Notes: generated by a model not told the origin, from the sequence alone. DNA of 64,000 nt from Pseudomonadota bacterium (GCA_043822785.1 JBDRBN010000074.1:203-64202); one strand, 5' to 3'. Numbered from the stretch's first letter, positions 1 to 64,000 are shown. Made by a program: numbers and translations.

Positions 1-171
1 ACAAAATTATTGATTCACCAGTATGACGGAGCAAATTAATACAACAATTCCAGAATACCTTATGATTTAGCGCAGTTACAACTTGCTCCGTCATGTTTTT
101 TTGCGCACAACAAAATCCTCCTATAGACGATAACAGTATTGTGATCAGAGGTGGGAAGAAAATAGGGCAAA

Positions 172-2013
172 ATGGTAGATCTACTTATACAAAAGGTAAT
201 CACAGCATACGTCGATTTAGGTGGGCTAACGCGCGATGAATGTAAATCGCTCGATCTAAACGAGAAGCAGGCCGATGCACTTTGTGAGGCGTTTGAGGAC
301 GGGTTCATTAGTGAAGATGAGAGAGGTAAGCTCACTTCTGTTGGATTTTCTTCGCAATTTATAACAGACCTGAACAGCAGTAATGCTTTACAACAAAGGG
401 TAAAATGGCTGGCCGAAATAGTGCTCGAAGATCCGGATTTGAAAGTTCGCTCTGATGCAGCCTATGCTCTTAGCAAGATCGGCCCTGGGGCAAAGGCTGC
501 TATCCCAGCCCTTATCGTAGCGCTTAAAGATCAGAACGAGAACGTACGCATTGATGCAAGCATTGCCCTTGGTGAGATCGGCCCTGCGGCTGTTCCGGCG
601 CTTATCGAAATGCTTAAGGATCCGAATTGGCTCGTTCGATCTGCTGCAGCCTTTGCCCTTGGTGAGATCGGCCCTGGGGCAAAGGCTGCTTTCCCAGCCC
701 TTATCGCAACTCTTAAGGATAAAGAAGTTGATAGAAGAGCAGTCCAAGCCCTTGTCCAGATCGGCCCTGCAGCTGTTCCAGCTCTTTTCGCAGCGCTTAA
801 GGATAAAGACGTTCGAAGCTTTGCCGCTTCTGTGCTTGCTAACATCTACCCTGCAGCAGCAGAGTTTGTAGCTATCAAGAAAGATGATATCATTGCTGCT
901 GAGAAGTCTATCGGTGCTCAAGGAGCGCTACTCTTGCGGGAGAAATTTGGCATTGAGCGCTTTAATCGGTATCATCCATCTATCCTAAAACACCTGGTCA
1001 AGATGGCCTCTGACAAAAACCACGATAAGCGCAAACCCCTAATCCTCGCTATGGTAGCATCTTATGATGTTGATTCCGATGTCTTTTATTGGGGCAGGCG
1101 CTTTAAATACGATCCCAGAATTCGGCTGGTGGTGGTAGAGGCCCATAGCAGAGAGGAATTCAAGAAGCGCGCTTGGGAAATGCGTGATACCTACGGTATT
1201 CCTGATGAGGTGTTCATCACAGCACATGGCAAATGGGATCTCATAATGCTCGGTGACACAGCTCTAACCAATGGAGAAATTGCCGAAGACTTCAAGGGCT
1301 TCTTTGGCGATAAAAAGGGGCAAGTTGTTCTCAATGCCTGCGATGCCGGCGCGCCGCCGCCAAAAGGCAAGAAGGACTTTGCACAGATGACAGCCAATGG
1401 TTTTGAGGCAGAAACCATTGCTGCCCGGGCAGTCGAAGGTCTCACAGATTTACGCGTAGAGATCACAGGCGATGGTAGGGCGCGCCTAGTACCCACATAC
1501 TTTGAGGTGGGCTCTGAGTTTTTCGGTGTTAATCACGGTGGCATGACCTTTTATCCAGATCAGAAGCCCGTGTATGAGCGCGTTGCTGATGTCAATAATA
1601 GCTGGCAACCTAGCGTAGCAGTAAGCGTGGCAAACGATGAATGGCACGTCGGCGGCGGCTTTGGTTACAGCCATCAGCTCTTTAACAGATTACGCTTCCG
1701 CTATGACCTTTTAACTGATGTAGGTATGAATGATCATATCGGTTCTCGTATCCTCTTTAATCCTGAAATAGCTGCGAGTTTAACAAATCACCTGATGTTT
1801 GCCACAGGCGCAATGGGAGGTGTTGAATTTGAATTGGACGAGAACATGCAGACTTTAGTGCAACCTGTTATTCAGCAGTACTCTGCGTTCAAGTTTGTGA
1901 TGCCCACAATAAATACAGAACTCGATCTTGGCTATGTCAACACAGTCGATCCTGACCACGGCGTTAAGCCCTCATTTTTCTCCAGACTTCAGGGAAGGAT
2001 TAATATTTTCTAA
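172..2013 (+). CDS. HEAT-repeat (PBS-lyase type) protein with C-terminal caspase/CHAT-like domain
   Basis: Residues ~60-270 carry tandem repeats of the form DPDLKVRSDAAYALSKIGPGAKAAIPALI, typical of HEAT/PBS-lyase repeats. The C-terminal domain has 'FITAHG', then about 36 aa, then 'VVLNACDAG', which resembles the His...Cys dyad of clan CD (caspase/CHAT) peptidases. Internal ORFs in other frames are repeat artefacts. Confidence 0.6.
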   Translation: MVDLLIQKVITAYVDLGGLTRDECKSLDLNEKQADALCEAFEDGFISEDERGKLTSVGFSSQFITDLNSSNALQQRVKWLAEIVLEDPDLKVRSDAAYALSKIGPGAKAAIPALIVALKDQNENVRIDASIALGEIGPAAVPALIEMLKDPNWLVRSAAAFALGEIGPGAKAAFPALIATLKDKEVDRRAVQALVQIGPAAVPALFAALKDKDVRSFAASVLANIYPAAAEFVAIKKDDIIAAEKSIGAQGALLLREKFGIERFNRYHPSILKHLVKMASDKNHDKRKPLILAMVASYDVDSDVFYWGRRFKYDPRIRLVVVEAHSREEFKKRAWEMRDTYGIPDEVFITAHGKWDLIMLGDTALTNGEIAEDFKGFFGDKKGQVVLNACDAGAPPPKGKKDFAQMTANGFEAETIAARAVEGLTDLRVEITGDGRARLVPTYFEVGSEFFGVNHGGMTFYPDQKPVYERVADVNNSWQPSVAVSVANDEWHVGGGFGYSHQLFNRLRFRYDLLTDVGMNDHIGSRILFNPEIAASLTNHLMFATGAMGGVEFELDENMQTLVQPVIQQYSAFKFVMPTINTELDLGYVNTVDPDHGVKPSFFSRLQGRINIF

Positions 2014-2171
2014 AACGCGGTCGCGTTAGTTTCCATTCTATCATATCTACTGTTCTACATTCGTCATCACTGCATCAAAACGCTGCACATGTTTCCAATC
2101 ATTCCTTCATAACACCTTGATATTGTGAAGCCTCTCTCTTGGCACGATGTGTGCAATGTCTTCAATATTAG

Positions 2172-2768
2172 ATGTGTTCTAAATTCAGAACATTGTTTGC
2201 CAGCTTCATTATATTACTCATGCTGATCCTGATTTGGCCTGAGGCGGCAATATCCTGCACCAAGCCATACATGTTTATGGCCGAAAAACGCAGCGAGGGA
2301 AAGGTGAGTCAAGTGGAGAAGCTGATGAACGGCGCTTGTGAAAGCGCAGAGCATGAATCGCTGCAATTCATTCAGTGGGATGAATTGGCGCAGAAGATAT
2401 TCTGGCCCATTCGTGCGCTTGACAGTGAAATGGGCGCGTCCTTTGTTATTACAGATAAAGACATGCCTGCGGTAGATGTTCTGTTTCAGATTAGGAAACA
2501 AAGAAATAAATCCATTCAAGAACAAAAATGCAAAGAATATGAAATATCCATCATAGGTAAACACAGACAGTCTCCAGATGACCATTTTAGAAGTTTGATC
2601 AAGGGTATTAATCTTCAGGGATTGGGCAAGGCATTCATATGCGATGACAGGTCATTTCCTGATGAGTTTTTTATCAAACTCAAAAGAATTGTTGAACCAG
2701 CATTATGGAGCAAGATCGATCATGAGATTGAAGATATGATCGAAGTTGCTTGGGCTCTAATACCATAA
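2172..2768 (+). CDS. hypothetical protein with N-terminal hydrophobic signal/anchor
   Basis: 198 aa ORF with a hydrophobic N-terminus (FASFIILLMLILIW). No recognisable domain. Confidence 0.45.
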   Translation: MCSKFRTLFASFIILLMLILIWPEAAISCTKPYMFMAEKRSEGKVSQVEKLMNGACESAEHESLQFIQWDELAQKIFWPIRALDSEMGASFVITDKDMPAVDVLFQIRKQRNKSIQEQKCKEYEISIIGKHRQSPDDHFRSLIKGINLQGLGKAFICDDRSFPDEFFIKLKRIVEPALWSKIDHEIEDMIEVAWALIP

Positions 2769-2774
2769 AGGTGA

Positions 2775-3659
2775 TTGATGGAAATTATACTCTGTACAAT
2801 GTGTATTTTTGTTGCAGTCTTTGCTGCGATATTTGCTGTAAGTGAATATCTTAGACGAAGGCGACTTCTTGGCGAAGCTACATCTTCCAAAGTAGGCAAC
2901 AAGTCAGCTCTGCAGAATATTGCATTTGCGCTTGGAAGGGTCTTTGAAGGCATTGGCGAATTACCCTTCATTTCTTCAATAAATGCTAGAGCAGAAAATC
3001 GACTTCAAAAAGCAGGCATTGATTCTAAAGAAATCGCAGCTGGATTTGTGGCTCTTGAAATAATCCTAATTTTATTAGGAGCTGCCATGGCTTTGGCACT
3101 CTTTAATAATCATCCATTTGTTGCAGCCACAGTCGGAGGAGCATCGCTTTGTCTGTTTTTAGAACTCTGGCTTTTTTTTAAGATCAGAACCAGGCGAGAA
3201 TCAATACAGCGCGATCTTCCGTTTGCGCTCGACATGTTGACCTTATGCGTAGAGGCGGGGCTCGATCTTGCCCAGGCAATTACCAAGGTATCTGTTAGAC
3301 TCATGCGCGGCCCTTTGGCCCAGGAGCTGCATAAGGTTGACAGATCGCTACGCTCAGGCGCGTCGCGAGGCGAAGCTTTGTTAAAAATGACAGGCCCAAC
3401 TAGCGATCCTGCGCTTGCGTCTTTGGCATCCCTTCTCATTCGAGCAGATAGAATGGGCTCTGGCGTTGGCCCTATCTTAAGAAGCGCATCAATTCGCCTG
3501 CGTCGCACGCGATTTTTGCAGGCGGAGAGGCGTGGCGCAACTGCAGCACAAAAAGCGCTCGTACCCTTAATCATTTGTATAATGCCTGCGACGTTTGTCA
3601 TTGTATTTGGCCCGATTGCGGTGCGCCTCATCACAGGCGGCCTGGAGGCGCTGCTATGA
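2775..3659 (+). CDS. type II secretion system F-domain protein (TadB/TadC-like)
   Basis: Multi-TM protein. The segment LPFALDMLTLCVEAGLDLAQAITKV ... ALASLASLLIRADRMGSGVGPIL is typical of the GspF/TadC T2SSF domain. Confidence 0.65.
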   Translation: MMEIILCTMCIFVAVFAAIFAVSEYLRRRRLLGEATSSKVGNKSALQNIAFALGRVFEGIGELPFISSINARAENRLQKAGIDSKEIAAGFVALEIILILLGAAMALALFNNHPFVAATVGGASLCLFLELWLFFKIRTRRESIQRDLPFALDMLTLCVEAGLDLAQAITKVSVRLMRGPLAQELHKVDRSLRSGASRGEALLKMTGPTSDPALASLASLLIRADRMGSGVGPILRSASIRLRRTRFLQAERRGATAAQKALVPLIICIMPATFVIVFGPIAVRLITGGLEALL

Positions 3660-4126
3660 TTTCAATCACAACATTAATCGCCTTAGCGCTTATCGCCGGC
3701 TCAATCATTTTGACCCGAAAGATTTATTCAAACAAAGATGATGAAAAGATAGATGCTTCAAGCAAAATGCAGCTCGATTCTGATGAAAGATGCATTATAC
3801 CTGATGCAAGAGAGTGGTGCAAAACGCTTGAGAAGTTGTGCAAAAGCGCCGTGTTTTGTTTTGACGAGTCTTATCGTCTGGCAGCGTTGGGAGATGAGGC
3901 GCTTAAATCTGCAATAGATGCCAAAAGCCAAGCTCAGCAACACCTTGTAGATATAGCTCCATCCAGCGCTTGTTCTGATTTGCTAGAAATGATGGCCACA
4001 GCCAGGCGAAAAACATGGGCGTCAAAGGAAGTAAATTGGAATGGCAGTATTATGCATGCGTGCGTAACTCCTGTGGGTAAGAGATGGATGATTGTATGTA
4101 TTAAGAAGCTAGAAGTCAGAAGTTAG
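3653..4126 (+). CDS. hypothetical single-pass membrane protein
   Basis: Start chosen at the internal Met (MISITTLIALALIAGSIILT) overlapping the upstream stop (ATGA). One TM helix, then a soluble domain. Confidence 0.4.
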   Translation, partial: AMISITTLIALALIAGSIILTRKIYSNKDDEKIDASSKMQLDSDERCIIPDAREWCKTLEKLCKSAVFCFDESYRLAALGDEALKSAIDAKSQAQQHLVDIAPSSACSDLLEMMATARRKTWASKEVNWNGSIMHACVTPVGKRWMIVCIKKLEVRS

Positions 4127-4133
4127 AGGTCAG

Positions 4134-4550
4134 ATGAAAACTAAAATTATCCATATTATTACATCGTTTGTGTTCTTTATGCTCATGCTTTTATGTATAA
4201 GCTGTTCGCGGGGTGATATCGACAAAGCATCCATGCAAGCATCTGAGCTATCTTATAGCAGCGAGCAGACTGTAAACCAAAGGCTTGCCGAAGAGCTCGT
4301 GCGCCATGGCCGCATGCTTTTGCGATCCGGCAGATATGGGGCTGCCATGGATTCAGCAATGCTCGCAGCATTCTTATCAGATAAAGCGGAGCACACAGCT
4401 TTTGAGTCAGAATGCAGAAGCGCACTTTTGCATGCGGTAAAAAATGCAAAAAGACAAGCCCTTGATGCTCGCGATGCAGGTGATCTTCGTCAATTCACAA
4501 GAATCGAGAACACAGCAGATGCCATGGAGCAAAGCCTGGAGGCAAGATGA
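4134..4550 (+). CDS. hypothetical lipoprotein
   Basis: The N-terminus MKTKIIHIITSFVFFMLMLLCISCS has a signal peptide and a lipobox-like Cys. Confidence 0.45.
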   Translation: MKTKIIHIITSFVFFMLMLLCISCSRGDIDKASMQASELSYSSEQTVNQRLAEELVRHGRMLLRSGRYGAAMDSAMLAAFLSDKAEHTAFESECRSALLHAVKNAKRQALDARDAGDLRQFTRIENTADAMEQSLEAR

Positions 4551-4825
4551 GGCATGGCTTTAAAATGAAACTCAAACCCCTTGATGGCGATAAACTTGTA
4601 GAAGGTGAGTTTAATAAGCATGGCATATTGTTTCTCATGTCAAACGCGAGAACGCTTATCCTTTCTCCTCTGCCGGATCACCGAGCGCTTATCCATGCTA
4701 TATTTCTTTATAAGAAAAAAAAGGTATTTGCCGCTTCTCTTAGAGAAGGTCTTGGTCTTGGAAACGACGGTTTTGTTAGTCTCTCACACGGCGCGCATAT
4801 AGATGTGGGGAGTAAGAGGTTAACA

Positions 4826-5716
4826 ATGATTTTTGATAAGAAAAAGCGTCTCAAACGCAAGCACTGGCTGGCTTTGGCTCTTTTGCCTCTGGTTGTCTTT
4901 TCTTTTGCGCTAGTTCGTCACAAAGTGACAGGATCGCCAAACAAAAAATCACAAATTGCGCGCCAGCAAAAGCTTGCTGATAATAAATCAGCATCACAGC
5001 TCATAAGCGAAGCAAAGATGCATATGCGCGCAGGAAATGCCGATCAGGCTAGCCTTACACTGATGGAAGCGATGGATCAAAACCCGCACAACAAGGAAGC
5101 CATGGATCTGTTGGAGTCCATCAACAAAGATGCGGCGCTTGCGAAATCCTCTATTAATGAAAAGGAGGTCGATCTTATCTCTTCGGCAAAAGACATGTAC
5201 GACGAAGGCAGACAGCGCATGCAAGAAGGAGATGTTGCCGGCGCACATGATCTCTTTTCTCGTGCTCTTAAAGAATTATCTGAAGCAGAGATAACCGTTC
5301 CATTTAAGTCAGCTCTTCTTGCGGCAAAGGATAACGCGCTTTTAATGCTCAAGCAGGAGATGGCTCCAAGGCTGCTCGAAGCGCAAAAGCTCTTTGACGC
5401 TGCCCGCAAAAAGGAGACTAAAGAAGCCATAGACTTACTCGCACAGGCATATGCTTATGCCAGTTCTGTTGCAAAGATCCTTCCGCAAAATGATGAGGCG
5501 CTCTCAGTTTGCAATAAGCTGCGCAAAGAGATTGAGGCTGTCTCTAGCCGCTTAATTCTTTCTGCACAGGCGATCGAGCGTTTTTCAGGATGTAAGCAGG
5601 CATTGGTTGAATACGAACGCATTGCATCCGTGCTCAAGGATATAGATTCGGACGCAGCAGCAGTTGCAGCAAACGAAGCACGCAGGTGCAGCCGATCACA
5701 AGGGGGTGATCTGTGA
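4826..5716 (+). CDS. membrane-anchored helical/TPR-like protein
   Basis: Internal ATG at 4826 is preceded by AAGAGG 8 nt upstream. A TM segment (HWLALALLPLVVFSFALV) is followed by an Ala/Leu-rich helical, TPR-like sequence. The ORF as given starts at 4547; the start is uncertain. Confidence 0.45.
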   Translation: MIFDKKKRLKRKHWLALALLPLVVFSFALVRHKVTGSPNKKSQIARQQKLADNKSASQLISEAKMHMRAGNADQASLTLMEAMDQNPHNKEAMDLLESINKDAALAKSSINEKEVDLISSAKDMYDEGRQRMQEGDVAGAHDLFSRALKELSEAEITVPFKSALLAAKDNALLMLKQEMAPRLLEAQKLFDAARKKETKEAIDLLAQAYAYASSVAKILPQNDEALSVCNKLRKEIEAVSSRLILSAQAIERFSGCKQALVEYERIASVLKDIDSDAAAVAANEARRCSRSQGGDL

Positions 5717-6891
5717 TGTGGCGCATAGAAATAGCAATCCTGGTCGCTATGTCGATATGTTCGTATTCGCTTAAGTCATATGCAATACAGCGCAAACCAC
5801 AGTTCTTTGTCGAGCCGTCAAGGAGCATGGGTTTTGAAATCCCTTATGGTTGGCAAGCACAGGCAGGGTTTGGAAATAGCATTGCCGATCTTTCAGACGG
5901 CAAGGGCAACCAAATACGAGTTATATCAAGGGCGCATTCTAAAGGACCCAACGCTGATAACATCAAGCAACTGATAGCTAAGCTCTATTCAGGGGCCAGG
6001 ATTAGAAGGCAGAATGCGCTGATAACTCTGTTTGATGTTGATGCGCGCGGTGGGCTAAGGGGGGCGCTTATCCGCTTGGGTACGGATGCTTGCGATGTGA
6101 ACATCCTATGCATTAGTGCTAAATCTGATTTTGCAGAAACATTTCTTGTTGCAAGGGAGCTGGCTGCGAATATGAGATGCGATCTTGCAGCTGATCCATC
6201 CCTATGGGACGGGGATCTACAGCAAGTGATCGCAAGGGCAACTTTTGCTTCTTTGGATGGAAGGGCCGGCTGCTCCGGAGTGAGTGAGGAACTAACAAGG
6301 ATGGCTCTGATAGCAAAGCAGCTGGGCAAGTTATCCGATGCAAAGCAGCTCGAATCTATTGCTCACGATCTATCCCTTAGGGCGCATATGAAGGGCATGC
6401 AAAAAAATTTGAGTTTCTTTTCGCTCCTCATGAGCGCTTCGCTTGCCCTGGATGAAGGCGATATCGATAAGGCCAAGAAGTTAATGAGAAGAGTTGAACC
6501 GTTCAATGCATCTCGCTCGCAATTGTTTTTGTCACTTAAAGTTAAGATCGCGCGCCTTGAAAATGATGTGGCTTATGCAGAGCAAGCGTTTGAGCAAATA
6601 AAAGGGGATGTATGTGGCCGCTCGGGCGCTATGGCTGCATATGAACTGGGCCGCGCAATAGGCGCTGCGGATTCCGGCAGAGCCATTAAGCTCTTTGAGG
6701 ATTCAATCGAGGCAGACCCGACTTTTGTTCCTGCCTATGTTGCACTTGGACAAATGCTTGTGGATAGCGGCATGCCTGCAACTGCGGTCTCTGCGCGCAT
6801 GAATGCGCGCTTGTCCAAGGCACCAAAGGTGCCAGAGGTACAAAGCTTCAAAATGCGCTTCGCAACAGTTGAAAAGAGTGTTCATCCATGA
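5713..6891 (+). CDS. secreted TPR-like repeat protein
   Basis: Signal peptide MMWRIEIAILVAMSICSYS. The C-terminal helical repeat region AYELGRAIGAADSGRAIKLFEDSIEADPTFVPAYVALGQML looks TPR-like. Overlaps the upstream gene by 4 bp. Confidence 0.5.
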   Translation: MMWRIEIAILVAMSICSYSLKSYAIQRKPQFFVEPSRSMGFEIPYGWQAQAGFGNSIADLSDGKGNQIRVISRAHSKGPNADNIKQLIAKLYSGARIRRQNALITLFDVDARGGLRGALIRLGTDACDVNILCISAKSDFAETFLVARELAANMRCDLAADPSLWDGDLQQVIARATFASLDGRAGCSGVSEELTRMALIAKQLGKLSDAKQLESIAHDLSLRAHMKGMQKNLSFFSLLMSASLALDEGDIDKAKKLMRRVEPFNASRSQLFLSLKVKIARLENDVAYAEQAFEQIKGDVCGRSGAMAAYELGRAIGAADSGRAIKLFEDSIEADPTFVPAYVALGQMLVDSGMPATAVSARMNARLSKAPKVPEVQSFKMRFATVEKSVHP

Positions 6892-6905
6892 GAAGATATG
6901 CACTA

Positions 6906-7471
6906 TGCCAAAATCCACGCGTAAGTCCAAGGCCGTCGATTACAATAAGCTCTCACTTCGTCAAACTGTAGCACAGATAAGAGAACACCTCGAGAAAGCT
7001 GGCTTTGACCCGGTGCTCACCGGCAAAGCGTGTGCTGGCGTTTATATGGGCGCGCAGCAAAAGCCCAAGGCCATCGAGTTTGTGGTCAAGGAATACAATG
7101 TCAACGAGCTGGATGATGCCATGAAAAAGATAGGCTTTAAGCTTACGAGCATGAATACGTATGAGAACAAGCGCAGCCCCTTTGATATTGTCTTTTTGCC
7201 GCCACCCCTAACAGTTGGAGACGATCTGGTGGATGATGTGGTCATGGTTAGGGCGCGCCCTGGCAAGGTAAAGCTTCTCAATCCTACCGATTGTGTTCGG
7301 CAAAGGCTCTCGGTGTATTATCGCTGGGGTGATGCTGATGCGCTTGCAGAAGCAGTTCAGGTGGCTAAACGCAATGATATCGACATGGAACTGGTGAAAA
7401 GGTGGTCTGAATGGGAATGGGCTTCGGATAGGTATGAAGAGTTTGTGAAGGCGTTGAAAAGTGATCAGTGA
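6906..7471 (+). CDS. hypothetical protein
   Basis: ORF starting MPKSTRKSK. No confident domain assignment. Confidence 0.4.
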
Positions 7472-7525
7472 CCAGTAACCAGTGATCAGTAATCAGTTTC
7501 GCGAAATACGAATCAGGAGGCTTTC

Positions 7526-8914
7526 ATGAGCGAATTGCTCAAATACATCAGAGACAACAAAGACCGCCATCTGGAACAAATGAAAGAGTGCTTAAGGATA
7601 GAGAGCATATCTGCAATCCCATCCAAAGAGCCAGACATACGCAAGTGCGGGGAGTGGTTGGTAGAGCTTCTAAAATCCATAGGATTTGAGAACGCCTCTT
7701 TAAAAGAGACCGGAGGCTTGCCTGCAGTATATGCAGACTGGCTTCACGCAGGCAAGGATATGCCAACCATAATGTGCTATGGCCACTATGATGTTCAGCC
7801 AGTGGATCCTATTGAAAAATGGAGAACGCCTCCGTTCGAACCTACCATTAAGGAAGGCTATATCTATGGAAGGGGCACGTGCGACGACAAGTGCCAGTTC
7901 CTTGCGCACATATTTGCCTTAGAAGCTTTGATGAAAACAGATGGCAAATTGCCTGTGAGCGTGAAGGTATTTTTGGAAAGCGAAGAGGAAGGCGGCACTG
8001 GCAGCACTCACCGGTTTGTGCAAAAGAATACGGATCTTCTCTCATGCGATGCTGTGGTGCTTTCTGATACTGCATGGTTTTCGCACGATTTGCCCACTAT
8101 GATTTATTCGCTAAGAGGCATTGCCTATTTTGAGGTCAAAGTGATCGGCCCAAACAGGGATCTGCACTCAGGGCAGTATGGCGGCATGGTGCAAAATACT
8201 TTAAACGCCATGGCGCGCATAATCGCCAAGCTTCACGATGACGATGGTCGCATTGCAATACCTGGCATCTATGACGATGTGCAGCCCATATCAAAGGACG
8301 AGCGCGCAGAGTTTGCCAAGGTCAGCGAGCCGGATGAGAAGACCATGAAAGAGTTAGGCGTGGATGCGCTTTGGGGTGAAAAAGGGTTTACTTCTAATGA
8401 GCGCAACTGGGCTAGGCCTGCTTTGGATGTAAATGGAATTTGGGGTGGATACATGGCCGAGGGCTCAAAGACCGTAATTGCGCATGAGGGAGGATTTAAA
8501 ATTAGCATGAGACTTGTGCCAGACCAAAAGATAAAAAGAGTCCACAAGCTCTTGGATGATTATATTCAAAAGATCTGCCCGCAAGGCGTGCGGGCAGAGG
8601 TAAAGCTCTTGCATGGCGGCGAGCCGGTAATGGTGTCAACTGACAATCCGTTCATAGCATGTGCTCAGGATGCTATGGAAAAGGCATTTAAAAAGAGGCC
8701 GGTGCTTGTGAGGGAGGGCGCCTCTGTTCCCATAACAGCCGAGTTTCAATCAGCTCTAAACGCTGCGCCCATCATGATGGGCTTTGGCCTTATTGACGAT
8801 GACATCCATTCGCCCAACGAGCGTTTTAAACTCGATCACTTTTATAAAGGCATAGAGGCGTGCGCCCATTTCTACTCAGAGGCGGCTGCCATGAAGGCAA
8901 AGCGATTGCTATGA
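7526..8914 (+). CDS. M20 family metallopeptidase (dipeptidase/ArgE/DapE-like)
   Basis: Motifs HYDVQP and GRGTCDDKCQ, plus the EEEGG metal-binding region, are characteristic of peptidase family M20. RBS AGGAGG upstream. Confidence 0.85.
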   Translation: MSELLKYIRDNKDRHLEQMKECLRIESISAIPSKEPDIRKCGEWLVELLKSIGFENASLKETGGLPAVYADWLHAGKDMPTIMCYGHYDVQPVDPIEKWRTPPFEPTIKEGYIYGRGTCDDKCQFLAHIFALEALMKTDGKLPVSVKVFLESEEEGGTGSTHRFVQKNTDLLSCDAVVLSDTAWFSHDLPTMIYSLRGIAYFEVKVIGPNRDLHSGQYGGMVQNTLNAMARIIAKLHDDDGRIAIPGIYDDVQPISKDERAEFAKVSEPDEKTMKELGVDALWGEKGFTSNERNWARPALDVNGIWGGYMAEGSKTVIAHEGGFKISMRLVPDQKIKRVHKLLDDYIQKICPQGVRAEVKLLHGGEPVMVSTDNPFIACAQDAMEKAFKKRPVLVREGASVPITAEFQSALNAAPIMMGFGLIDDDIHSPNERFKLDHFYKGIEACAHFYSEAAAMKAKRLL

Positions 8915-9669
8915 AATCATCGCGCGATGTTAATCTCGAGTATTATCTCAAAAAATCTCCAGGGAGGGCTGATTACTGGCGAAAGATGGCTGCGCCCAGA
9001 TTCCGCATGACGGTTTTTTTGGACTTGATGAAGTTCACTGCTCCTTCTGCGCTCGTTGATCTGGGATGCGGTAATGGAGAACTTCTCAAGGAGGTCCGCG
9101 TAGAGCATCCTAAGACACGCCTCTGCGGAATCGATTTGTCATCGATGTTCATCGAGTCCAATCGCCATAGGGATCCATCTATAGATTGGCATACCTTAGA
9201 TCTAGATCGCGAAAGAAACGTTCCAAGGCATTTAGCTGAGAGCTTTGATATAGTGATGGCATCAGAGATCATCGAACACCTTGAGCATCCTGATATATTC
9301 CTAAAAAATGCCAAGACGTTGGCAAGGATAGGCGGGGGCATGCTCTTTCTTTCTACACAAAGCGGCAGGGTTTGGGAGACCGAGAAGAGGGTAGGCCACA
9401 GGCGTCACTTCAGCGCAGCTGAGATGGAAAAGCTGCTAAGCCAAGCAGGTTGGAGTCCGATTCGTGTTTGGAATGCCGGATTTCCGTTTCATGATTTGTC
9501 TAAATGGTTTGCAAATATAAACCCTCAGATGACGATGAATGCATTTAGCAACAGACCATACACTTTAGTGCAGAATATAATATGCATGGTGTTAAGGCTT
9601 GCTTATAAATTCAATTCCAATAAGAGTGGCGCGCAGCTCTTTGCGATTGCAGAAAGAAAGCAGGTCTGA
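8911..9669 (+). CDS. class I SAM-dependent methyltransferase
   Basis: Motif I VDLGCGNGELL. Start taken at MKSSRDV, overlapping the M20 stop (ATGA). Confidence 0.75.
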   Translation: MKSSRDVNLEYYLKKSPGRADYWRKMAAPRFRMTVFLDLMKFTAPSALVDLGCGNGELLKEVRVEHPKTRLCGIDLSSMFIESNRHRDPSIDWHTLDLDRERNVPRHLAESFDIVMASEIIEHLEHPDIFLKNAKTLARIGGGMLFLSTQSGRVWETEKRVGHRRHFSAAEMEKLLSQAGWSPIRVWNAGFPFHDLSKWFANINPQMTMNAFSNRPYTLVQNIICMVLRLAYKFNSNKSGAQLFAIAERKQV

Positions 9670-10476
9670 GTGACAGAGCATTTGGAAATGAGCGTCGGCA
9701 CAGAGAAAAAGTTTGGGTACGAGTGGGATCTCTACAGAGAGATCATACCGCTTCACGAAAAACAGTTTGTGGAGTGGATAAGTCCTGTTCCCCTTTCGTT
9801 TTTCAAGGGAAAGAGGTTTCTCGATGCTGGATGCGGCATAGGCCGAAACAGCCTTTGGGCTCTTAAGGCAGGCGCTGCTTCTGGATATGCCTTTGATTAT
9901 GACGAGCGCACTGTGAGTGTGGCTCGTGAGAACCTCAAAAAGTTTTCCAGTTGCCAGGTGAAATTCGAATCCATCTATGACATCTCCTTTAATGATGAGT
10001 TTGATGTGGCCTTTTGCATAGGCGTAATTCAGCATCTTGCTCATCCCAGAAAGGCTGTGGAAAAGCTCGTAAAGGCTATAAAGCCTGGCGGCACTCTCAT
10101 AATTTGGGTTTATGCCCATGAGGGAAATGAGAGATATCTAAAATTCGCTGATCCTATAAGGGCGCACTTCACTTCGAGGGTTCATCCTCTGATAACAAGA
10201 TACATCTCAAAGGCGCTTACCTTCTTGCTTAAGATCTACCTTCTCTTTCCGCATGGGAATGCGTATCTAAACCTTTTAAAGGAGAGATCTTTCAGACATG
10301 CTGAGGCAATGGTCTTTGATCAGCTTCTTCCGAGCATCGCTCATTACTTTAAAAGAGAAGAGGTGGAGGCCTTGGTAAAAGGGCTGCCAGTGAAGGCGCT
10401 TCACCTCACGCATACAAATGGGATGTCATGGACCCTTGTTGTTCAAAAGGAGAGCGGGGGGGATCTTGCTGAATAA
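9670..10476 (+). CDS. class I SAM-dependent methyltransferase
   Basis: Motif I FLDAGCGIGRNS. GTG start immediately after the upstream stop. Confidence 0.75.
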   Translation: MTEHLEMSVGTEKKFGYEWDLYREIIPLHEKQFVEWISPVPLSFFKGKRFLDAGCGIGRNSLWALKAGAASGYAFDYDERTVSVARENLKKFSSCQVKFESIYDISFNDEFDVAFCIGVIQHLAHPRKAVEKLVKAIKPGGTLIIWVYAHEGNERYLKFADPIRAHFTSRVHPLITRYISKALTFLLKIYLLFPHGNAYLNLLKERSFRHAEAMVFDQLLPSIAHYFKREEVEALVKGLPVKALHLTHTNGMSWTLVVQKESGGDLAE

Positions 10477-11959
10477 GAGGCTAAAAGCCGGGCTGGTTTG
10501 TGTTGTGTTGATCTTGGGAGCGGTTTTCACCCTAGCTTCGGTGAAGCACGATAGAAAGTTTCTCGATGTGGACGAAGCTGCTTGGACGTTCAATGGCTAT
10601 TTTCTCGATCTATATATTTCCGGCGACTGGGATGTAAACAAGTGGCGCGAGTTTGATAAATACGCCCAGCATCCTCCAGCTGCAAAGTATCTGTTTGGAG
10701 CACTTCATCACGCAATTGGCGAGCCCATAAAATCCATGGAGCCTCGCCGTTTTTGGTTTGAGAACGATCTGGATATTATTGATTTCAAGGATCAGGTTCT
10801 TAAGGGGTTGTACCAGAGGGTGACGTATAGGCAGATCATGGCTGGCCGATATATGGCTGCCGGCTTTGCTGTGATCTCGGCCATTTTATTCTTTGTTTTA
10901 GCCATGCGACTTAGTGGAACAGCTGCAGCCCTCATCGGATATGTCATATTAGTCCTTCATCCCATGTTTCGCGATATCGTTACAGTTGCAACTGCGGATT
11001 CATTTCTTCTTTCATTGTGCATGCTCTCTTTACTGTTAGCTCTGGCATGCGGGTCATCTTTTTCGAACAGAAAGGCCCGGGGCTGGATGTGGGCAGCGAT
11101 CTTGGCTGCGGTGCTGGGCATATTGTTCGCTTCTAAACTGATAACCTTTGCGTGGATCATTCCAGTGGCATTGACTGCAGCGTTGTGTGCTCATGGCAGG
11201 CGAGCTGTTATAATTTCTCTGTGCGCTGTTTCATGTGCTGTTCTTATAGGCTTTGTCATAACATATATCCTTGATCCAGGTCTTCATGGCCATCCTTTCG
11301 CTCAGATCATCGATCGCATAGCTTGGAGGAAAGATCGAATTGAGATTCAGCAAATAGTCTTCTCCTCACAAAGGCTAACCGCGTATTTTGACAGGTTCTG
11401 TTTTCTTCTTGGCCATACATTTTATTCAAGCCGCATCAATATGGTCTTTTTGGTTCCTCTGTTTGCCACAGGCATTATCGCGCCCTTTTTCAAAGGAGCA
11501 CTAAGGGCTAAGTCGAGGGAGAGGTTTCTCACGCTTTTGCTAGCAGTGTTCTTTGTGGGACTTACATTCTATTCGCTTCCTATGGCATGGACCAGATATG
11601 TTACCTCATGCCTTCCGTTTGTTATCCTAGTGGGCGTTCAGGGTGCAGGACTTCTCATAGATGCAACGGCCATTTGGTCATCATTGGGCACCAGGATAAA
11701 AGCAGTTGTGTTATCAACGCTTCTTGTAGTTGCCATGGCTTCGGCTGTTATAAAGCACGATCTTGGTCCTCGCTTTTGTCAGGTGCCGCGCATACCTCCT
11801 CCAGAACATGTGTTTATTTCCAAGATATTTGCTTACAGCCTCATGCACCCAGGCAAATCCCAGGAAATACATAAACATTTGTACAAGTACTTTCTAGAGC
11901 AAGGAGATTCAAAGAGGGCTGCCTTTCAGAAAAAACAGCTCGAAAATATGCAAAAGTAA
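10418..11959 (+). CDS. PMT/ArnT-like (GT39/GT83-type) polytopic membrane glycosyltransferase
   Basis: More than 10 predicted TM helices. A conserved first-loop acidic motif (KFLDVDEAAWTFNGYF) resembles the DE motif of the PMT/ArnT family. The start is uncertain: the ORF overlaps the upstream gene by 59 bp. Confidence 0.55.
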   Translation: MGCHGPLLFKRRAGGILLNKRLKAGLVCVVLILGAVFTLASVKHDRKFLDVDEAAWTFNGYFLDLYISGDWDVNKWREFDKYAQHPPAAKYLFGALHHAIGEPIKSMEPRRFWFENDLDIIDFKDQVLKGLYQRVTYRQIMAGRYMAAGFAVISAILFFVLAMRLSGTAAALIGYVILVLHPMFRDIVTVATADSFLLSLCMLSLLLALACGSSFSNRKARGWMWAAILAAVLGILFASKLITFAWIIPVALTAALCAHGRRAVIISLCAVSCAVLIGFVITYILDPGLHGHPFAQIIDRIAWRKDRIEIQQIVFSSQRLTAYFDRFCFLLGHTFYSSRINMVFLVPLFATGIIAPFFKGALRAKSRERFLTLLLAVFFVGLTFYSLPMAWTRYVTSCLPFVILVGVQGAGLLIDATAIWSSLGTRIKAVVLSTLLVVAMASAVIKHDLGPRFCQVPRIPPPEHVFISKIFAYSLMHPGKSQEIHKHLYKYFLEQGDSKRAAFQKKQLENMQK

Positions 11960-12124
11960 GGTTCGAACACCCTTTTTCTTGCGTTTAGTAGCTGAAATAG
12001 CTACGCTCGCGCCCGTTTTTAGGGTTATATACGTAATTTTGCCTTGTTTTATAGAAAAAGCGCGAGGCGCTTTTTTAAGGCGAGGGTGGCGGAATTGGCA
12101 TATCCCGATTCGATATGTTTTTTT

Positions 12125-12206
12125 TGCCGCGGTGGCGGAATTGGCATACGCGCTGGATTTAGGATCCAGTGCCGTAAGGCTTGTGGGTTCGAATCCCACC
12201 CGCGGC
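12125..12206 (+). tRNA. tRNA-Leu (anticodon TAG)
   Basis: Cloverleaf read directly: acceptor GCCGCGG/CCGCGGC, anticodon stem CTGGA/TCCAG with loop TTTAGGA (anticodon TAG), long variable arm, T-loop GGGTTCGAATCCCAC. No encoded CCA. Confidence 0.85.
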
Positions 12207-12227
12207 ACAAAAAAACATAATCGAATC

Positions 12228-12252
12228 GAGGACCCGCCGATTTTTTTGGCGG
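12228..12252 (+). terminator. hairpin downstream of tRNA-Leu (CCCGCC-GATTTTTTT-GGCGGG)
   Basis: GC stem with a T-run in the loop. Weak terminator-like structure. Confidence 0.3.
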
Positions 12253-12415
12253 GCGCGACAAGAGGGGTTCCCGCCACCTTGGCCGCCGAAGAAGTAGTGG
12301 CGGCTAAAACTTCGGCCCTCCACTAAGGCGTCGGCGAGCAGGCGGGCAAGCGAATCCCCTCCCTCGCACCAGACTAGAAGCTAGAAGTTAGAAGCTAGAG
12401 ATTAATGGAGGAATT

Positions 12416-13723
12416 ATGAAGAGTTCGGTGGAAAAGATTAATTCAATCCGTCAAAAGATTACAATTGAGGTGAGAGCAGCTTCTGTGGACAAGGCGTTTA
12501 AGGCAGCGCTTGAAAAGGTGCGCAAAGAGGCAAAGGTGCCCGGCTTCAGAAAGGGCAAGGTGCCAGATGATGTTATACTGCAGCGCTTTGGCAATGACGT
12601 AAATGTAGAGGCAACAAAAGAAGTGATCAGCGCAAGCTATCCTGAGGCAATAAAGCAAGCAGAAACAAAACCGATTTCTGATCCTCATGTGGATATCGAA
12701 AAGCCCATAGAGAAGGGTAAGCCCTTTACATATTCTGCTACGATCGAGATCTATCCAGAAGTTGTGGCAACAGGCTATGAAGATCTTTCGCTAACAAGGC
12801 AGAAAGTTACACTTACAGATGAAGAGGTGGAAACAGAACTCAAAAGGCTGCAGCAGCAGATGACCCAGCTTGAGCCAGCAGAGGGTGCCAAGATCAGCCA
12901 TGGCATTGTCGCCACCATTGATTTCAAAGGCACTGCAGGCGGAAAAACATTTCCAGGCAGTGAGGCTGAAAACTATGTGGTCGATTTTGGCACTGGAGCA
13001 CTGCTTTCAGAATTTGAGGAGCAGATCAAGGGCATGAGGGCTGGTGAGGAAAAAGATATTTCCTTTCACTATCCCACTGATTTTTTCAGGCGCGAGATCG
13101 CTGGCAAGAAGGGTGAATTCAATGTCAAGGTCAAGGAGCTGCGCACTAAGGTGGTGCCTGGGCTGGACGATGAGTTTGCTAAATCGCTAGGGGACTTCAA
13201 AGATTTAAATGCTGTGCGCGCTGACCTTAAAAAACGCATTTTGGAGTATAAGGAACGCATGGAAACAGCCGGGCTCAGAGAGCAGGCGATTCGTGAGCTC
13301 ATCGCAAAACATCAAAATCTCGAAGTGCCTACAGTGCTCGTAGATTCTGAACTCGGCAACATGCTAGAGCAGCTCAAGAGGCAGTATGAGATGCAGGGCC
13401 AGAAGTTCGACACGAGTAAGATCGATGCAAAACAGTTTGTAACCCAGAACGTGAAGGAGGCTACAGACAGGGCAAGGGGTTATATGCTAGCAAGAGCTGT
13501 TTCAGCCCAGGAGAAGCTCGAGGTTACAGATGAAGAAATGGATGCGCGCATATCCCAGATGGCAGCCCAGTCAAGAAGTACATCCGAGCAAGTGCGCGAT
13601 TACCTTAATAAAAATAATATGATAGATAACTTAAGAGCCCAGGTGCTTTTTGAGAAAACGCTTGATTTGATAGTCAGTAAGGCTAAAATTAAGACAGAGA
13701 AGCCAAAAAAAGGGAAGAAATAG
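12416..13723 (+). CDS. tig: trigger factor
   Basis: N-terminal KINSIRQKITIEV and PGFRKGKVP motifs. About 435 aa. Synteny with clpP-clpX. Confidence 0.95.
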   Translation: MKSSVEKINSIRQKITIEVRAASVDKAFKAALEKVRKEAKVPGFRKGKVPDDVILQRFGNDVNVEATKEVISASYPEAIKQAETKPISDPHVDIEKPIEKGKPFTYSATIEIYPEVVATGYEDLSLTRQKVTLTDEEVETELKRLQQQMTQLEPAEGAKISHGIVATIDFKGTAGGKTFPGSEAENYVVDFGTGALLSEFEEQIKGMRAGEEKDISFHYPTDFFRREIAGKKGEFNVKVKELRTKVVPGLDDEFAKSLGDFKDLNAVRADLKKRILEYKERMETAGLREQAIRELIAKHQNLEVPTVLVDSELGNMLEQLKRQYEMQGQKFDTSKIDAKQFVTQNVKEATDRARGYMLARAVSAQEKLEVTDEEMDARISQMAAQSRSTSEQVRDYLNKNNMIDNLRAQVLFEKTLDLIVSKAKIKTEKPKKGKK

Positions 13724-13759
13724 TTCAATATTTTAAAATTATTCAAAAAATGGGGCTAT

Positions 13760-14380
13760 ATGATCAAAAATGAACTAATTCCAATGGTAATTGAGCAGAC
13801 CCACCGAGGGGAGCGCGCGTATGATATATTCTCCCGACTGCTCAAAGATAGAATCATATTTATTGGATCGCCTGTGACAGATGATCTTGCAAACTTGATA
13901 ATAGCGCAGCTTCTATTTTTGGAATCAGAAGATCCTGATAAGGACATCCATCTGTATATCAATTCACCAGGGGGCGTTGTCACAGCAGGCTTGGCTTTAT
14001 ACGACACCATTCAATATGTTCGTCCAGATATTTCAACCTTATGCATGGGCCAGGCATCGAGCATGGGAGCAGTGCTTCTAGCTTGCGGAACAAAAGGTAA
14101 GCGATTTGCCTTGCCTCATGCGCGCGTCATGATTCACCAACCCATGGGCGGCTTTCAGGGACAGGCTGCTGATGTGGCAATACACGCAAAAGAAGTGCTG
14201 CGCGTGCGCGAAGAGATAAACGGCATCTTGGCTGAGCATACAGGCCAGGATTTGGCAAAGATTCAGACAGATACTGATAGGGATTTCTTTATGACTTCTG
14301 ACGAGGCAAGGGAGTATGGTCTGGTGGATGAGGTCGTTACCTTTCGCCCGTCCAAGGTCAAGGAAGGGAAGAAGAAATGA
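13760..14380 (+). CDS. clpP: ATP-dependent Clp protease proteolytic subunit
   Basis: [17 protein letters not shown] and the GQASSMGA (Ser active site) and HQP motifs. Confidence 0.95.
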
Positions 14381-15645
14381 CAAAACCTCCTATTGATGAT
14401 CCCATGAACCTCTCTTGTTCGTTCTGCGGCAAGAACCAGCGCGAAGTTCGAAAACTAATAGCAGGGCCAACTGTCTACATATGCGACGAGTGCATAGAGC
14501 TATGCAACGATATCATAGCTGAAGAGAACGTGCGCACTCGCACTGGTGGGGAGCGCATTGGCGTTCCAAAGCCTGTTGAGATAAAAGATGCTTTGGATGA
14601 ATATGTCATTGGGCAAGAGCACGCAAAAAAGGTTTTGTCCGTGGCGGTTCATAACCATTATAAGAGGATAGAGTCCCGCACGCGCAGGCAAGCAGCAGAC
14701 GATGTTGAGATTCAAAAGGCAAACATTCTGCTTGTCGGTCCAACTGGCACAGGAAAGACGCTTCTTGCACAAACGCTTGCTCGCATGCTCAAGGTGCCAT
14801 TTTGTATAGCTGATGCGACCACGCTCACCGAAGCAGGTTATGTGGGTGAGGATGTGGAGAACATCATCCTAAACCTTTTGCAGGCCGCTGATTTTGATCG
14901 TGCGCGCGCAGAACGCGGCATCGTCTATATAGACGAGATCGATAAGATTGCGCGCAAATCTGAAAATCCATCGATCACGCGCGACGTGTCTGGCGAGGGA
15001 GTGCAGCAGGCACTTCTCAAGATCATCGAGGGTACGGTTGCCAGCGTTCCGCCCAAGGGCGGCCGCAAGCATCCCCAACAAGAATTCATACCTGTGGATA
15101 CCAGCGATATCCTCTTTATCTGCGGAGGTACGTTCGTAGGGCTAGAGGATATAATCGAACGCCGAGTGGGTGAGAAGAAGATGGGTTTTGGAGCTGAGAT
15201 AAAAGGCAAGACTGATAAGAAGCTCGGCGAGCTGCTTCGCGAAGTGCAGGTGGAGGATTTAAACAAGTACGGAATCATCCCAGAGTTTTTGGGCCGCATA
15301 CCAGTGATTACAACTCTTGACGAGCTGGATGAGGGTTCGCTCATAAGGGTGCTATCTGAGCCTAAAAACGCGCTCATCAAACAATATCAACGACTCTTTG
15401 AAATGGAAAAGGTAAAGCTCGTGTTTGCAAAGGGCTCGTTAGAAGCAGTTGCCAAAGAGGGGATAAGGCGCAAGTCAGGAGCCAGAGGGCTTCGTGCTAT
15501 TCTCGAGTCGATCATGCTCGATATCATGTACGAGATACCATCTAAAGAAGATGTGCGCGAAGTTCACATAGACGCAGATGTAATACTCAAACGCAAGCCA
15601 CCGATCATAGTCTATGATTCGGAGAAAAGGGCTGATAGTGCCTGA
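14377..15645 (+). CDS. clpX: ATP-dependent Clp protease ATP-binding subunit ClpX
   Basis: Zn-finger CSFCGK...CDEC and Walker A GPTGTGKT. Overlaps clpP by 4 bp. Confidence 0.95.
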
Positions 15646-15806
15646 TGCTAACGGCTAACGGCTAACGGCTAACGGCAACAGGAGGCATTAGTAAGTTTTA
15701 GGCCGTAAGCGAACGAAGTGAGCGAGCCGTTTGTTGTAAGCGAGTGAAACGAGCGAGCTGTAAGCCGATTGCTCATATTTTTTATGATAAACAGAGAGGA
15801 TTATTC

Positions 15807-18248
15807 ATGACAGAACAGAAGCAGAAAACTCAAAGAGTTGCAGATCGCGTTGTTGTTCCATTGCTGCCGCTTCGCGATATCGTGGTGTTTCCCCATATGG
15901 TGGTGCCGCTGTTTGTAGGCAGAGAAAAGTCCATTGCCGCGCTCGAAGAAGCAATGAACAAAGAACAGGATATCCTTCTCTCTGCTCAGGTCAATCCCAA
16001 GACAAACGATCCCAAAGAGGAAGATATCTATAAGACCGGCACTCTGTCTTCCATAATACAGCTTCTTCGCTTGCCTGATGGCACGGTCAAGGTGCTGGTG
16101 GAGGGAAAACGGCGTGCGCGCATCGTACAGTATGTGAGCCATCCAGACTTCTTCTTGGTGGAGGCTGAGCCCTTTATGGAAGATGCAGAGGTAACTGTTG
16201 AGACCGAAGCGCTCATGCGCGGCGTGAAGGCCACTTTTGAACAGTATGTAAAACTAAATAAAAGAATTCCGCCAGAGATGCTTGCATCAGTATCCACCAT
16301 CGACGATCCTTCAAGGCTTGCTGATACCATAGTGGCGCATCTGTCGCTCAAGCTCCCTGATAAGCAATCCATACTTGAGATCATCGCGCCTAGCGAGCGC
16401 CTGGAAAAGCTGCTCTCTCTCATGCAATCAGAGATAGAAATACTTCAGGTGGAGCGCCGCATCCGCTCGCGCGTAAAAAAGCAGATGGAGAAGACGCAGC
16501 GCGAGTATTACTTAAATGAACAGATGCAGGCTATTCAAAAGGAGCTCGGTGAGCGCGACGAGTTTAAAACTGAAATAGCCGAGCTTGAGGAGAAGGCAAA
16601 AAAGAAAAACCTCTCTGCTGAGGCCCATGATAAGCTTTCAAAAGAGATTAAGAAGTTAAAGATGATGAGCCCGATGTCGGCCGAGGCAACAGTAGTTAGA
16701 AACTACATAGACTGGATCCTATCCATACCGTGGAGCGAGCCCACCAAGGATAAGCTAGATGTGAAAGATGCTGAGCGCATCCTCAACGAAGATCACTATG
16801 GCCTGGAGCAGCCCAAAGAGCGCATAATAGAGTATCTTGCCGTGCGCAGCCTGGTGGAGAAGATGAAAGGCCCGATCCTTTGTTTTGTGGGCCCTCCGGG
16901 AGTTGGAAAAACATCGCTTGGCCGCTCCATTGCCCGTTCGATGGGCCGCAAGTTCATACGCCAAAGTTTAGGTGGAGTGCGCGACGAGGCTGAGATACGC
17001 GGACATCGCCGCACCTACATCGGTGCGCTTCCTGGAAAGGTCATCCAGAGTTTGAAAAAAGCTGGATCGTCAAACCCTGTGTTTTTGTTGGACGAGGTGG
17101 ATAAGATGAGCATGGATTTCAGGGGAGATCCATCTGCAGCATTGCTTGAGGTATTGGATCCAGAGCAGAATTCCACGTTCAACGATCACTACCTTGATCT
17201 TGATTATGATCTGTCTGATGTGATGTTCATAACAACAGCGAATACGCTTCCTGCTATTCCCATGCCCCTTCAGGACCGCATGGAGATCATAAGAATCTCT
17301 GGCTATACAGAGCTTGAGAAGATCAAGATCGCTCAGCTTTATCTCATTCGCAAGCAGCGCGAAGCAAACGGCTTAACTGAGAAGAATATCACGTTTACCG
17401 AGGCAGCGCTTAAGCTCATCATCAGGCGCTATACCAAAGAAGCGGGCGTAAGAAATCTTGAGCGCGAGATCGCTTCGGTTTGCCGTAAAGTTGCACGCGA
17501 TGTAGCGCGCTCTGGCAATAAGGAGAAGATGATTCACATAACACCCAAAAAAGTGCAGCAGTATCTGGGCGTTCCCAAATTTCATTTTGGCTTAGCTGAA
17601 GAGCACGATCAAATTGGCATATGCATGGGCCTTGCATGGACTGAAGTGGGTGGCGAACTTCTAACTACCGAAGTTTCGGTCATGCCCGGCAAGGGCAAGA
17701 TGATAGTCACGGGTAAGCTGGGCGATGTGATGCAAGAATCTGCACAAGCAGCTATGAGCTATGTGCGCTCAAGGGCAGAAGCCTTAGGCCTTGGACGAGA
17801 ATTCTATAGCAAGCTCGACATTCACATTCACTTGCCAGAGGGCTCTATACCTAAGGATGGGCCTAGCGCAGGCATTACTATGGCAACTGCTATTTCATCG
17901 TCTTTGCTTAAGATCCCTGTGCGCAAGGATATAGCAATGACTGGCGAGATCACTTTGCGTGGTCGCATTTTACCCATCGGCGGTCTTAAAGAAAAGCTTC
18001 TCGCTGCGCATCGCGGTATGATAAAAACTGTGCTCATTCCTAAAGAGAACGAAAAGGACCTCAAAGAAATTCCAGCCAAGATCCTGCGCGAGCTCAATGT
18101 GGTGACGGTCGAGAACATGGACGAGGTGCTAAAGCTTGCGCTTGCGCTAGAGGATCCTGAAAAGCTCTTTAAGAAGGGCAAGGAGCCAAAGGGCATGCTC
18201 AGGACATCTGGCACAACTGAAGGTGCGCAGCCAGGCACAGCTCACTAA
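15807..18248 (+). CDS. lon: Lon protease
   Basis: Lon N-terminus [23 protein letters not shown], Walker [10 protein letters not shown], and the catalytic region [14 protein letters not shown]. Start taken at the MTEQKQ Met rather than at the ORF start. Confidence 0.93.
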
Positions 18249-18256
18249 ATAATCTC

Positions 18257-19102
18257 ATGAGCAAAAAATTCCTCATCATAAATGCTGATGACTTTGGCAT
18301 GAGTATGCCTGTGAGCAAGGGCATTCTCAAGGCAGCTGGGTCAGATGTGGTGCGCTCAACGAGCGTGATGACAAACTGCGAGAGCTTTTCTGCCTCTATT
18401 GATGAGCTTGCTTCTTCTGGAATCAATTTGGATGTGGGCTTTCATGCAACACTGACTTGGGGGCGACCGATCTCTGATCCGCATAAGGTGCCTTCGCTCG
18501 TAAATAAAGAGGGAAAATTCCACAGCAAGGCTAGTTTTCTTACCAGATCTTTTTTGGGCATGATTTCAAAAAAAGAGGTTTATGAAGAGCTGCGCGTTCA
18601 GTGCAAAAGACTTAAAGAGCGCGTGCCAACGATCAGCCATATCGATGGTCATCATCATGTTCATACATATCCTTTAGTAAGATCAGCAGTCGAGCGTATT
18701 GCTCGTGAATTTAAGATTCCGTTTGTTCGCGCGCCGCGCGAGGGGATGTGGTCGCCGCTTTCATGGTCTGGCGCAAAAAGGCTTGCAATAGCTATGCTTC
18801 CATCATCCTCCCCTCTGTACTGGCGTATGCGCGGATTTCGCACTGCCGATCATTTTGGAGGATTTGGTCTTGGTGAATCAGAGAAATTCAAAGATAGATG
18901 GATGAAGGTTTTTGAGCGAATTCCAGAAGGCGTAAGCGAGATCATGGTGCATCCGGGTTATTCCAGTTCTGAAAACGATTCTTACAAAGGTCGTGAAAAA
19001 GAAATCGAGTGGCTTGTGGATGAGAAACTCGTGAATGCAGCCAGGAAGTCAGGCATCTCATTTACGTCATTTGATGTGCTTAGCGAGATTCGGGGCAGCT
19101 GA
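18257..19102 (+). CDS. YdjC/ChbG/HpnK-family carbohydrate deacetylase
   Basis: N-terminal FLIINADDFGMS plus the HVD...HPG pattern typical of the YdjC family. Confidence 0.75.
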   Translation: MSKKFLIINADDFGMSMPVSKGILKAAGSDVVRSTSVMTNCESFSASIDELASSGINLDVGFHATLTWGRPISDPHKVPSLVNKEGKFHSKASFLTRSFLGMISKKEVYEELRVQCKRLKERVPTISHIDGHHHVHTYPLVRSAVERIAREFKIPFVRAPREGMWSPLSWSGAKRLAIAMLPSSSPLYWRMRGFRTADHFGGFGLGESEKFKDRWMKVFERIPEGVSEIMVHPGYSSSENDSYKGREKEIEWLVDEKLVNAARKSGISFTSFDVLSEIRGS

Positions 19103-20048
19103 TTTCGCGAATTGCGTATATATCCCGCTCGTGTGTGACGTGGTAGATGCGCACCGATACTTCAAGCGAAAGCCCCAAGGCAATGAGCTGAATGCCTAAG
19201 ACCATGGAAAGCATGGAGAAGATGAGATTACCCAGATGTTCTGCAATGACGAGGTCGTCGAAATAGTAAAGCGAAGTGATGATGAAGGCGATCACAAAGC
19301 CTACCGCAAAGAGAAGAAATCCGATCATGCCAAAGAAGTGAAGGGGCCTTGTTATATAGCTTATCATGAACTTTACGGTAAGAAGGTCCATGAGCACGCG
19401 GAATGTCCTGGAAATTCCGTAATTGGATTTTCCTTTGGGCCTCACGATGTTCTTAATGGGCACCTCGGCAATGGATAGGCCCTTCCAGCTGGCGAGCGCC
19501 GGAATGAAGCGGTGCAGTTCACCGTAGAGGTCGGTGTCTTCTAGCGCTACGCGTCGATATGCCTTAAACGTTGTTCCAAAGTCGCGAAGCTTTACGCCGG
19601 AAAGCATTGCCATGAGCCAATTGGCTATCATCGAGGGCAAGCGTCTCATCAGGAAGTTGTCGATGCGCTGTTTGCGCCAGCCGCTGGCAATGTCATAACC
19701 CTCATCTATCTTTGCCAAAAGATTTGGTATGTCTTCTGGAAAATGCTGCAAATCACCGTCCATTGCGATGATGATCTCGCCTCTGGAGTGGTTAAAACCT
19801 GCGGCCAGGCCGGCGGTCTGTCCGAAGTTACGTCTGAGCCTGATGATCAAAAGATATTTATCTGTCTTCTGAATCTCTTTTGCCAGGGCAAAGCTTTTGT
19901 CTGTGCTTCCGTCGTCCACCAAAATAATTTCATATGAACGCCCCAGGCCATCGAGCACCTTCTTGAGGCGGGAGTGAAGTTCTTTGATGTTGTCCTCTTC
20001 GTTAAAGAGAGGAACCACGACAGACAGCTCACATTTTTTCGACTGCAT
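19080..20048 (-). CDS. GT2 polyprenyl-phosphate sugar transferase (ArnC/DPM1-like) with C-terminal TM helices
   Basis: LSVVVPLFNEEDNIKEL and ILVDDGSTDKS GT2 motifs, with two C-terminal TM helices. Start taken at MQSKK, which has an AGAGG RBS. Confidence 0.8.
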   Translation of the reverse strand: MQSKKCELSVVVPLFNEEDNIKELHSRLKKVLDGLGRSYEIILVDDGSTDKSFALAKEIQKTDKYLLIIRLRRNFGQTAGLAAGFNHSRGEIIIAMDGDLQHFPEDIPNLLAKIDEGYDIASGWRKQRIDNFLMRRLPSMIANWLMAMLSGVKLRDFGTTFKAYRRVALEDTDLYGELHRFIPALASWKGLSIAEVPIKNIVRPKGKSNYGISRTFRVLMDLLTVKFMISYITRPLHFFGMIGFLLFAVGFVIAFIITSLYYFDDLVIAEHLGNLIFSMLSMVLGIQLIALGLSLEVSVRIYHVTHERDIYAIREISCPESR

Positions 20049-20055
20049 AATACCT

Positions 20056-20925
20056 CTAGAGTTCGTCATATGTAATCAAAGAGATTTCGTTCTCAATGAG
20101 CGCATCCTTCAGGGATGCGTCCAGCAGTGCTCGATACTCGTGAACGCGCCGGCAGTCAAGCCAACTTTTCTCGCCTGCAATGTTTGCAGCGCCGGCGCTT
20201 GCGGCCGGATGGGTCATGATCTCCAGGGTTTTGCAGGGCAGAGCGCTGAATAGTTTGTGATAGACATCCTGGGTCATGCGGCCGGTAAAGGATATGCCGA
20301 AGAACGAGTCTGTAAATTTGAGCCCGAAGCCGGCTGCAATTTTTGCAAACCGCCTGCTTTGACTACTTATGAATAAAGACTTGAGCCTTTGTGTTAGCTT
20401 TGGCCCATCGTCTGATTTGATAACATGCTCCAGTTCCCGGGCAACGCGTATGCAGCGTATGCCAAACCTCTTTGCAACCCTGCACGCTGTTTTGCCTATC
20501 ATGGGAGAGGCCAGGTGCATGTGTTTTTCGCTGTCCAGATGAGTTGGTTTTATGCCGCAGCTGATAACCTTTTCAACCTGGGCGCAGAGTTCTGTTTCAA
20601 CGTGTAATGGATCCAGCCTGCCAAACAGTATGCGTAGGGCAAGAGATCGCGCGTTTCCCAGGAATTTGCCGTTGCTTCTGACAAGCGTATGGATGAGCGA
20701 GGGCTCAGAGATGGGGCTTCCGCGCAAAAGGTTTAGATGCACTCCAACGCCAAGCCTGCCATTGCCGCGCGCGCCTTTTGCAGCCTCGTCAAAGCCTGGC
20801 ATGTTCGCCATTATCGTGGCAGACGAGAGTATGCCATGCTCGCTGGCTGCAAATACAGCTTCGTTGACAGCTGACGAAAGGCCGAAGTCATCGGCGTTGA
20901 TTATTATGTGTGACGAGGAATTCAT
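20056..20925 (-). CDS. YdjC/ChbG/HpnK-family carbohydrate deacetylase (second copy)
   Basis: N-terminal HIIINADDFGLSSAVNEAV. Paralogous to 18257-19102. Confidence 0.75.
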   Translation of the reverse strand: MNSSSHIIINADDFGLSSAVNEAVFAASEHGILSSATIMANMPGFDEAAKGARGNGRLGVGVHLNLLRGSPISEPSLIHTLVRSNGKFLGNARSLALRILFGRLDPLHVETELCAQVEKVISCGIKPTHLDSEKHMHLASPMIGKTACRVAKRFGIRCIRVARELEHVIKSDDGPKLTQRLKSLFISSQSRRFAKIAAGFGLKFTDSFFGISFTGRMTQDVYHKLFSALPCKTLEIMTHPAASAGAANIAGEKSWLDCRRVHEYRALLDASLKDALIENEISLITYDEL

Positions 20926-22580
20926 CGGTTTGTTCGGCGATAGATGTCTATTCCATAGAGTGTTGTTTGCTTGACGTAGTTGTTGTCGATATATCGTTTG
21001 AGCAGCGGGTATTTATCGATGGGGTACTTAATATAGTCGTGGATGTTCGCGGGGGATGTGTCCAGGATGTAGACCGGCTTGTCCTTCTCGAGGTCGCTCA
21101 TGAACCACTCCCAGCTTCCTTCCACTATATTGAAAGTGGTGTCGAAGTTGAGGTTGTAGGCGGTCTCAGACCCTGGCACCCGTCCGGTCAGGTAATCCGA
21201 CAGGATGAATCGGGTTGCGGGGTAGCGCTTGGCGTAGAAATAGATGCTGTTGCCCCATCCCCAGATGTAGATGGTCTCGTCAGGAGCGCTCCTCTCGCTT
21301 ATGTAACGGCCCACCTCGGCCTGGAACGGAGAATAGTCGAGCTCATTTATTGCGTCGTGAATCCATGGCGAGAACCACCTGAGGCCCCAAAGCACTAGGG
21401 CGGGTATGATGAGCGCCCATCGTTTCCAGGCGATATTCCATCTCGTTATCTTCTTCCATTCGAACCACTGAGGAGGGAAGGAGAGTGCGGCGAGGACGGC
21501 CAGCGGCGGAAAGATCTGCGTGAAATACCTGCTGTAGAATCGCCCTCCGGTACAGACTGCGGCGTAGCTCCACAGAAACCACAGGGCTACGAACACTGTA
21601 AACTCCTTCAGGAAGTCCGGAGTTTTTTCACTTCGCTTGAAGCTATGCACTACCGTCTGGACGGCGGAGAACCAGACGACGAAGGCCACAAGAATCATGA
21701 GTGACGTGCGGGTAAACCCCTTCTTGAGGACGTTGATCGTTTTGATCCCGACCTCGATGTAATCGAATTCGTACTGCAGGGTCCAGAAGACGTAGCTGTC
21801 CCAGCTGCCAGCCTGCCAGAGATAGAGGAAGACTGCACCGTAAACTGCGGCGTAGGCCAGCGAGATGAGAAGAGTGTTGCCGATGGCGGTGAGACACCGG
21901 CCGAGGCGCTCCCCGCTCGCTGAGCAAAAGATCGGCTCGTAGATGAGGAAATAGGTTCCAATGGCCGGGAGGAGGATGCCTGCCTGGTAGCGGAACTGGC
22001 CAGCGATTCCCAGAAAGAATCCGCTGGCCAGCCACATCCACGCCTTCCTCTGCTTAAGGTTGACGAGGATGAAAAGGGCGGAGATGCACATTGGGAGGTT
22101 CATGAGCGTCTCGCCGTCCGAGGATATGATCTTGAACTCGCCGAGCGTCGTAAGGACTGAAAAGATGATCGCGCCCGAGAGTGCGGCTTCCCTCCCGGCG
22201 AACTGCCTCACGATTGCGAAGACGATAGCCGCCGTGCATGAGACCCATAGGATCGTGACAGCGTGGACGGCGTAGAGGTTGAAGGTTCCGAAGAGAGAGA
22301 GGACGACATAGTAGTAGAGGTAAAGGAAGAAGGGCTTTTCGCCGATCATCGTGGTGTAGGGTGCCTCCCCGCGGATCATGTTGATGGCGAACTGGGCCCA
22401 CTGGGGTTCGGCGATCTCGACCGCTATTTGAAAGAGCGTGCTGGCCCTGAGGAAGAGGTTGATCGCGATCAGTAGGAGCACGATCTTCCATGGTGGCAGG
22501 CTTAAAGTTATCTGCTGCCAGGCGCCCAAAGAGGGCATCTTTTCAAGCGCCGGATACTTTTCGATGGTAGCGTTTTCCAT
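20922..22580 (-). CDS. ArnT/PMT-like polytopic membrane glycosyltransferase
   Basis: 552 aa with about 12 TM helices and a C-terminal soluble domain. Its neighbours are GT2 and YdjC genes. Overlapping other-frame ORFs were rejected. Confidence 0.55.
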   Translation of the reverse strand: MENATIEKYPALEKMPSLGAWQQITLSLPPWKIVLLLIAINLFLRASTLFQIAVEIAEPQWAQFAINMIRGEAPYTTMIGEKPFFLYLYYYVVLSLFGTFNLYAVHAVTILWVSCTAAIVFAIVRQFAGREAALSGAIIFSVLTTLGEFKIISSDGETLMNLPMCISALFILVNLKQRKAWMWLASGFFLGIAGQFRYQAGILLPAIGTYFLIYEPIFCSASGERLGRCLTAIGNTLLISLAYAAVYGAVFLYLWQAGSWDSYVFWTLQYEFDYIEVGIKTINVLKKGFTRTSLMILVAFVVWFSAVQTVVHSFKRSEKTPDFLKEFTVFVALWFLWSYAAVCTGGRFYSRYFTQIFPPLAVLAALSFPPQWFEWKKITRWNIAWKRWALIIPALVLWGLRWFSPWIHDAINELDYSPFQAEVGRYISERSAPDETIYIWGWGNSIYFYAKRYPATRFILSDYLTGRVPGSETAYNLNFDTTFNIVEGSWEWFMSDLEKDKPVYILDTSPANIHDYIKYPIDKYPLLKRYIDNNYVKQTTLYGIDIYRRTNR

Positions 22581-22589
22581 AGGTCGCGT

Positions 22590-23489
22590 TTACGAATCAA
22601 TCTTGCAAAAGCCGCATATGATGTCATTGACACGGCCTTTGATGAACTTTTGCCTTGTCTCCTTGTATTTTGCTCCTCCCCATACGTTCGCGATTGTTGT
22701 TCTGCTCACATTGCCCAATATATGTTTGCGCTCCCAGTCACAGCAGCAGAGTATGAGGTCTCCGTTGAAGAGTATCCACGCGTAGGAGAAGAGCCTTCGG
22801 CAGAACGATCGCGGGTTCCAGCGCCTCACGTTGAGCTGCGATTCCTCGATGGACTTGTTGAGCCTGTTTTCCAAGGGCTTGACGACGAGCTTTATTCCCC
22901 TGTCGCACCAGAATTTCCTGTGCTCGTCAATCTCCTTCTGCACGAAGCCGGTATTTACCATGCGGATCTCGAAGTAGGGGCGCCTCGCGTTGCGTCGCTC
23001 ACGGATCGTTATAAAGTTCTCGAGATTTTTCAGCACTTCGCCATATTTGAGTCCCACCATCGTCTTTTCGTATGCATCCGGGTCGACGCCCTGAAAGCTC
23101 ACTATCAGCCGGTCGAGGCCACTCTCTATGAGCTCTTCGCTCATTCTCTCGTCGAGCAACGCGCCGTTGGTGTAGATCTCTATTACGGTCGAGCTGTGCC
23201 TCCTCTCATCGATGTATTTTATAAACGCAGGCAGCCGCTTATCCACGAGTGGTTCGTTCATGAGATAGGGCTTTATCTTGCTAGGGCGGCGATCGACAGC
23301 CTCATCGATGATCTTTTTGAAAAGGCCCTCGTCCATCTTGCCGTGAGGCATCTCGGGCGGGAGGGTGCTCGCCGGACAAAAGATGCACTTTGCGTTGCAT
23401 CTGCTCACGGTCTGAATTTGTATCTCCCTGGGGAAATCGGTGAGGCAAAGCCCCGAAAGTCTCCGAAGCAGGCTATCTTGCAGATTCAT
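22590..23489 (-). CDS. radical SAM protein with C-terminal Cys-rich (SPASM/twitch-like) region
   Basis: CNAKCIFC (CxxxCxxC) near the N-terminus. C-terminal cysteines sit in CCCDWE and CGFCK. Confidence 0.75.
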   Translation of the reverse strand: MNLQDSLLRRLSGLCLTDFPREIQIQTVSRCNAKCIFCPASTLPPEMPHGKMDEGLFKKIIDEAVDRRPSKIKPYLMNEPLVDKRLPAFIKYIDERRHSSTVIEIYTNGALLDERMSEELIESGLDRLIVSFQGVDPDAYEKTMVGLKYGEVLKNLENFITIRERRNARRPYFEIRMVNTGFVQKEIDEHRKFWCDRGIKLVVKPLENRLNKSIEESQLNVRRWNPRSFCRRLFSYAWILFNGDLILCCCDWERKHILGNVSRTTIANVWGGAKYKETRQKFIKGRVNDIICGFCKIDS

Positions 23490-23688
23490 GTTTGAGGTCC
23501 CGTGTAACTCCTTGCGCGGTTCTGCGTATTGCCCGATGGATTCGGATCTCGATTAATCCGACATCCTATAGGCATTTAGGCATTGCGTTGCGTGGGCGAA
23601 ACCTGCAGGCCGCGCGGATTCCCTTTAATGATCGCCAAGCCGGCATCACTAGAACAAAAAGATTTGCAAATCAAGCAATTCCCGAGAG

Positions 23689-24036
23689 TTATTGTGAGAC
23701 ATCCACAGCGGCGCCGGCTCCGGAATCTCGCAGGTTCGTCGACAGGGCACCCCTGGGTGACGGCGCCATGCTCCCCCGCGACCAGTCCATGCGATAGATG
23801 ATCATGTTATTTCTGCCAAAGACCCCAAAGATCGCGGCGTAGAACCAATAGATGCCCAAAGGCTTGGTGTCGAGCGAACTTATGTATGGCTTGCCGCCTG
23901 CCAATAGCCAATCTGCAAAACCTGCGAACTGGGATTCATCCACATCCAGGATGGGCGTCCAAAACGCAGGCAGCCTGAGGATAAAGATCACTGCGAGAAC
24001 GATAAAAGCGTATATCCAGGTTCTATTGAACTTCAT
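23689..24036 (-). pseudogene. N-terminal fragment of a PMT/ArnT-like glycosyltransferase (truncated)
   Basis: The 115 aa ORF has TM helices and PILDVDESQFAGFADW. This matches the first-loop motif of the 10418-11959 protein (KFLDVDEAAWTFNGYF). No downstream continuation. Confidence 0.4.
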
Positions 24037-24172
24037 AGAGTCGCCGCATTTCAGAGGAAATTATGAAGGTTGTCAAGGCAATGAGCATCAAATTTCCAAT
24101 TTATAATATCTAATTTCGTCTTTTTTATTGGATATCAGGCAAAGGCGATATTGGAAATTAGAAATTAGATTA

Positions 24173-24514
24173 TCAGCAAGTAAGATGAAACGCTGCCACT
24201 GTCTTGCTCTTATCCTCCAGCGAGTTGTACTCCACCACTGCCTCAGGCGTGGGAACCGATATCAACTCGATGTTGTTTTGTTGGCAATAATGCAGAACTT
24301 CAGAGAGCACCTCGCACATGCCGCTGGCCCCTGTGCCTATTATGAGCGTCTCTGGCGGGGGAGTTAAACATTCCGCCAGATCAAAGACAGAAACTTCGTG
24401 TCCGCTCTTGCGCCACCACTCAGGCTTTACGCCATTGGGAGTTATGATGACGTCATTATGATAATCCTTACCGTCTATTTTGATATGACCAAAGCTGTAT
24501 GAGTCGATTTTCAT
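24173..24514 (-). CDS. Mth938-like domain protein (DUF498)
   Basis: 113 aa. The sequence IIITPNGV...LIIGTGASG fits the Mth938-like fold family. Confidence 0.6.
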   Translation of the reverse strand: MKIDSYSFGHIKIDGKDYHNDVIITPNGVKPEWWRKSGHEVSVFDLAECLTPPPETLIIGTGASGMCEVLSEVLHYCQQNNIELISVPTPEAVVEYNSLEDKSKTVAAFHLTC

Positions 24515-24529
24515 AGGAGAAATTATAAA

Positions 24530-25681
24530 TTATTTTGGAGTCAAATTGGCCGGCTCTTCAAGTATATCTAAGATAGATTGAGCACAGTAAACGCGGTCGC
24601 GTTTGGTTTTGCTGACTTCCTTTAAGATCATTAATTTCTGTAATTTATCAATAGCTCGCTGCGCTGTTGTGTAAGCAACCCCCAGAGTTTGGGCAGCTTT
24701 ATTAATTGTGATAAATGGATTTGCTGCGATTAAATCTACCAGTTGTATGGGAGTTTTGGTGGATGCCCCGGCAACCGACTTTCGCCAATTGACCAATTTT
24801 TGATTTATTCGCTCAGCTCTGCTCAGAGCATCCTCTGATTGACGGGCAACTCCATTGAGGAAATATTCTAACCATGTTTCCCATTCGCTTCGCTTGGTAA
24901 CACTTAGAAGCAGATCATAATAGTCATTCCTTGTAGCTTCAAAGAAAGCGCTGAGATAAAGAAGTGGGGTTGGCAATATTGCACGTTCAACTAAAAAGAG
25001 TGTGATTAGTAAGCGTCCTATACGTCCATTACCGTCAAGAAATGGATGAATGGCTTCAAATTGGTAGTGGATAAGAGCTGCTTGTACCAGTGGAGGAAGG
25101 GATAAATCGTGCATAAATATTTCCAAATCACCAAGACATGCCATCAATTCACTTGGGGGAGGCGGTACATAAGTTGCGTTTATCAATGTGCTGCCGGGCC
25201 TTCCTATCCAGTTTTGAGAACGGCGAAACTCACCCGGTGTTGCATGATCTCCTCGTACACCGTGCATAAGTTTTTTGTGTAATTCGCTTAAAAGACGAAG
25301 AGAAAGCGGAAGGGTTTTTAATCTTTTAATCCCATACTCAAGGGCTACAACATAGTTAGCCACTTCGCGAAGGTCGTCAGGGCTTCGGTCGACATGCGCA
25401 CCTGCTTCATTTGCCAACAGTTCTCCCAGCGTTGCCTGTGTGCCTTCGATGCGGCTTGAAAGAACTGCTTCACGCCTTATAAAAGGGCGCATCAATAAAT
25501 GGGGGTTGGGCAACCTGCCACCTTCTCCTGCCAGCTTGCCGATTAAGCGGTCGGCATCTGAGAGGACACGCGAAAGCTTTAATGACCATTTTAACGTGGG
25601 TGGTAATCTGTTGGGTATAAATGCAGTATAGCCCTCTGGACACCGAATATCCCTGCCGGAGGCCTCATTTTTGTGGGGCAT
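24530..25681 (-). CDS. Fic family protein (with inhibitory SxxxEG motif and C-terminal winged helix)
   Basis: Fic motif HPFLDGNGRIGR. Upstream inhibitory-helix-like motif SSRIEGT. Confidence 0.9.
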   Translation of the reverse strand: MPHKNEASGRDIRCPEGYTAFIPNRLPPTLKWSLKLSRVLSDADRLIGKLAGEGGRLPNPHLLMRPFIRREAVLSSRIEGTQATLGELLANEAGAHVDRSPDDLREVANYVVALEYGIKRLKTLPLSLRLLSELHKKLMHGVRGDHATPGEFRRSQNWIGRPGSTLINATYVPPPPSELMACLGDLEIFMHDLSLPPLVQAALIHYQFEAIHPFLDGNGRIGRLLITLFLVERAILPTPLLYLSAFFEATRNDYYDLLLSVTKRSEWETWLEYFLNGVARQSEDALSRAERINQKLVNWRKSVAGASTKTPIQLVDLIAANPFITINKAAQTLGVAYTTAQRAIDKLQKLMILKEVSKTKRDRVYCAQSILDILEEPANLTPK

Positions 25682-26148
25682 ATTATTCCTTTTCGACAGC
25701 GAAAATACCTTTGATTACTATTATCGGAATTATACAAAATCGATAATAAGCACGTCAAGCTGTTTTCATCATATATCACGACGCCAACACATTAGGATTT
25801 TGTCACCGATATCTCTGTCACTGCTGCTGTTCACTTGTCAATAATAGAGGCGAGAAAAGCGAGACATGCGAGAGACGCCAGCAACGTAAGAAACGCATTC
25901 CCCTCCTTTGTAAGGAGGGGCTAGGGGAGGTAGATCAAGAAAAGGCGAAATTGGAAATTGGATTTTCAGGAGGATGAAGGGGGTCAGAAGCGCCCCTTTA
26001 GGAAATTAACATCGGTGCTGTGCAGAGTTTATTTTTTTGTAATGGAGGATCGATGAAACATTTTCATAAAAGAATGTTGGCTGTCGGTTTCCTGTTGGCG
26101 ATGCTCGCCATGTTGGTCTTCATAATCCTTCAATCTTAGGACGGCGGG

Positions 26149-26220
26149 ATACCAGTAAGAAGCGGATTGCTGCTGGTATGCTTAACTACCAGTGGGAATC
26201 AGCTTGTTGTTGGTAGTTCA
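26149..26220. repeat. direct repeat copy A (~72 bp), pairs with 30383-30455
   Basis: ATACCAGTAAGAAGCGGATTGCTGCTGGTATGCTTAACTACCAGTGGGAATCAGCTTGTTGTTGGTAG has about 80% identity to copy B in the same orientation. Confidence 0.6.
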
Positions 26221-26236
26221 CGTTGCAAAGGCATCT

Positions 26237-26584
26237 TTACGTCTCCCGAATCATCATAAGCAACATCTTGAACCGCTCTGGGGCCTTGAGAGCGTGAGGC
26301 ACGCCCGCCGGCATCAAGATCGTTTCATCTTTGCCGACACGCCTGGGAACGCCACCGATCGTAATCTCCGCCAGGCCGTCCAGCACATAAACAAGCGCGT
26401 CGAATGGCGCCGTGTGCTCGCTGAGCCCCTGGCCCTTGTCAAAGGCGAACACTGTCACCGTCCCAGCCTTCTTCTTGATGATCTCGCGACTCACGACAGC
26501 GCCGGTCTGGTAGGCAACGAGCTCGAGCGCATTGCCGCCCTCGAACCTCTCGGTCGTCTTGCTCTCTTCATACTTAGTCATCAT
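26237..26584 (-). CDS. cupin domain protein
   Basis: 115 aa, small barrel-like sequence with GxxxxH-type motifs. Size and pattern suggest a cupin. Confidence 0.55.
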   Translation of the reverse strand: MMTKYEESKTTERFEGGNALELVAYQTGAVVSREIIKKKAGTVTVFAFDKGQGLSEHTAPFDALVYVLDGLAEITIGGVPRRVGKDETILMPAGVPHALKAPERFKMLLMMIRET

Positions 26585-26832
26585 TTCACCCTTCGCCTTT
26601 CACCTTTGAGCTTGGACCTTTTATCCTCCCCCATCCTCTCAAACATATATGCCACTAACGTCCCTCTGCCAAAGGTAATAATAAAAAAATCGTCAGGCGA
26701 AGCAATGGGCGAATAAATATAACACCATGAATTCTAATCTATATGTTTGCTGCGTCTGATGGGTTTTTTTAGACGAAATACACCAAAAACGATTATTGAT
26801 GAATCATATCGACAAGTTTTCCCATTTCACCC

Positions 26833-27831
26833 CTAGAGGTGACCTACGGTTTTGTTTTTCTCATACTTCTTTACCGCATCCTTAAGCTCGCCAGCGATTA
26901 CGAACCTCAAATCTCCTGGCTCTACCACCTCGGCGTGACTTCCAAATGACATCACCCAACTCTTCATCTCGGCCGTTCCTTCGACCGTCATAGAAAGATC
27001 AATTGAACCGTCGCTGTTTTCGATTATCTCCTGCGTAGGATGCCACTTGCGTTCCTTGACGTAATAGGCAACGTCCTTATCGAAATGAATCTTCACCGGA
27101 ATCGGGTCTCCGTCCATCACCCGAAAACGTCCTCTCGTAAACTCCTCTATCGAGAAGTCCTCGGGTATTTTGAACTTGTGCTCAGTTAGATTTGCCTTCT
27201 CTATCCTGTCGAGAACAAAGAGGCGCTGCTGCTTGCGTTCGTGGCAAAAACCGATCACATAAATCGACCCACCCATGAACCATACGTGATATGGATCGAC
27301 CCTTCGGTCCAGGACTTCACCCCTAGAAGATTTGTATCTCATTTCTATTGTGTGATGCTCAAGCAAAGCTGTGTTTATCACGTCCACGGTCTCTCGTTGC
27401 CCGCGGTAGTCCTTCCTGCCATGCAGTCCCACCTTGAATGTCTTCGCCAGCCCATCAATGAAGGCATGAGACTCCGGACTAAGCATTGAGCGCACCTTCT
27501 CAAAGGCGCTCCTGAGCGATTCGGAAAATATAGTTCCCTCAAATGCTTTGAGATGATCGTGTGCTATAGAAAGAGCCATAAGCTCGGTGAGCGTAAAAGG
27601 TATGGGCATTTTCGAACGATAGCCCTCGACGAATAACCATCGCTCAGCGCCTTCTTCTTTTTCGGAATAAAGCGGAAAGCCTGCATGTTCCAGTGCTTCC
27701 ATGTCGCGATATATTGTGCGGACGTTGCTCTCTAACTCAGACGCAAGCTCGGGCACCGATACCCCCATTCGTCTTGCCTCAAGTATTTGCAATATCTGCC
27801 ACTGCCTTGATATCTGATCTCCCCTGGGCAT
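26833..27831 (-). CDS. HTH-WYL domain transcriptional regulator (DriD/PafBC/BrxR-like)
   Basis: N-terminal DeoR-type HTH (ILQILEARRMGVSVPELASEL). A WYL-type central domain and a C-terminal extension follow. Start at MPRGD has a GGAGG RBS. Confidence 0.75.
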   Translation of the reverse strand: MPRGDQISRQWQILQILEARRMGVSVPELASELESNVRTIYRDMEALEHAGFPLYSEKEEGAERWLFVEGYRSKMPIPFTLTELMALSIAHDHLKAFEGTIFSESLRSAFEKVRSMLSPESHAFIDGLAKTFKVGLHGRKDYRGQRETVDVINTALLEHHTIEMRYKSSRGEVLDRRVDPYHVWFMGGSIYVIGFCHERKQQRLFVLDRIEKANLTEHKFKIPEDFSIEEFTRGRFRVMDGDPIPVKIHFDKDVAYYVKERKWHPTQEIIENSDGSIDLSMTVEGTAEMKSWVMSFGSHAEVVEPGDLRFVIAGELKDAVKKYEKNKTVGHL

Positions 27832-27902
27832 CAGTACCTCCGTATGATGAAGCAAATCCTAAGTTAAAAACACGAAATCCTAAACGAATACAAACTGCAA
27901 GA

Positions 27903-29144
27903 TCACATCACGAGATTCTCCTCTTCTTCATCCTCGTCGACGTTTTTGCGCCTGACCAGCCGCGTGCTCTTCGTAGCCTTCACCTTTACCATATCCGCAA
28001 GAGGCTTTGGCACCTCTACCAGCCAGCTGTGTTTCTTCGCATAAGATTTGAACACCGGGCCGTTTAGCCTCACAAGATCGTCCCAAATTCCCAGAGCATG
28101 AAGACCAGCCTCGAACTCGTCGCGATAAGGGTCTTTCGAGTGGGGATAGTCCAGCGCAATGTCGTCGTGTATGTTGAGTGTCCGGCTGGCGCCAAAGACA
28201 CGATCGTAACCCTTTTTCATGGCCCACTGTATAGCAGCCTCTGTTATCGCCGTCTGGTCCTCGGCCAGAACGTGCAACTCGGCTTCCAGCTCCTTTTTCT
28301 TCCTGTCGATTACAGTGAGCCTGTTCACAAGGTCAACACCCTCTTCATTCCTGTACTCGTCCTTAGGGAGCACGTCGATGCGAAACTTGTGTGCGAAGAG
28401 CGGGCATATATCCTGATATGCGCAATAGCTGCAAAGGCCACTCTCTTTCGGTGGGAATTTGTCGGCAGCCTCGATTTGGTCTATCAGAGCTATTGTGCTC
28501 TTTTTGACATCCTCGAGCTGCTCAGCAGTTCTAGAAGAGCGCATTTCTTTATCGAAGACAACGTAGTGCCAGACAAGATCGGCTTTCTTCACATCCGGCC
28601 AGGCCTGCCTGAGTCCGATCTCGTACAGGGCAAGCTGGCGATCGCGATCAAGATATTCTTGCAGAGGAAGCGTGCCGGAAGTTTTATAATCGTGTATCTC
28701 GTAGAAGCCGTCCTCTTTCTCCACTATCCTGTCTAGATACCCCCTGACCCGATGGGTCTGGTTGTTGTCCAGACCGATCATGAGCTGTTTCTCTATTCCA
28801 AGGTTCTTTCCCTGATCAAACGGCGCGTACCGATCGTAGTATTTCTCGATCGCATCAAGGCCTATCCGACGATAATCTTCGGCCGTGCGGTCCGTCCGGA
28901 TTACAAAGACATGCTCGCCGAAGTTTCTGTCCCAGAGATCGTTGAAGAGGGCCTTTAGATCTTCTGCGGTGTTGTCGCGGAAGGAGCGCTCGGCGTAGAG
29001 CTTCTCCATAACTTCATGAAAGCGCTTTCCCATGAAAGCCTCGATTGAGTCCTCTTCGCGCTTTATGCGATCGATATACTTGTACTTGTATTGCAACGGG
29101 CAATTTTCGTACGTAGAAAGTCTGCTATGAGAATAGACAGTCAT
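27903..29144 (-). CDS. Cas4/RecB-like PD-(D/E)XK nuclease with Fe-S cysteine cluster and C-terminal extension
   Basis: N-terminal YSHSRLSTYENCPLQYKYKYI and nuclease motifs EIHDYKTSG and QLALYE. C-terminal CSYCAYQDICP gives a four-Cys cluster together with the N-terminal Cys. About 150 extra C-terminal residues end in an acidic tail. Start taken at MTVYSH, which has a GGGGAGGTG RBS. Confidence 0.7.
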   Translation of the reverse strand: MTVYSHSRLSTYENCPLQYKYKYIDRIKREEDSIEAFMGKRFHEVMEKLYAERSFRDNTAEDLKALFNDLWDRNFGEHVFVIRTDRTAEDYRRIGLDAIEKYYDRYAPFDQGKNLGIEKQLMIGLDNNQTHRVRGYLDRIVEKEDGFYEIHDYKTSGTLPLQEYLDRDRQLALYEIGLRQAWPDVKKADLVWHYVVFDKEMRSSRTAEQLEDVKKSTIALIDQIEAADKFPPKESGLCSYCAYQDICPLFAHKFRIDVLPKDEYRNEEGVDLVNRLTVIDRKKKELEAELHVLAEDQTAITEAAIQWAMKKGYDRVFGASRTLNIHDDIALDYPHSKDPYRDEFEAGLHALGIWDDLVRLNGPVFKSYAKKHSWLVEVPKPLADMVKVKATKSTRLVRRKNVDEDEEEENLVM

Positions 29145-29253
29145 CTCGATCACCTCCCCTGGCCCGAATGGGCTCTGATAATAAAATATAGCAATTATAT
29201 CTGCAAGCCATGCCTGCTTAGCCAAACTTCGCACTTTTTTATCTTCAGATACG

Positions 29254-29664
29254 TTATCCAGACGCAACCACGCATTCGCACACGTTAAGCAGCCGTATGA
29301 TAAAGCGCCAGGCGTCGCGCGTGGGAAACTCCATACTAAATTCAGCATGATTCTCATTTTTGCGACAGCTGACTTTTAGGATGGAGATATCATCGTTTCT
29401 GTATTGAAGCCTGAACTGCACGCCGGAAACACTAGGACGACCTGGGATCGTAAGGTTTCCCTCTATAATGAACCTTCTTATGACGTCCAGTAATGTCTCT
29501 CCATCCGCCCATAAGTATTCCTCGTGGACCACAAAGCCCGAACACCCGCGCGAGGGTTTAATCCGAAGCTGAACGCTCAGACCATAACCCTCAAATCGAC
29601 TCACCGGTCTCACGTCCAGAAAAGCACCCTTATAGCCTTTCAGCCATAGTCTAGGCATTATCAC
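29254..29664 (-). CDS. hypothetical protein (136 aa) upstream of the nuclease
   Basis: ORF on the same strand 110 bp upstream of the nuclease. No recognisable domain. Confidence 0.4.
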   Translation of the reverse strand: MIMPRLWLKGYKGAFLDVRPVSRFEGYGLSVQLRIKPSRGCSGFVVHEEYLWADGETLLDVIRRFIIEGNLTIPGRPSVSGVQFRLQYRNDDISILKVSCRKNENHAEFSMEFPTRDAWRFIIRLLNVCECVVASG

Positions 29665-29793
29665 CTCCTGCTAGAATCATACCCCAGTAGTGCGTCATCT
29701 AAGGTCACCATAACTTTTCTGGCCCTGCCTGATCTCATGGCCCTGCCTGTCACACCACTGCCTTACACTTAAGACAAGGAAAGGGGGGTTGTT

Positions 29794-30237
29794 ATGAACA
29801 AGATAATCTCTATAGCTATTTGCCTCGCGGCGGTCGTGCTCTTATCAATCGAGGCTTATGGGCAGACACATATCGGCAAATACAGTGCTAATCCATATCA
29901 GACGGATTCGACGAGCAACCCCTACGGCGCGGGCAGCCCGTATCGCTCGGACAGCATAAACAATCCGTACGGCAAATACGGAAGTCCCTACAGCAACGAG
30001 TCGGTAAACAACCCTTACGCAACTGACGCACCCAAGCTCTACGACAACGATGGCAACTACCGAGGCAGGCTTAGCAACAACCCGTATGACGCTGACTCTA
30101 CTTCAAACCCTTATGGACGATACGGCAGCCCGTATTCGCCGGACAGCATCAACAACCCCTATGGCGCTGGAAGTCCATACAGGCTGGACAGCCCGAACAA
30201 CCCGTATGGGCAGGGGCTCGATATGTATGGAGATTAA
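29794..30237 (+). CDS. secreted tandem-repeat protein (NPYG/SPY repeats)
   Basis: Signal peptide MNKIISIAICLAAVVLLSIEAYG. At least 8 repeats of (S/N)NPYGxxGSPYxxDSxNNPY follow. Confidence 0.6.
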   Translation: MNKIISIAICLAAVVLLSIEAYGQTHIGKYSANPYQTDSTSNPYGAGSPYRSDSINNPYGKYGSPYSNESVNNPYATDAPKLYDNDGNYRGRLSNNPYDADSTSNPYGRYGSPYSPDSINNPYGAGSPYRLDSPNNPYGQGLDMYGD

Positions 30238-30382
30238 ATAACAACCGGCTTCCTACTGGTAGATTAGATTTTGCTCTTTGTTCAGCAAGGTGAACAGGCG
30301 TAAATCATAAATTTCAACTCGCGTTTTATTTGCATGTGATTTCAGCAGGTTGGTGGGGGTAGAAGCGGTTCCCTAGTTTCAT

Positions 30383-30455
30383 TCACCAGTAGAAAGCTGA
30401 TTGCTAATGGTATGCATAATTACCAGTAGGAATCAGCTTCCTATTGGTAGTTTCC
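30383..30455. repeat. direct repeat copy B (~73 bp), pairs with 26149-26220
   Basis: TCACCAGTAGAAAGCTGATTGCTAATGGTATGCATAATTACCAGTAGGAATCAGCTTCCTATTGGTAG. Confidence 0.6.
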
Positions 30456-30967
30456 ATATTTGCGTGATTCACAACTCCTCGAAAAATAGAGGATTCAATT
30501 ATGACAACTGTACAGAATCTGTACAGACTGTATCGATTCTGGTCAGTGTGGAATTCTTGAGAAGGAGGATGTGGTCACAAATTGTGACCAGTTCAGTGCA
30601 TATTCACCATAATATTTGTAATTTCAAGCGCTTACAATCTTGAGGTTCCAAATTGGAACCTCAAAGATGTTTTGAAGAGTTAGAAAAAACAGTTGCCACC
30701 CACGACAAAGCGATCTGCTCTTTATTTGATGCAATAAGAAAGCTGAGGGGGCGGGCTGCTTTCCGCCCCCTCACCCTGAGCGAAGCGCCTGGAAGGACGC
30801 GGAGTCGAAGGGTCCCCCTGCAACCAGTAAAACCTAAGCAAATTGGATTTATAAAAGGAAAAGATGGGTGACTTAGGGTTTCACCACAAATACGAAATTG
30901 GCACTGCTGTCGCGTTAGAGGTGTTAACTGGTTGAAATATAAGAATTCATTTTTCTCATGACTAGGT

Positions 30968-31052
30968 GTCATTGCGAGGAGCGTTTAGCGACGAAGCAAT
31001 CTCCCGCAAACACAGGTTATAAGGGGATTGCTTCGCTTTGCTCGCAATGACA
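30968..31052. repeat. palindromic REP/MITE-like element copy 1
   Basis: GTCATTGCGAGGAGC...CGACGAAGCAATCTCC...GGGGATTGCTTCG...GCTCGCAATGACA. Confidence 0.7.
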
Positions 31053-31123
31053 TCCATGAAAAACAAGCAGTTCTAACGCGACAGCAGTGGTTGCTTGGAA
31101 TTTGGAATTTAAAGTGAGTTTAA

Positions 31124-32032
31124 ATGAAAATCATATCAAAACAGGGTGATCCGAGCTTGGCTGAAGTTTACGTTGCCAGGTTCAGAGACGACGACATGTT
31201 CATGGCAGAGTTTGTGGATGCCCGCGACCCAAGCCTGCCCATAGATAAAAAATGGGTGATAATAGTTTCTACCCAGTTCGGATGCCCCATAGCTTGCCCC
31301 ATGTGCGATGCCGGCGGCGACTACGCGGGCGATCTGAAGGCAGAAGAGATTTTAGCACAAATTGATGCTGTGGTTGAAAAGCATGGGCCACACAGACTTG
31401 CCTCTGCAGAAAAATTTAAGATCCAGTTTGCCAGAATGGGAGAGCCATCACTCAACCCTGCGGTCCTTGATGTGCTTGGGGATCTGCCAGATCGTTATGG
31501 CGCGCCAGGGCTTATCCCGTGCATTGCCACATCAGCTCCGGCAAAGGCCAACGGCTGGTTTGAAAGGCTTAGGGAAATACGGCATGATATATATGATCAT
31601 AGACCCTTTCAGCTTCAGCTCTCAGCCAACTCCACTGACGAGGCTGCGCGCGACAGGCTTATGCCTGTTAAGAAGATGAGCCTTGAGGAGCTTAGCAATT
31701 ACGCTTCGTCCTTTTATCAAAAAGGAGGCAGAAAGATATCGCTCAACTTTGCGCTCACAAAGGGCATTGCTGTTGATCCTATCGTGATCTCAGATCTGTT
31801 TGATCCTGCCTGTACCTGTATAAAGATAACTCCTCTCAACCCCACCATGCGCTCAGAAGAATCCGGCATGGATACAGCTCTTCCACCCAATGCGCCGGAT
31901 GAGGCCAAGAACCTGTGTGATGATCTTATGCAAAGGGGCTTTGATGTGATCCTCTCTATCGGCGATGTGCGCGAAAACGAGATAGGCTCCAACTGCGGCA
32001 TGGCAGTGCGAAAAATGCGCGCAAATGCATAG
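31124..32032 (+). CDS. radical SAM protein (function unknown)
   Basis: FGCPIACPMC is a CxxxCxxC motif. 302 aa. Confidence 0.6.
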   Translation: MKIISKQGDPSLAEVYVARFRDDDMFMAEFVDARDPSLPIDKKWVIIVSTQFGCPIACPMCDAGGDYAGDLKAEEILAQIDAVVEKHGPHRLASAEKFKIQFARMGEPSLNPAVLDVLGDLPDRYGAPGLIPCIATSAPAKANGWFERLREIRHDIYDHRPFQLQLSANSTDEAARDRLMPVKKMSLEELSNYASSFYQKGGRKISLNFALTKGIAVDPIVISDLFDPACTCIKITPLNPTMRSEESGMDTALPPNAPDEAKNLCDDLMQRGFDVILSIGDVRENEIGSNCGMAVRKMRANA

Positions 32033-32117
32033 ATAGCACTTTTCATTGCTCCTGGCATGGTGTTCTGCTACATTTAGCAGTTAGTATCCAAACCAAAACC
32101 ACATAGGTGCCTAACTT

Positions 32118-33416
32118 ATGGAAATCATTACAGCATCCTTTGCCCTGCCCATGACGCAAGACAGCCCTGTGATTAGAGACGGGGCCATTGCAGTTGAGCT
32201 TGGGCGCATACACGCATTTGGAACCAGCCAGGACCTTCAGAAAAAATTTCCTCAGGCGGAGGTAAGGTCCTATCCAAAGGGCGTGCTCATGCCAGGGCTC
32301 ATAAATGCCCACTGCCATCTTGACCTGGTATCTTTTTATAATCCGCAGACATTTCCAACACCTGACGAGACACCTACTGAGGAGCCAGGGGATTTTATTC
32401 AGAACCTGCTCGACACCATTGATTTTAGGCATGATGCCTCGCCTGAGCAGACCATCGAAGGCATACAAAGAGGAATCAACCGCCTCATTGAAACCGGCGT
32501 AACGTGTGTTGGCGACATGACCAATTTTGAGGGCACGTTCAAACTATTGCGAGAAATTGGCCTTCGTGCAGTTGTATTTCCTGAAGTGCTGGCCGGACGA
32601 GGCGAGGCAGCCCAGCAAAAGTTTGAAGTGGCATTGGCGCTTTTAGAAAAATACACTGATATCTCACACAGCCGCATACAGGTGGGGTTGGGGCCATATG
32701 CGCCATACTTGCTCTCGCGCAATTTGCTCAAGATCATAAGCCAGCATGCGCGGGATGCATCGATTCCTTTAATGATTCATGCTGCTGAGACGTTTGCTGA
32801 AATGGAATTTTTCTTTGATTCACAGGGTCCAATAGCTACTGAAATCTTTCCGAACCTAGGCTGGCAGGAGCTACCTCCAGCCCAAAGGATGACACCAGTA
32901 ACCTATCTGGCTGAGATATCCTTTTTTGAAGCGCCAACTACCATCATAGGCGGCCTGCATCTTTCTGCAAAAGACTTTCCTCTCCTGGCTCGCCACTTGG
33001 CAAAGGTTGTGTGGTGCCCCACATACAACAGGCTCATGAAGAACGGCACTTTTCCATATGCAAAGCTTCATGAACACAGCATACCTATCGGACTTGGAAC
33101 AGAGTGCTGGATAGGCAGGATGGGTTTTAACATGTGGAATGAGATGCGCGTGGCAATTCAACCTGAAACAACACAGCCTCCGTCTGCGTGCGAAGCGGTT
33201 CGCATGGCCACAGTCGGCGGCGCACGCGCTTTGGGAGTTGATCACATCACAGGAACTCTAGAAGAGGGAAAGAAAGCAGACTTTATTATAGTAGAATCAC
33301 CGTCCTGGAGCGAAGGCGAAGGCAAAGACGCCCTGTATGCAAGGCTTGTGACAAATACAGAGCCGCACCATGTGCATCATGTGGTAGTGGGCGGAAATAT
33401 ACTGAAATCACTGTAA
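32118..33416 (+). CDS. amidohydrolase-family metal-dependent hydrolase/deaminase
   Basis: PGLINAHCHLDL metal-binding motif near the N-terminus and HAAE later, typical of amidohydrolase-superfamily deaminases. Confidence 0.8.
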   Translation: MEIITASFALPMTQDSPVIRDGAIAVELGRIHAFGTSQDLQKKFPQAEVRSYPKGVLMPGLINAHCHLDLVSFYNPQTFPTPDETPTEEPGDFIQNLLDTIDFRHDASPEQTIEGIQRGINRLIETGVTCVGDMTNFEGTFKLLREIGLRAVVFPEVLAGRGEAAQQKFEVALALLEKYTDISHSRIQVGLGPYAPYLLSRNLLKIISQHARDASIPLMIHAAETFAEMEFFFDSQGPIATEIFPNLGWQELPPAQRMTPVTYLAEISFFEAPTTIIGGLHLSAKDFPLLARHLAKVVWCPTYNRLMKNGTFPYAKLHEHSIPIGLGTECWIGRMGFNMWNEMRVAIQPETTQPPSACEAVRMATVGGARALGVDHITGTLEEGKKADFIIVESPSWSEGEGKDALYARLVTNTEPHHVHHVVVGGNILKSL

Positions 33417-33426
33417 AAGACTTAAT

Positions 33427-33520
33427 GTCATTGCGAGGAGTCCCGTTTTGCGGGACGACGAAGCAATCTCCGTGAGTAATGGAGATCGCCACGCCCGCTG
33501 TTAGCGGGCTCGCGATGACA
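33427..33520. repeat. palindromic REP/MITE-like element copy 2
   Basis: GTCATTGCGAGGAGTCCCG...CGACGAAGCAATCTCC...GGAGATCGCC...GCTCGCGATGACA. Confidence 0.7.
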
Positions 33521-33531
33521 ATCGGTTTATT

Positions 33532-34170
33532 ATGAAAAACATCTTCAAAAAATATTTTCTCGCAGGCTTGGCAGTGCTTCTGCCTTTGGTAATCACGCTT
33601 CTAATATTAAAATTTTTCATAGTGTCGGTTGACCAGCTTGTGATCTCTCTGTTGCCCAAGCGCATCCAGCCAAGCATGTTATTTGGAATAGACATACCAG
33701 GGTTTGGCTTCATAATTACAATCTTACTGATCCTCGCCATCGGAGTGTTCACCCGCCTATATGTAGGGCGAAAGTTTGTGCAACTGGGTGACCGCATCAT
33801 ATCCAAAATACCTATTGGAGCTGGAATATACAATGCCATGAAACAGTTCATGGGCACATTCATCTCAGATAAAGATCAGCAGTTTAAAAGCGTGGTAGTT
33901 GTGGAGTATCCCAGGAAGGGAAGCTGGGTTTTGGGTTTTGTAACAAAGAGCCCAGGCAAGCATATCCTAAACGTGGATGATAGAGAGTGGGTCACAATAT
34001 TTATACCCACAACCCCAAACCCCACATCCGGTTTTTTGATAATGACTCCTGCTGAAGAGACCAGAGCAGTAGATATAACCACAGACGAAGCCTTCAAGTT
34101 CATAATAAGCGGTGGATATATACAGAAGAAAAATGAATCCGCTTCCCTTAAACAAGCACCTGCCCCCTAA
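33532..34170 (+). CDS. DUF502-family membrane protein
   Basis: Two N-terminal TM helices and an architecture similar to DUF502 proteins. Confidence 0.55.
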   Translation: MKNIFKKYFLAGLAVLLPLVITLLILKFFIVSVDQLVISLLPKRIQPSMLFGIDIPGFGFIITILLILAIGVFTRLYVGRKFVQLGDRIISKIPIGAGIYNAMKQFMGTFISDKDQQFKSVVVVEYPRKGSWVLGFVTKSPGKHILNVDDREWVTIFIPTTPNPTSGFLIMTPAEETRAVDITTDEAFKFIISGGYIQKKNESASLKQAPAP

Positions 34171-34249
34171 AAAAGCGCTACGCGCTTTTTCGTAGTTCGT
34201 TTTTCGTAATTCGTTCTAGAGGCAAACTTTAAAATATATTAAAGCGCCT

Positions 34250-34723
34250 ATGAAAAAGAAAATACCAACAGACATAAAGATAATTGCAAAGAACAAGAAG
34301 GCATTCTTTGACTATCATATTGAAGACAAGTTCGAGGCCGGCCTTGTGCTTGAAGGCAGCGAGGTGAAGAGCCTAAGGGATGGAAAGGCATCTTTATCTG
34401 ACTCTTTTGCGATAATTAAGAATGCAGAAGTATGGCTGTTGCATGCGCACATTGCCCAGTATGCGCCAGCCTCATATGCAAATCACGAACCAAAAAGAGC
34501 GCGAAAGCTTTTGATGCATAAAGCCCAGATCATAAAGCTTACCACAAAGCTAAAGGAGCGTGGATATACGCTCGTGCCCACCATGATCTACTTCAAGAAA
34601 GGCAGGGCAAAGGTGGAATTAGGGGTTGCGCACGGCAAGCGCAAATATGATAAGAGGGCAGCAATAAAGGCACGAGAATCAAAGAGAGAACTATCAAAGG
34701 CGATGAAGCGGAAACATACGTAG
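34250..34723 (+). CDS. smpB: SsrA-binding protein
   Basis: FDYHIEDKFEAGLVLEGSEVKSLR is a conserved SmpB sequence. The tmRNA gene lies immediately downstream. Confidence 0.92.
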   Translation: MKKKIPTDIKIIAKNKKAFFDYHIEDKFEAGLVLEGSEVKSLRDGKASLSDSFAIIKNAEVWLLHAHIAQYAPASYANHEPKRARKLLMHKAQIIKLTTKLKERGYTLVPTMIYFKKGRAKVELGVAHGKRKYDKRAAIKARESKRELSKAMKRKHT

Positions 34724-34872
34724 ATGCAAGCAACGTAACCCCTCTACGTTTCTCGCTTTTCTCGCATGTCTCGCCTTTCTCGCTTTTGTGGTATAATATA
34801 GATGTAGCGGTTCTTTGATAATTGAATATGGTGGCGCCCCCCGAACACTCATCAGCCAGCTGGTGAGCGCTC

Positions 34873-35459
34873 GGGGGGCGAAGAGATTTCGACGTGGACG
34901 ATGGAGTATGCGCGGCATGCCGACCTGTCAGTAAGTCGATAAACTATTGGCAAAACCATTAAGTGCCGAGCCTATGGCTCTTGCTGCCTAACTATAGGTA
35001 GCACGTCAACCGGATGACGCCCGCTAATCCGGAAGACGCCGCTAGCGGGCTTTGCTCTCTCAAGTTCTCCCTGGCACGAAAGAGCAAGACCCAGCAGGGA
35101 TAGCTTAAGCGAAATTCTTTCCTTGGGAGCTCGGTTAAGCGAAACTAAATACAAGGAATAAGCATGTAGAAGCGCACATAAAATCTTCGCGGACGGGAGT
35201 GCGATCAAAGGTCGCCTCGGGAGGTAACTCCCGATGAAAAACCCGGCTTACATCAGGGAAACCCTACCCTTGCGTCGTTCCCGCAAGGCGGGCGATCCTG
35301 AGGGGTGAAAGCCCTGCAGAGACTGTAATGATAGAAGGTACTATCGGAAAACGATAAATCTAAACCTTCTATAATACGCTGGGCTCCCTGTTAAAGGGAT
35401 GAAGAGATAGTCCATGCCGCAATGAAAATTGCGGATCACATGTCTCCCCGCCTCCACCA
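34873..35459 (+). ncRNA. ssrA: tmRNA (ssrA), unusually long
   Basis: 5' GGGGGCGAAGAGATTTCGACG and 3' CGCCTCCACCA can form a 7 bp acceptor stem. An in-frame tag ORF GCA AAA CCA TTA AGT GCC GAG CCT ATG GCT CTT GCT GCC TAA (AKPLSAEPMALAA) lies at 34950-34991. Located directly downstream of smpB. No canonical GGTTCGA T-loop could be found, and the 587 nt length is atypical. Confidence 0.6.
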
Positions 35460-35461
35460 AA

Positions 35462-35505
35462 AAATAGCTCCGCTGATCAGCGGGGCTATTTTTTTATCCA
35501 ATTTC
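35462..35505 (+). terminator. rho-independent terminator after tmRNA
   Basis: AGCTCCGCTGATCAGCGGGGCT palindromic stem followed by ATTTTTTTAT. Confidence 0.55.
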
Positions 35506-35532
35506 TAATTTCTAATTTCAAAGATTTCAATT

Positions 35533-35657
35533 TAATTAGCTGGGAGGGCTGGTTTCGGTTCTAGCACCTCCAGCGGCTCCCCTTTCGCGGTCTCGCTGGA
35601 TGTGGACCCTGCCGCGTCCCGGTGATGAACCGAAACCAGCCCTCCCAGCTAATTAAG
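35533..35657. repeat. perfect 29 bp inverted repeats with 67 bp spacer (hairpin/MITE-like)
   Basis: TTAATTAGCTGGGAGGGCTGGTTTCGGTT ... AACCGAAACCAGCCCTCCCAGCTAATTAA. Confidence 0.8.
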
Positions 35658-35680
35658 CAACGAGCCCTGCCGTTGGTAAC

Positions 35681-35819
35681 GGGTTGTTGGAGATGTTTCG
35701 CGAGCGGCATCAGGAGGCGCTGTGATCTAAGCCTCTTATGCAACAGCGCCGGATGAGCAGGCGATGAGGCGGCGTGTGAGCCGAAGAGCCGTAGCGAGTG
35801 AGACATCTCCAACAACCCG
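35681..35819. repeat. 17 bp inverted repeats with ~105 bp spacer
   Basis: CGGGTTGTTGGAGATGT ... ACATCTCCAACAACCCG. Confidence 0.75.
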
Positions 35820-35929
35820 TCCATAACAAAAAGTGTCGACAGCGTTGAGATGAACGGTAGTTCAGCATACCAACAGCAATCGATCTCTAATTGGTTTTCC
35901 TTGTGTGTCATTTTTGGTAATAAGGAAAC

Positions 35930-36154
35930 ATGCTGCTCATCGCAACTGGACTGCTGTACTGGGATGTATTCATAAGCCTCGTTGGCGTGGGGTTTTTAAT
36001 GTACGGCAAGAAGCGGCCCGATTACCTTGCCATGGCTATTGGTTTGGCGCTCGCGGTTTACCCATACTTTGTTGGCAAAGTCGGCTGGAGCATCGCCATA
36101 GCCGTAGGCATCATAGCTTTATACATCTTCCTAAAGCGCGTCGTCCGCCTCTGA
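35930..36154 (+). CDS. small two-TM membrane protein (74 aa)
   Basis: ORF with two hydrophobic helices. Could be spurious. Confidence 0.3.
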   Translation: MLLIATGLLYWDVFISLVGVGFLMYGKKRPDYLAMAIGLALAVYPYFVGKVGWSIAIAVGIIALYIFLKRVVRL

Positions 36155-36185
36155 ACTCCAAAATTGATTTTGACGTATTTTCTTA

Positions 36186-36647
36186 TCATCCCACCGTTGA
36201 TTCATCATCCATATCTCTGCTGCGGATGCGCATTTCAAAAGTGAGCCCCATTACCCTTAACATTTTCTCTATCATAAAAAGGCTAGGAACCGTTTCTGCA
36301 TGTTCATACCTGGCATAGGCGTTTTTAGACTTAGCTTTTAATAGTCTTGCCATATCATTCTGGCTGAGTTCAGCTCTTGCGCGTTGACGTTTGAGAAGTA
36401 TCGCAATCAAATCCTTTTCGCTCTGTTCGTCCCTTCCGCGAAGCAAAAAAGTATTATTTCTGTGTTTGGCAATATCTGCTTTAAAATTCTTTCGGTTAGC
36501 TGCTGTCTTTAAGAGATCTACGAGCATATCATAGGCATCATCTTTTGTTTGCCCTTGGGTCATAAGATCAAGGTCCGGAACCTCAATTATCCACAATTTG
36601 CCTTCCTTATAAACTCGGCCTCGAAACATAGTCTTTGCTCCTTTCAC
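36186..36647 (-). CDS. hicB: HicB-family antitoxin with C-terminal HTH
   Basis: N-terminal HicB/UPF0150-like domain (KEGKLWIIEVPDLDLMTQGQTKDDAYDML). C-terminal XRE-type HTH. Overlaps hicA by 4 bp. Confidence 0.75.
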   Translation of the reverse strand: MKGAKTMFRGRVYKEGKLWIIEVPDLDLMTQGQTKDDAYDMLVDLLKTAANRKNFKADIAKHRNNTFLLRGRDEQSEKDLIAILLKRQRARAELSQNDMARLLKAKSKNAYARYEHAETVPSLFMIEKMLRVMGLTFEMRIRSRDMDDESTVG

Positions 36648-36859
36648 TCACCTGGATTTTCACTGACTTTCTTTAATATCTTCTTCGCAAGCCCTTCCCC
36701 AATTTCACTGTGCCGTGGGACATATTCTTCGATTTCTCCGTTTGTCCATACATCGTGCTTTCCACCCGATCTTAAGAACCACCATCTATATTTTCTGAGT
36801 CTTTTCTCGAGATCCCTTTTCTTCATATCAAATATACACAAATATGTGTACCCTTTCAA
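36644..36859 (-). CDS. hicA: HicA-family toxin (mRNA interferase)
   Basis: 71 aa. GKHDVWTNG...VPRHSEI is typical of HicA/YcfA. Confidence 0.75.
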   Translation of the reverse strand: MKGYTYLCIFDMKKRDLEKRLRKYRWWFLRSGGKHDVWTNGEIEEYVPRHSEIGEGLAKKILKKVSENPGE

Positions 36860-36883
36860 TAATATTTTCAGTTATGCCTTTCC

Positions 36884-37588
36884 TCACACCCTTATCCTCA
36901 CGATCTTCTTAAGCCATAGGGCGCCGAGGAGCTCTAAGAATAGGGCAAAGAGGAGTAATTTTTTGCCTGTGCTTGTTGAAAACAGAGGTTCGATAAAATC
37001 AGGTGCAAGAAGGTGAAGCGCTAATGCCATAAACCATGGAAGGGCAAGGAGCGTGATCGCTTGCGTTACTCCCTGCGCGGTGAGCGAGCGCACCTTGTCT
37101 GCGACCCTCTTGCGCTCATCGATGGTTTCGATGAGCGTATCAAAGCTCTCGACCAAATTGCCGCCTGTGCGCCTTAGCACTTCTATTGATCTTACAAATA
37201 GCGCGATGTCCTCGCTTGGCACTCTGGCCTCAAGTGAGGATAGCGCCTCGTCAACTGTGTTACCTAATTTTATTTGAGAACTGGCGCGCGACATCTCCTC
37301 ACCCAGCACGCCTCCCAACTCTTTGCCGGCCATATCTATTGCCTGGGGCATGGATAGCCCTGCTTTGAGCGCGCTGCGCATTAGCGCCAATGCATCTGGA
37401 AGCTTAGCGTCTGCGCGAGATGTTCTCCTGGTGCGCCATAAGCGATTGATCAAACTGGTAATCGTTTCTCGTTTCTTCTGATAAAACAGTTTCAGGCGAG
37501 ATGACCTGCTTGTAACAAAATTAAGAGCTGCATATGCAGCGACCGTGCAGCAGAAGAGGAAAAGGAATTTAAAAATAATAGAGTACAT
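36884..37588 (-). CDS. T2SSF-domain protein (TadB/TadC)
   Basis: ALMRSALKAGLSMPQAIDMAG...IEVLRRTGGNL is a GspF-domain sequence. Three TM helices. Confidence 0.75.
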   Translation of the reverse strand: MYSIIFKFLFLFCCTVAAYAALNFVTSRSSRLKLFYQKKRETITSLINRLWRTRRTSRADAKLPDALALMRSALKAGLSMPQAIDMAGKELGGVLGEEMSRASSQIKLGNTVDEALSSLEARVPSEDIALFVRSIEVLRRTGGNLVESFDTLIETIDERKRVADKVRSLTAQGVTQAITLLALPWFMALALHLLAPDFIEPLFSTSTGKKLLLFALFLELLGALWLKKIVRIRV

Positions 37589-37608
37589 ACATTATCTCAT
37601 ATGCTCTT

Positions 37609-39501
37609 CTAAAATAACTTTTGGAGATTGCTTCGCTCCCGCTGGTCGTTCGCAATGACAAAGCAAGGTTTAAGGCCGGTCATTTCCAAAACGCCGCCAT
37701 CCCCTAATTGCGCCAAGGTCTGCATGCTTATCACATCGCCCTCCATGCCTGTGACTTCTGCTATCTCCACGACCCTTCTGCTGCCATCCTCCATGCGCGA
37801 TACCTGAACGATAAGATCAACAGCCCTGGATACTTGCTCGCGAATGGCACGAAGAGGCAGAGCCAAATCCGCCATGAGCACCATGGTTTCAAGGCGCGCC
37901 AAAGCATCTCGCGAAGAGTTTGCATGAACCGTGGTAAGGGATCCCTCATGGCCCGTGTTCATGGCCTGAAGCATATCCAGCGCCTCTGCGCCGCGGCACT
38001 CGCCTACCACTATGCGATCAGGCCTCATCCTAAGAGCGTTTCTTACAAGATCGCGTATTGTTACCTGACCCACGCCTTCGATATTGCAAGGTCTTGCTTC
38101 TAATCTAACCACGTGCGGCAAGTTAATCTTAAGCTCTGCTGCATCCTCTATGGTGATTATGCGCTCTGCATGATCGATCTGCGATGCAAGCACGTTTAGA
38201 AGGGTTGTCTTTCCAGCGCCTGTGCCGCCTGAGACTACGATGGATATGCGCGAGCGCACGCACGAAGACAGAAAGCACGCTGCCTCTATAGAAAGCATCT
38301 TGCATTCCACAGCTTCGTCCATCTTGCTGATAGTGCGTAAGAACCTGCGCACCGTTAGGTGTGGCCCATCGATCGCCAGCGGCGGTATGATGGCGTGAAC
38401 TCTTGATCCGTCTGTGAGCCTTGCATCTGCAAAAGGCGTTGCCTCGTCAATGCGGCGGCCTGCCGGCATAAGCATTCTCTCTATTACTGCCATCAGATGT
38501 TCATCATCATAAAAACTTCCTGATGCGCGCTCGATCCTGCCTCCTCGCTCGATGTATATGTTCTCTGGCCCACAAACCATGATCTCGGTAATATCCGATT
38601 CAGCAAGTAAATGATCTATGGGTCCAAATCCACATGCCTCATCCACAACTTTTGAAACTATTTTTTCAGGCTCTATGTCTTTAATCTGTTCGTGTGAAAA
38701 AGCACCCACTATCCTGCGGGCGCATCGCCCAACCTTATCTCTTTTCGGCTTATCCATGGCCTTAAAGTCGCTGTCCTCCCTAAGGATTCCAAGCGCATCT
38801 CTGACAAGGCCTGTTAGCCGATCGTCTTTTTGCTCTGCTTCAACATGATCGCATTTTTTGGAATGAATCTTTGACAACACTGCTCTTTTTAGAATTTTGT
38901 CAGCCAGATGTTTAGCACCAGCCAAATCGCCCCATGAAGCGATTTTCCATTTGCGCGACAGATGTGATGCAACAGAAAGATCATGCGGAGAAATTACAAA
39001 GCCAGCAGGTCTTGGCGCTCTCTCGTCTTCCAACAACTTTTTTATATTGCGCCCTGCATAAGAGATATCGCCATCTTCAGATGCTTTAACAGAGAAAAGG
39101 GCGGGCATATCTGAAGCATGACGCCTAAGGTTTGCCACAGCGCTTATTTCCAAATCCAACAAATCCTTGGCACGATCCACAGAGATGATGAGTTCATAAG
39201 CCAAAGACAGGCTATGAAAATATTGAGAGTCAAACAGGCCATCGTCCAACATCATCCTTCCGATGCGCGCGCTTCCTGATGCCAAATAGCCACGCAACGA
39301 TTTTGCATCCATACCATTTATATGTGATTTTAAATCTGAAAGGAACCTTACATTTCCATTTGTCCCCTTAGCTCCTAAGGACTCTATGATGAGAACGTTA
39401 ATTCCTCTTGATGATAGCTCTGATGCTGCTTGCAAAGCGGCTATGCTCGCATTGTCACTGTCGTTAACATCGATCGTTGCAAATAAACGGCTCATCACCA
39501 C
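37609..39501 (-). CDS. cpaF: CpaF/TadA-family pilus assembly ATPase with ~250 aa N-terminal extension
   Basis: Walker A VSGGTGAGKTTLLNVL and the conserved CpaF core. The N-terminal extension is not found in canonical CpaF. Confidence 0.85.
   Translation of the reverse strand: MVMSRLFATIDVNDSDNASIAALQAASELSSRGINVLIIESLGAKGTNGNVRFLSDLKSHINGMDAKSLRGYLASGSARIGRMMLDDGLFDSQYFHSLSLAYELIISVDRAKDLLDLEISAVANLRRHASDMPALFSVKASEDGDISYAGRNIKKLLEDERAPRPAGFVISPHDLSVASHLSRKWKIASWGDLAGAKHLADKILKRAVLSKIHSKKCDHVEAEQKDDRLTGLVRDALGILREDSDFKAMDKPKRDKVGRCARRIVGAFSHEQIKDIEPEKIVSKVVDEACGFGPIDHLLAESDITEIMVCGPENIYIERGGRIERASGSFYDDEHLMAVIERMLMPAGRRIDEATPFADARLTDGSRVHAIIPPLAIDGPHLTVRRFLRTISKMDEAVECKMLSIEAACFLSSCVRSRISIVVSGGTGAGKTTLLNVLASQIDHAERIITIEDAAELKINLPHVVRLEARPCNIEGVGQVTIRDLVRNALRMRPDRIVVGECRGAEALDMLQAMNTGHEGSLTTVHANSSRDALARLETMVLMADLALPLRAIREQVSRAVDLIVQVSRMEDGSRRVVEIAEVTGMEGDVISMQTLAQLGDGGVLEMTGLKPCFVIANDQRERSNLQKLF
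37623..37660. repeat. partial palindromic REP/MITE-like element (half copy)
   Basis: GGAGATTGCTTCGCTCCCGCTGGTCGTTCGCAATGACA. Confidence 0.5.
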
Positions 39502-40961
39502 TTTCCTCTTCTGAACTTCTTATCTTTTGGTTTTTTATCAGTAACCAAGCCTTTCTTCTCCATATAGGCTTTGAGTTCTTTTTTTGAGCGATCCTTTATC
39601 ATGGCCTCTTCTGTTGCTAGAAACGCTCTGAGCTCGGCTTCGGCTGGAGTGGGGTTATGCACGAGCTTTGGCGTTACGAATATGACGAACTCGGATCGGT
39701 TTGATTGAAAGTCCTTTGATAAAAAGAGCGTAAAGATCGCAGACGATATGTCTATGCCCTGAGGTACGCGGTTTCGCATCTTCACATCGCCGTTGCGCAC
39801 TATGCCGCTAAGAATCACGCTTTGGCCAAACGGGCATATGGCCGTAGTCGTAACCGTATTCGTGTCGATTGCGCCGCGGATATCCGATGAAGGTGCAGAA
39901 AGGGTTGCAGTGAGCTTGAGATCGACTCCGCCTGATACCTCGATTGGATTTGCCGTGATATCGATGCCCATCTTTTTAAACTGAACCTTTTCTCCAGCAT
40001 AATAAGGCACCTCTGTGCCGCTAAAGATCTTTGCATCCTCTCCGCTCTTTACAACTATGGATGGATTTTCAAGCACGCGGCCCTCGCCGCTTTCGCGAAT
40101 AAATCTTAATTTTGGAATGAAGTTGAGGACCAATCCCAATAAGGAACGACCCAGATCGCCGATCGATGACAAGATGCCCGCGCCTACTATTTCGCTGCCG
40201 CCTTTGCTGGCTGGAAACGCACCCGGTGCCCAATCAAATGCCAACTGCCTTAGGGCGGATTTTTTGATTTCCATCATGTGAAATTCGAGCTCGATGAGGC
40301 TACCTTGGCCTGCGCTGCGGCCGGTCTCCTTCACCTCTATGAGATCGAGCACGTCAGGCGTATATAGCGTTGCTATCTCATTTGCGCGCTTTTTGTCGGC
40401 TGCGCTGAACACCACTCCTTGCAAAACAATACGGTCGCGCACTGCTTTTACTAAAACGCCTGGCACGTCGATGGCATCGCGCACAGCATCTGCCACCTTG
40501 TCTATGACGTCACGGGTGAGACGCACGTAACTTTTTACCCTGTGGTCTGATCTCGAAATGGCTTCTATCATTCGATAATCTTCAGGATCCGCGACCGCCC
40601 CAGAGATTTCAACTTTGCCTCCATGCACTTCCACATTTATACCATCTAAGCTGCCCAACGAACCTTGCACGCTCTCAAGCGCCTCTTTCAATGTGGTTGT
40701 CACAACGCGCACTGCGAACTCATCGCGTTTCTCACCCTGCGCATTCCACAGCGTTATTGTGGTCTCGCCCCCACCTCGCGCATTTAGATAGATGGAGCGG
40801 CGGCCTTGACCCACAAGATAATCGCACACGCCGGGATCCGTTACAGCCACATCGCCAACCTCGTATTCAAGAGGAATGGTTAAGGACTGTCCCTTCATGA
40901 GCATCTTTGTTTCTACACTTGCTTGGGCATGTGTTGCTGGTAAAATTAAAATCGCTGCCAT
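39495..40961 (-). CDS. cpaC: Flp pilus secretin CpaC/RcpA
   Basis: Secretin C-domain (NPSIVVKSGEDAKIFSGTEVPY...SVILSGIV...VIFVTPKL). Start placed at MAAILILPATHAQA (signal peptide). The longer ORF N-terminus (RFARNDI) is a translated REP element. Confidence 0.8.
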   Translation of the reverse strand: MAAILILPATHAQASVETKMLMKGQSLTIPLEYEVGDVAVTDPGVCDYLVGQGRRSIYLNARGGGETTITLWNAQGEKRDEFAVRVVTTTLKEALESVQGSLGSLDGINVEVHGGKVEISGAVADPEDYRMIEAISRSDHRVKSYVRLTRDVIDKVADAVRDAIDVPGVLVKAVRDRIVLQGVVFSAADKKRANEIATLYTPDVLDLIEVKETGRSAGQGSLIELEFHMMEIKKSALRQLAFDWAPGAFPASKGGSEIVGAGILSSIGDLGRSLLGLVLNFIPKLRFIRESGEGRVLENPSIVVKSGEDAKIFSGTEVPYYAGEKVQFKKMGIDITANPIEVSGGVDLKLTATLSAPSSDIRGAIDTNTVTTTAICPFGQSVILSGIVRNGDVKMRNRVPQGIDISSAIFTLFLSKDFQSNRSEFVIFVTPKLVHNPTPAEAELRAFLATEEAMIKDRSKKELKAYMEKKGLVTDKKPKDKKFRRGKW

Positions 40962-40982
40962 AAGAATAATTAGAAAATGGAT

Positions 40983-41067
40983 GTCATTGCGAGCGAAGCG
41001 AAGCAATCCCCTCAGCAAACGTGTCCGCTGGAGATTGCTTCGTCGCTTAACGCTCCTCGCAATGACA
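40983..41067. repeat. palindromic REP/MITE-like element copy 4
   Basis: GTCATTGCGAGCGAAGCGAAGCAATCCCC...GGAGATTGCTTCGTCGC...CTCGCAATGACA. Confidence 0.7.
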
Positions 41068-41102
41068 TCTCTTACCTTCATATCTTTCTCTGATCGCATC
41101 AC

Positions 41103-41981
41103 TTACCTCCTGCCGCGATATTCCCTAAAGCTCTTTTTAAATGGCAAAATACTTTCGTCTTCGCCTGCGATGTTTCCAATAGTAGTGGGCTCGTTCTCAT
41201 AGGTGCTTCCAACTTCTGCAAATGATTTAAGAGAAATTGACAACTCTCCTGCGCTCTGCGCAAACGCGAGCTTTTGCGACTCGGTCGGAGTAACAGCAAG
41301 GGTGACCATGAGATCATTGCCAAGGGGATTTTGGCGAGCGCTGGAAAAGATACCAGTCTTTGATCTATTTGTGCTGTCTTCCTCTGGAGCGCCGGCGAGC
41401 CTTGTTCCCACAGCCAGCACCAATGCATCCTGTACTATGGTAAGCGTAGTTCTTTTTACAGATGCCTCGTTTCCAAGATCAAACGTCGCAATCACATCCA
41501 CAGAATCGTTCGGCCGCAAAAGTCCGGCTACGCCTGATGCGCGATCGATCCCAACGGAAAAAGCCCTGCGGCCTATTGGAACTACTCCTGAAAGTCCTTT
41601 GGCCAGCGCAGGAAGGCGTGCTGTTGCGCTGCTTATCTGCGACCCCGATCTTATGGGCACCATCGCGATTCTGCCCGACGCATTTGTGAGATCATTTATG
41701 GCATTTGGCAGGGCAAACTTTCTTGGCACGTCCATAAGGGAGAGCATGCTCTTGTCGAGCAACTCTCCAGGCTCAATATCACGACCTGCAACAGCAACCT
41801 TTACAGGCTGGGATATAGACAAAAGCTGGGCCTCTTTTCTTGATAGATATCCAGAGGCAAAAAGCGCAGCAGCGATTGCAGACACCACGGCAACAAGAAG
41901 TGGTTTTTTCACAAACGCCTGTTTAAGGAACGCAAATTTCTGAAGAGACAACTCGCACCTCCTGCGGGGCTGTGAATTCAT
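41103..41981 (-). CDS. cpaB: Flp pilus assembly protein CpaB/RcpC
   Basis: N-terminal TM segment, then SAF-like and RcpC-like regions. Its position between the TadE-like and secretin genes supports the call. Confidence 0.65.
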   Translation of the reverse strand: MNSQPRRRCELSLQKFAFLKQAFVKKPLLVAVVSAIAAALFASGYLSRKEAQLLSISQPVKVAVAGRDIEPGELLDKSMLSLMDVPRKFALPNAINDLTNASGRIAMVPIRSGSQISSATARLPALAKGLSGVVPIGRRAFSVGIDRASGVAGLLRPNDSVDVIATFDLGNEASVKRTTLTIVQDALVLAVGTRLAGAPEEDSTNRSKTGIFSSARQNPLGNDLMVTLAVTPTESQKLAFAQSAGELSISLKSFAEVGSTYENEPTTIGNIAGEDESILPFKKSFREYRGRR

Positions 41982-42291
41982 ATGAAAATTCTCCCGCGCC
42001 TATTCTATGAGCGCGGCTATTTGAGCTAAACAGGGTGCTCTGCATATTCTCAATGCACGGCCTTGCAAAACCGTGTTCGGCGTTTATCATTTCCCATTCC
42101 CTAAGAGCTCTCTGCGCTTTTGCATTTGCGTCTGCCACATCTTTGACTGCATCTGAGAAAAGCGACGCAAACTGGAAGATGATCAGGATAAAAAGGGCGC
42201 AAACCGGCACCAAGGCTGCAAACTCTATGCATGCCGAACCTCTTTTATTACCAACTGCCCCATGGGATAATTGCCGAACGATATAGCGCAT
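41923..42291 (-). CDS. TadE-like pilus assembly protein
   Basis: N-terminal GSACIEFAALVPVCALFILIIF is TadE/pseudopilin-like. The start is uncertain and overlaps the upstream gene. Confidence 0.6.
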   Translation of the reverse strand: MRYIVRQLSHGAVGNKRGSACIEFAALVPVCALFILIIFQFASLFSDAVKDVADANAKAQRALREWEMINAEHGFARPCIENMQSTLFSSNSRAHRIGAGEFSYEFTAPQEVRVVSSEICVP

Positions 42292-43084
42292 CATAACCTT
42301 CATCGAATGTTTCCTCCTCTGCTTCATCAAGATCGTCCGTCTCCTTTTGTGCAAATTCCTCAAGCGAGCCGCCAAAGGCCTCTGCCGCAGATGCTGCGTG
42401 CACCTCGACCGGATCTTCTGCCAATACTCCCAGCATGAGCGGCGTTACTTCTGATGTTGCGTATATGCCTAACGACACGTTTGGATCCGTGCGCTTGATG
42501 CGATATTTGAACGCGTCATATGATTCCTCTTTCACCTTCTCCGGATCCAAGAACGACCCACCGCCGGTGACGTAACCGTAATCAAGGCTTTCTTCCTGTT
42601 CTTCGGGCTTAGCATCATCCGCAAGATCGATATCTCCTCTGACACTCAGATCCTCTATTTCGGTCTCGAGATCGGAAGTGTTTGAAAAGAGCGTATCTGC
42701 CGCCGCCTCTTTAGCGCGATCGCCCATGGCAAGAAGCGTTGCCTCTATGTTCGAGAAGGCTTTATCGCGCTTTGCCTCGTATTCGCCTATGTGCTGTTGT
42801 GCTGTTTCGCGGTCCTTTTGCGTGTCTTGTGCAAATTCCGCTCTGAGATCCCTAAACGCCTTATGAATGTTCCAGTTCTCGGCTGCCATGGTGTTTAGGC
42901 TGTGCGCGAGAGACGCGGCACCTGCATATGCAGCCCTATCCACTGCTGCCTGAAGCCTTGCCCTGGTCACTGCGATGCGGCCCATGTCGATTACGAGAAG
43001 CAGCGCTGCGGCCATAAGGGGAATGGCTGCGAACAAAAGCACTGTTATGCTGCCTCTTTGGTTATCTGTTCGAATCAATCGCAT
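42248..43084 (-). CDS. TadG-like Flp pilus assembly protein
   Basis: GSITVLLFAAIPLMAAALLLVIDMGRIAVTRARLQAAVDRAAYAGA matches the TadG N-terminal domain. Confidence 0.65.
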   Translation of the reverse strand: MRLIRTDNQRGSITVLLFAAIPLMAAALLLVIDMGRIAVTRARLQAAVDRAAYAGAASLAHSLNTMAAENWNIHKAFRDLRAEFAQDTQKDRETAQQHIGEYEAKRDKAFSNIEATLLAMGDRAKEAAADTLFSNTSDLETEIEDLSVRGDIDLADDAKPEEQEESLDYGYVTGGGSFLDPEKVKEESYDAFKYRIKRTDPNVSLGIYATSEVTPLMLGVLAEDPVEVHAASAAEAFGGSLEEFAQKETDDLDEAEEETFDEGYDALYRSAIIPWGSW

Positions 43085-43530
43085 ACATTATATCCTTCAC
43101 CGTCTCTGCAATATGACGATGGCGTATCACCGCCTTGCAGTACGGCGTTGCCCAAGTTTGGAGGTAGGGCCGGAGTTACGGGGCTTGTGCGCTTAAGAGC
43201 GGACATGCTCGTCGAAATTCCACTCAATGCTGAGTTGGAAAATGCGCTCAGCTCAAGCATAGCATTCTCTTCGTTGCCTTTGATTTCAAAGCTGCCGTCG
43301 CGAAACAATTGTGGTGGCAAGGCTGCATATATTTGGCCTTGTATTAAATTCTCTTCCTGAAACGTGCTTGCCACACGCGCTGCTTGCATGCTTGCAAGCT
43401 GTGCAACGATGCCCCTTATCCCAAGAAAGGACATGGCAAAGACTGAGATCAAAACTAGCGCTGCAAAAGGCAATATGAGTGTGAATTCCACTGCAGCGCT
43501 ACCGCCAATATTCTTGAAAATTAATTTCAT
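43075..43530 (-). CDS. tadE: TadE-like pilus assembly protein
   Basis: GGSAAVEFTLILPFAALVLISVF matches the TadE N-terminus. Confidence 0.7.
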   Translation of the reverse strand: MKLIFKNIGGSAAVEFTLILPFAALVLISVFAMSFLGIRGIVAQLASMQAARVASTFQEENLIQGQIYAALPPQLFRDGSFEIKGNEENAMLELSAFSNSALSGISTSMSALKRTSPVTPALPPNLGNAVLQGGDTPSSYCRDGEGYNVCD

Positions 43531-43537
43531 AGAATTA

Positions 43538-43735
43538 TCACCCGCCGGAATTTGACATCTGTTGGTTCGTTGAAAGCCACCCACTTACATTTGTGGCAAG
43601 ATCTGCCACAGCAGAGTTAAACACTGGAATGAAGTGGCTGGCTGCAGACACGAGCCCCAGCACCACCACTGCAATGATAAGCATGTACTCCGTAGCAGAC
43701 TGCCCCTTCTTGTTTCGTAGTATTTTGAAGCGCAT
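43538..43735 (-). CDS. flp: Flp/Fap family type IVb pilin
   Basis: 65 aa. KKGQSATEYMLIIAVVVLGLV is the Flp motif. Start taken at MRFKIL, internal to the ORF as given. Confidence 0.75.
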   Translation of the reverse strand: MRFKILRNKKGQSATEYMLIIAVVVLGLVSAASHFIPVFNSAVADLATNVSGWLSTNQQMSNSGG

Positions 43736-43849
43736 AAAAACCTCCTTTTGTAGGTTGTGATCTCTTTCCGCTTCCGCATCCGCGTCCGTGCCCGCTACCG
43801 ATAAGTGGTCGGTAGCGGATGCGTGCGCGAAAGCGGACGCGATTAGTAA

Positions 43850-43941
43850 ATGCATGCCTTATGCCAAAGTGGAGTTGTTGTATTTCAATGGGTTAGAAGA
43901 GAGGGGGTGTAGCGATTTGATGCAGGGGTGACGAAATTAGC
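43850..43941. repeat. 92 bp direct repeat (copy 1) flanking the YhcG nuclease gene
   Basis: ATGCATGCCTTATGCCAAAGTGGAGTTGTTGTATTTCAATGGGTTAGAAGAGAGGGGGTGTAGCGATTTGATGCAGGGGTGACGAAATTAGC. Confidence 0.8.
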
Positions 43942-45049
43942 TCTGCTCTTTTAACTCTTCTTCCATGAATTTCTGGATCTCTTTCTTGGAAGGGAGCTCT
44001 ACACTGTATTTCGATACAAAAAGTTTATTACTCATATCGGCCAGAGCATATTCCACCAAGGCACGATTTTTCTTTGTACACAAGAGAATCCCCACTGGTG
44101 GATTGTCACCATCCACGATTTCATTCTTGCGATAGTAACTGAGATAAGTGTTTAATTGGCCCAGGTATTCGTGCTTAAAGTCATCCACTTTCAACTCAAT
44201 CAATATATGACATTTGAGAATGCGGTGGTAAAAGAGCAAATCGACAAAGTAATACTCTCCGCCAATATTGATCCGCTTTTGTCTTGCCTCAAAACAAAAT
44301 CCATGCCCCAATTCGAGAAGAAATTCCTGAAGCTTATCGAGCAAGGCATCTTCAAGGTGGCTCTCGCCCATGACTTCTTTTGATCTTAATCCCAGAAACT
44401 CAAAAACATAAGGATCGCGAATGGTTAGTTGAACAGAATCATCAGAATGTTTTGCGCGGGTTAGTGCAGCAAGCTTTTTCTTATTCTTGGAAAGCCCTGT
44501 TCGTTCAAAATAAAGAGAGGCTATCTGACGTTTAAGTTCTCTTACAGACCAATTGCCTTGAATAGACTCATGTTCATAGAATGCGCGTTTTAGGGGATCG
44601 TCTATACTTAAAAGTTCTGAGAAATGGGTGAAGGAGAGGCGCTCTAAAAGGAGATTTACGGGGGACGTGAATTTGGGAGTCACTGACTCCCGTTTTTTAA
44701 TGAAGTGAGACTGCTTGGGTAAATAGGTCTTCAATCGGGGAGTCACCGGCTCCCCAATTTGAGGGTAGACCAAGTAAAATTGGCGATATCTGCGTAGTTC
44801 TCGTTGGTTAGTGCGGGGGATATTCAATTTACCAAGGCGAGAGGCAAGGGATTTAAGGAGCCTTTCTCCGTAGCGAGCACGATCCGAACCATTCTGCTCA
44901 TAAGAGTGAATATAAAACCCTATGGTCCAGTTACGCAGTGTTAGATAGGTATTGACGGCCCTGTTAGCATTAGCTGACAAGCTTTCATGCAGTTTCTTAA
45001 TGCCTTTAACTAGGGAATTAAAGTCTCCATCGCTTTTTTGTATCTTCAT
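43937..45049 (-). CDS. YhcG/DUF1016-family PDDEXK nuclease domain protein
   Basis: C-terminal NIGGEYYFVDLLFYHRILKCHILIELKVDDFKHEYLGQLNTYLSYY is the DUF1016/YhcG signature. Start placed at MKIQKS with an AAGGA RBS. The upstream 34 codons are translated low-complexity repeat. Confidence 0.8.
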   Translation of the reverse strand: MKIQKSDGDFNSLVKGIKKLHESLSANANRAVNTYLTLRNWTIGFYIHSYEQNGSDRARYGERLLKSLASRLGKLNIPRTNQRELRRYRQFYLVYPQIGEPVTPRLKTYLPKQSHFIKKRESVTPKFTSPVNLLLERLSFTHFSELLSIDDPLKRAFYEHESIQGNWSVRELKRQIASLYFERTGLSKNKKKLAALTRAKHSDDSVQLTIRDPYVFEFLGLRSKEVMGESHLEDALLDKLQEFLLELGHGFCFEARQKRINIGGEYYFVDLLFYHRILKCHILIELKVDDFKHEYLGQLNTYLSYYRKNEIVDGDNPPVGILLCTKKNRALVEYALADMSNKLFVSKYSVELPSKKEIQKFMEEELKEQS

Positions 45050-45145
45050 CTTTTTTTCCTTGCCCGTGCCCGAGCCCAAAATAGCGAGACCGGCGAGAAA
45101 CGCGAGACACGCGAGAAAGGTAACGGCAACGGGCAAGAGGAGAGA

Positions 45146-45237
45146 ATGCATGCCTTATGCCAAAGTGGAATTGTTGTATTTCAATGGGTTAGAAAATGAA
45201 GGTGTAGTGATTTGATGCAGCGGTAACGAAAAAGTTT
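45146..45237. repeat. 92 bp direct repeat (copy 2) flanking the YhcG nuclease gene
   Basis: ATGCATGCCTTATGCCAAAGTGGAATTGTTGTATTTCAATGGGTTAGAAAATGAAGGTGTAGTGATTTGATGCAGCGGTAACGAAAAAG. Confidence 0.8.
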
Positions 45238-45638
45238 CAACTAGCCAGAGCCTTCTGGATTTTCTTAAGATCTGAGATGATGTCTTTCTCATCTGTCAGG
45301 CTCAGAGGTTTGCCGGATTTACTAACATCCTTTATGTGCTGCATGATATTCATGACAAGCACGTCAACTTTATCAGCGCCTTCGCGGGGAGTTTCGCCTG
45401 CAAAGAGGATTAGAGATGGCGGAAGATCGAGTGCTCTAGCAAGTTTTTCAGCAACAACGCACCCCATGGACCTTTTCCCATGTTCTATTTCGCTCAGATG
45501 TGATTGTCTAATGCCTGCTGCCTTTGCAAGCTCTGCTTGAGACATCTCTAACATCTCGCGCGCTGTCTTTACCGCATCACCTGCTGAGAGTTTGATGCGA
45601 TCCTCTACTTTTCTGTATTTTTTTACTCTCATGTACAC
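45237..45638 (-). CDS. XRE-family HTH transcriptional regulator (antitoxin-like)
   Basis: HTH region MSQAELAKAAGIRQSHLSEIEHGKRSMG. Confidence 0.7.
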   Translation of the reverse strand: MYMRVKKYRKVEDRIKLSAGDAVKTAREMLEMSQAELAKAAGIRQSHLSEIEHGKRSMGCVVAEKLARALDLPPSLILFAGETPREGADKVDVLVMNIMQHIKDVSKSGKPLSLTDEKDIISDLKKIQKALAS

Positions 45639-45677
45639 TATCTACCATAACATCCCATTTATGGGAAGATCGAATAT

Positions 45678-46187
45678 TTAAGAAGTACTCAAATTTACTT
45701 CACAAATGATGAGAGCTGCTCCCATTACAAATAGTCCAGCCGGTATTAGAACCATTCGATAAGGCCCTATATAGCGCACTGGATAACCCTGCTCATTTTC
45801 CTCGCCCAAAAGTGATACCGAGGCTTCAAATAGGGCCTTAATTGCAGATATCACCAAAGTGCGATCTGCTACTGATATGTCTGCTGGTATATTATATGAT
45901 AGTCGTAGTCCTTGCTCATAAGATACTTTGATCATTCGTTTTGGCACTTTGTTCGCTTTAAAATAGCTTTCGATTCCTTTTTTAACGGCACTCTTAAGTT
46001 TACGCTCAGCTTTCTCATCATCAGCTGAGAATCCTTCTGGCCTGAGTCCCTTCAGTCCTTGCCAGCTTAGCAACGCACCAACTGGATCATTTCGATCCCC
46101 AAGCGCATTTCCTATATCTTGTACCAGTGCAGACCCACCCAGTTGAGTCAAACCCCAATACCCCTGCAGAAAGTTGTGTGAAATCAC
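45678..46187 (-). CDS. hypothetical protein (169 aa) upstream of the XRE regulator
   Basis: ORF only. No recognisable domain. C-terminal hydrophobic segment. Confidence 0.4.
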   Translation of the reverse strand: MISHNFLQGYWGLTQLGGSALVQDIGNALGDRNDPVGALLSWQGLKGLRPEGFSADDEKAERKLKSAVKKGIESYFKANKVPKRMIKVSYEQGLRLSYNIPADISVADRTLVISAIKALFEASVSLLGEENEQGYPVRYIGPYRMVLIPAGLFVMGAALIICEVNLSTS

Positions 46188-46232
46188 AAAATTAATTTGA
46201 CTTTCTAAAAAATGTGATTATCCTCAATTCAA

Positions 46233-47549
46233 ATGAGGATATTTCTCAATCAAATATTAATCAATAATATCAATGGGTTATTGGAGGGACCTGCGATTCA
46301 AGAGGCCATCCAAATATGGGGTTTCGAAGCTTTACATAAAAAATCAGCAATCGAATTGAGTTTATTTAACACTCCATTTGGCTCGATATCGCTACTTTAT
46401 GGGCCAAGACAAATAGGCAAGACTTCCTCCTTAAAGCTCTTTCTTCACCAACTCAAAGACTCTGACACGATAATCTATACAGATTGTTCGACAATCCTGC
46501 ATAAAAACGATCTCCGCCAGCATCTTTTAGAGTTGATTGGAGATGCAACCACAATAGTGCTCGATGAAGTTCAATCAGTCGATGGATGGCATCTGGCGCT
46601 TCGCTCGCTACATGCAGATGGAAAGCTAACAAACTGCAGAATTTGGTGCACTGGAAGCGAAGCTAGGCATTTGCTCGAAAGTGGCGAACGTCTGCCTGGC
46701 AGAAAAGGCGAAGGCAAAATGCTTTTTGCAAGACCATGGAGTTTTCGCGAATACATGGATTTCTTCTATGGAGATAAATCTGCTGCCTTTGAAAACGTAA
46801 ACATAAAGCACGTAAATCAAACCTGGTTGAATGATCAGGTAATAGACTGGAAAAAACAGTGGAATGAATACCTCCTCTGCGGTGGTTTTCCTCGTGTAGT
46901 CGGAGAATACCGCAACAAGGGGCGCATTGATGATGCAGTGTGGAGGATTTATGTAGATTGGATTTTAGGTAGTTGGTCTGTGCTTAGAACACCACAGCGT
47001 TCACTAGCTGCTGTAGCAAGACGTCTATGCGAAACGCTCAACAGCCGCGTGAGTTTTGAATCGATCAAGAAGGGATCAGATATACAAAGCGCTAACACAA
47101 TTCGAAACCTTTTGGAAATACAAGAGGATCATTTTTCTATCCGCGTTCTACCCCGATTTGATCTACAAAGAAAAAGATTTGCTCCTGCAAAACAGAAAAA
47201 AATATATCCAATAGACCCGTTCATTGCCAGAGTATGGGCTTCAATTGGCTATGATATAAGGAGGCTTTTTGAAGAAAACGTGCCATCGCTCAGTTTGGAT
47301 GAATGCGCTTTTCTAGCTCAGATGAGTCGCTGGTCGGAGAATATCGAAGCTGCCTATCTTTATGCGGATAAATCCAAATCAGAGATCGATTTTTATTATG
47401 ATGAATGTGCATTCGAGCTAAAGTCAAATGGCTCGCCAACAAAAAAACAATACGAGATATTAAATAGCGCCCCACAGTCCTTTGTGGTTCAAAAAGATGT
47501 TCTCCCCCTTGTTGCCTATCTCATTGGAGAAGGCAGAAAAAAGGCGTGA
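46233..47549 (+). CDS. AAA-superfamily ATPase with DUF4143-like C-terminal domain
   Basis: P-loop GPRQIGKTS. Overall length and pattern fit AAA_14 plus DUF4143 proteins. Confidence 0.65.
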   Translation: MRIFLNQILINNINGLLEGPAIQEAIQIWGFEALHKKSAIELSLFNTPFGSISLLYGPRQIGKTSSLKLFLHQLKDSDTIIYTDCSTILHKNDLRQHLLELIGDATTIVLDEVQSVDGWHLALRSLHADGKLTNCRIWCTGSEARHLLESGERLPGRKGEGKMLFARPWSFREYMDFFYGDKSAAFENVNIKHVNQTWLNDQVIDWKKQWNEYLLCGGFPRVVGEYRNKGRIDDAVWRIYVDWILGSWSVLRTPQRSLAAVARRLCETLNSRVSFESIKKGSDIQSANTIRNLLEIQEDHFSIRVLPRFDLQRKRFAPAKQKKIYPIDPFIARVWASIGYDIRRLFEENVPSLSLDECAFLAQMSRWSENIEAAYLYADKSKSEIDFYYDECAFELKSNGSPTKKQYEILNSAPQSFVVQKDVLPLVAYLIGEGRKKA

Positions 47550-47579
47550 CTGAGCACATAAAAAATTAAAGAGATTGAT

Positions 47580-48209
47580 CTAAATTTGTTTGTAGCGGAA
47601 GCATTTGACGAGATGGTCGCCCATCATGCCGACGGCCTGCATGTGGGCATAGATGATGGTGGATCCTACGAATTTAAAGCCCCGCTTTTTGAGATCTTTG
47701 CTCATGGCATCTGAATGTTTTGATGTGGCTGGAATCTGCTCGAGTCTTTTCCATTTGTTTGAGATCCTCTTACCATCCACGAATCGCCAGGAATAGGCAT
47801 CAAATGAGCCAAACTCCTCCTGCACCTTGAGAAAGGCTTTTGCATTGTTCACCGCTGCCTCGATCTTGGCCCTGTTGCGAATTATGCTTGGATTTTTGAT
47901 AAGCGTTTCGATCTTCTTGGGAGTAAAGCGCGCTACCTTTTCAGGATCAAAATTTGCAAATGCCTTTTTATAGCCTTCACGTCTTTTGAGTATGGTAAGC
48001 CAGCTTAAGCCTGCTTGCGCGCCTTCCAGCACCAAGAACTCAAAGAGCTTTTGATCGTTATGCACAGGCACGCCCCATTCTTTATCATGGTAGCGGACGT
48101 ATATCGGATCGTTCAAACACCATTCACAGCGAACGATATTGGGCATGATTTTCTCCTGTGTGAGGATGAACGGTTGGCTAAGGTTGTCTGGCGCGTTTGC
48201 GACGAACAT
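47580..48209 (-). CDS. tag: DNA-3-methyladenine glycosylase I
   Basis: CEWCLNDPIYVRYHDKEWGVP (zinc site) and FEFLVLEGAQAGLSW. Confidence 0.85.
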   Translation of the reverse strand: MFVANAPDNLSQPFILTQEKIMPNIVRCEWCLNDPIYVRYHDKEWGVPVHNDQKLFEFLVLEGAQAGLSWLTILKRREGYKKAFANFDPEKVARFTPKKIETLIKNPSIIRNRAKIEAAVNNAKAFLKVQEEFGSFDAYSWRFVDGKRISNKWKRLEQIPATSKHSDAMSKDLKKRGFKFVGSTIIYAHMQAVGMMGDHLVKCFRYKQI

Positions 48210-48783
48210 AGACCATTATAATGCCTGCGCTGGATAGGATGATGGAAAAAAACAAGATACCCATGAGGGTAAAAACAAGCCCTATCGACTTGAACAAGTC
48301 CTTCATGAATCCCTGGCCAATGGCAATTACGAATTTCTGGCCTGGATATGTTTGTTCTGGCAAGGTCGTCTCAATGCGATAGCGTCCTGCCTCTGGAATC
48401 GTAAACTCCAGAAGAGATGTGCCCGCACGGCTTCCTATGGAATAGTGCATGCTCGAAGAGGATGGCTTGACCGGCACTTCCTCACCTGTTTTTTCATTGT
48501 ACAAAGTGCAGCGCATGCCGGAGATCGCGCCCTCGGGTGCCACATAGACAGCATCATCAATCATGCTCTTGTATTCGAAAAAAATCGTATAGTCACCAGG
48601 CGCTGCAAGCTCTATGGTCTCTACGCCCGGCACCAAGAGGCGCGTATAAGAGTCGGTTGAACTCAGGGTCTGCTCAACAAAACGAAAGATAAAAAAAGCA
48701 AAGACGATAAATCCGATGACAACTGGAATGCTCGCCACAAAATAAAAGAATTTCGAGGGCTGCTTGGGGTGTTCAGTATTCAT
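48178..48783 (-). CDS. hypothetical membrane protein (TM at both ends)
   Basis: 201 aa ORF with N- and C-terminal TM helices. Overlaps the tag start by 32 bp. Confidence 0.45.
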   Translation of the reverse strand: MNTEHPKQPSKFFYFVASIPVVIGFIVFAFFIFRFVEQTLSSTDSYTRLLVPGVETIELAAPGDYTIFFEYKSMIDDAVYVAPEGAISGMRCTLYNEKTGEEVPVKPSSSSMHYSIGSRAGTSLLEFTIPEAGRYRIETTLPEQTYPGQKFVIAIGQGFMKDLFKSIGLVFTLMGILFFSIILSSAGIIMVYVRRKRARQP

Positions 48784-48797
48784 CGGTATTCCTTTTG

Positions 48798-48873
48798 TCG
48801 GGGCGAGAGGATTCGAACCTCCGACTTCCTGGTCCCAAACCAGGCGCTCTAAGCCATGCTGAGCTACGCCCCG
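48798..48873 (-). tRNA. tRNA-Pro (anticodon TGG)
   Basis: The reverse complement folds as CGGGGCG-TA-GCTC...GAGC-G-CCTGG-TTTGGGA-CCAGG-AAGTC-GGAGG-TTCGAAT-CCTCT-CGCCCCG-A. The C1-G72 pair is typical of bacterial tRNA-Pro. Anticodon TGG. Confidence 0.85.
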
Positions 48874-49018
48874 TAAGAAAAATGGCCGACCGAAAGAGAG
48901 GCCATTTTTCTTCCTCTATTTTCCATTTTCAATTATCTATTTTCCATCTTTGGGGTCGGCCATTTTTCTGGAAAATAGAAAATGGAGAATAGAAAATGGA
49001 ATGTTAAAGAGCGAATTG

Positions 49019-49627
49019 CTACAATTTCTCTGTTTTTCTTAAAAGATCAATCAATATTTCATATATCTTTTTAAGGGCCTTGCCTCGGTGACTGATTGCG
49101 TTCTTTTTCTCCATGGGAAGCTCGGCCATAGTGGCACCCTCCTCCGGCACATAAAATAAAGGATCAAAACCAAAACCGCCGTCTCCACGATACTCGCGTG
49201 TTATTATGCCATCGCACCGGCCATCTACATGCCATTCTGTGCCTTTGGGATGAGCCAGCACCATGGTGCAGACAAAGGCTGCCTGCCTTTTGCCATCAGG
49301 CACATCCTTCATCTCTTTAAGGAGCTTTTCGTTGTTGGCTGCATAGTCGCCCTGTTTTCCAGCGAATCTTGCAGAATTAACTCCAGGAGCGCCCCCCAGC
49401 GCCTCTACGACAAGACCCGAATCGTCTGCCAAGGTTATGCATCCAGTAGACTTTGCTACCGTATGCGCCTTCTTTCGGGCATTTTCCAAAAAGGTCTTAC
49501 CATCTTCCTCGATGTCAGAGATTTCGGGGTGCTGGGCAAGCGAGGTCACATTTATGCCCTTTGAGGCCAGCATTGCTTTAAGCTCGGCCACCTTGCCCTG
49601 GTTTCTGGTCGCTAAGACAATCTCCAT
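49019..49627 (-). CDS. rdgB: non-canonical purine NTP pyrophosphatase (RdgB/HAM1)
   Basis: MEIVLATRNQGKVAELKAML and FGFDPLF motifs. Confidence 0.88.
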   Translation of the reverse strand: MEIVLATRNQGKVAELKAMLASKGINVTSLAQHPEISDIEEDGKTFLENARKKAHTVAKSTGCITLADDSGLVVEALGGAPGVNSARFAGKQGDYAANNEKLLKEMKDVPDGKRQAAFVCTMVLAHPKGTEWHVDGRCDGIITREYRGDGGFGFDPLFYVPEEGATMAELPMEKKNAISHRGKALKKIYEILIDLLRKTEKL

Positions 49628-49712
49628 AACTTATTCCTCAGTAAGGGCGAGTCCCATAGCAAAAGGCATCAAGATTTACAAGCCTGCCTTCTACATGCTA
49701 AAAGTGTCTGAA

Positions 49713-50354
49713 ATGAGATTGCTTATTGCTATAACGCTTTTCGCTACCCTCCTAACAACTGCCCTGCCAGTATATGCAAAACCTCCGAAGGGCTTTAACA
49801 CAGGACCTTACCTAGCTATTGAAGCCGGCGTAACGCAGGCATCTTTTGACACAGATCAGGTAGATGGCACAAAAGTGGGCAGGGATTTTGAGCCCACTTT
49901 TGGCTTTATCTTTGGTTGGAACTTATTCGATTACTTTGCCACAGAGCTGCAGGGTCGCTACGCCACCAATCGCAACAATGACCGCCGCATCCATATCGCA
50001 CAGGCAAATGTATACACAAAATGGTTTCTTGTAACAGATGCCCTCACCGACTTTCCTACATTTCGCATCCTACCGTTTCTCAAAGGTGGCATGGGCGTGC
50101 GTGCGTCAGTGCTTCCAGGTAACACTGGTTCTACTGACACAAGCGTGACCAGCATAGGCTGGGGGCCCACCTTTGGCGCCGGCGTATCATTCATATGGAA
50201 GAAATACTTCTACTTTGGCGTGGACGTGCAGGAAGATCTTTTCTTGTTCGATGATATACGCCAAACCGTAAACGGAGTGCCTAATACTTTAGTTTACAAG
50301 GGCGGGTTTCACCCCTGCTTTGGCGCAATGGCAATATTGGGAGTGCATTACTGA
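49713..50354 (+). CDS. outer-membrane beta-barrel protein (OmpA-like/OMP_b-brl)
   Basis: Signal peptide MRLLIAITLFATLLTTALPVYA. Alternating aromatic beta-strand pattern and a C-terminal Y/F residue. Confidence 0.6.
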   Translation: MRLLIAITLFATLLTTALPVYAKPPKGFNTGPYLAIEAGVTQASFDTDQVDGTKVGRDFEPTFGFIFGWNLFDYFATELQGRYATNRNNDRRIHIAQANVYTKWFLVTDALTDFPTFRILPFLKGGMGVRASVLPGNTGSTDTSVTSIGWGPTFGAGVSFIWKKYFYFGVDVQEDLFLFDDIRQTVNGVPNTLVYKGGFHPCFGAMAILGVHY

Positions 50355-50358
50355 AAAC

Positions 50359-52497
50359 CTACTTTGGAGCCACCCCTGCTACATACTGGTGAGCGATTAC
50401 CACCTTCCATTGCGCATCAGCTGCAGGAGTGAATGAATCCCAAGCCGCAACTTTAAACACCGTACTCTTGCCACCCTTAGCAGTGAAGCGATAGTGCCCA
50501 ACCCCCCAGGGCTCCTTGCTAATCCTTTCGCCAAATTCAATGAGCGCAGGATAATTCTTATAGAGTTTATCCGTAAATAAGTTCTTTCCTATCTGAGCAG
50601 GATTTTCATCATAGAAAATATAACCATCTTGCTTCATGCACCATACCTGATAGCCGCTGCTGGTCGGATCAAATGTAATCGCGGATTCGATGATATCGTT
50701 GATGGAAAGCACAGCTATGAGCGATCCCTTTGCTTTGGAGCTTTGAAATATAGGAACACGCACGACTATGGCATGATGTCCTCGGTACGTATATATGACG
50801 TCGCTCAATGTTTCCTCGCTCGCAGCAATAGCTGAAAAAAAGTTTTTGAAGTCCGCTGTCTTTAACTTCATGGATTCGCTGCCAGTTCCTGCAAAGGCAG
50901 CCACAAGCCTTCTATCATCATCGATGAACATAAACATGGTCGCCTCTGGATTTTGCCTATAGAGAGTTTCTAGATGCGGAAGAACTGAGTCGCGGTGAGA
51001 GAGGTTCACGGTCTCCATCTCCCTTGCAGTGCTCTCCATATGTTCAGTCACCTCATGAAAGTAGGCACTCATTTTTCCTACGGTGCGTCTGGCGAGCTCC
51101 ATCGTGGACTCCGAAAGCGAAGTGACATCGATGAGAGCGCGTTCCGCACTGTATCTTGCTCTCTGTGCTTCCATGGCAAAGTTTAATGCAAATCCAGCTC
51201 CGACCATTATGGAGATGATGACTGCGACTGCAGCTAAGATCGCAATCTTGTTGCGGGAGATAAATCGTTTAAACAGCTCCCTCGTCGAGTAAGCATAAAT
51301 GCTTACAAGGCGACCATCGCGATAAGCCTTGAGCTCAGATGCAAACTCAGATGCATCCTTGAACCTACCCTCCTTGTGTTTGGCCATGGCCTTTTGGCAA
51401 ATGGCTGAGAGCTCAGGTGGAATAAAATCATAAAGCGCACGCGGCGATGGAGGTTCGCTTGTCTCCATTATATCCTTCATCACCTCTGCGCCTTTTCCTG
51501 GAAAAGGCTTGGTGCCTGTCAGCATCGTGTAAAGGAGTATGCCTAGCGTGTAGACATCGGTCGAGTAGTCAACCCTGCCGTATTTAGGGTCGATCTGCTC
51601 TGGCGACATATAGGATGGAGTTCCCAAATGAGCCCCCTCCATGGTAAGGCTCACATCCACTTCGGGTGTGGGACTAGATGAAGGAATCGATGCAGGAACG
51701 TAATCATCTTCCTCCAGGCGCTTGGCAAGGCCCCAGTCCAGAATCACAGTTTCTCCAAATTCACCGAGAATGATGTTGCTTGGCTTAAGGTCGCGGTGGA
51801 TGATGCCTTTGGAGTGCGCATATCCCATGGCCTCTGCTACATCGATCAAGTTGTCTAGCAACCTGAGTCTATTTTTAAAGGATTCTAAGGGAGTATCGGT
51901 AGCGCAATCTATTATGGAATGAAATAGGGTTTTGCCCTGTACGTATTTCATCACATAAAAAAAGGTGCCGTCAGGTTTTTCAGTAAGCTCATACACAGGA
52001 ACTATACCCGGGTGTTCGAGCTGTCCGCTTATCTTGGCTTCTCTTATAAACCTGGCAAGGTGATGCTCGCGCTGCTTTTCGAGCTTGGCCGGCAGAAGCT
52101 CCTTTATGGCCACATCTCTGCCTATGCTCTTATCAAAGGCTAAAAACACTCGGCCTGCACCTCCCTGGCCTATTATGCTTCTCAGTTCAAAATTTTCTGA
52201 GTAAGGAATTCCCTCAATTGATTTTTCAGCTTCCTTCCCAACTCTTGGCCTAGTATAAGATTCTGTTGCAGATCGTGCTTTATCGCTTTCTGAATCAATG
52301 ATCGCAGCGAGGATCACATGATATTGATCTTCTGAAATAAAGCCCTTTTCCAAAAGGATTCGGCCGCTATCCTCGGATGGATCTTTCCTCCACAGCCCGA
52401 ACGCCTCGTTGAACTGCTCCAGATTGATCATCTGAAGAGTTAAGGCAGTTCTTAGGAATCGCTCATTGTCGTCTCTGGACATGAAATAACCTCGCAC
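50359..52497 (-). CDS. Hanks-type serine/threonine protein kinase with TM and extracytoplasmic sensor domain
   Basis: Kinase motifs GQGGAGRVF, HRDLKPSNIIL, DWGLAK and GTPSYMSPEQ. A TM helix is followed by a ~280 aa extracellular domain. Confidence 0.88.
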   Translation of the reverse strand: MRGYFMSRDDNERFLRTALTLQMINLEQFNEAFGLWRKDPSEDSGRILLEKGFISEDQYHVILAAIIDSESDKARSATESYTRPRVGKEAEKSIEGIPYSENFELRSIIGQGGAGRVFLAFDKSIGRDVAIKELLPAKLEKQREHHLARFIREAKISGQLEHPGIVPVYELTEKPDGTFFYVMKYVQGKTLFHSIIDCATDTPLESFKNRLRLLDNLIDVAEAMGYAHSKGIIHRDLKPSNIILGEFGETVILDWGLAKRLEEDDYVPASIPSSSPTPEVDVSLTMEGAHLGTPSYMSPEQIDPKYGRVDYSTDVYTLGILLYTMLTGTKPFPGKGAEVMKDIMETSEPPSPRALYDFIPPELSAICQKAMAKHKEGRFKDASEFASELKAYRDGRLVSIYAYSTRELFKRFISRNKIAILAAVAVIISIMVGAGFALNFAMEAQRARYSAERALIDVTSLSESTMELARRTVGKMSAYFHEVTEHMESTAREMETVNLSHRDSVLPHLETLYRQNPEATMFMFIDDDRRLVAAFAGTGSESMKLKTADFKNFFSAIAASEETLSDVIYTYRGHHAIVVRVPIFQSSKAKGSLIAVLSINDIIESAITFDPTSSGYQVWCMKQDGYIFYDENPAQIGKNLFTDKLYKNYPALIEFGERISKEPWGVGHYRFTAKGGKSTVFKVAAWDSFTPAADAQWKVVIAHQYVAGVAPK

Positions 52498-52503
52498 ATA
52501 AGC

Positions 52504-53499
52504 TTAGTTAAGCTGCTTCAGCAATGAACCCTCACGCGCTGTGCCAGTTGTAGCCCTAGCGGTTGCATAGTCGGCAAATACATCTGTGATCTCAATTGTT
52601 CCAGTCTGAGTTTCTTGTGCACCAAGGCTTAAACCCTTGCCTGATATCGGCTTTCTCTCAAATGCGTCAAAGCTCATGCCTGAAACGATGCCAGCGTTTG
52701 ATCCAGCGTTTACAAAGAGTTCGCTGCCGCCCGTTTTGAATATTTGCCCCTCCCATGCAAGGGAAGACATCTTCTTGTCGATCCAATCTATACACTTTTT
52801 TAGCCCTCTTTTAAACATGCGGTCAAAGGCGCGATCAGGATCAGATGTATCCTCGGCCGTATAATAGCTCACACCTCCCACCCTTGTCACGCGAGTGCTT
52901 GAGGCCTCGGCCTTGTAATCGCCTTCGATGCTTCCGTTCTCAGGATCGAGGTCAAGGCAGGTGAGCGTAAGATTTATGGAATCAGATGCGAAGTCAGCAT
53001 CTCCTATGGGCGCTCCGGTTAAGCCTTCGATCGCGCCAAAGGTTCCGCCGGTGGTCACATGCCTGCTGCCTGTTTGCACGTTGAAGTTAAACAAAGCCTG
53101 AGCTGCTACTGGCTTGTGCACATATTGACCTTGGGCTTTTGCAGCAATTTTTTCCATCTGCTTTTGCATCTCTTGCGCGTATTTCATTGCTTCAGCAGCT
53201 GTCTTAGGCGTTTTCTGAGTCATCGTCTCTTCCTTCTCTTCGGCATCCTCATCATATTGGGGTATAATGACCACATAGCGTCCGGTATTTTCCAAAAGCT
53301 TTTTGGCGCGTATTTTGAAAAGTTCGCCTAGCTGCTTAGGGGTAAGCGATGAGAATCCGATCTGAGATGTGTTCACGTGACCTATGGCTATGACTTTCTT
53401 AAGTTCTTCATCAGACTTCTCCTTGGCACTTGCAGGCATCGCGATCAAAACAAGTGCTACGGCTAAGCAAAGCGTTCTTGTGAACTTCATAAAATCCAT
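52504..53499 (-). CDS. secreted/lipoprotein of unknown function
   Basis: Signal peptide MDFMKFTRTLCLAVALVLIAMPASA. No recognisable domain. Confidence 0.5.
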   Translation of the reverse strand: MDFMKFTRTLCLAVALVLIAMPASAKEKSDEELKKVIAIGHVNTSQIGFSSLTPKQLGELFKIRAKKLLENTGRYVVIIPQYDEDAEEKEETMTQKTPKTAAEAMKYAQEMQKQMEKIAAKAQGQYVHKPVAAQALFNFNVQTGSRHVTTGGTFGAIEGLTGAPIGDADFASDSINLTLTCLDLDPENGSIEGDYKAEASSTRVTRVGGVSYYTAEDTSDPDRAFDRMFKRGLKKCIDWIDKKMSSLAWEGQIFKTGGSELFVNAGSNAGIVSGMSFDAFERKPISGKGLSLGAQETQTGTIEITDVFADYATARATTGTAREGSLLKQLN

Positions 53500-53509
53500 C
53501 CTTTCTAGA

Positions 53510-53617
53510 TGTCATTGCGAGCGAAGCGAAGCAATCTCCTCAACCTCATGAGATTGCTTCGTCGCGGAGCCTACCCTGAGCAACGTCGAAGGGCTCCTCG
53601 CAATGACAATTTGCGAA
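53510..53617. repeat. palindromic REP/MITE-like element copy 5
   Basis: GTCATTGCGAGCGAAGCGAAGCAATCTCC...GAGATTGCTTCGTCGC...CTCGCAATGACA. Confidence 0.7.
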
Positions 53618-53618
53618 T

Positions 53619-55193
53619 CTATAGCCTCACTAATTTTACATCAGTTACCCCATCCACCTCAGCTATTTTTTCAAGCGACTTAGCATCAACCGTCTTATCA
53701 ACTCCTATGATCGTAAGCGCTTCGGTTCCTTGGCTCTTTCTTACGTTCTGCATCTCTGCGATGTTTATGCCCTGACTACCAAGCACCGTGCACACGCCGC
53801 CGATGACGCCAGGCCGATCGACGTTGTGTATGAAGAGTATGGCGCCTTCTGGATCGATCTCCACTCGATATTCACCGCAGTTTGTTATCTTTGTAGTGCC
53901 ATCTGGAAGCACTGCTCCCCAAGCTTCGAACTCGCCCTTGCTTGTCGTAATCTTAATGCCAAAGGCCTCGGCAAAGTCAGGCTTAATGCCTGTTACTTCC
54001 CCTGCAATAGCAACTCCTCGCCCCCTTGCTATCGCTTCTGCATTTACAAATGTGACCTGGCCATCTGAGAGGTGTTCGAACGCTCCTTTGATGGCAGCAA
54101 GCGTGATGAGGCGAGGCAAGCCGCTTTGGCATATAAGGGTGATCTTTGAAATTCCTCCACCTGCGAGTTGAGAGACTAAGGAGCCCAGCTTTTCTGAAAG
54201 CGAGATGTGGTTTTTAAACTTCTGCCAACTTATGCCGTCTGCGCCAGCAAGGTTTACGGCGTTAGGGCTTATGCCCTCGCTGAAGTACTGGGACACAGCT
54301 GCTGCTGCCTCAACTGCCACCGCGTCCTGAGCTTCTGCGGTCGATGCTCCCAGATGCGGAGTGAGTATGCAATTATCCAGCCCCTGAAAGATCGTGTCAT
54401 CAAACGGCTCCTTTGTAAAAACATCCAGCGCTGCTCCAGTGATTCGGCCTTCTTTGAGCGCATTTGCTAAATCGCGCTCGTTTACTATTCCACCGCGAGC
54501 ACAGTTTACGATACACGCCTCTTGCTTCATCATCCCTATTTCCTTTGCCGCGATCAAGTTCTCGGTCTCTTTGGTGAGCGGCGTATGTATGGTGATGTAA
54601 TCCGCCTGGCGGCATATCTCTTCAAGGCCCGCCTTCTTCACTCCTAGTGATTCGAACTTCTCATCTGAAAGATAAGGATCAAAACCTAATACGATCATAT
54701 CAAAGGCCAGCGCTCGTTTCGCAACCTCGTAGCCGATCCTGCCCATGCCGATGATGCCAAGCTTCTTATGAGCTATCTCGCTTCCTTTGAACCGCTTCTT
54801 TTCCCATTTGCCCTCGGCCATGAGCCTGGCTGCTTGGGGAATGTGACGCGCTAGTGCGAGGATCATAGAAAAGGTAAGCTCTGCTGTTGAGGTGGTGTTT
54901 CCTGCGGGCGCATTCACAACCATTATACCCCGTTCAGTAGCTGCATCTATGTCGATGTTGTCAGTTCCAACGCCAGCGCGCGCGATGACCTTTAAGCCTT
55001 TGCCGCGCTCTATTACATCGCGACTCACTTTAGATGAGCTTCGAACGATGAGCCCATCAAAGCCCTCGATCTTGTCTATGAGTTCTTCATGCGAAAGAGA
55101 TGCGCAAAACTCCACTTCTAGATTGGAATCTGCTTCAAGCCTCGCAAGCCCTGACTTTGCAAATCCATCTGTACAAAGTATTCTGTACTTCAT
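53619..55193 (-). CDS. serA: D-3-phosphoglycerate dehydrogenase
   Basis: NAD-binding GIIGMGRIG. 524 aa with a C-terminal ACT domain. Operon with serC. Confidence 0.9.
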
Positions 55194-56275
55194 GCATTTG
55201 TCCTTTCAAATTCTTTCATAAATGAGATGAGCGCTTGAACTGACTCGAGAGGAGATGCATTATAAATTGATGCGCGCAAGCCCCCCACGCTCCTGTGTCC
55301 CTTGATGCCTACTATGTTGCTCTTGGCAGCCTCGCTTACAAACCTCTCGGCAAGCTCTTCAGAAGGCATTGTGAATGTTACGTTCATCATGGAACGGCTG
55401 TTTGGCTCAGCAACGCCCTTATATAGCGACGAAGCATCTATGGCTTCATAGAGCATTGCAGCCTTTATTGCGTTTGTCTGCTCAATGGCTTTTACACCAC
55501 CTAGTTTTTTTATCCATCTGAGCGTCAGCATCATAACGTATATGGCAAATACCGGCGGCGTATTGTACAAGGATTCTTTTTCTGCATGCGTGCTATAGCG
55601 CAAAACATCTGGCAAAGCTCTAGGTTTATGAGCCAGCAAATCGTCGCGGATGATAACGCAGGTAACGCCAGCTGGACCCATATTCTTTTGAGCCCCTGCG
55701 TAGATGAGACCGAATTGCGATATGTTTAGATGGCGCGAGAGTATATCGGATGACATGTCTGCAATCAGAGGCACCCCTTGTGTATCAGGAATTTGCTTAT
55801 ATTGTGTGCCATAGATCGTGTTGTTGGTTGTGATGTGCACATAACTTGCGCCATCGGTCGGTTTAATTTCCCCCTTGTCCGGAACTCGAGTGAAACCCTG
55901 GTCCTCTGAACTATAGATAACCCTGGCATCACCCACCACCCTTGCCTCTGCTAGCGCTCTTTTTGCCCAGTGGCCTGTTATGACATAGTCAGCAGATCTA
56001 TCCATGAGGTTAAGCGGCACCATAGCAAACTGCTGTGCTGCTCCCCCCTGTAAAAAAAGGATCTTATAAATAGAGGGAATATCCATAAGCTCAGCAATAA
56101 GGCTTCTTGCTTCGTCCATAATAGCCACAAATTGCTTGGAGCGATGGCTTATCTCAAGAACCGACATGCCTTTGAAGTTCATAAAACCATCGTGAACCTC
56201 CTCAAGCACTTCCAGGGGCAGCGCTGAGGGGCCTGCATTGAAATTGTGAATTCGTTCGGTTGACATTATCCTCAC
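55190..56275 (-). CDS. serC: phosphoserine aminotransferase
   Basis: [10 protein letters not shown]-terminus and the lysine-containing PLP-site region. Overlaps serA by 4 bp. Confidence 0.9.
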
Positions 56276-56342
56276 TCCTGTCTAGTCGAGGTTTAAAATT
56301 GATCCTAGCGTAGGCAGGTAAAACTAATTGAGGAGAAAAGTT

Positions 56343-57245
56343 ATGTCAAAAATAATCCCATTTGCAGCGCTCATTCCCAAAAAAGAGTACATGGATGAGG
56401 TAATCTGCCCTCCCTATGATGTCATAGATTCGGCTCAGGCAAGGGTTTTGGCTGAGGGAAAGCCACATTCCCTTTTGCACATCACAAAAGCAGAAATAGA
56501 CTTGCCGCCAAATACCTTGGAATATGACGATCTGGTATATGCAACAGCAGCAAAAAACCTGGCTCGTTTTATTAAGGATAATACCCTTATAAGGGATAGT
56601 GCTTCTATCTATATCTACCGGCTTATCATGCGCGATCACACGCAAACAGGCGTAGTTGCAGCAGTGAGTGCAGATGAGTACAAAAAAGGCTTGATAAAAA
56701 AGCACGAGAAGACGCGGGAACCAAAGGTGGTGGACAGGACAAGGCACTCTTTGGCCATAGGTGGCCATGCCGAGCCTGTGATTTTGGTGCATAGGAGGAT
56801 GTCTGCGATTTCAAAGATTTTGGAAGCAGAAACAAAGCAAGCCCCGCTCTATGATGTGACTGATGATAAAGAAGTGCGGCACATCCTGTGGCGCGCTAAA
56901 GCGATACAGGATATTGTTGCTGCATTTGCAAACTTGGATGCACTCTACATTGCTGACGGCCATCATCGCAGCGAATCAGGACTTAGAACTAAAGAGGAGA
57001 TGCAAAAGAAAAATAAAGATCATAATGGCGATGAGCCTTACAACTTTTTTCCTGCAGTGATCTTTGCTGACGATCAAGTGAAAGTGTTTGAGTATAACTG
57101 GGATGGGCCGCCTGATATGAGGCCGCAGGCTAAAGTGACGATGGCTGATATAATGGATCTTTCTGACAGGAATGGAATAATGCCGCCTAAGTCAACTTGG
57201 TTTGCTCCCAAACTTGCGAGCGGACTATTCGTCTATACTTTTTGA
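56343..57245 (+). CDS. DUF1015 family protein
   Basis: N-terminal IIPFAALIPKKEYMDEVICPPYDVID matches DUF1015. Found next to serC/serA, a linkage seen in other genomes. Confidence 0.65.
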   Translation: MSKIIPFAALIPKKEYMDEVICPPYDVIDSAQARVLAEGKPHSLLHITKAEIDLPPNTLEYDDLVYATAAKNLARFIKDNTLIRDSASIYIYRLIMRDHTQTGVVAAVSADEYKKGLIKKHEKTREPKVVDRTRHSLAIGGHAEPVILVHRRMSAISKILEAETKQAPLYDVTDDKEVRHILWRAKAIQDIVAAFANLDALYIADGHHRSESGLRTKEEMQKKNKDHNGDEPYNFFPAVIFADDQVKVFEYNWDGPPDMRPQAKVTMADIMDLSDRNGIMPPKSTWFAPKLASGLFVYTF

Positions 57246-57280
57246 ATCCAATTTCCAATATCCAATTTCTAATTTCGCCT

Positions 57281-57643
57281 TTACTCATCCTCAAACATAT
57301 CCCTGTAATAAGAGTCTACCTCAGAGGCATCTACGATGCGCTCTGTGATCTCTTCAATCATGTCCAGTTCGGCAGTATCAACGCCACCGCTTATGACATC
57401 CCACACCTTCTTTTTTACTTTTCCCTTAAAAGCCTCGCGACGCACGTTGGGCCAACCAATACGCACCAAGCCATCTAGGTTTTGTTTGTCAGCTCGCATA
57501 GCTTCATGGTCAACATCTACGAGTTTTGTCTCGCGCTTATTTTTACTGTTCTCAACAGCACCTTGACCAAGCACTTCTGCCCTGCCAGCCTGACTTGTCA
57601 GCGATTGAATCCATTTTAGCACCATGGCGTCAGCTCCTTTCAT
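57281..57643 (-). CDS. hypothetical protein (120 aa)
   Basis: ORF only. Confidence 0.35.
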   Translation of the reverse strand: MKGADAMVLKWIQSLTSQAGRAEVLGQGAVENSKNKRETKLVDVDHEAMRADKQNLDGLVRIGWPNVRREAFKGKVKKKVWDVISGGVDTAELDMIEEITERIVDASEVDSYYRDMFEDE

Positions 57644-57881
57644 CCTTGTTATCGCATGATGTCAAAAAATGTTGCGCACATTTTTAACAAAAATAATATT
57701 TTAAAATCATGGAGTTGGACTGTCTGTCGTATAATGATATATACACCTCATGCGCTTTATCGTATCCATGGGCGCAGCTGCCCTAAGCGCAAGTCTTATA
57801 TTCCTTACTAATATTAATTTGACTACTTGGGAGCTTGTCTGTTAGGGCAAGACCGATTTTCAACCATAGGGAGGAATTTCT

Positions 57882-59204
57882 ATGACCATCGCCACTCCGA
57901 GGAACATCAAGCCAGCAGAGGGAAAGCTGGGTGTACTGCTGGTAGGCTTGGGCGCCATAAGCACAACATTCATAGCAGGCCTGAACGCGATAAAGAGGGA
58001 GAAAACAAAACCCATTGGATCGCTCACTCAGATGGGCACCATCCGCCTTGGTAAGCGCACAGAGCACAGAAGTCCAAAGGTAAAGGATTTTGTACCGTTG
58101 GCTAACATAAGCGACATCGAAGTGGGCGCGTGGGATATATTTGAAGATGATGGCTATGTAGCAGCAACAAAGGCAGGCGTGCTTTCTCGCGAAGACCTCG
58201 AATATTCCCGCAAGGCTCTAGAAGATACCAAGCCCATGCGAGGCGTGTTTGACAGACAGTGGGTCAAAAAGCTTGATGGCACATGGGTGAAGAAAGGCAA
58301 AACCAAAAGAGAACTGGCAGATAAGCTCATGGACGATATCAAGGCATTCCAAAAGGAGCGGGGTGTTGCCCGCACGGTCATGATATGGTGTGCATCCACT
58401 GAAACCTTTGCCCAGACTTCTGCGGTTCACACAAACCTTAGAAATTTTGAAAAGGGATTGAATGAAAATGATGAGAGCATCTCGCCTTCGATGATCTATG
58501 CATATGCTGCGCTCAAGCTGGGCGTGCCTTTTGCAAACGGCGCACCCAACCTCACTGTCGATACTCCTGCGCTTTTGGAACTGGCAACTGAAACCCATAC
58601 ACCCATAGCTGGCAAAGATTTCAAAACCGGCCAGACGCTCATGAAGACGATTCTGGCGCCGGGACTTAAGGCAAGGTATCTAGGACTTTCTGGGTGGTTC
58701 TCCACAAATATCTTAGGCAACCGTGACGGTGAAGTGCTGGATGATCCAGGCTCGTTTAAGACTAAAGAGGAAAGCAAGCTCTCGGTGCTTGAGACCATAC
58801 TTCAGCCAAAACTCAATCCAGATCTGTACGGCAATATCTATCACAAGGTGCGCATCAACTATTATCCACCACGCGGTGATGCAAAAGAGGGCTGGGACAA
58901 CATCGATATCTTCGGGTGGATGGGTTATCCAATGCAGATCAAGATCGATTTCCTCTGCCGCGATTCCATACTGGCAGCGCCCATCGTGCTAGACCTTGCA
59001 CTGTTCATGGATCTGGCAAAACGCGCTGATATGCGCGGCATTCAGGAGTGGCTTAGCTTTTACTTCAAATCCCCGCAGGTGGCTGAAGGACTATATCCAG
59101 AGCACAATCTCTTCATCCAAGAGACAAAGCTCAAGAACACGCTGCGCTACATCATGGGCGCGGAGCAGATCACACATTTGGGGAATGAGTATTACGGAAT
59201 CTAG
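57882..59204 (+). CDS. inositol-3-phosphate synthase (myo-inositol-1-phosphate synthase)
   Basis: N-terminal Rossmann GVLLVGLGAISTTFIAG. Length of about 440 aa and the conserved central region fit MIPS. Confidence 0.8.
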   Translation: MTIATPRNIKPAEGKLGVLLVGLGAISTTFIAGLNAIKREKTKPIGSLTQMGTIRLGKRTEHRSPKVKDFVPLANISDIEVGAWDIFEDDGYVAATKAGVLSREDLEYSRKALEDTKPMRGVFDRQWVKKLDGTWVKKGKTKRELADKLMDDIKAFQKERGVARTVMIWCASTETFAQTSAVHTNLRNFEKGLNENDESISPSMIYAYAALKLGVPFANGAPNLTVDTPALLELATETHTPIAGKDFKTGQTLMKTILAPGLKARYLGLSGWFSTNILGNRDGEVLDDPGSFKTKEESKLSVLETILQPKLNPDLYGNIYHKVRINYYPPRGDAKEGWDNIDIFGWMGYPMQIKIDFLCRDSILAAPIVLDLALFMDLAKRADMRGIQEWLSFYFKSPQVAEGLYPEHNLFIQETKLKNTLRYIMGAEQITHLGNEYYGI

Positions 59205-59314
59205 GGTAAAGCAGATCCTAGATTCTCGATACTCGTAATAGCTTTATTAACAAAATCCCGATCTCAAAAATGAGATCGGGATTTTTGTCTTTAACACTGG
59301 TTACTGATAACTGG

Positions 59315-60904
59315 TCACTGGTCACTGAATTCATACGCGCCCATAGACCAACCAGTAGTTCCATTGCCTGTTCGTGTCTTACCATCCTTGTCAGTGGTAA
59401 ATCCCCAGTTTTGAGCAGGGGCTGCGCCATCAAGCCCGCCTTGTTTTACTGCATCAGGCGATGTGCTAGTTAGATGCAAGCTGTCTCCAAACTTTGGATC
59501 TTCTGATACATTAGCATTTGCCCCTGTTAAGGCATTGACACCTGCAATAGCATTAATCGCAGTTGAACCCTCATCAAAATACAGTGTGGTCTTGCAATTG
59601 AATATATCATTGTTCCTAAGTTCTGTCGGGCTACAATTAACATTGGCTTCGCGTATGCCAAACCCAGAAGTGCTTGCAGGTGCTGATATGATATTGTTTG
59701 CAATTGCAGGCGTGCTTTCACTCTCATTCCAAATGCCAGTGGAAATAGCTCCACTACCGCCATCTATTGTATTGTTATATATCGTCGGTGCACATTTAAA
59801 ATAATTATAGATGCCAAACGCAACATTTCCTTCGCCGCCATTAATGATGTTGTTATATATCTTGGGCAAGGAGTTAGCGTAATTGTAAATAGCAAAGGAA
59901 CCATTTGCACCGCTGCCGCCTTTAATCGAGTTGCCATATATCGTAGGTGATGAACCGTTGAGATTATAAATACCTTGATTTAATGCCGCGCTTCCAGCTT
60001 CGATAGTGTTGTTCGCAATGGTGAGCGCTGAACCATCGTGATTAAATACGCAGGATGAAACATCACCGCCTCCACCTATTATCTTAAACCCATCAATCAC
60101 AGTAGCTGCTGTTATTGCGCTTCCAGCTTCTACAGCAGGATTGGGCTGCTCACCAGTTCCGCCTGTTTGGCTTATCTCTTTGATAATAGTTGTGTTGGTC
60201 ACTGGGTCTCTCATCGCCCAATCAGTATCTGAATAACCGCCATATAAAGATACGCCTTCGGACATCACAACATGACTGCTTCCTGCAGTAACTTCATATG
60301 TACCCTTTGCAACATGCACTTGTGCAGGTGGTACCCAGGTACCATTTTTGAGTTTAGCAGCTGCCTTTGTCACAGCAGCGTTTATGTCGCCCGATTCATT
60401 ATATACGCTTCCATCTCCTGATTTTCCGGATTTTACATAGAATACTTGTACTCCATAAGTCAGACTACCTGATGATGCCTCATCTTCTGTGCTAGATGTT
60501 GAAATCGTGTTACCTTCGCTGTCTTTGCACGTAACCGTCAATGTGCCTGTTCCAATAGTCCAAGCAGTCTTAGGGCTAATTGTTAATGTATCACTCTCAA
60601 CAGCAGTGGTAGACCAAACACCTCCATCGCTTTCGCCTGACATTGTTCCTTCAAGAACTAGAGTGCCCGAGTCTATATGTGTATACGGGCTTGTAATAAA
60701 CTTAACGATGATCTTATCTGTTTTAGCTATTGATGAACCGTCCTTAGGCGTTACCTCACTGATGGCGGGCACTGTTAGGCCTGACGTTATAGGCGTTTGT
60801 TTTTCTTCACTGCCAAAACATCCCAAACCTGCAAAAGCGATACTCGTCACCATAATCACAATAGCGGCTATAATATATCTTTTGAAATAAATGGTATTAT
60901 TCAT
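59315..60904 (-). CDS. secreted right-handed parallel beta-helix repeat protein with N-terminal Ig-like region
   Basis: Signal peptide. Repeated NNxIxGGxG-type motifs (IYGNSIKGGSGA, IYNNIINGGEG, IYNNTIDGGSGA) are typical of pectate-lyase-like beta-helix repeats. Confidence 0.65.
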   Translation of the reverse strand: MNNTIYFKRYIIAAIVIMVTSIAFAGLGCFGSEEKQTPITSGLTVPAISEVTPKDGSSIAKTDKIIVKFITSPYTHIDSGTLVLEGTMSGESDGGVWSTTAVESDTLTISPKTAWTIGTGTLTVTCKDSEGNTISTSSTEDEASSGSLTYGVQVFYVKSGKSGDGSVYNESGDINAAVTKAAAKLKNGTWVPPAQVHVAKGTYEVTAGSSHVVMSEGVSLYGGYSDTDWAMRDPVTNTTIIKEISQTGGTGEQPNPAVEAGSAITAATVIDGFKIIGGGGDVSSCVFNHDGSALTIANNTIEAGSAALNQGIYNLNGSSPTIYGNSIKGGSGANGSFAIYNYANSLPKIYNNIINGGEGNVAFGIYNYFKCAPTIYNNTIDGGSGAISTGIWNESESTPAIANNIISAPASTSGFGIREANVNCSPTELRNNDIFNCKTTLYFDEGSTAINAIAGVNALTGANANVSEDPKFGDSLHLTSTSPDAVKQGGLDGAAPAQNWGFTTDKDGKTRTGNGTTGWSMGAYEFSDQ

Positions 60905-60933
60905 ATCCGCTCCTATGTTACGCGTTCTGACGA

Positions 60934-61338
60934 CTATTTACCTGTTCTTTTACAGCCAAGTCTCTCGGAATGAAATGGGTTAGGCATTAGCTCGGAAAGT
61001 TTTGATGATGTAGCCTTGCCTTCTGTGCCTGCCATTATGACCTCTAGCTCTGGTGCAAATTCATAGAGCATCTGTCTGCATATGCCGCATGGAGGGCAGG
61101 GTTCTTTTGTGCCGGCAAATATGGCAATGCGTGTAAATTCCCTTACTCCCTCTGATATTGCCTTTACGAGTGCTGTGCGCTCAGCGCAGCATGTTGCGCC
61201 ATATGATGCGCTCTCTACATTGCATCCAGTAAAGATCTTCCCATCGCTGGATTCAAGCGCTGCGCCGACCCTGAATTCTGAATATGGTGCGTATGCTTTA
61301 TCGCGAGCCTCTTTTGCTTTTTGAATTAGATGATCCAT
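60934..61338 (-). CDS. cdd: cytidine deaminase
   Basis: CAERTALVKAIS and CPPCGICRQ zinc-binding motifs. Confidence 0.88.
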   Translation of the reverse strand: MDHLIQKAKEARDKAYAPYSEFRVGAALESSDGKIFTGCNVESASYGATCCAERTALVKAISEGVREFTRIAIFAGTKEPCPPCGICRQMLYEFAPELEVIMAGTEGKATSSKLSELMPNPFHSERLGCKRTGK

Positions 61339-61359
61339 ATGAACCCCACTAACTTTTGC

Positions 61360-61431
61360 GTCATTGCGAGGAGCGCCAGCGACGAAGCAATCTCATAGCA
61401 TGGAGATTGCTTCGCTTTGCTCGCAATGACA
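61360..61431. repeat. palindromic REP/MITE-like element copy 6
   Basis: GTCATTGCGAGGAGCGCCAGCGACGAAGCAATCTC...GGAGATTGCTTCGCTTTGCTCGCAATGACA. Confidence 0.7.
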
Positions 61432-61435
61432 ATCT

Positions 61436-63196
61436 CTACTTCAAAGAAATACCCAATTCATCTAACTGTCCTTTTGCAACCGTAGATGGAGCATCAGCCA
61501 TGAGATCTGTAGCGCTGGCAGTTTTTGGAAATGCTATCACATCGCGAATAGAGTCGGTGCCTGCCAAGAGCATTACGAGCCTATCTAGCCCAAGCGCTAT
61601 GCCACCATGAGGTGGTGCGCCATACTCGAGGGCATCTAACAAAAACCCGAACTTTGCCTTGGCCTCTTTCTCGCCTATGCCCAAGAGCTCGAACATACGC
61701 GCTTGCAACTTTTCATCATGAATACGGATGGAGCCACCACCCACTTCGCTGCCGTTGATGACTATATCATAGGCAAGCGAGCGCACCTTTCCTGGATCTT
61801 TATCCAACAGGTGCAAATCATCCGGATGTGGCGCTGTAAAAGGATGATGAACCGCCATGTGCCTGTGTTCATCCCCGCTCCACTCCAAAAGCGGAAAGTC
61901 GATCACCCAAAAGATATCTATATTTGTCTCATCGATAAGACCCAGCCTCTTTCCAAGGTTTAGCCTGACAGCACCTAGCGCATTGCATGCATAATAGTGA
62001 TGCTTATCAGCAACCATGAAGAGCACATCGCCATCTTTTAAGTTCGCATCTTTAGAAATGCGCGCCTTGTCATCGTCAGAGAGGAACTTTGCAGCAGTAC
62101 CAGTCCATCCATCAGATGCTGCCTTTATCCAGGCAAGTCCCTTTGCTCCCAGATCCTTTGCAATGCCCTCGAGATCAGAGATCTCTTTGCGTGAAAGATC
62201 CTGCGCACCCACGTTTAAGCCCATGACGGACCCGCCTTCATCCACCACAGATGCAAAGGCCTTAAAGCCAGCCACTTTAAATGCCTGTGTAAGATTGGTA
62301 AGCTTCCAAGGAATGCGGCGGTCCGGCCTGTCGCTGCCATAGAGCGACATGGCCTCAGCATAAGTCATGCGCTCTATAGGAAGATTAAATTCCTTGCCTT
62401 TGATCTCTTTATAAACTGCAGCAAATAGACCATCGAGAGTTTCAAATATCATGTCACGATCAATAAACGATGCCTCGATATCCACCTGTGTGAACTCTGG
62501 CTGGCGGTCTGCGCGCAGATCCTCATCGCGAAAGCAGCGGACGATCTGAAAATAGCGATCACAGCCAGAAACCATGAGCAGCTGTTTAAAGATCTGAGGA
62601 CTCTGAGGAAGCGCATAGAAGTGACCCTTGCTTATGCGCGATGGCACTAGATAATCGCGTGCGCCTTCGGGCGTGCTCTTTGTGAGCATGGGAGTTTCGA
62701 TCTCTAAAAAACCATTCTCAGATAGATAGCGCCGAATGATCTGAGCTGTCTTATGCCTTAGCGCAAGTATGCGCTGAAGTTTAGGCCGCCTGAGATCAAG
62801 GTAGCGATATTTGAGGCGTATGTCTTCAGATGCATCAGTGTCATCTTCAACAAGAAAGGGCGGGGTCTTGGCAGGATTTAAAACTGTTAGCGACTGAACA
62901 GCCACCTCTATCTCGCCGGTTGGCATCCTCTTATTCTCTTGTCCCTCTGGTCGCTTCTCAATCGTGCCTTCTACTTCTAGCACATATTCATAACGAATGG
63001 CCTCGGCAGCTGCCACCATATCTTTTGAAACTTTTTCAGGATTGATTACAACTTGTGTTGTTCCAAACCTATCTCGAAGCCCTAAGAATATAAGGCCGCC
63101 AAGATCGCGGCGGGAACCTACCCAACCGTGCAGTCTGATCTTTTTTCCTAAATCGCCAGCAGTGAGTTCACCGCAGTTATGAGTGCGTCTATTCAT
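61436..63196 (-). CDS. aspS: aspartate--tRNA ligase
   Basis: Class II aaRS motifs (FRDEDLRADRQPEFTQ, GGGSIRIH, GLDRLVML). N-terminal OB-fold RTHNCGEL. Confidence 0.95.
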   Translation of the reverse strand: MNRRTHNCGELTAGDLGKKIRLHGWVGSRRDLGGLIFLGLRDRFGTTQVVINPEKVSKDMVAAAEAIRYEYVLEVEGTIEKRPEGQENKRMPTGEIEVAVQSLTVLNPAKTPPFLVEDDTDASEDIRLKYRYLDLRRPKLQRILALRHKTAQIIRRYLSENGFLEIETPMLTKSTPEGARDYLVPSRISKGHFYALPQSPQIFKQLLMVSGCDRYFQIVRCFRDEDLRADRQPEFTQVDIEASFIDRDMIFETLDGLFAAVYKEIKGKEFNLPIERMTYAEAMSLYGSDRPDRRIPWKLTNLTQAFKVAGFKAFASVVDEGGSVMGLNVGAQDLSRKEISDLEGIAKDLGAKGLAWIKAASDGWTGTAAKFLSDDDKARISKDANLKDGDVLFMVADKHHYYACNALGAVRLNLGKRLGLIDETNIDIFWVIDFPLLEWSGDEHRHMAVHHPFTAPHPDDLHLLDKDPGKVRSLAYDIVINGSEVGGGSIRIHDEKLQARMFELLGIGEKEAKAKFGFLLDALEYGAPPHGGIALGLDRLVMLLAGTDSIRDVIAFPKTASATDLMADAPSTVAKGQLDELGISLK

Positions 63197-63212
63197 TCAA
63201 TACTCCCATAGT

Positions 63213-63310
63213 GTCATCGCGAGGAGCAGAGCACTCAAGGCTTGAGTGCTCTGCGACGTGGCGATCTCCAAGGATTGAGGAGATTGCTTCGGCTTCGCCT
63301 CGCAATGACA
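63213..63310. repeat. palindromic REP/MITE-like element copy 7
   Basis: GTCATCGCGAGGAGC...GGAGATTGCTTCGGCTTCGCCTCGCAATGACA. Confidence 0.65.
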
Positions 63311-63324
63311 ACCTCATTGTTTAT

Positions 63325-64000
63325 TCATACCAAAACTTTTACCAAATCCTTAATACTTACCGTACTTTGTTCGCCTGTGACCATATCCTTAACTTGTGCC
63401 TCGCCTTTTTTCATCTCCTCATCACCAACGATCACTACAGTCTGCGCTTTGAGTTTATTTGCGCGCCTCATCTGGGCCTTGAGCGAGCGACCAGCATAAT
63501 CCCATTCTACGTGCTTTCCATCGTATCTTAACATCTGAATTGTGGGGAAGAGCTTGTTGCGTGCTTCATCACCCAAAACCGCAAAAAAGACTATATCTTC
63601 AGGCGCTGTTTCCTTTGCCGACTCTTTTAACATGAGTAAAAGCCTCTCAACACCCAAGGCACAGCCCACGCCTGCCACATCAGGGCCGCCAAAGGATTTT
63701 ACCAAACCATCATAACGGCCACCCGCTGCTATGGCGTTTTGCGCGCCTAACTTTGTTGTAGTGAATTCAAATGCAGTGCGCATGTAGTAGTCGAGTCCGC
63801 GCACTATTCTTGGATTTTCCTTATAATCTATCTTCAGGAGACCCAGCTCCTCTTTTACTGCGCCAAAGTGCGCTTTGCATTCGTCGCACCAATAGTCGCA
63901 AAACAGCGGAGCCTTGTTCAAAAGCCCGTGACAATCTTGATTTTTGCAATCAAATACGCGAAGGGGGTTTCTTTCCACCCGGCGTTTGCAGTCTTCGCAG
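63325..64000 (-). CDS. hisS: histidine--tRNA ligase (C-terminal part; N-terminus beyond window)
   Basis: Class II motif 3 region GGRYDGL...GCALGVERLLL and a C-terminal anticodon-binding domain. The ORF runs off the window edge. Confidence 0.85.
   Translation of the reverse strand, partial: CEDCKRRVERNPLRVFDCKNQDCHGLLNKAPLFCDYWCDECKAHFGAVKEELGLLKIDYKENPRIVRGLDYYMRTAFEFTTTKLGAQNAIAAGGRYDGLVKSFGGPDVAGVGCALGVERLLLMLKESAKETAPEDIVFFAVLGDEARNKLFPTIQMLRYDGKHVEWDYAGRSLKAQMRRANKLKAQTVVIVGDEEMKKGEAQVKDMVTGEQSTVSIKDLVKVLV

What the first reader, a model, noticed from the sequence alone, without database searches (positions are those of the whole stretch)
30968..31052. Abundant 70-110 bp palindromic intergenic element (REP/MITE-like), at least 7 copies in 64 kb
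Seven copies are seen at 30968-31052, 33427-33520, 37623-37660 (half copy), 40983-41067, 53510-53617, 61360-61431 and 63213-63310. Each has terminal inverted repeats GTCATTGCGAG(G/C)(A/G)... / ...CTCGCAATGACA. An inner inverted pair CGACGAAGCAATCTCC / GGAGATTGCTTCG follows, then a variable centre. The result is a long imperfect hairpin.

All copies are intergenic. Some lie between convergent or tandem genes and others directly upstream of start codons. When translated they yield spurious N-terminal extensions such as RFARNDN and LRAKRSNL.

A density of about 1 per 9 kb implies an active or recently active mobilisable element, or a host-maintained regulatory hairpin. It also matters for annotation quality, because it creates false ORFs and false N-termini.
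Basis: seen in the sequence. Interest (0 to 1): 0.55.

Follow-up and report, generated by a model that had tools for sequence, protein, structure and literature searches.

The report
Head-to-head REP hairpin repeats (CGTC-type)
The repeats are real and are pairs of small REP-type DNA hairpin units of the already described "CGTC/TGTC-tagged" kind, which entered gene junctions of this uncultured bacterium after it split from its closest sequenced relative; an ordinary class of bacterial repeat whose copying enzyme is still unknown.

Summary
The window has six palindromic doublets and one solo unit (13 units), against about 1-2 motif hits expected by chance.

The repeating unit is the half element, not a MITE with terminal inverted repeats. 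Its form is 5'-(T/C)GTC-AT-NNN-GA-[apical hairpin, minimally GCGNAGC]-GAA-N'N'N'-AT-C(Y)C. Both stems covary.

Units occur solo, in tandem, and mostly head-to-head. There is no target-site duplication and no adjacent transposase.

These features fit the CGTC-tagged REP superfamily (Di Nocera et al. 2013; includes Neisseria dRS3 and Rickettsia RPE-4/6). The interrupted stem and variable apex fit none of its four published families.

Exact matches occur in at least 15 bacterial phyla and in phage-like contigs.

All five testable window sites are empty in the sister MAG, where the genes abut or overlap. So the elements inserted in this lineage.

Two copies are not intergenic. One lies in frame in the cpaC signal-peptide region. 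The solo unit encodes the end of cpaF.

The mobilising enzyme is not identified. A RAYT-like ssDNA transposase acting in trans is inferred only.

Verdict: a new member or variant of a known kind, of modest interest.

The parts
30968..31052 (.). Head-to-head REP doublet 1: long unit 30968-31001 (+) and short unit 31026-31051 (-). It lies in a long non-coding stretch upstream of the radical-SAM-like gene 31124-32032 and is nested in a larger imperfect palindrome (30887-30919 / 31072-31104).
   Evidence: (I17)
33427..33520 (.). Doublet 2: a TGC/GCA-stem unit (33427-33468, +) and a CGC/GCG-stem unit (33485-33519, -), each with its own apical hairpin. It lies between the amidohydrolase stop (33416) and the DUF502 gene start (33532). 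This junction is 3 nt long in the sister MAG.
37623..37660 (-). Solo unit (GTCATTGCGAACGACCAGCGGGAGCGAAGCAATCTCC on the - strand). It supplies the last codons of the cpaF ORF (37609-39501). The relic of the ancestral stop region remains downstream. The sister MAG has no unit here.
40983..41067 (.). Doublet 4, the reverse-complement relative of doublet 1 (87% over 94 nt including the spacer). It is in frame and stop-free between the SD+ATG at about 41099 and the CpaC signal-peptide core. The cpaB-cpaC spacer is 5 nt in the sister MAG.
   Evidence: (I1)
53510..53608 (.). Doublet 5: short unit 53511-53536 (+) and long unit 53552-53607 (-). The apex of the long unit carries a nested CCCT-GAG-...-CGA-AGGG module. 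It lies between the serA stop (53619) and the start of the next gene (53499/53490).
61360..61431 (.). Doublet 6, between the aspS stop (61436) and the cdd start (61338). This spacer is 7 nt in the sister MAG.
63213..63310 (.). Doublet 7: a CGC/GCG-stem unit with a 29-nt apical hairpin (+) and a short TGC/GCA unit (-). It lies between the hisS stop (63325) and the aspS start (63196). These genes overlap (ATGA) in the sister MAG and in the next outgroup.

Best explanation
The seven loci are REP-type (repetitive extragenic palindrome) units of the CGTC/TGTC-tagged superfamily. Six are head-to-head heterodimers, REPIN/BIME-like. One is a solo unit.

Each unit is a single-strand hairpin made of:
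- an unpaired 5' tag YGTC;
- a 5-bp stem, AT-NNN / N'N'N'-AT;
- a GA/GAA internal loop;
- an apical hairpin, minimally the GC-GNA-GC mini-hairpin and often a longer variable stem-loop;
- a short C(Y)C/CCA tail.

Shown:
- the repeat itself, and covariation in both stems;
- the tag-bearing strand folds better than its complement;
- head-to-head is the dominant arrangement;
- there is no target-site duplication;
- insertion occurred after the split from the sister MAG, into very tight or overlapping gene junctions;
- one insertion is in frame and one remodels a C-terminus.

Inferred:
- The units are non-autonomous elements copied as single-stranded DNA hairpins by a trans-acting HUH/Y1 (RAYT-like) enzyme encoded elsewhere. 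This rests on analogy with GTAG REPs and REPINs.
- Once inserted they are co-transcribed with the operons, where the long hairpin is tolerated or mildly useful, for example as a 3'-exonuclease barrier.
For: - **Repeat and fold:**
- **Unit definition and arrangements**: 112 head-to-head neighbour pairs, against 20 tail-to-tail, 26 +/+ and 12 -/- same-strand pairs. Tandem arrays occur in L046, L128 and L020.
- **Covariation.** Alternative stem triplets keep complementarity: TCT/AGA 17/20, TCC/GGA 10/14, CCC/GGG 5/6 and CGC/GCG 6/6 in an independent scan.
- **Formal covariation count** on 134 units chosen without demanding pairing: 95.9% paired, and 34 double-change cells against 3.7 +/- 1.8 (0/500 shuffles).
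- **Strand asymmetry:** the tag strand folds better in 300 of 349 units with DNA parameters.
- **No target-site duplication:** longest shared flank word 4.39 against 4.18.
- **Tag:** position -1 is C or T in 97% of doublets.
- **Empty sites in GCA_975961005.1:** hisS/aspS overlap, aspS-cdd 7 nt, cpaB-cpaC 5 nt, cpaF-tadB 3 nt, amidohydrolase-DUF502 3 nt. No unit was found in the 39.6 kb of its two syntenic loci: one was scanned for units (L241); in the other (L256) only four junctions were read.
- **Outgroup:** L242 also has hisS/aspS overlapping.
- **Literature:** tag variants CGTC/TGTC, AT as the first stem pairs, a 3-nt tail, head-to-head dimers, frequent heterodimers, intragenic copies and no flanking transposase (PMC3733652).
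- **Known host of the superfamily:** the element is present in Novosphingobium aromaticivorans, a species that paper lists for CGTC repeats.
Against: - **Published architecture not met.** The four families have perfect 8-9 bp stems and 4-5 nt loops. This family has a 5-bp stem, an internal loop and a variable apex. Its typical translated peptides (VIAS....ARND..LAMT) are absent from that paper's list of intragenic repeats. It is therefore a relative, not a listed member.
- **No transposase found.** None was seen in the window (no transposase-like ORF recognised when the ORF translations were read; only nine ORFs were run against Pfam) or in the loci, and E. coli RayT gives no phmmer hit at E <= 10. 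The mobilising step is unproven.
- **Rest of the MAG unseen.** It could not be searched.
- **Boundaries imprecise.** Filled and empty sites differ by more than the element itself, with 8-20 extra nt.
- **Breadth partly by design.** Cross-phylum identity of the 20 searched bases is built into the search pattern. About 30 chance matches are expected in 596 Gb (my estimate), so single-hit taxa are individually uncertain.
Confidence: 0.72

Rival explanations
1. The element is a host-maintained functional hairpin. On this view it is kept mainly because the transcribed stem-loop, or the DNA cruciform, regulates the flanking operon genes. Possible roles are mRNA stabilisation or processing between cistrons, or binding of gyrase/IHF as at E. 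coli BIMEs. Mobility would be incidental.
For: - The hairpins are strong and both stems covary.
- Five copies sit between co-directional genes, 4-14 nt after a stop codon and 10-21 nt before the next start, leaving the SD free.
- PMC3733652 argues that many such REPs are transcribed.
Against: - The sister genome has the same operons with abutting or overlapping genes and no element at 5 of 5 junctions. No conserved regulatory need is therefore visible.
- Orientation of the long and short unit relative to transcription is mixed, 4:2.
- Copies also occur inside coding sequence.
- There is no U-run, so these are not intrinsic terminators.
- No Rfam family matches.
- The same spacers in other strains hold unrelated palindromes.
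Confidence: 0.13
2. The element is a classical MITE. On this view it is a non-autonomous deletion derivative of a DDE-type insertion sequence, recognised through its 12-bp terminal inverted repeats TGTCATTGCGAG and moved by cut-and-paste.
For: - The ends read 5'-TGT...ACA-3'.
- Total size is 72-108 bp.
- The copies are dispersed.
Against: - Half units are found alone and in same-orientation tandem arrays.
- There is no fixed-length direct repeat at the flanks.
- The 'internal' arms are as conserved as the terminal ones, and each half has its own covarying hairpin.
- No longer element with these ends and a transposase was seen in 2.1 Mb of loci.
Confidence: 0.05
3. The units spread without a dedicated transposase. 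Possible routes are hairpin-primed template switching or gene conversion at stalled replication forks, or the action of a broadly conserved host ssDNA enzyme. That would explain why nearly the same sequence is found in many phyla.
For: - No associated transposase was found here or in PMC3733652.
- Exact 20-base matches occur in at least 15 phyla, in Patescibacteria and in phage-like contigs.
- The apex matches the very stable DNA GNA mini-hairpin d(GCGNAGC). That property is from my own knowledge of the DNA-hairpin literature and was not tested here.
- Extra nucleotides accompany the insert at filled sites.
Against: - No such mechanism is documented for REPs.
- GTAG REPs, the closest analogues, have a proven cognate nuclease.
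- A preprint links the Neisseria dRS3 repeats, a CGTC-type family, to a RAYT through co-decay (10.1101/2021.07.10.451892).
Confidence: 0.1

Closest known systems
CGTC-tagged REP superfamily (families CGTC-1 to -4; Di Nocera, De Gregorio & Rocco 2013, BMC Genomics 14:522, PMC3733652). It includes Neisseria dRS3 and Rickettsia RPE-4/RPE-6.
   Same: - An unpaired 5' tag CGTC/TGTC.
- A stem opening with A-T, T-A.
- A short C-rich tail (CCA/CTC).
- Mostly head-to-head dimers, often heterodimers.
- Mostly intergenic, with occasional in-frame intragenic copies.
- No flanking transposase.
- Presence in Alphaproteobacteria (Bradyrhizobium, sphingomonads), Bacteroidota and others.
   Different: - The published families have uninterrupted 8-9 bp stems and 4-5 nt loops, for example GTCATTCCCGCGAAAGCGGGAATC.
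- This family has a 5-bp stem, a GA/GAA internal loop and a modular apex from GCGNAGC up to about 30-nt hairpins.
- Its signature peptides are not in that paper's lists.
- It was seen here in many more phyla, at least 15 against 5.
REPIN-RAYT systems / E. coli REP-BIME (GTAG-tagged REPs)
   Same: - Short hairpin units with a conserved unpaired 5' tetranucleotide.
- Inverted doublets that fold into one long hairpin and appear to duplicate as a unit. Doublets 1 and 4 share spacer similarity (I1).
- No target-site duplication.
- An intergenic habitat.
   Different: - The tag is YGTC, not GTAG.
- No cognate RAYT was found.
- As a control, RAYT genes from Neisseria, Chloroflexota, Kovacikia and Gloeocapsa are flanked by GTAG REPs, not by YGTCAT units.
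- REPIN sequences are lineage-specific, whereas this sequence recurs across phyla.
MITEs such as Correia/NEMIS, ERIC, Nezha
   Same: Size of about 70-110 bp, palindromic, dispersed, co-transcribed with neighbouring genes.
   Different: - MITEs have terminal inverted repeats matching a parent IS, and target-site duplications.
- Here the half unit is autonomous in distribution and no duplication is seen.

Membership tests
CGTC-tagged REP superfamily (PMC3733652) | Unpaired 5' tag CGTC, allowed variants TGTC/CCTC | tested here: met
   The window has 12 TGTC and 1 CGTC. Among 580 heads in all loci the preceding base is C in 288 and T in 253. In 106 doublets it is C or T in 97%.
CGTC-tagged REP superfamily (PMC3733652) | Stem begins with complementary A-T and T-A pairs | tested here: met
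   All 13 window units read GTC-AT...AT-C. Note that these positions were fixed in the search patterns used for other loci.
CGTC-tagged REP superfamily (PMC3733652) | Short unpaired 3' tail, consensus CCA | tested here: met
   The tail after ..AAT is C-CAG in 108 units and C-TC(A/C/G/T) in about 150 units. The window uses CTCC/CCCC.
CGTC-tagged REP superfamily (PMC3733652) | Continuous stem of 8-9 bp with a 4-5 nt loop (families 1-4) | tested here: not met
   The structure is a 5-bp stem, a GA/GAA internal loop, a 2-bp stem and a 3-nt loop, or a longer apical hairpin. It therefore sits in the superfamily by tag, tail and arrangement but is not one of the four listed families.
CGTC-tagged REP superfamily (PMC3733652) | Predominantly head-to-head dimers; tail-to-tail rare | tested here: met
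   112 head-to-head against 20 tail-to-tail neighbour pairs within 200 nt. All six window doublets are head-to-head heterodimers.
CGTC-tagged REP superfamily (PMC3733652) | No transposase gene flanked by the units | tested here: met
   No recurrent neighbouring protein family was found in 120 genome loci. ORFs bracketed by units are unrelated to one another. No RayT homologue was found. The sample is limited to 2.1 Mb.
REPIN-RAYT system | Cognate single-copy RAYT (Y1 HUH transposase) flanked by the same REPs | not testable with these tools
   It is absent from the 64-kb window and the fetched loci. The rest of the source MAG could not be searched.
REPIN-RAYT system | GTAG head on the REP | tested here: not met
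   The head is YGTC. Control RAYT loci show GTAG REPs.
REPIN-RAYT system | Inverted REP doublet that folds as one hairpin and replicates as a unit | tested here: met
   Fold z-scores are -5.7 to -8. Doublets 1 and 4 are 87% complementary over 94 nt including the spacer.
MITE (DDE transposon derivative) | Target-site duplication of fixed length at the flanks | tested here: not met
   The longest shared word between the flanks is 4.39 against a control of 4.18. No adjacent direct repeat is seen.
MITE (DDE transposon derivative) | Element moves only as the complete TIR-bounded unit | tested here: not met
   Solo and tandem half units are common.
Rickettsia palindromic elements (RPE) | Sequence match to RPE domain models; in-frame insertion in ORFs | tested here: inconclusive
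   No NCBIfam hit for ten translated frames at E <= 10. However, one in-frame doublet lies in cpaC and one unit forms the cpaF C-terminus. RPE-4/6 consensus sequences could not be read.
Rfam RNA families / intrinsic terminators | Match to a curated covariance model, or a hairpin followed by a U-run | tested here: not met
   No hit at the gathering threshold or at E <= 10 over 30900-33600. No T-run follows the doublets.

The most novel reading that the evidence does not exclude
This may be an undescribed fifth family of tagged REPs and the most cosmopolitan one. The unit GTCAT-TGC-GA-[GCGNAGC or a variable hairpin]-GAA-GCA-ATC is kept almost base for base in at least 15 bacterial phyla, in Patescibacteria and in phage-like contigs. 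It has no linked RAYT. That pattern would point to mobilisation, or selection, by a widely conserved ssDNA-processing activity rather than by a lineage-specific domesticated transposase.
Probability: 0.25. Interest if true: 0.6.

Novelty: new member of a known kind. Interest (0 to 1): 0.3.

Why it matters
**Annotation.** The element seeds spurious ORFs on both strands, for example 53509-53775 and 61356-61610. It also misleads start-codon choice. In cpaC, though, the read-through is probably genuine, so blanket trimming would be wrong.

**Biology.**
- REP doublets can land exactly at overlapping or abutting gene boundaries of housekeeping operons (hisS-aspS-cdd, the tad pilus genes) without breaking them.
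- The window adds a clean filled/empty data set for a REP class whose copying mechanism is unresolved in the literature.
- If the cross-phylum conservation reflects a shared enzyme, this family would be a good handle for finding it.

Tried and rejected
- **Rfam:** no family at the gathering threshold over the whole window, or at E <= 10 over 30900-33600.
- **Hammerhead-like reading of 'GAG-stem-CGAA':** rejected, because CUGANGA is absent and there is no Rfam hit.
- **Literature text searches** for the DNA strings and the spurious peptides: only primers and noise.
- **Exact-protein look-ups of window proteins:** not on record, so the source contig could not be extended.
- **Neighbour enrichment around copies:**
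  - In IMG/VR loci only ordinary phage structural genes recur.
  - In genome loci only housekeeping families recur.
  - ORFs bracketed by units are heterogeneous.
- **E. coli RayT against all ORFs of the window and the fetched loci:** nothing.
- **RayT tblastn against plasmids/chromids:**
  - RAYTs were found in Neisseria, Chloroflexota and cyanobacteria.
  - All are flanked by GTAG REPs, none by YGTCAT units.
  - None lies on the Novosphingobium, Methylosinus or Methylocystis replicons that carry this element.
- **NCBIfam scan of translated copies for RPE domains:** nothing.
- **High-identity filled/empty pair in Novosphingobium plasmids:** the orthologous spacer holds a different palindromic repeat in each strain, so there is no clean empty site.
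- **Imperfect direct repeats around some window insertions** (for example TATGAATAAAC / AATGAATAGAC at hisS-aspS): noted, but not supported as a general target duplication.
- **Ogata 2002 RPE paper:** not available.

Full report
**1. Observation**

- GTCATTGCGAG at up to 1 mismatch occurs 13 times, against 1.6 expected. None of 100 dinucleotide shuffles reaches 13.
- The inner arm GGAGATTGCTTCG occurs 12 times, against 2.6 expected.
- A fuzzy two-part search finds the same sites, one chance hit, and no extra copies.
- Each doublet folds as a long imperfect hairpin with z-scores of -5.7 to -8.0.
- All copies lie between 30.9 and 63.3 kb. None lies in the first 30 kb.

**2. Anatomy**

The element is best described by its half. 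A unit reads 5'-(T/C)GTC-AT-NNN-GA-[apex]-GAA-N'N'N'-AT-C(Y)C.
- In the shortest form the apex is GCGNAGC, a 2-bp stem closing a GNA triloop. The middle base is free: CGAAGC 62, CGCAGC 23, CGTAGC 13, CGGAGC 12.
- In longer forms the apex is a variable hairpin of up to about 30 nt, whose stem sequence differs from copy to copy.
- Every window doublet pairs one short unit (25-27 nt) with one long unit (32-55 nt), head to head.

Across the window and 246 loci:
- Head-to-head neighbours number 112, mostly with 14-34 nt between the tails. Tail-to-tail pairs number 20.
- Same-orientation tandem arrays also exist: L046 with period 33, L128 with period about 50, and L020.
- Solo units are common.

This is the organisation of REP/BIME/REPIN elements, not of a MITE.

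**3. Structure is under selection**

- Minority stem triplets keep their complement: TCT/AGA 17/20, TCC/GGA 10/14, CCT/AGG 8/12, CCC/GGG 5/6.
- An independent scan forcing C at the first variable position returned six units, all CGC...GCG.
- On 134 distinct short units chosen without requiring complementarity, the structure .....(((((..((...))...)))))..  .. (31 columns) gave:
  - 95.9% paired cells;
  - 34 cells with changes on both sides, against 3.7 +/- 1.8 in shuffles (0/500);
  - the best score among slid controls.
  - Both helices show compensatory changes.
- The tag-bearing strand folds better than its complement in 300 of 349 distinct units with DNA parameters, and in 303 of 349 with RNA parameters. 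So one specific strand is the folded form.
- From my own knowledge, d(GCGNAGC) with a GNA triloop is an unusually stable DNA mini-hairpin. That fits a single-stranded DNA intermediate, but it was not tested here.

**4. Distribution**

- The pattern GTCATTGCGAG-N(4-34)-GAAGCAATC reached the 120-locus reporting limit in both IMG/VR and the GTDB species genomes.
- Genome hits come from:
  - Alpha-, Gamma- and Deltaproteobacteria-type lineages;
  - Campylobacterota (Helicobacter rodentium);
  - Bacteroidota (Pedobacter, Mucilaginibacter, Flavobacterium, Chryseobacterium, Hymenobacter);
  - Ignavibacteriota, Chloroflexota, Cyanobacteria and Melainabacteria;
  - Patescibacteria, Planctomycetota, Omnitrophota and Zixibacteria;
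  - Latescibacterota, Gemmatimonadota, Armatimonadota and Bacillota (Sporomusa).
  - These include isolates and complete genomes.
- I estimate roughly 30 chance matches for this pattern in 596 Gb. Single-hit taxa are therefore individually uncertain, but many loci carry 2-6 matches in the canonical arrangement.
- In the plasmid/chromid collection the doublet is found in Novosphingobium (at least 40 places on one 1.76-Mb replicon), Methylosinus, Methylocystis, Halomonas and Legionella. It is never annotated.

**5. Source and insertion polymorphism**

- AspS of the window is 100% identical to a protein of a MAG labelled 'Pseudomonadota bacterium'.
- The nearest genome on record, GCA_975961005.1 (AspS 87%, CpaC 81%), is syntenic over both regions examined.

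| Junction | Sister MAG | Window |
|---|---|---|
| hisS-aspS | genes overlap (ATGA) | doublet 7 |
| aspS-cdd | 7 nt apart | doublet 6 |
| cpaB-cpaC | 5 nt apart | doublet 4 |
| cpaF-tadB | 3 nt apart | solo unit |
| amidohydrolase-DUF502 | 3 nt apart | doublet 2 |

- The window thus carries an element at each of these five junctions.
- No unit was found in the sister's two loci (39.6 kb): L241 was scanned for units; in L256 only four junctions were read.
- A more distant relative (78%) also has hisS/aspS overlapping. The empty state is therefore ancestral, and the window lineage gained the elements.
- Other lineages carry unrelated palindromic repeats at the same junctions. Three Novosphingobium strains hold three different REP types in one spacer. 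Such junctions are recurrent landing sites.
- Flanks show no target-site duplication.
- Filled sites contain 8-20 nt beyond the recognisable unit. Exact boundaries therefore cannot be drawn at this divergence.

**6. Two copies are not intergenic**

- *Solo unit.* It follows codon ...CCT TGC TTT of cpaF and provides the new C-terminus (VIANDQRERSNLQKLF*). The relic of the old stop region (ATGAGATAA) is still visible downstream.
- *Doublet 4.*
  - It is stop-free in exactly one of three frames on the gene strand.
  - That frame links a strong SD (AGGAGG) plus ATG, just after the cpaB stop, to the CpaC signal peptide.
  - Homologues start MKR followed by about 14 hydrophobic residues and AxA.
  - In the window, the hydrophobic core (IHFLIILMAAILILPATHAQA) begins immediately after the element and upstream of the only internal ATG, which has no SD.
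  - Read-through of the doublet as a basic 29-residue insert in the signal-peptide n-region is therefore more likely than a spurious extension.
- In-frame REP insertions are known for this superfamily (Rickettsia RPE; PMC3733652).

**7. Comparison with the literature**

Di Nocera et al. 2013 (PMC3733652) defined CGTC-tagged REPs by:
- the tag CGTC, often TGTC;
- stems opening with AT;
- a 3-nt tail near CCA;
- mostly head-to-head dimers, with heterodimers frequent;
- intragenic copies;
- presence in five phyla with a bias to Alphaproteobacteria;
- no transposase gene flanked by them.

All of these match. Their four families, however, have continuous 8-9 bp stems and 4-5 nt loops. From their Additional file 3, CGTC-1 is GTCATTCCCGCGAAAGCGGGAATC (VIPAKAGI) and CGTC-3 encodes VIAGLDPAIH. 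The peptides typical of the present family are absent from their tables. I therefore place it in the superfamily as a further family or variant, not as one of CGTC-1 to -4. Figure 2 of that paper, which holds the consensus sequences, could not be read.

**8. The mobiliser**

- A preprint (10.1101/2021.07.10.451892) treats the Neisseria dRS3 repeat (ATTCCCGCGCAGGCGGGAATC, which is CGTC-1) as a REPIN population. It ties that population to a Group 2 RAYT through co-decay in N. gonorrhoeae.
- In my check, that RAYT pseudogene is flanked directly by GTAG REPs. A dRS3 doublet lies 140-240 nt upstream. Position alone does not support the link.
- RAYTs in Chloroflexota and two cyanobacteria are likewise flanked by GTAG REPs.
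- No RayT homologue lies in the window or in the fetched loci.
- No transposase-like ORF was recognised when the window's ORF translations were read; only nine ORFs were run against Pfam.
- Mobilisation by a trans-acting Y1/HUH enzyme remains an inference from analogy: hairpin plus unpaired 5' tag, strand asymmetry, and no target duplication.

**9. Verdict**

The MITE/TIR description, the 'all intergenic' statement and the 'spurious N-terminus' for cpaC need correcting.
- The element belongs to a described class, so it is not categorically new.
- Of some value are the distinct architecture of this family, its very wide distribution, and five clean gain events at tight gene junctions.
- Interest is modest.

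Noticed in passing
window 7460-7497, 12374-12399, 15647-15676, 35500-35519, 48971-49001, 57247-57276, 59295-59327: Short tandem arrays of heptamers sit in intergenic spacers. Examples are AGTGATC x5.4, CTAGAAG x3.7, GCTAACG x4.3 perfect, AATTTCT, GAAAATA and TCCAATT. They resemble cyanobacterial STRR repeats. Some arrays are reverse complements of one another (7446-7497 against 59295-59333).
   Followed up: partly
window 26151-26218 / 30385-30452, and 43834-43936 / 45130-45231: Two further dispersed repeats are unrelated to the finding. One is a 68-nt repeat at 84% identity. The other is a repeat of about 100 nt at 88-90% identity, lying upstream of two adjacent minus-strand genes.
   Followed up: no
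window 34250-36860: smpB (34250-34723) is followed by tmRNA (34882-35198). About 330 nt further on is a perfect 30-nt inverted repeat (35532-35561 / 35627-35656). Small HicA/HicB-like ORFs (36186-36859) come next. This may be a small islet inserted at ssrA. The sister MAG has different genes between smpB and tadB.
   Followed up: no
window 30887-30919 / 31072-31104: Doublet 1 is nested inside a larger 33-nt imperfect inverted repeat (79%). PMC3733652 reports insertion of REP dimers into pre-existing palindromes for other families.
   Followed up: partly
window 53553-53607; L056 and L062: The apex of the long unit of doublet 5 holds a nested module, CCCT-GAG-CAACGT-CGA-AGGG. It follows the same 'stem-GAG-X-CGA-stem' grammar. 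Similar GGAGNNTACCCTGAGC motifs recur in unrelated contigs. This may be a second, related repeat family that inserts into the first.
   Followed up: no
window 1-64000: GC skew is positive up to about 24 kb and negative after it, and gene strand switches at about 19 kb. All REP copies lie on the negative-skew side. This could mark a replication terminus or origin region, or it could simply reflect operon layout.
   Followed up: no
L244 9880-10000; L257 13600-13810; L259 and L260 (Novosphingobium): Relatives carry other, unrelated palindromic repeats at the very junctions that hold the CGTC-type doublets in the window or in N. aromaticivorans. An example is CCCCTCTCCC...GGGAGAGGG. Tight gene junctions appear to be recurrent landing sites for different REP families.
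   Followed up: partly
L261 (N. gonorrhoeae chromosome filed as a plasmid, NZ_CP119142.1 1072163-1074035): The frameshifted Group-2 RAYT is bracketed by GTAG REPs (GTAGGTCGGATTCTCGAATCCGAC). The dRS3 (CGTC-1) doublet lies 140-240 nt upstream. Which repeat this RAYT serves therefore looks unsettled.
   Followed up: partly
L015, L036, L077, L003 (IMG/VR contigs): Some phage-like contigs carry a unit or doublet between almost every gene, with 5-6 in 6-13 kb. Phages may therefore be a vehicle for spread between hosts, unless these contigs are misclassified cellular DNA.
   Followed up: no
window 172-2013: A large ORF has internal 90-nt tandem repeats (422-804) that encode HEAT/PBS-lyase-like repeats. 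The sister locus also has HEAT-repeat proteins nearby.
   Followed up: no
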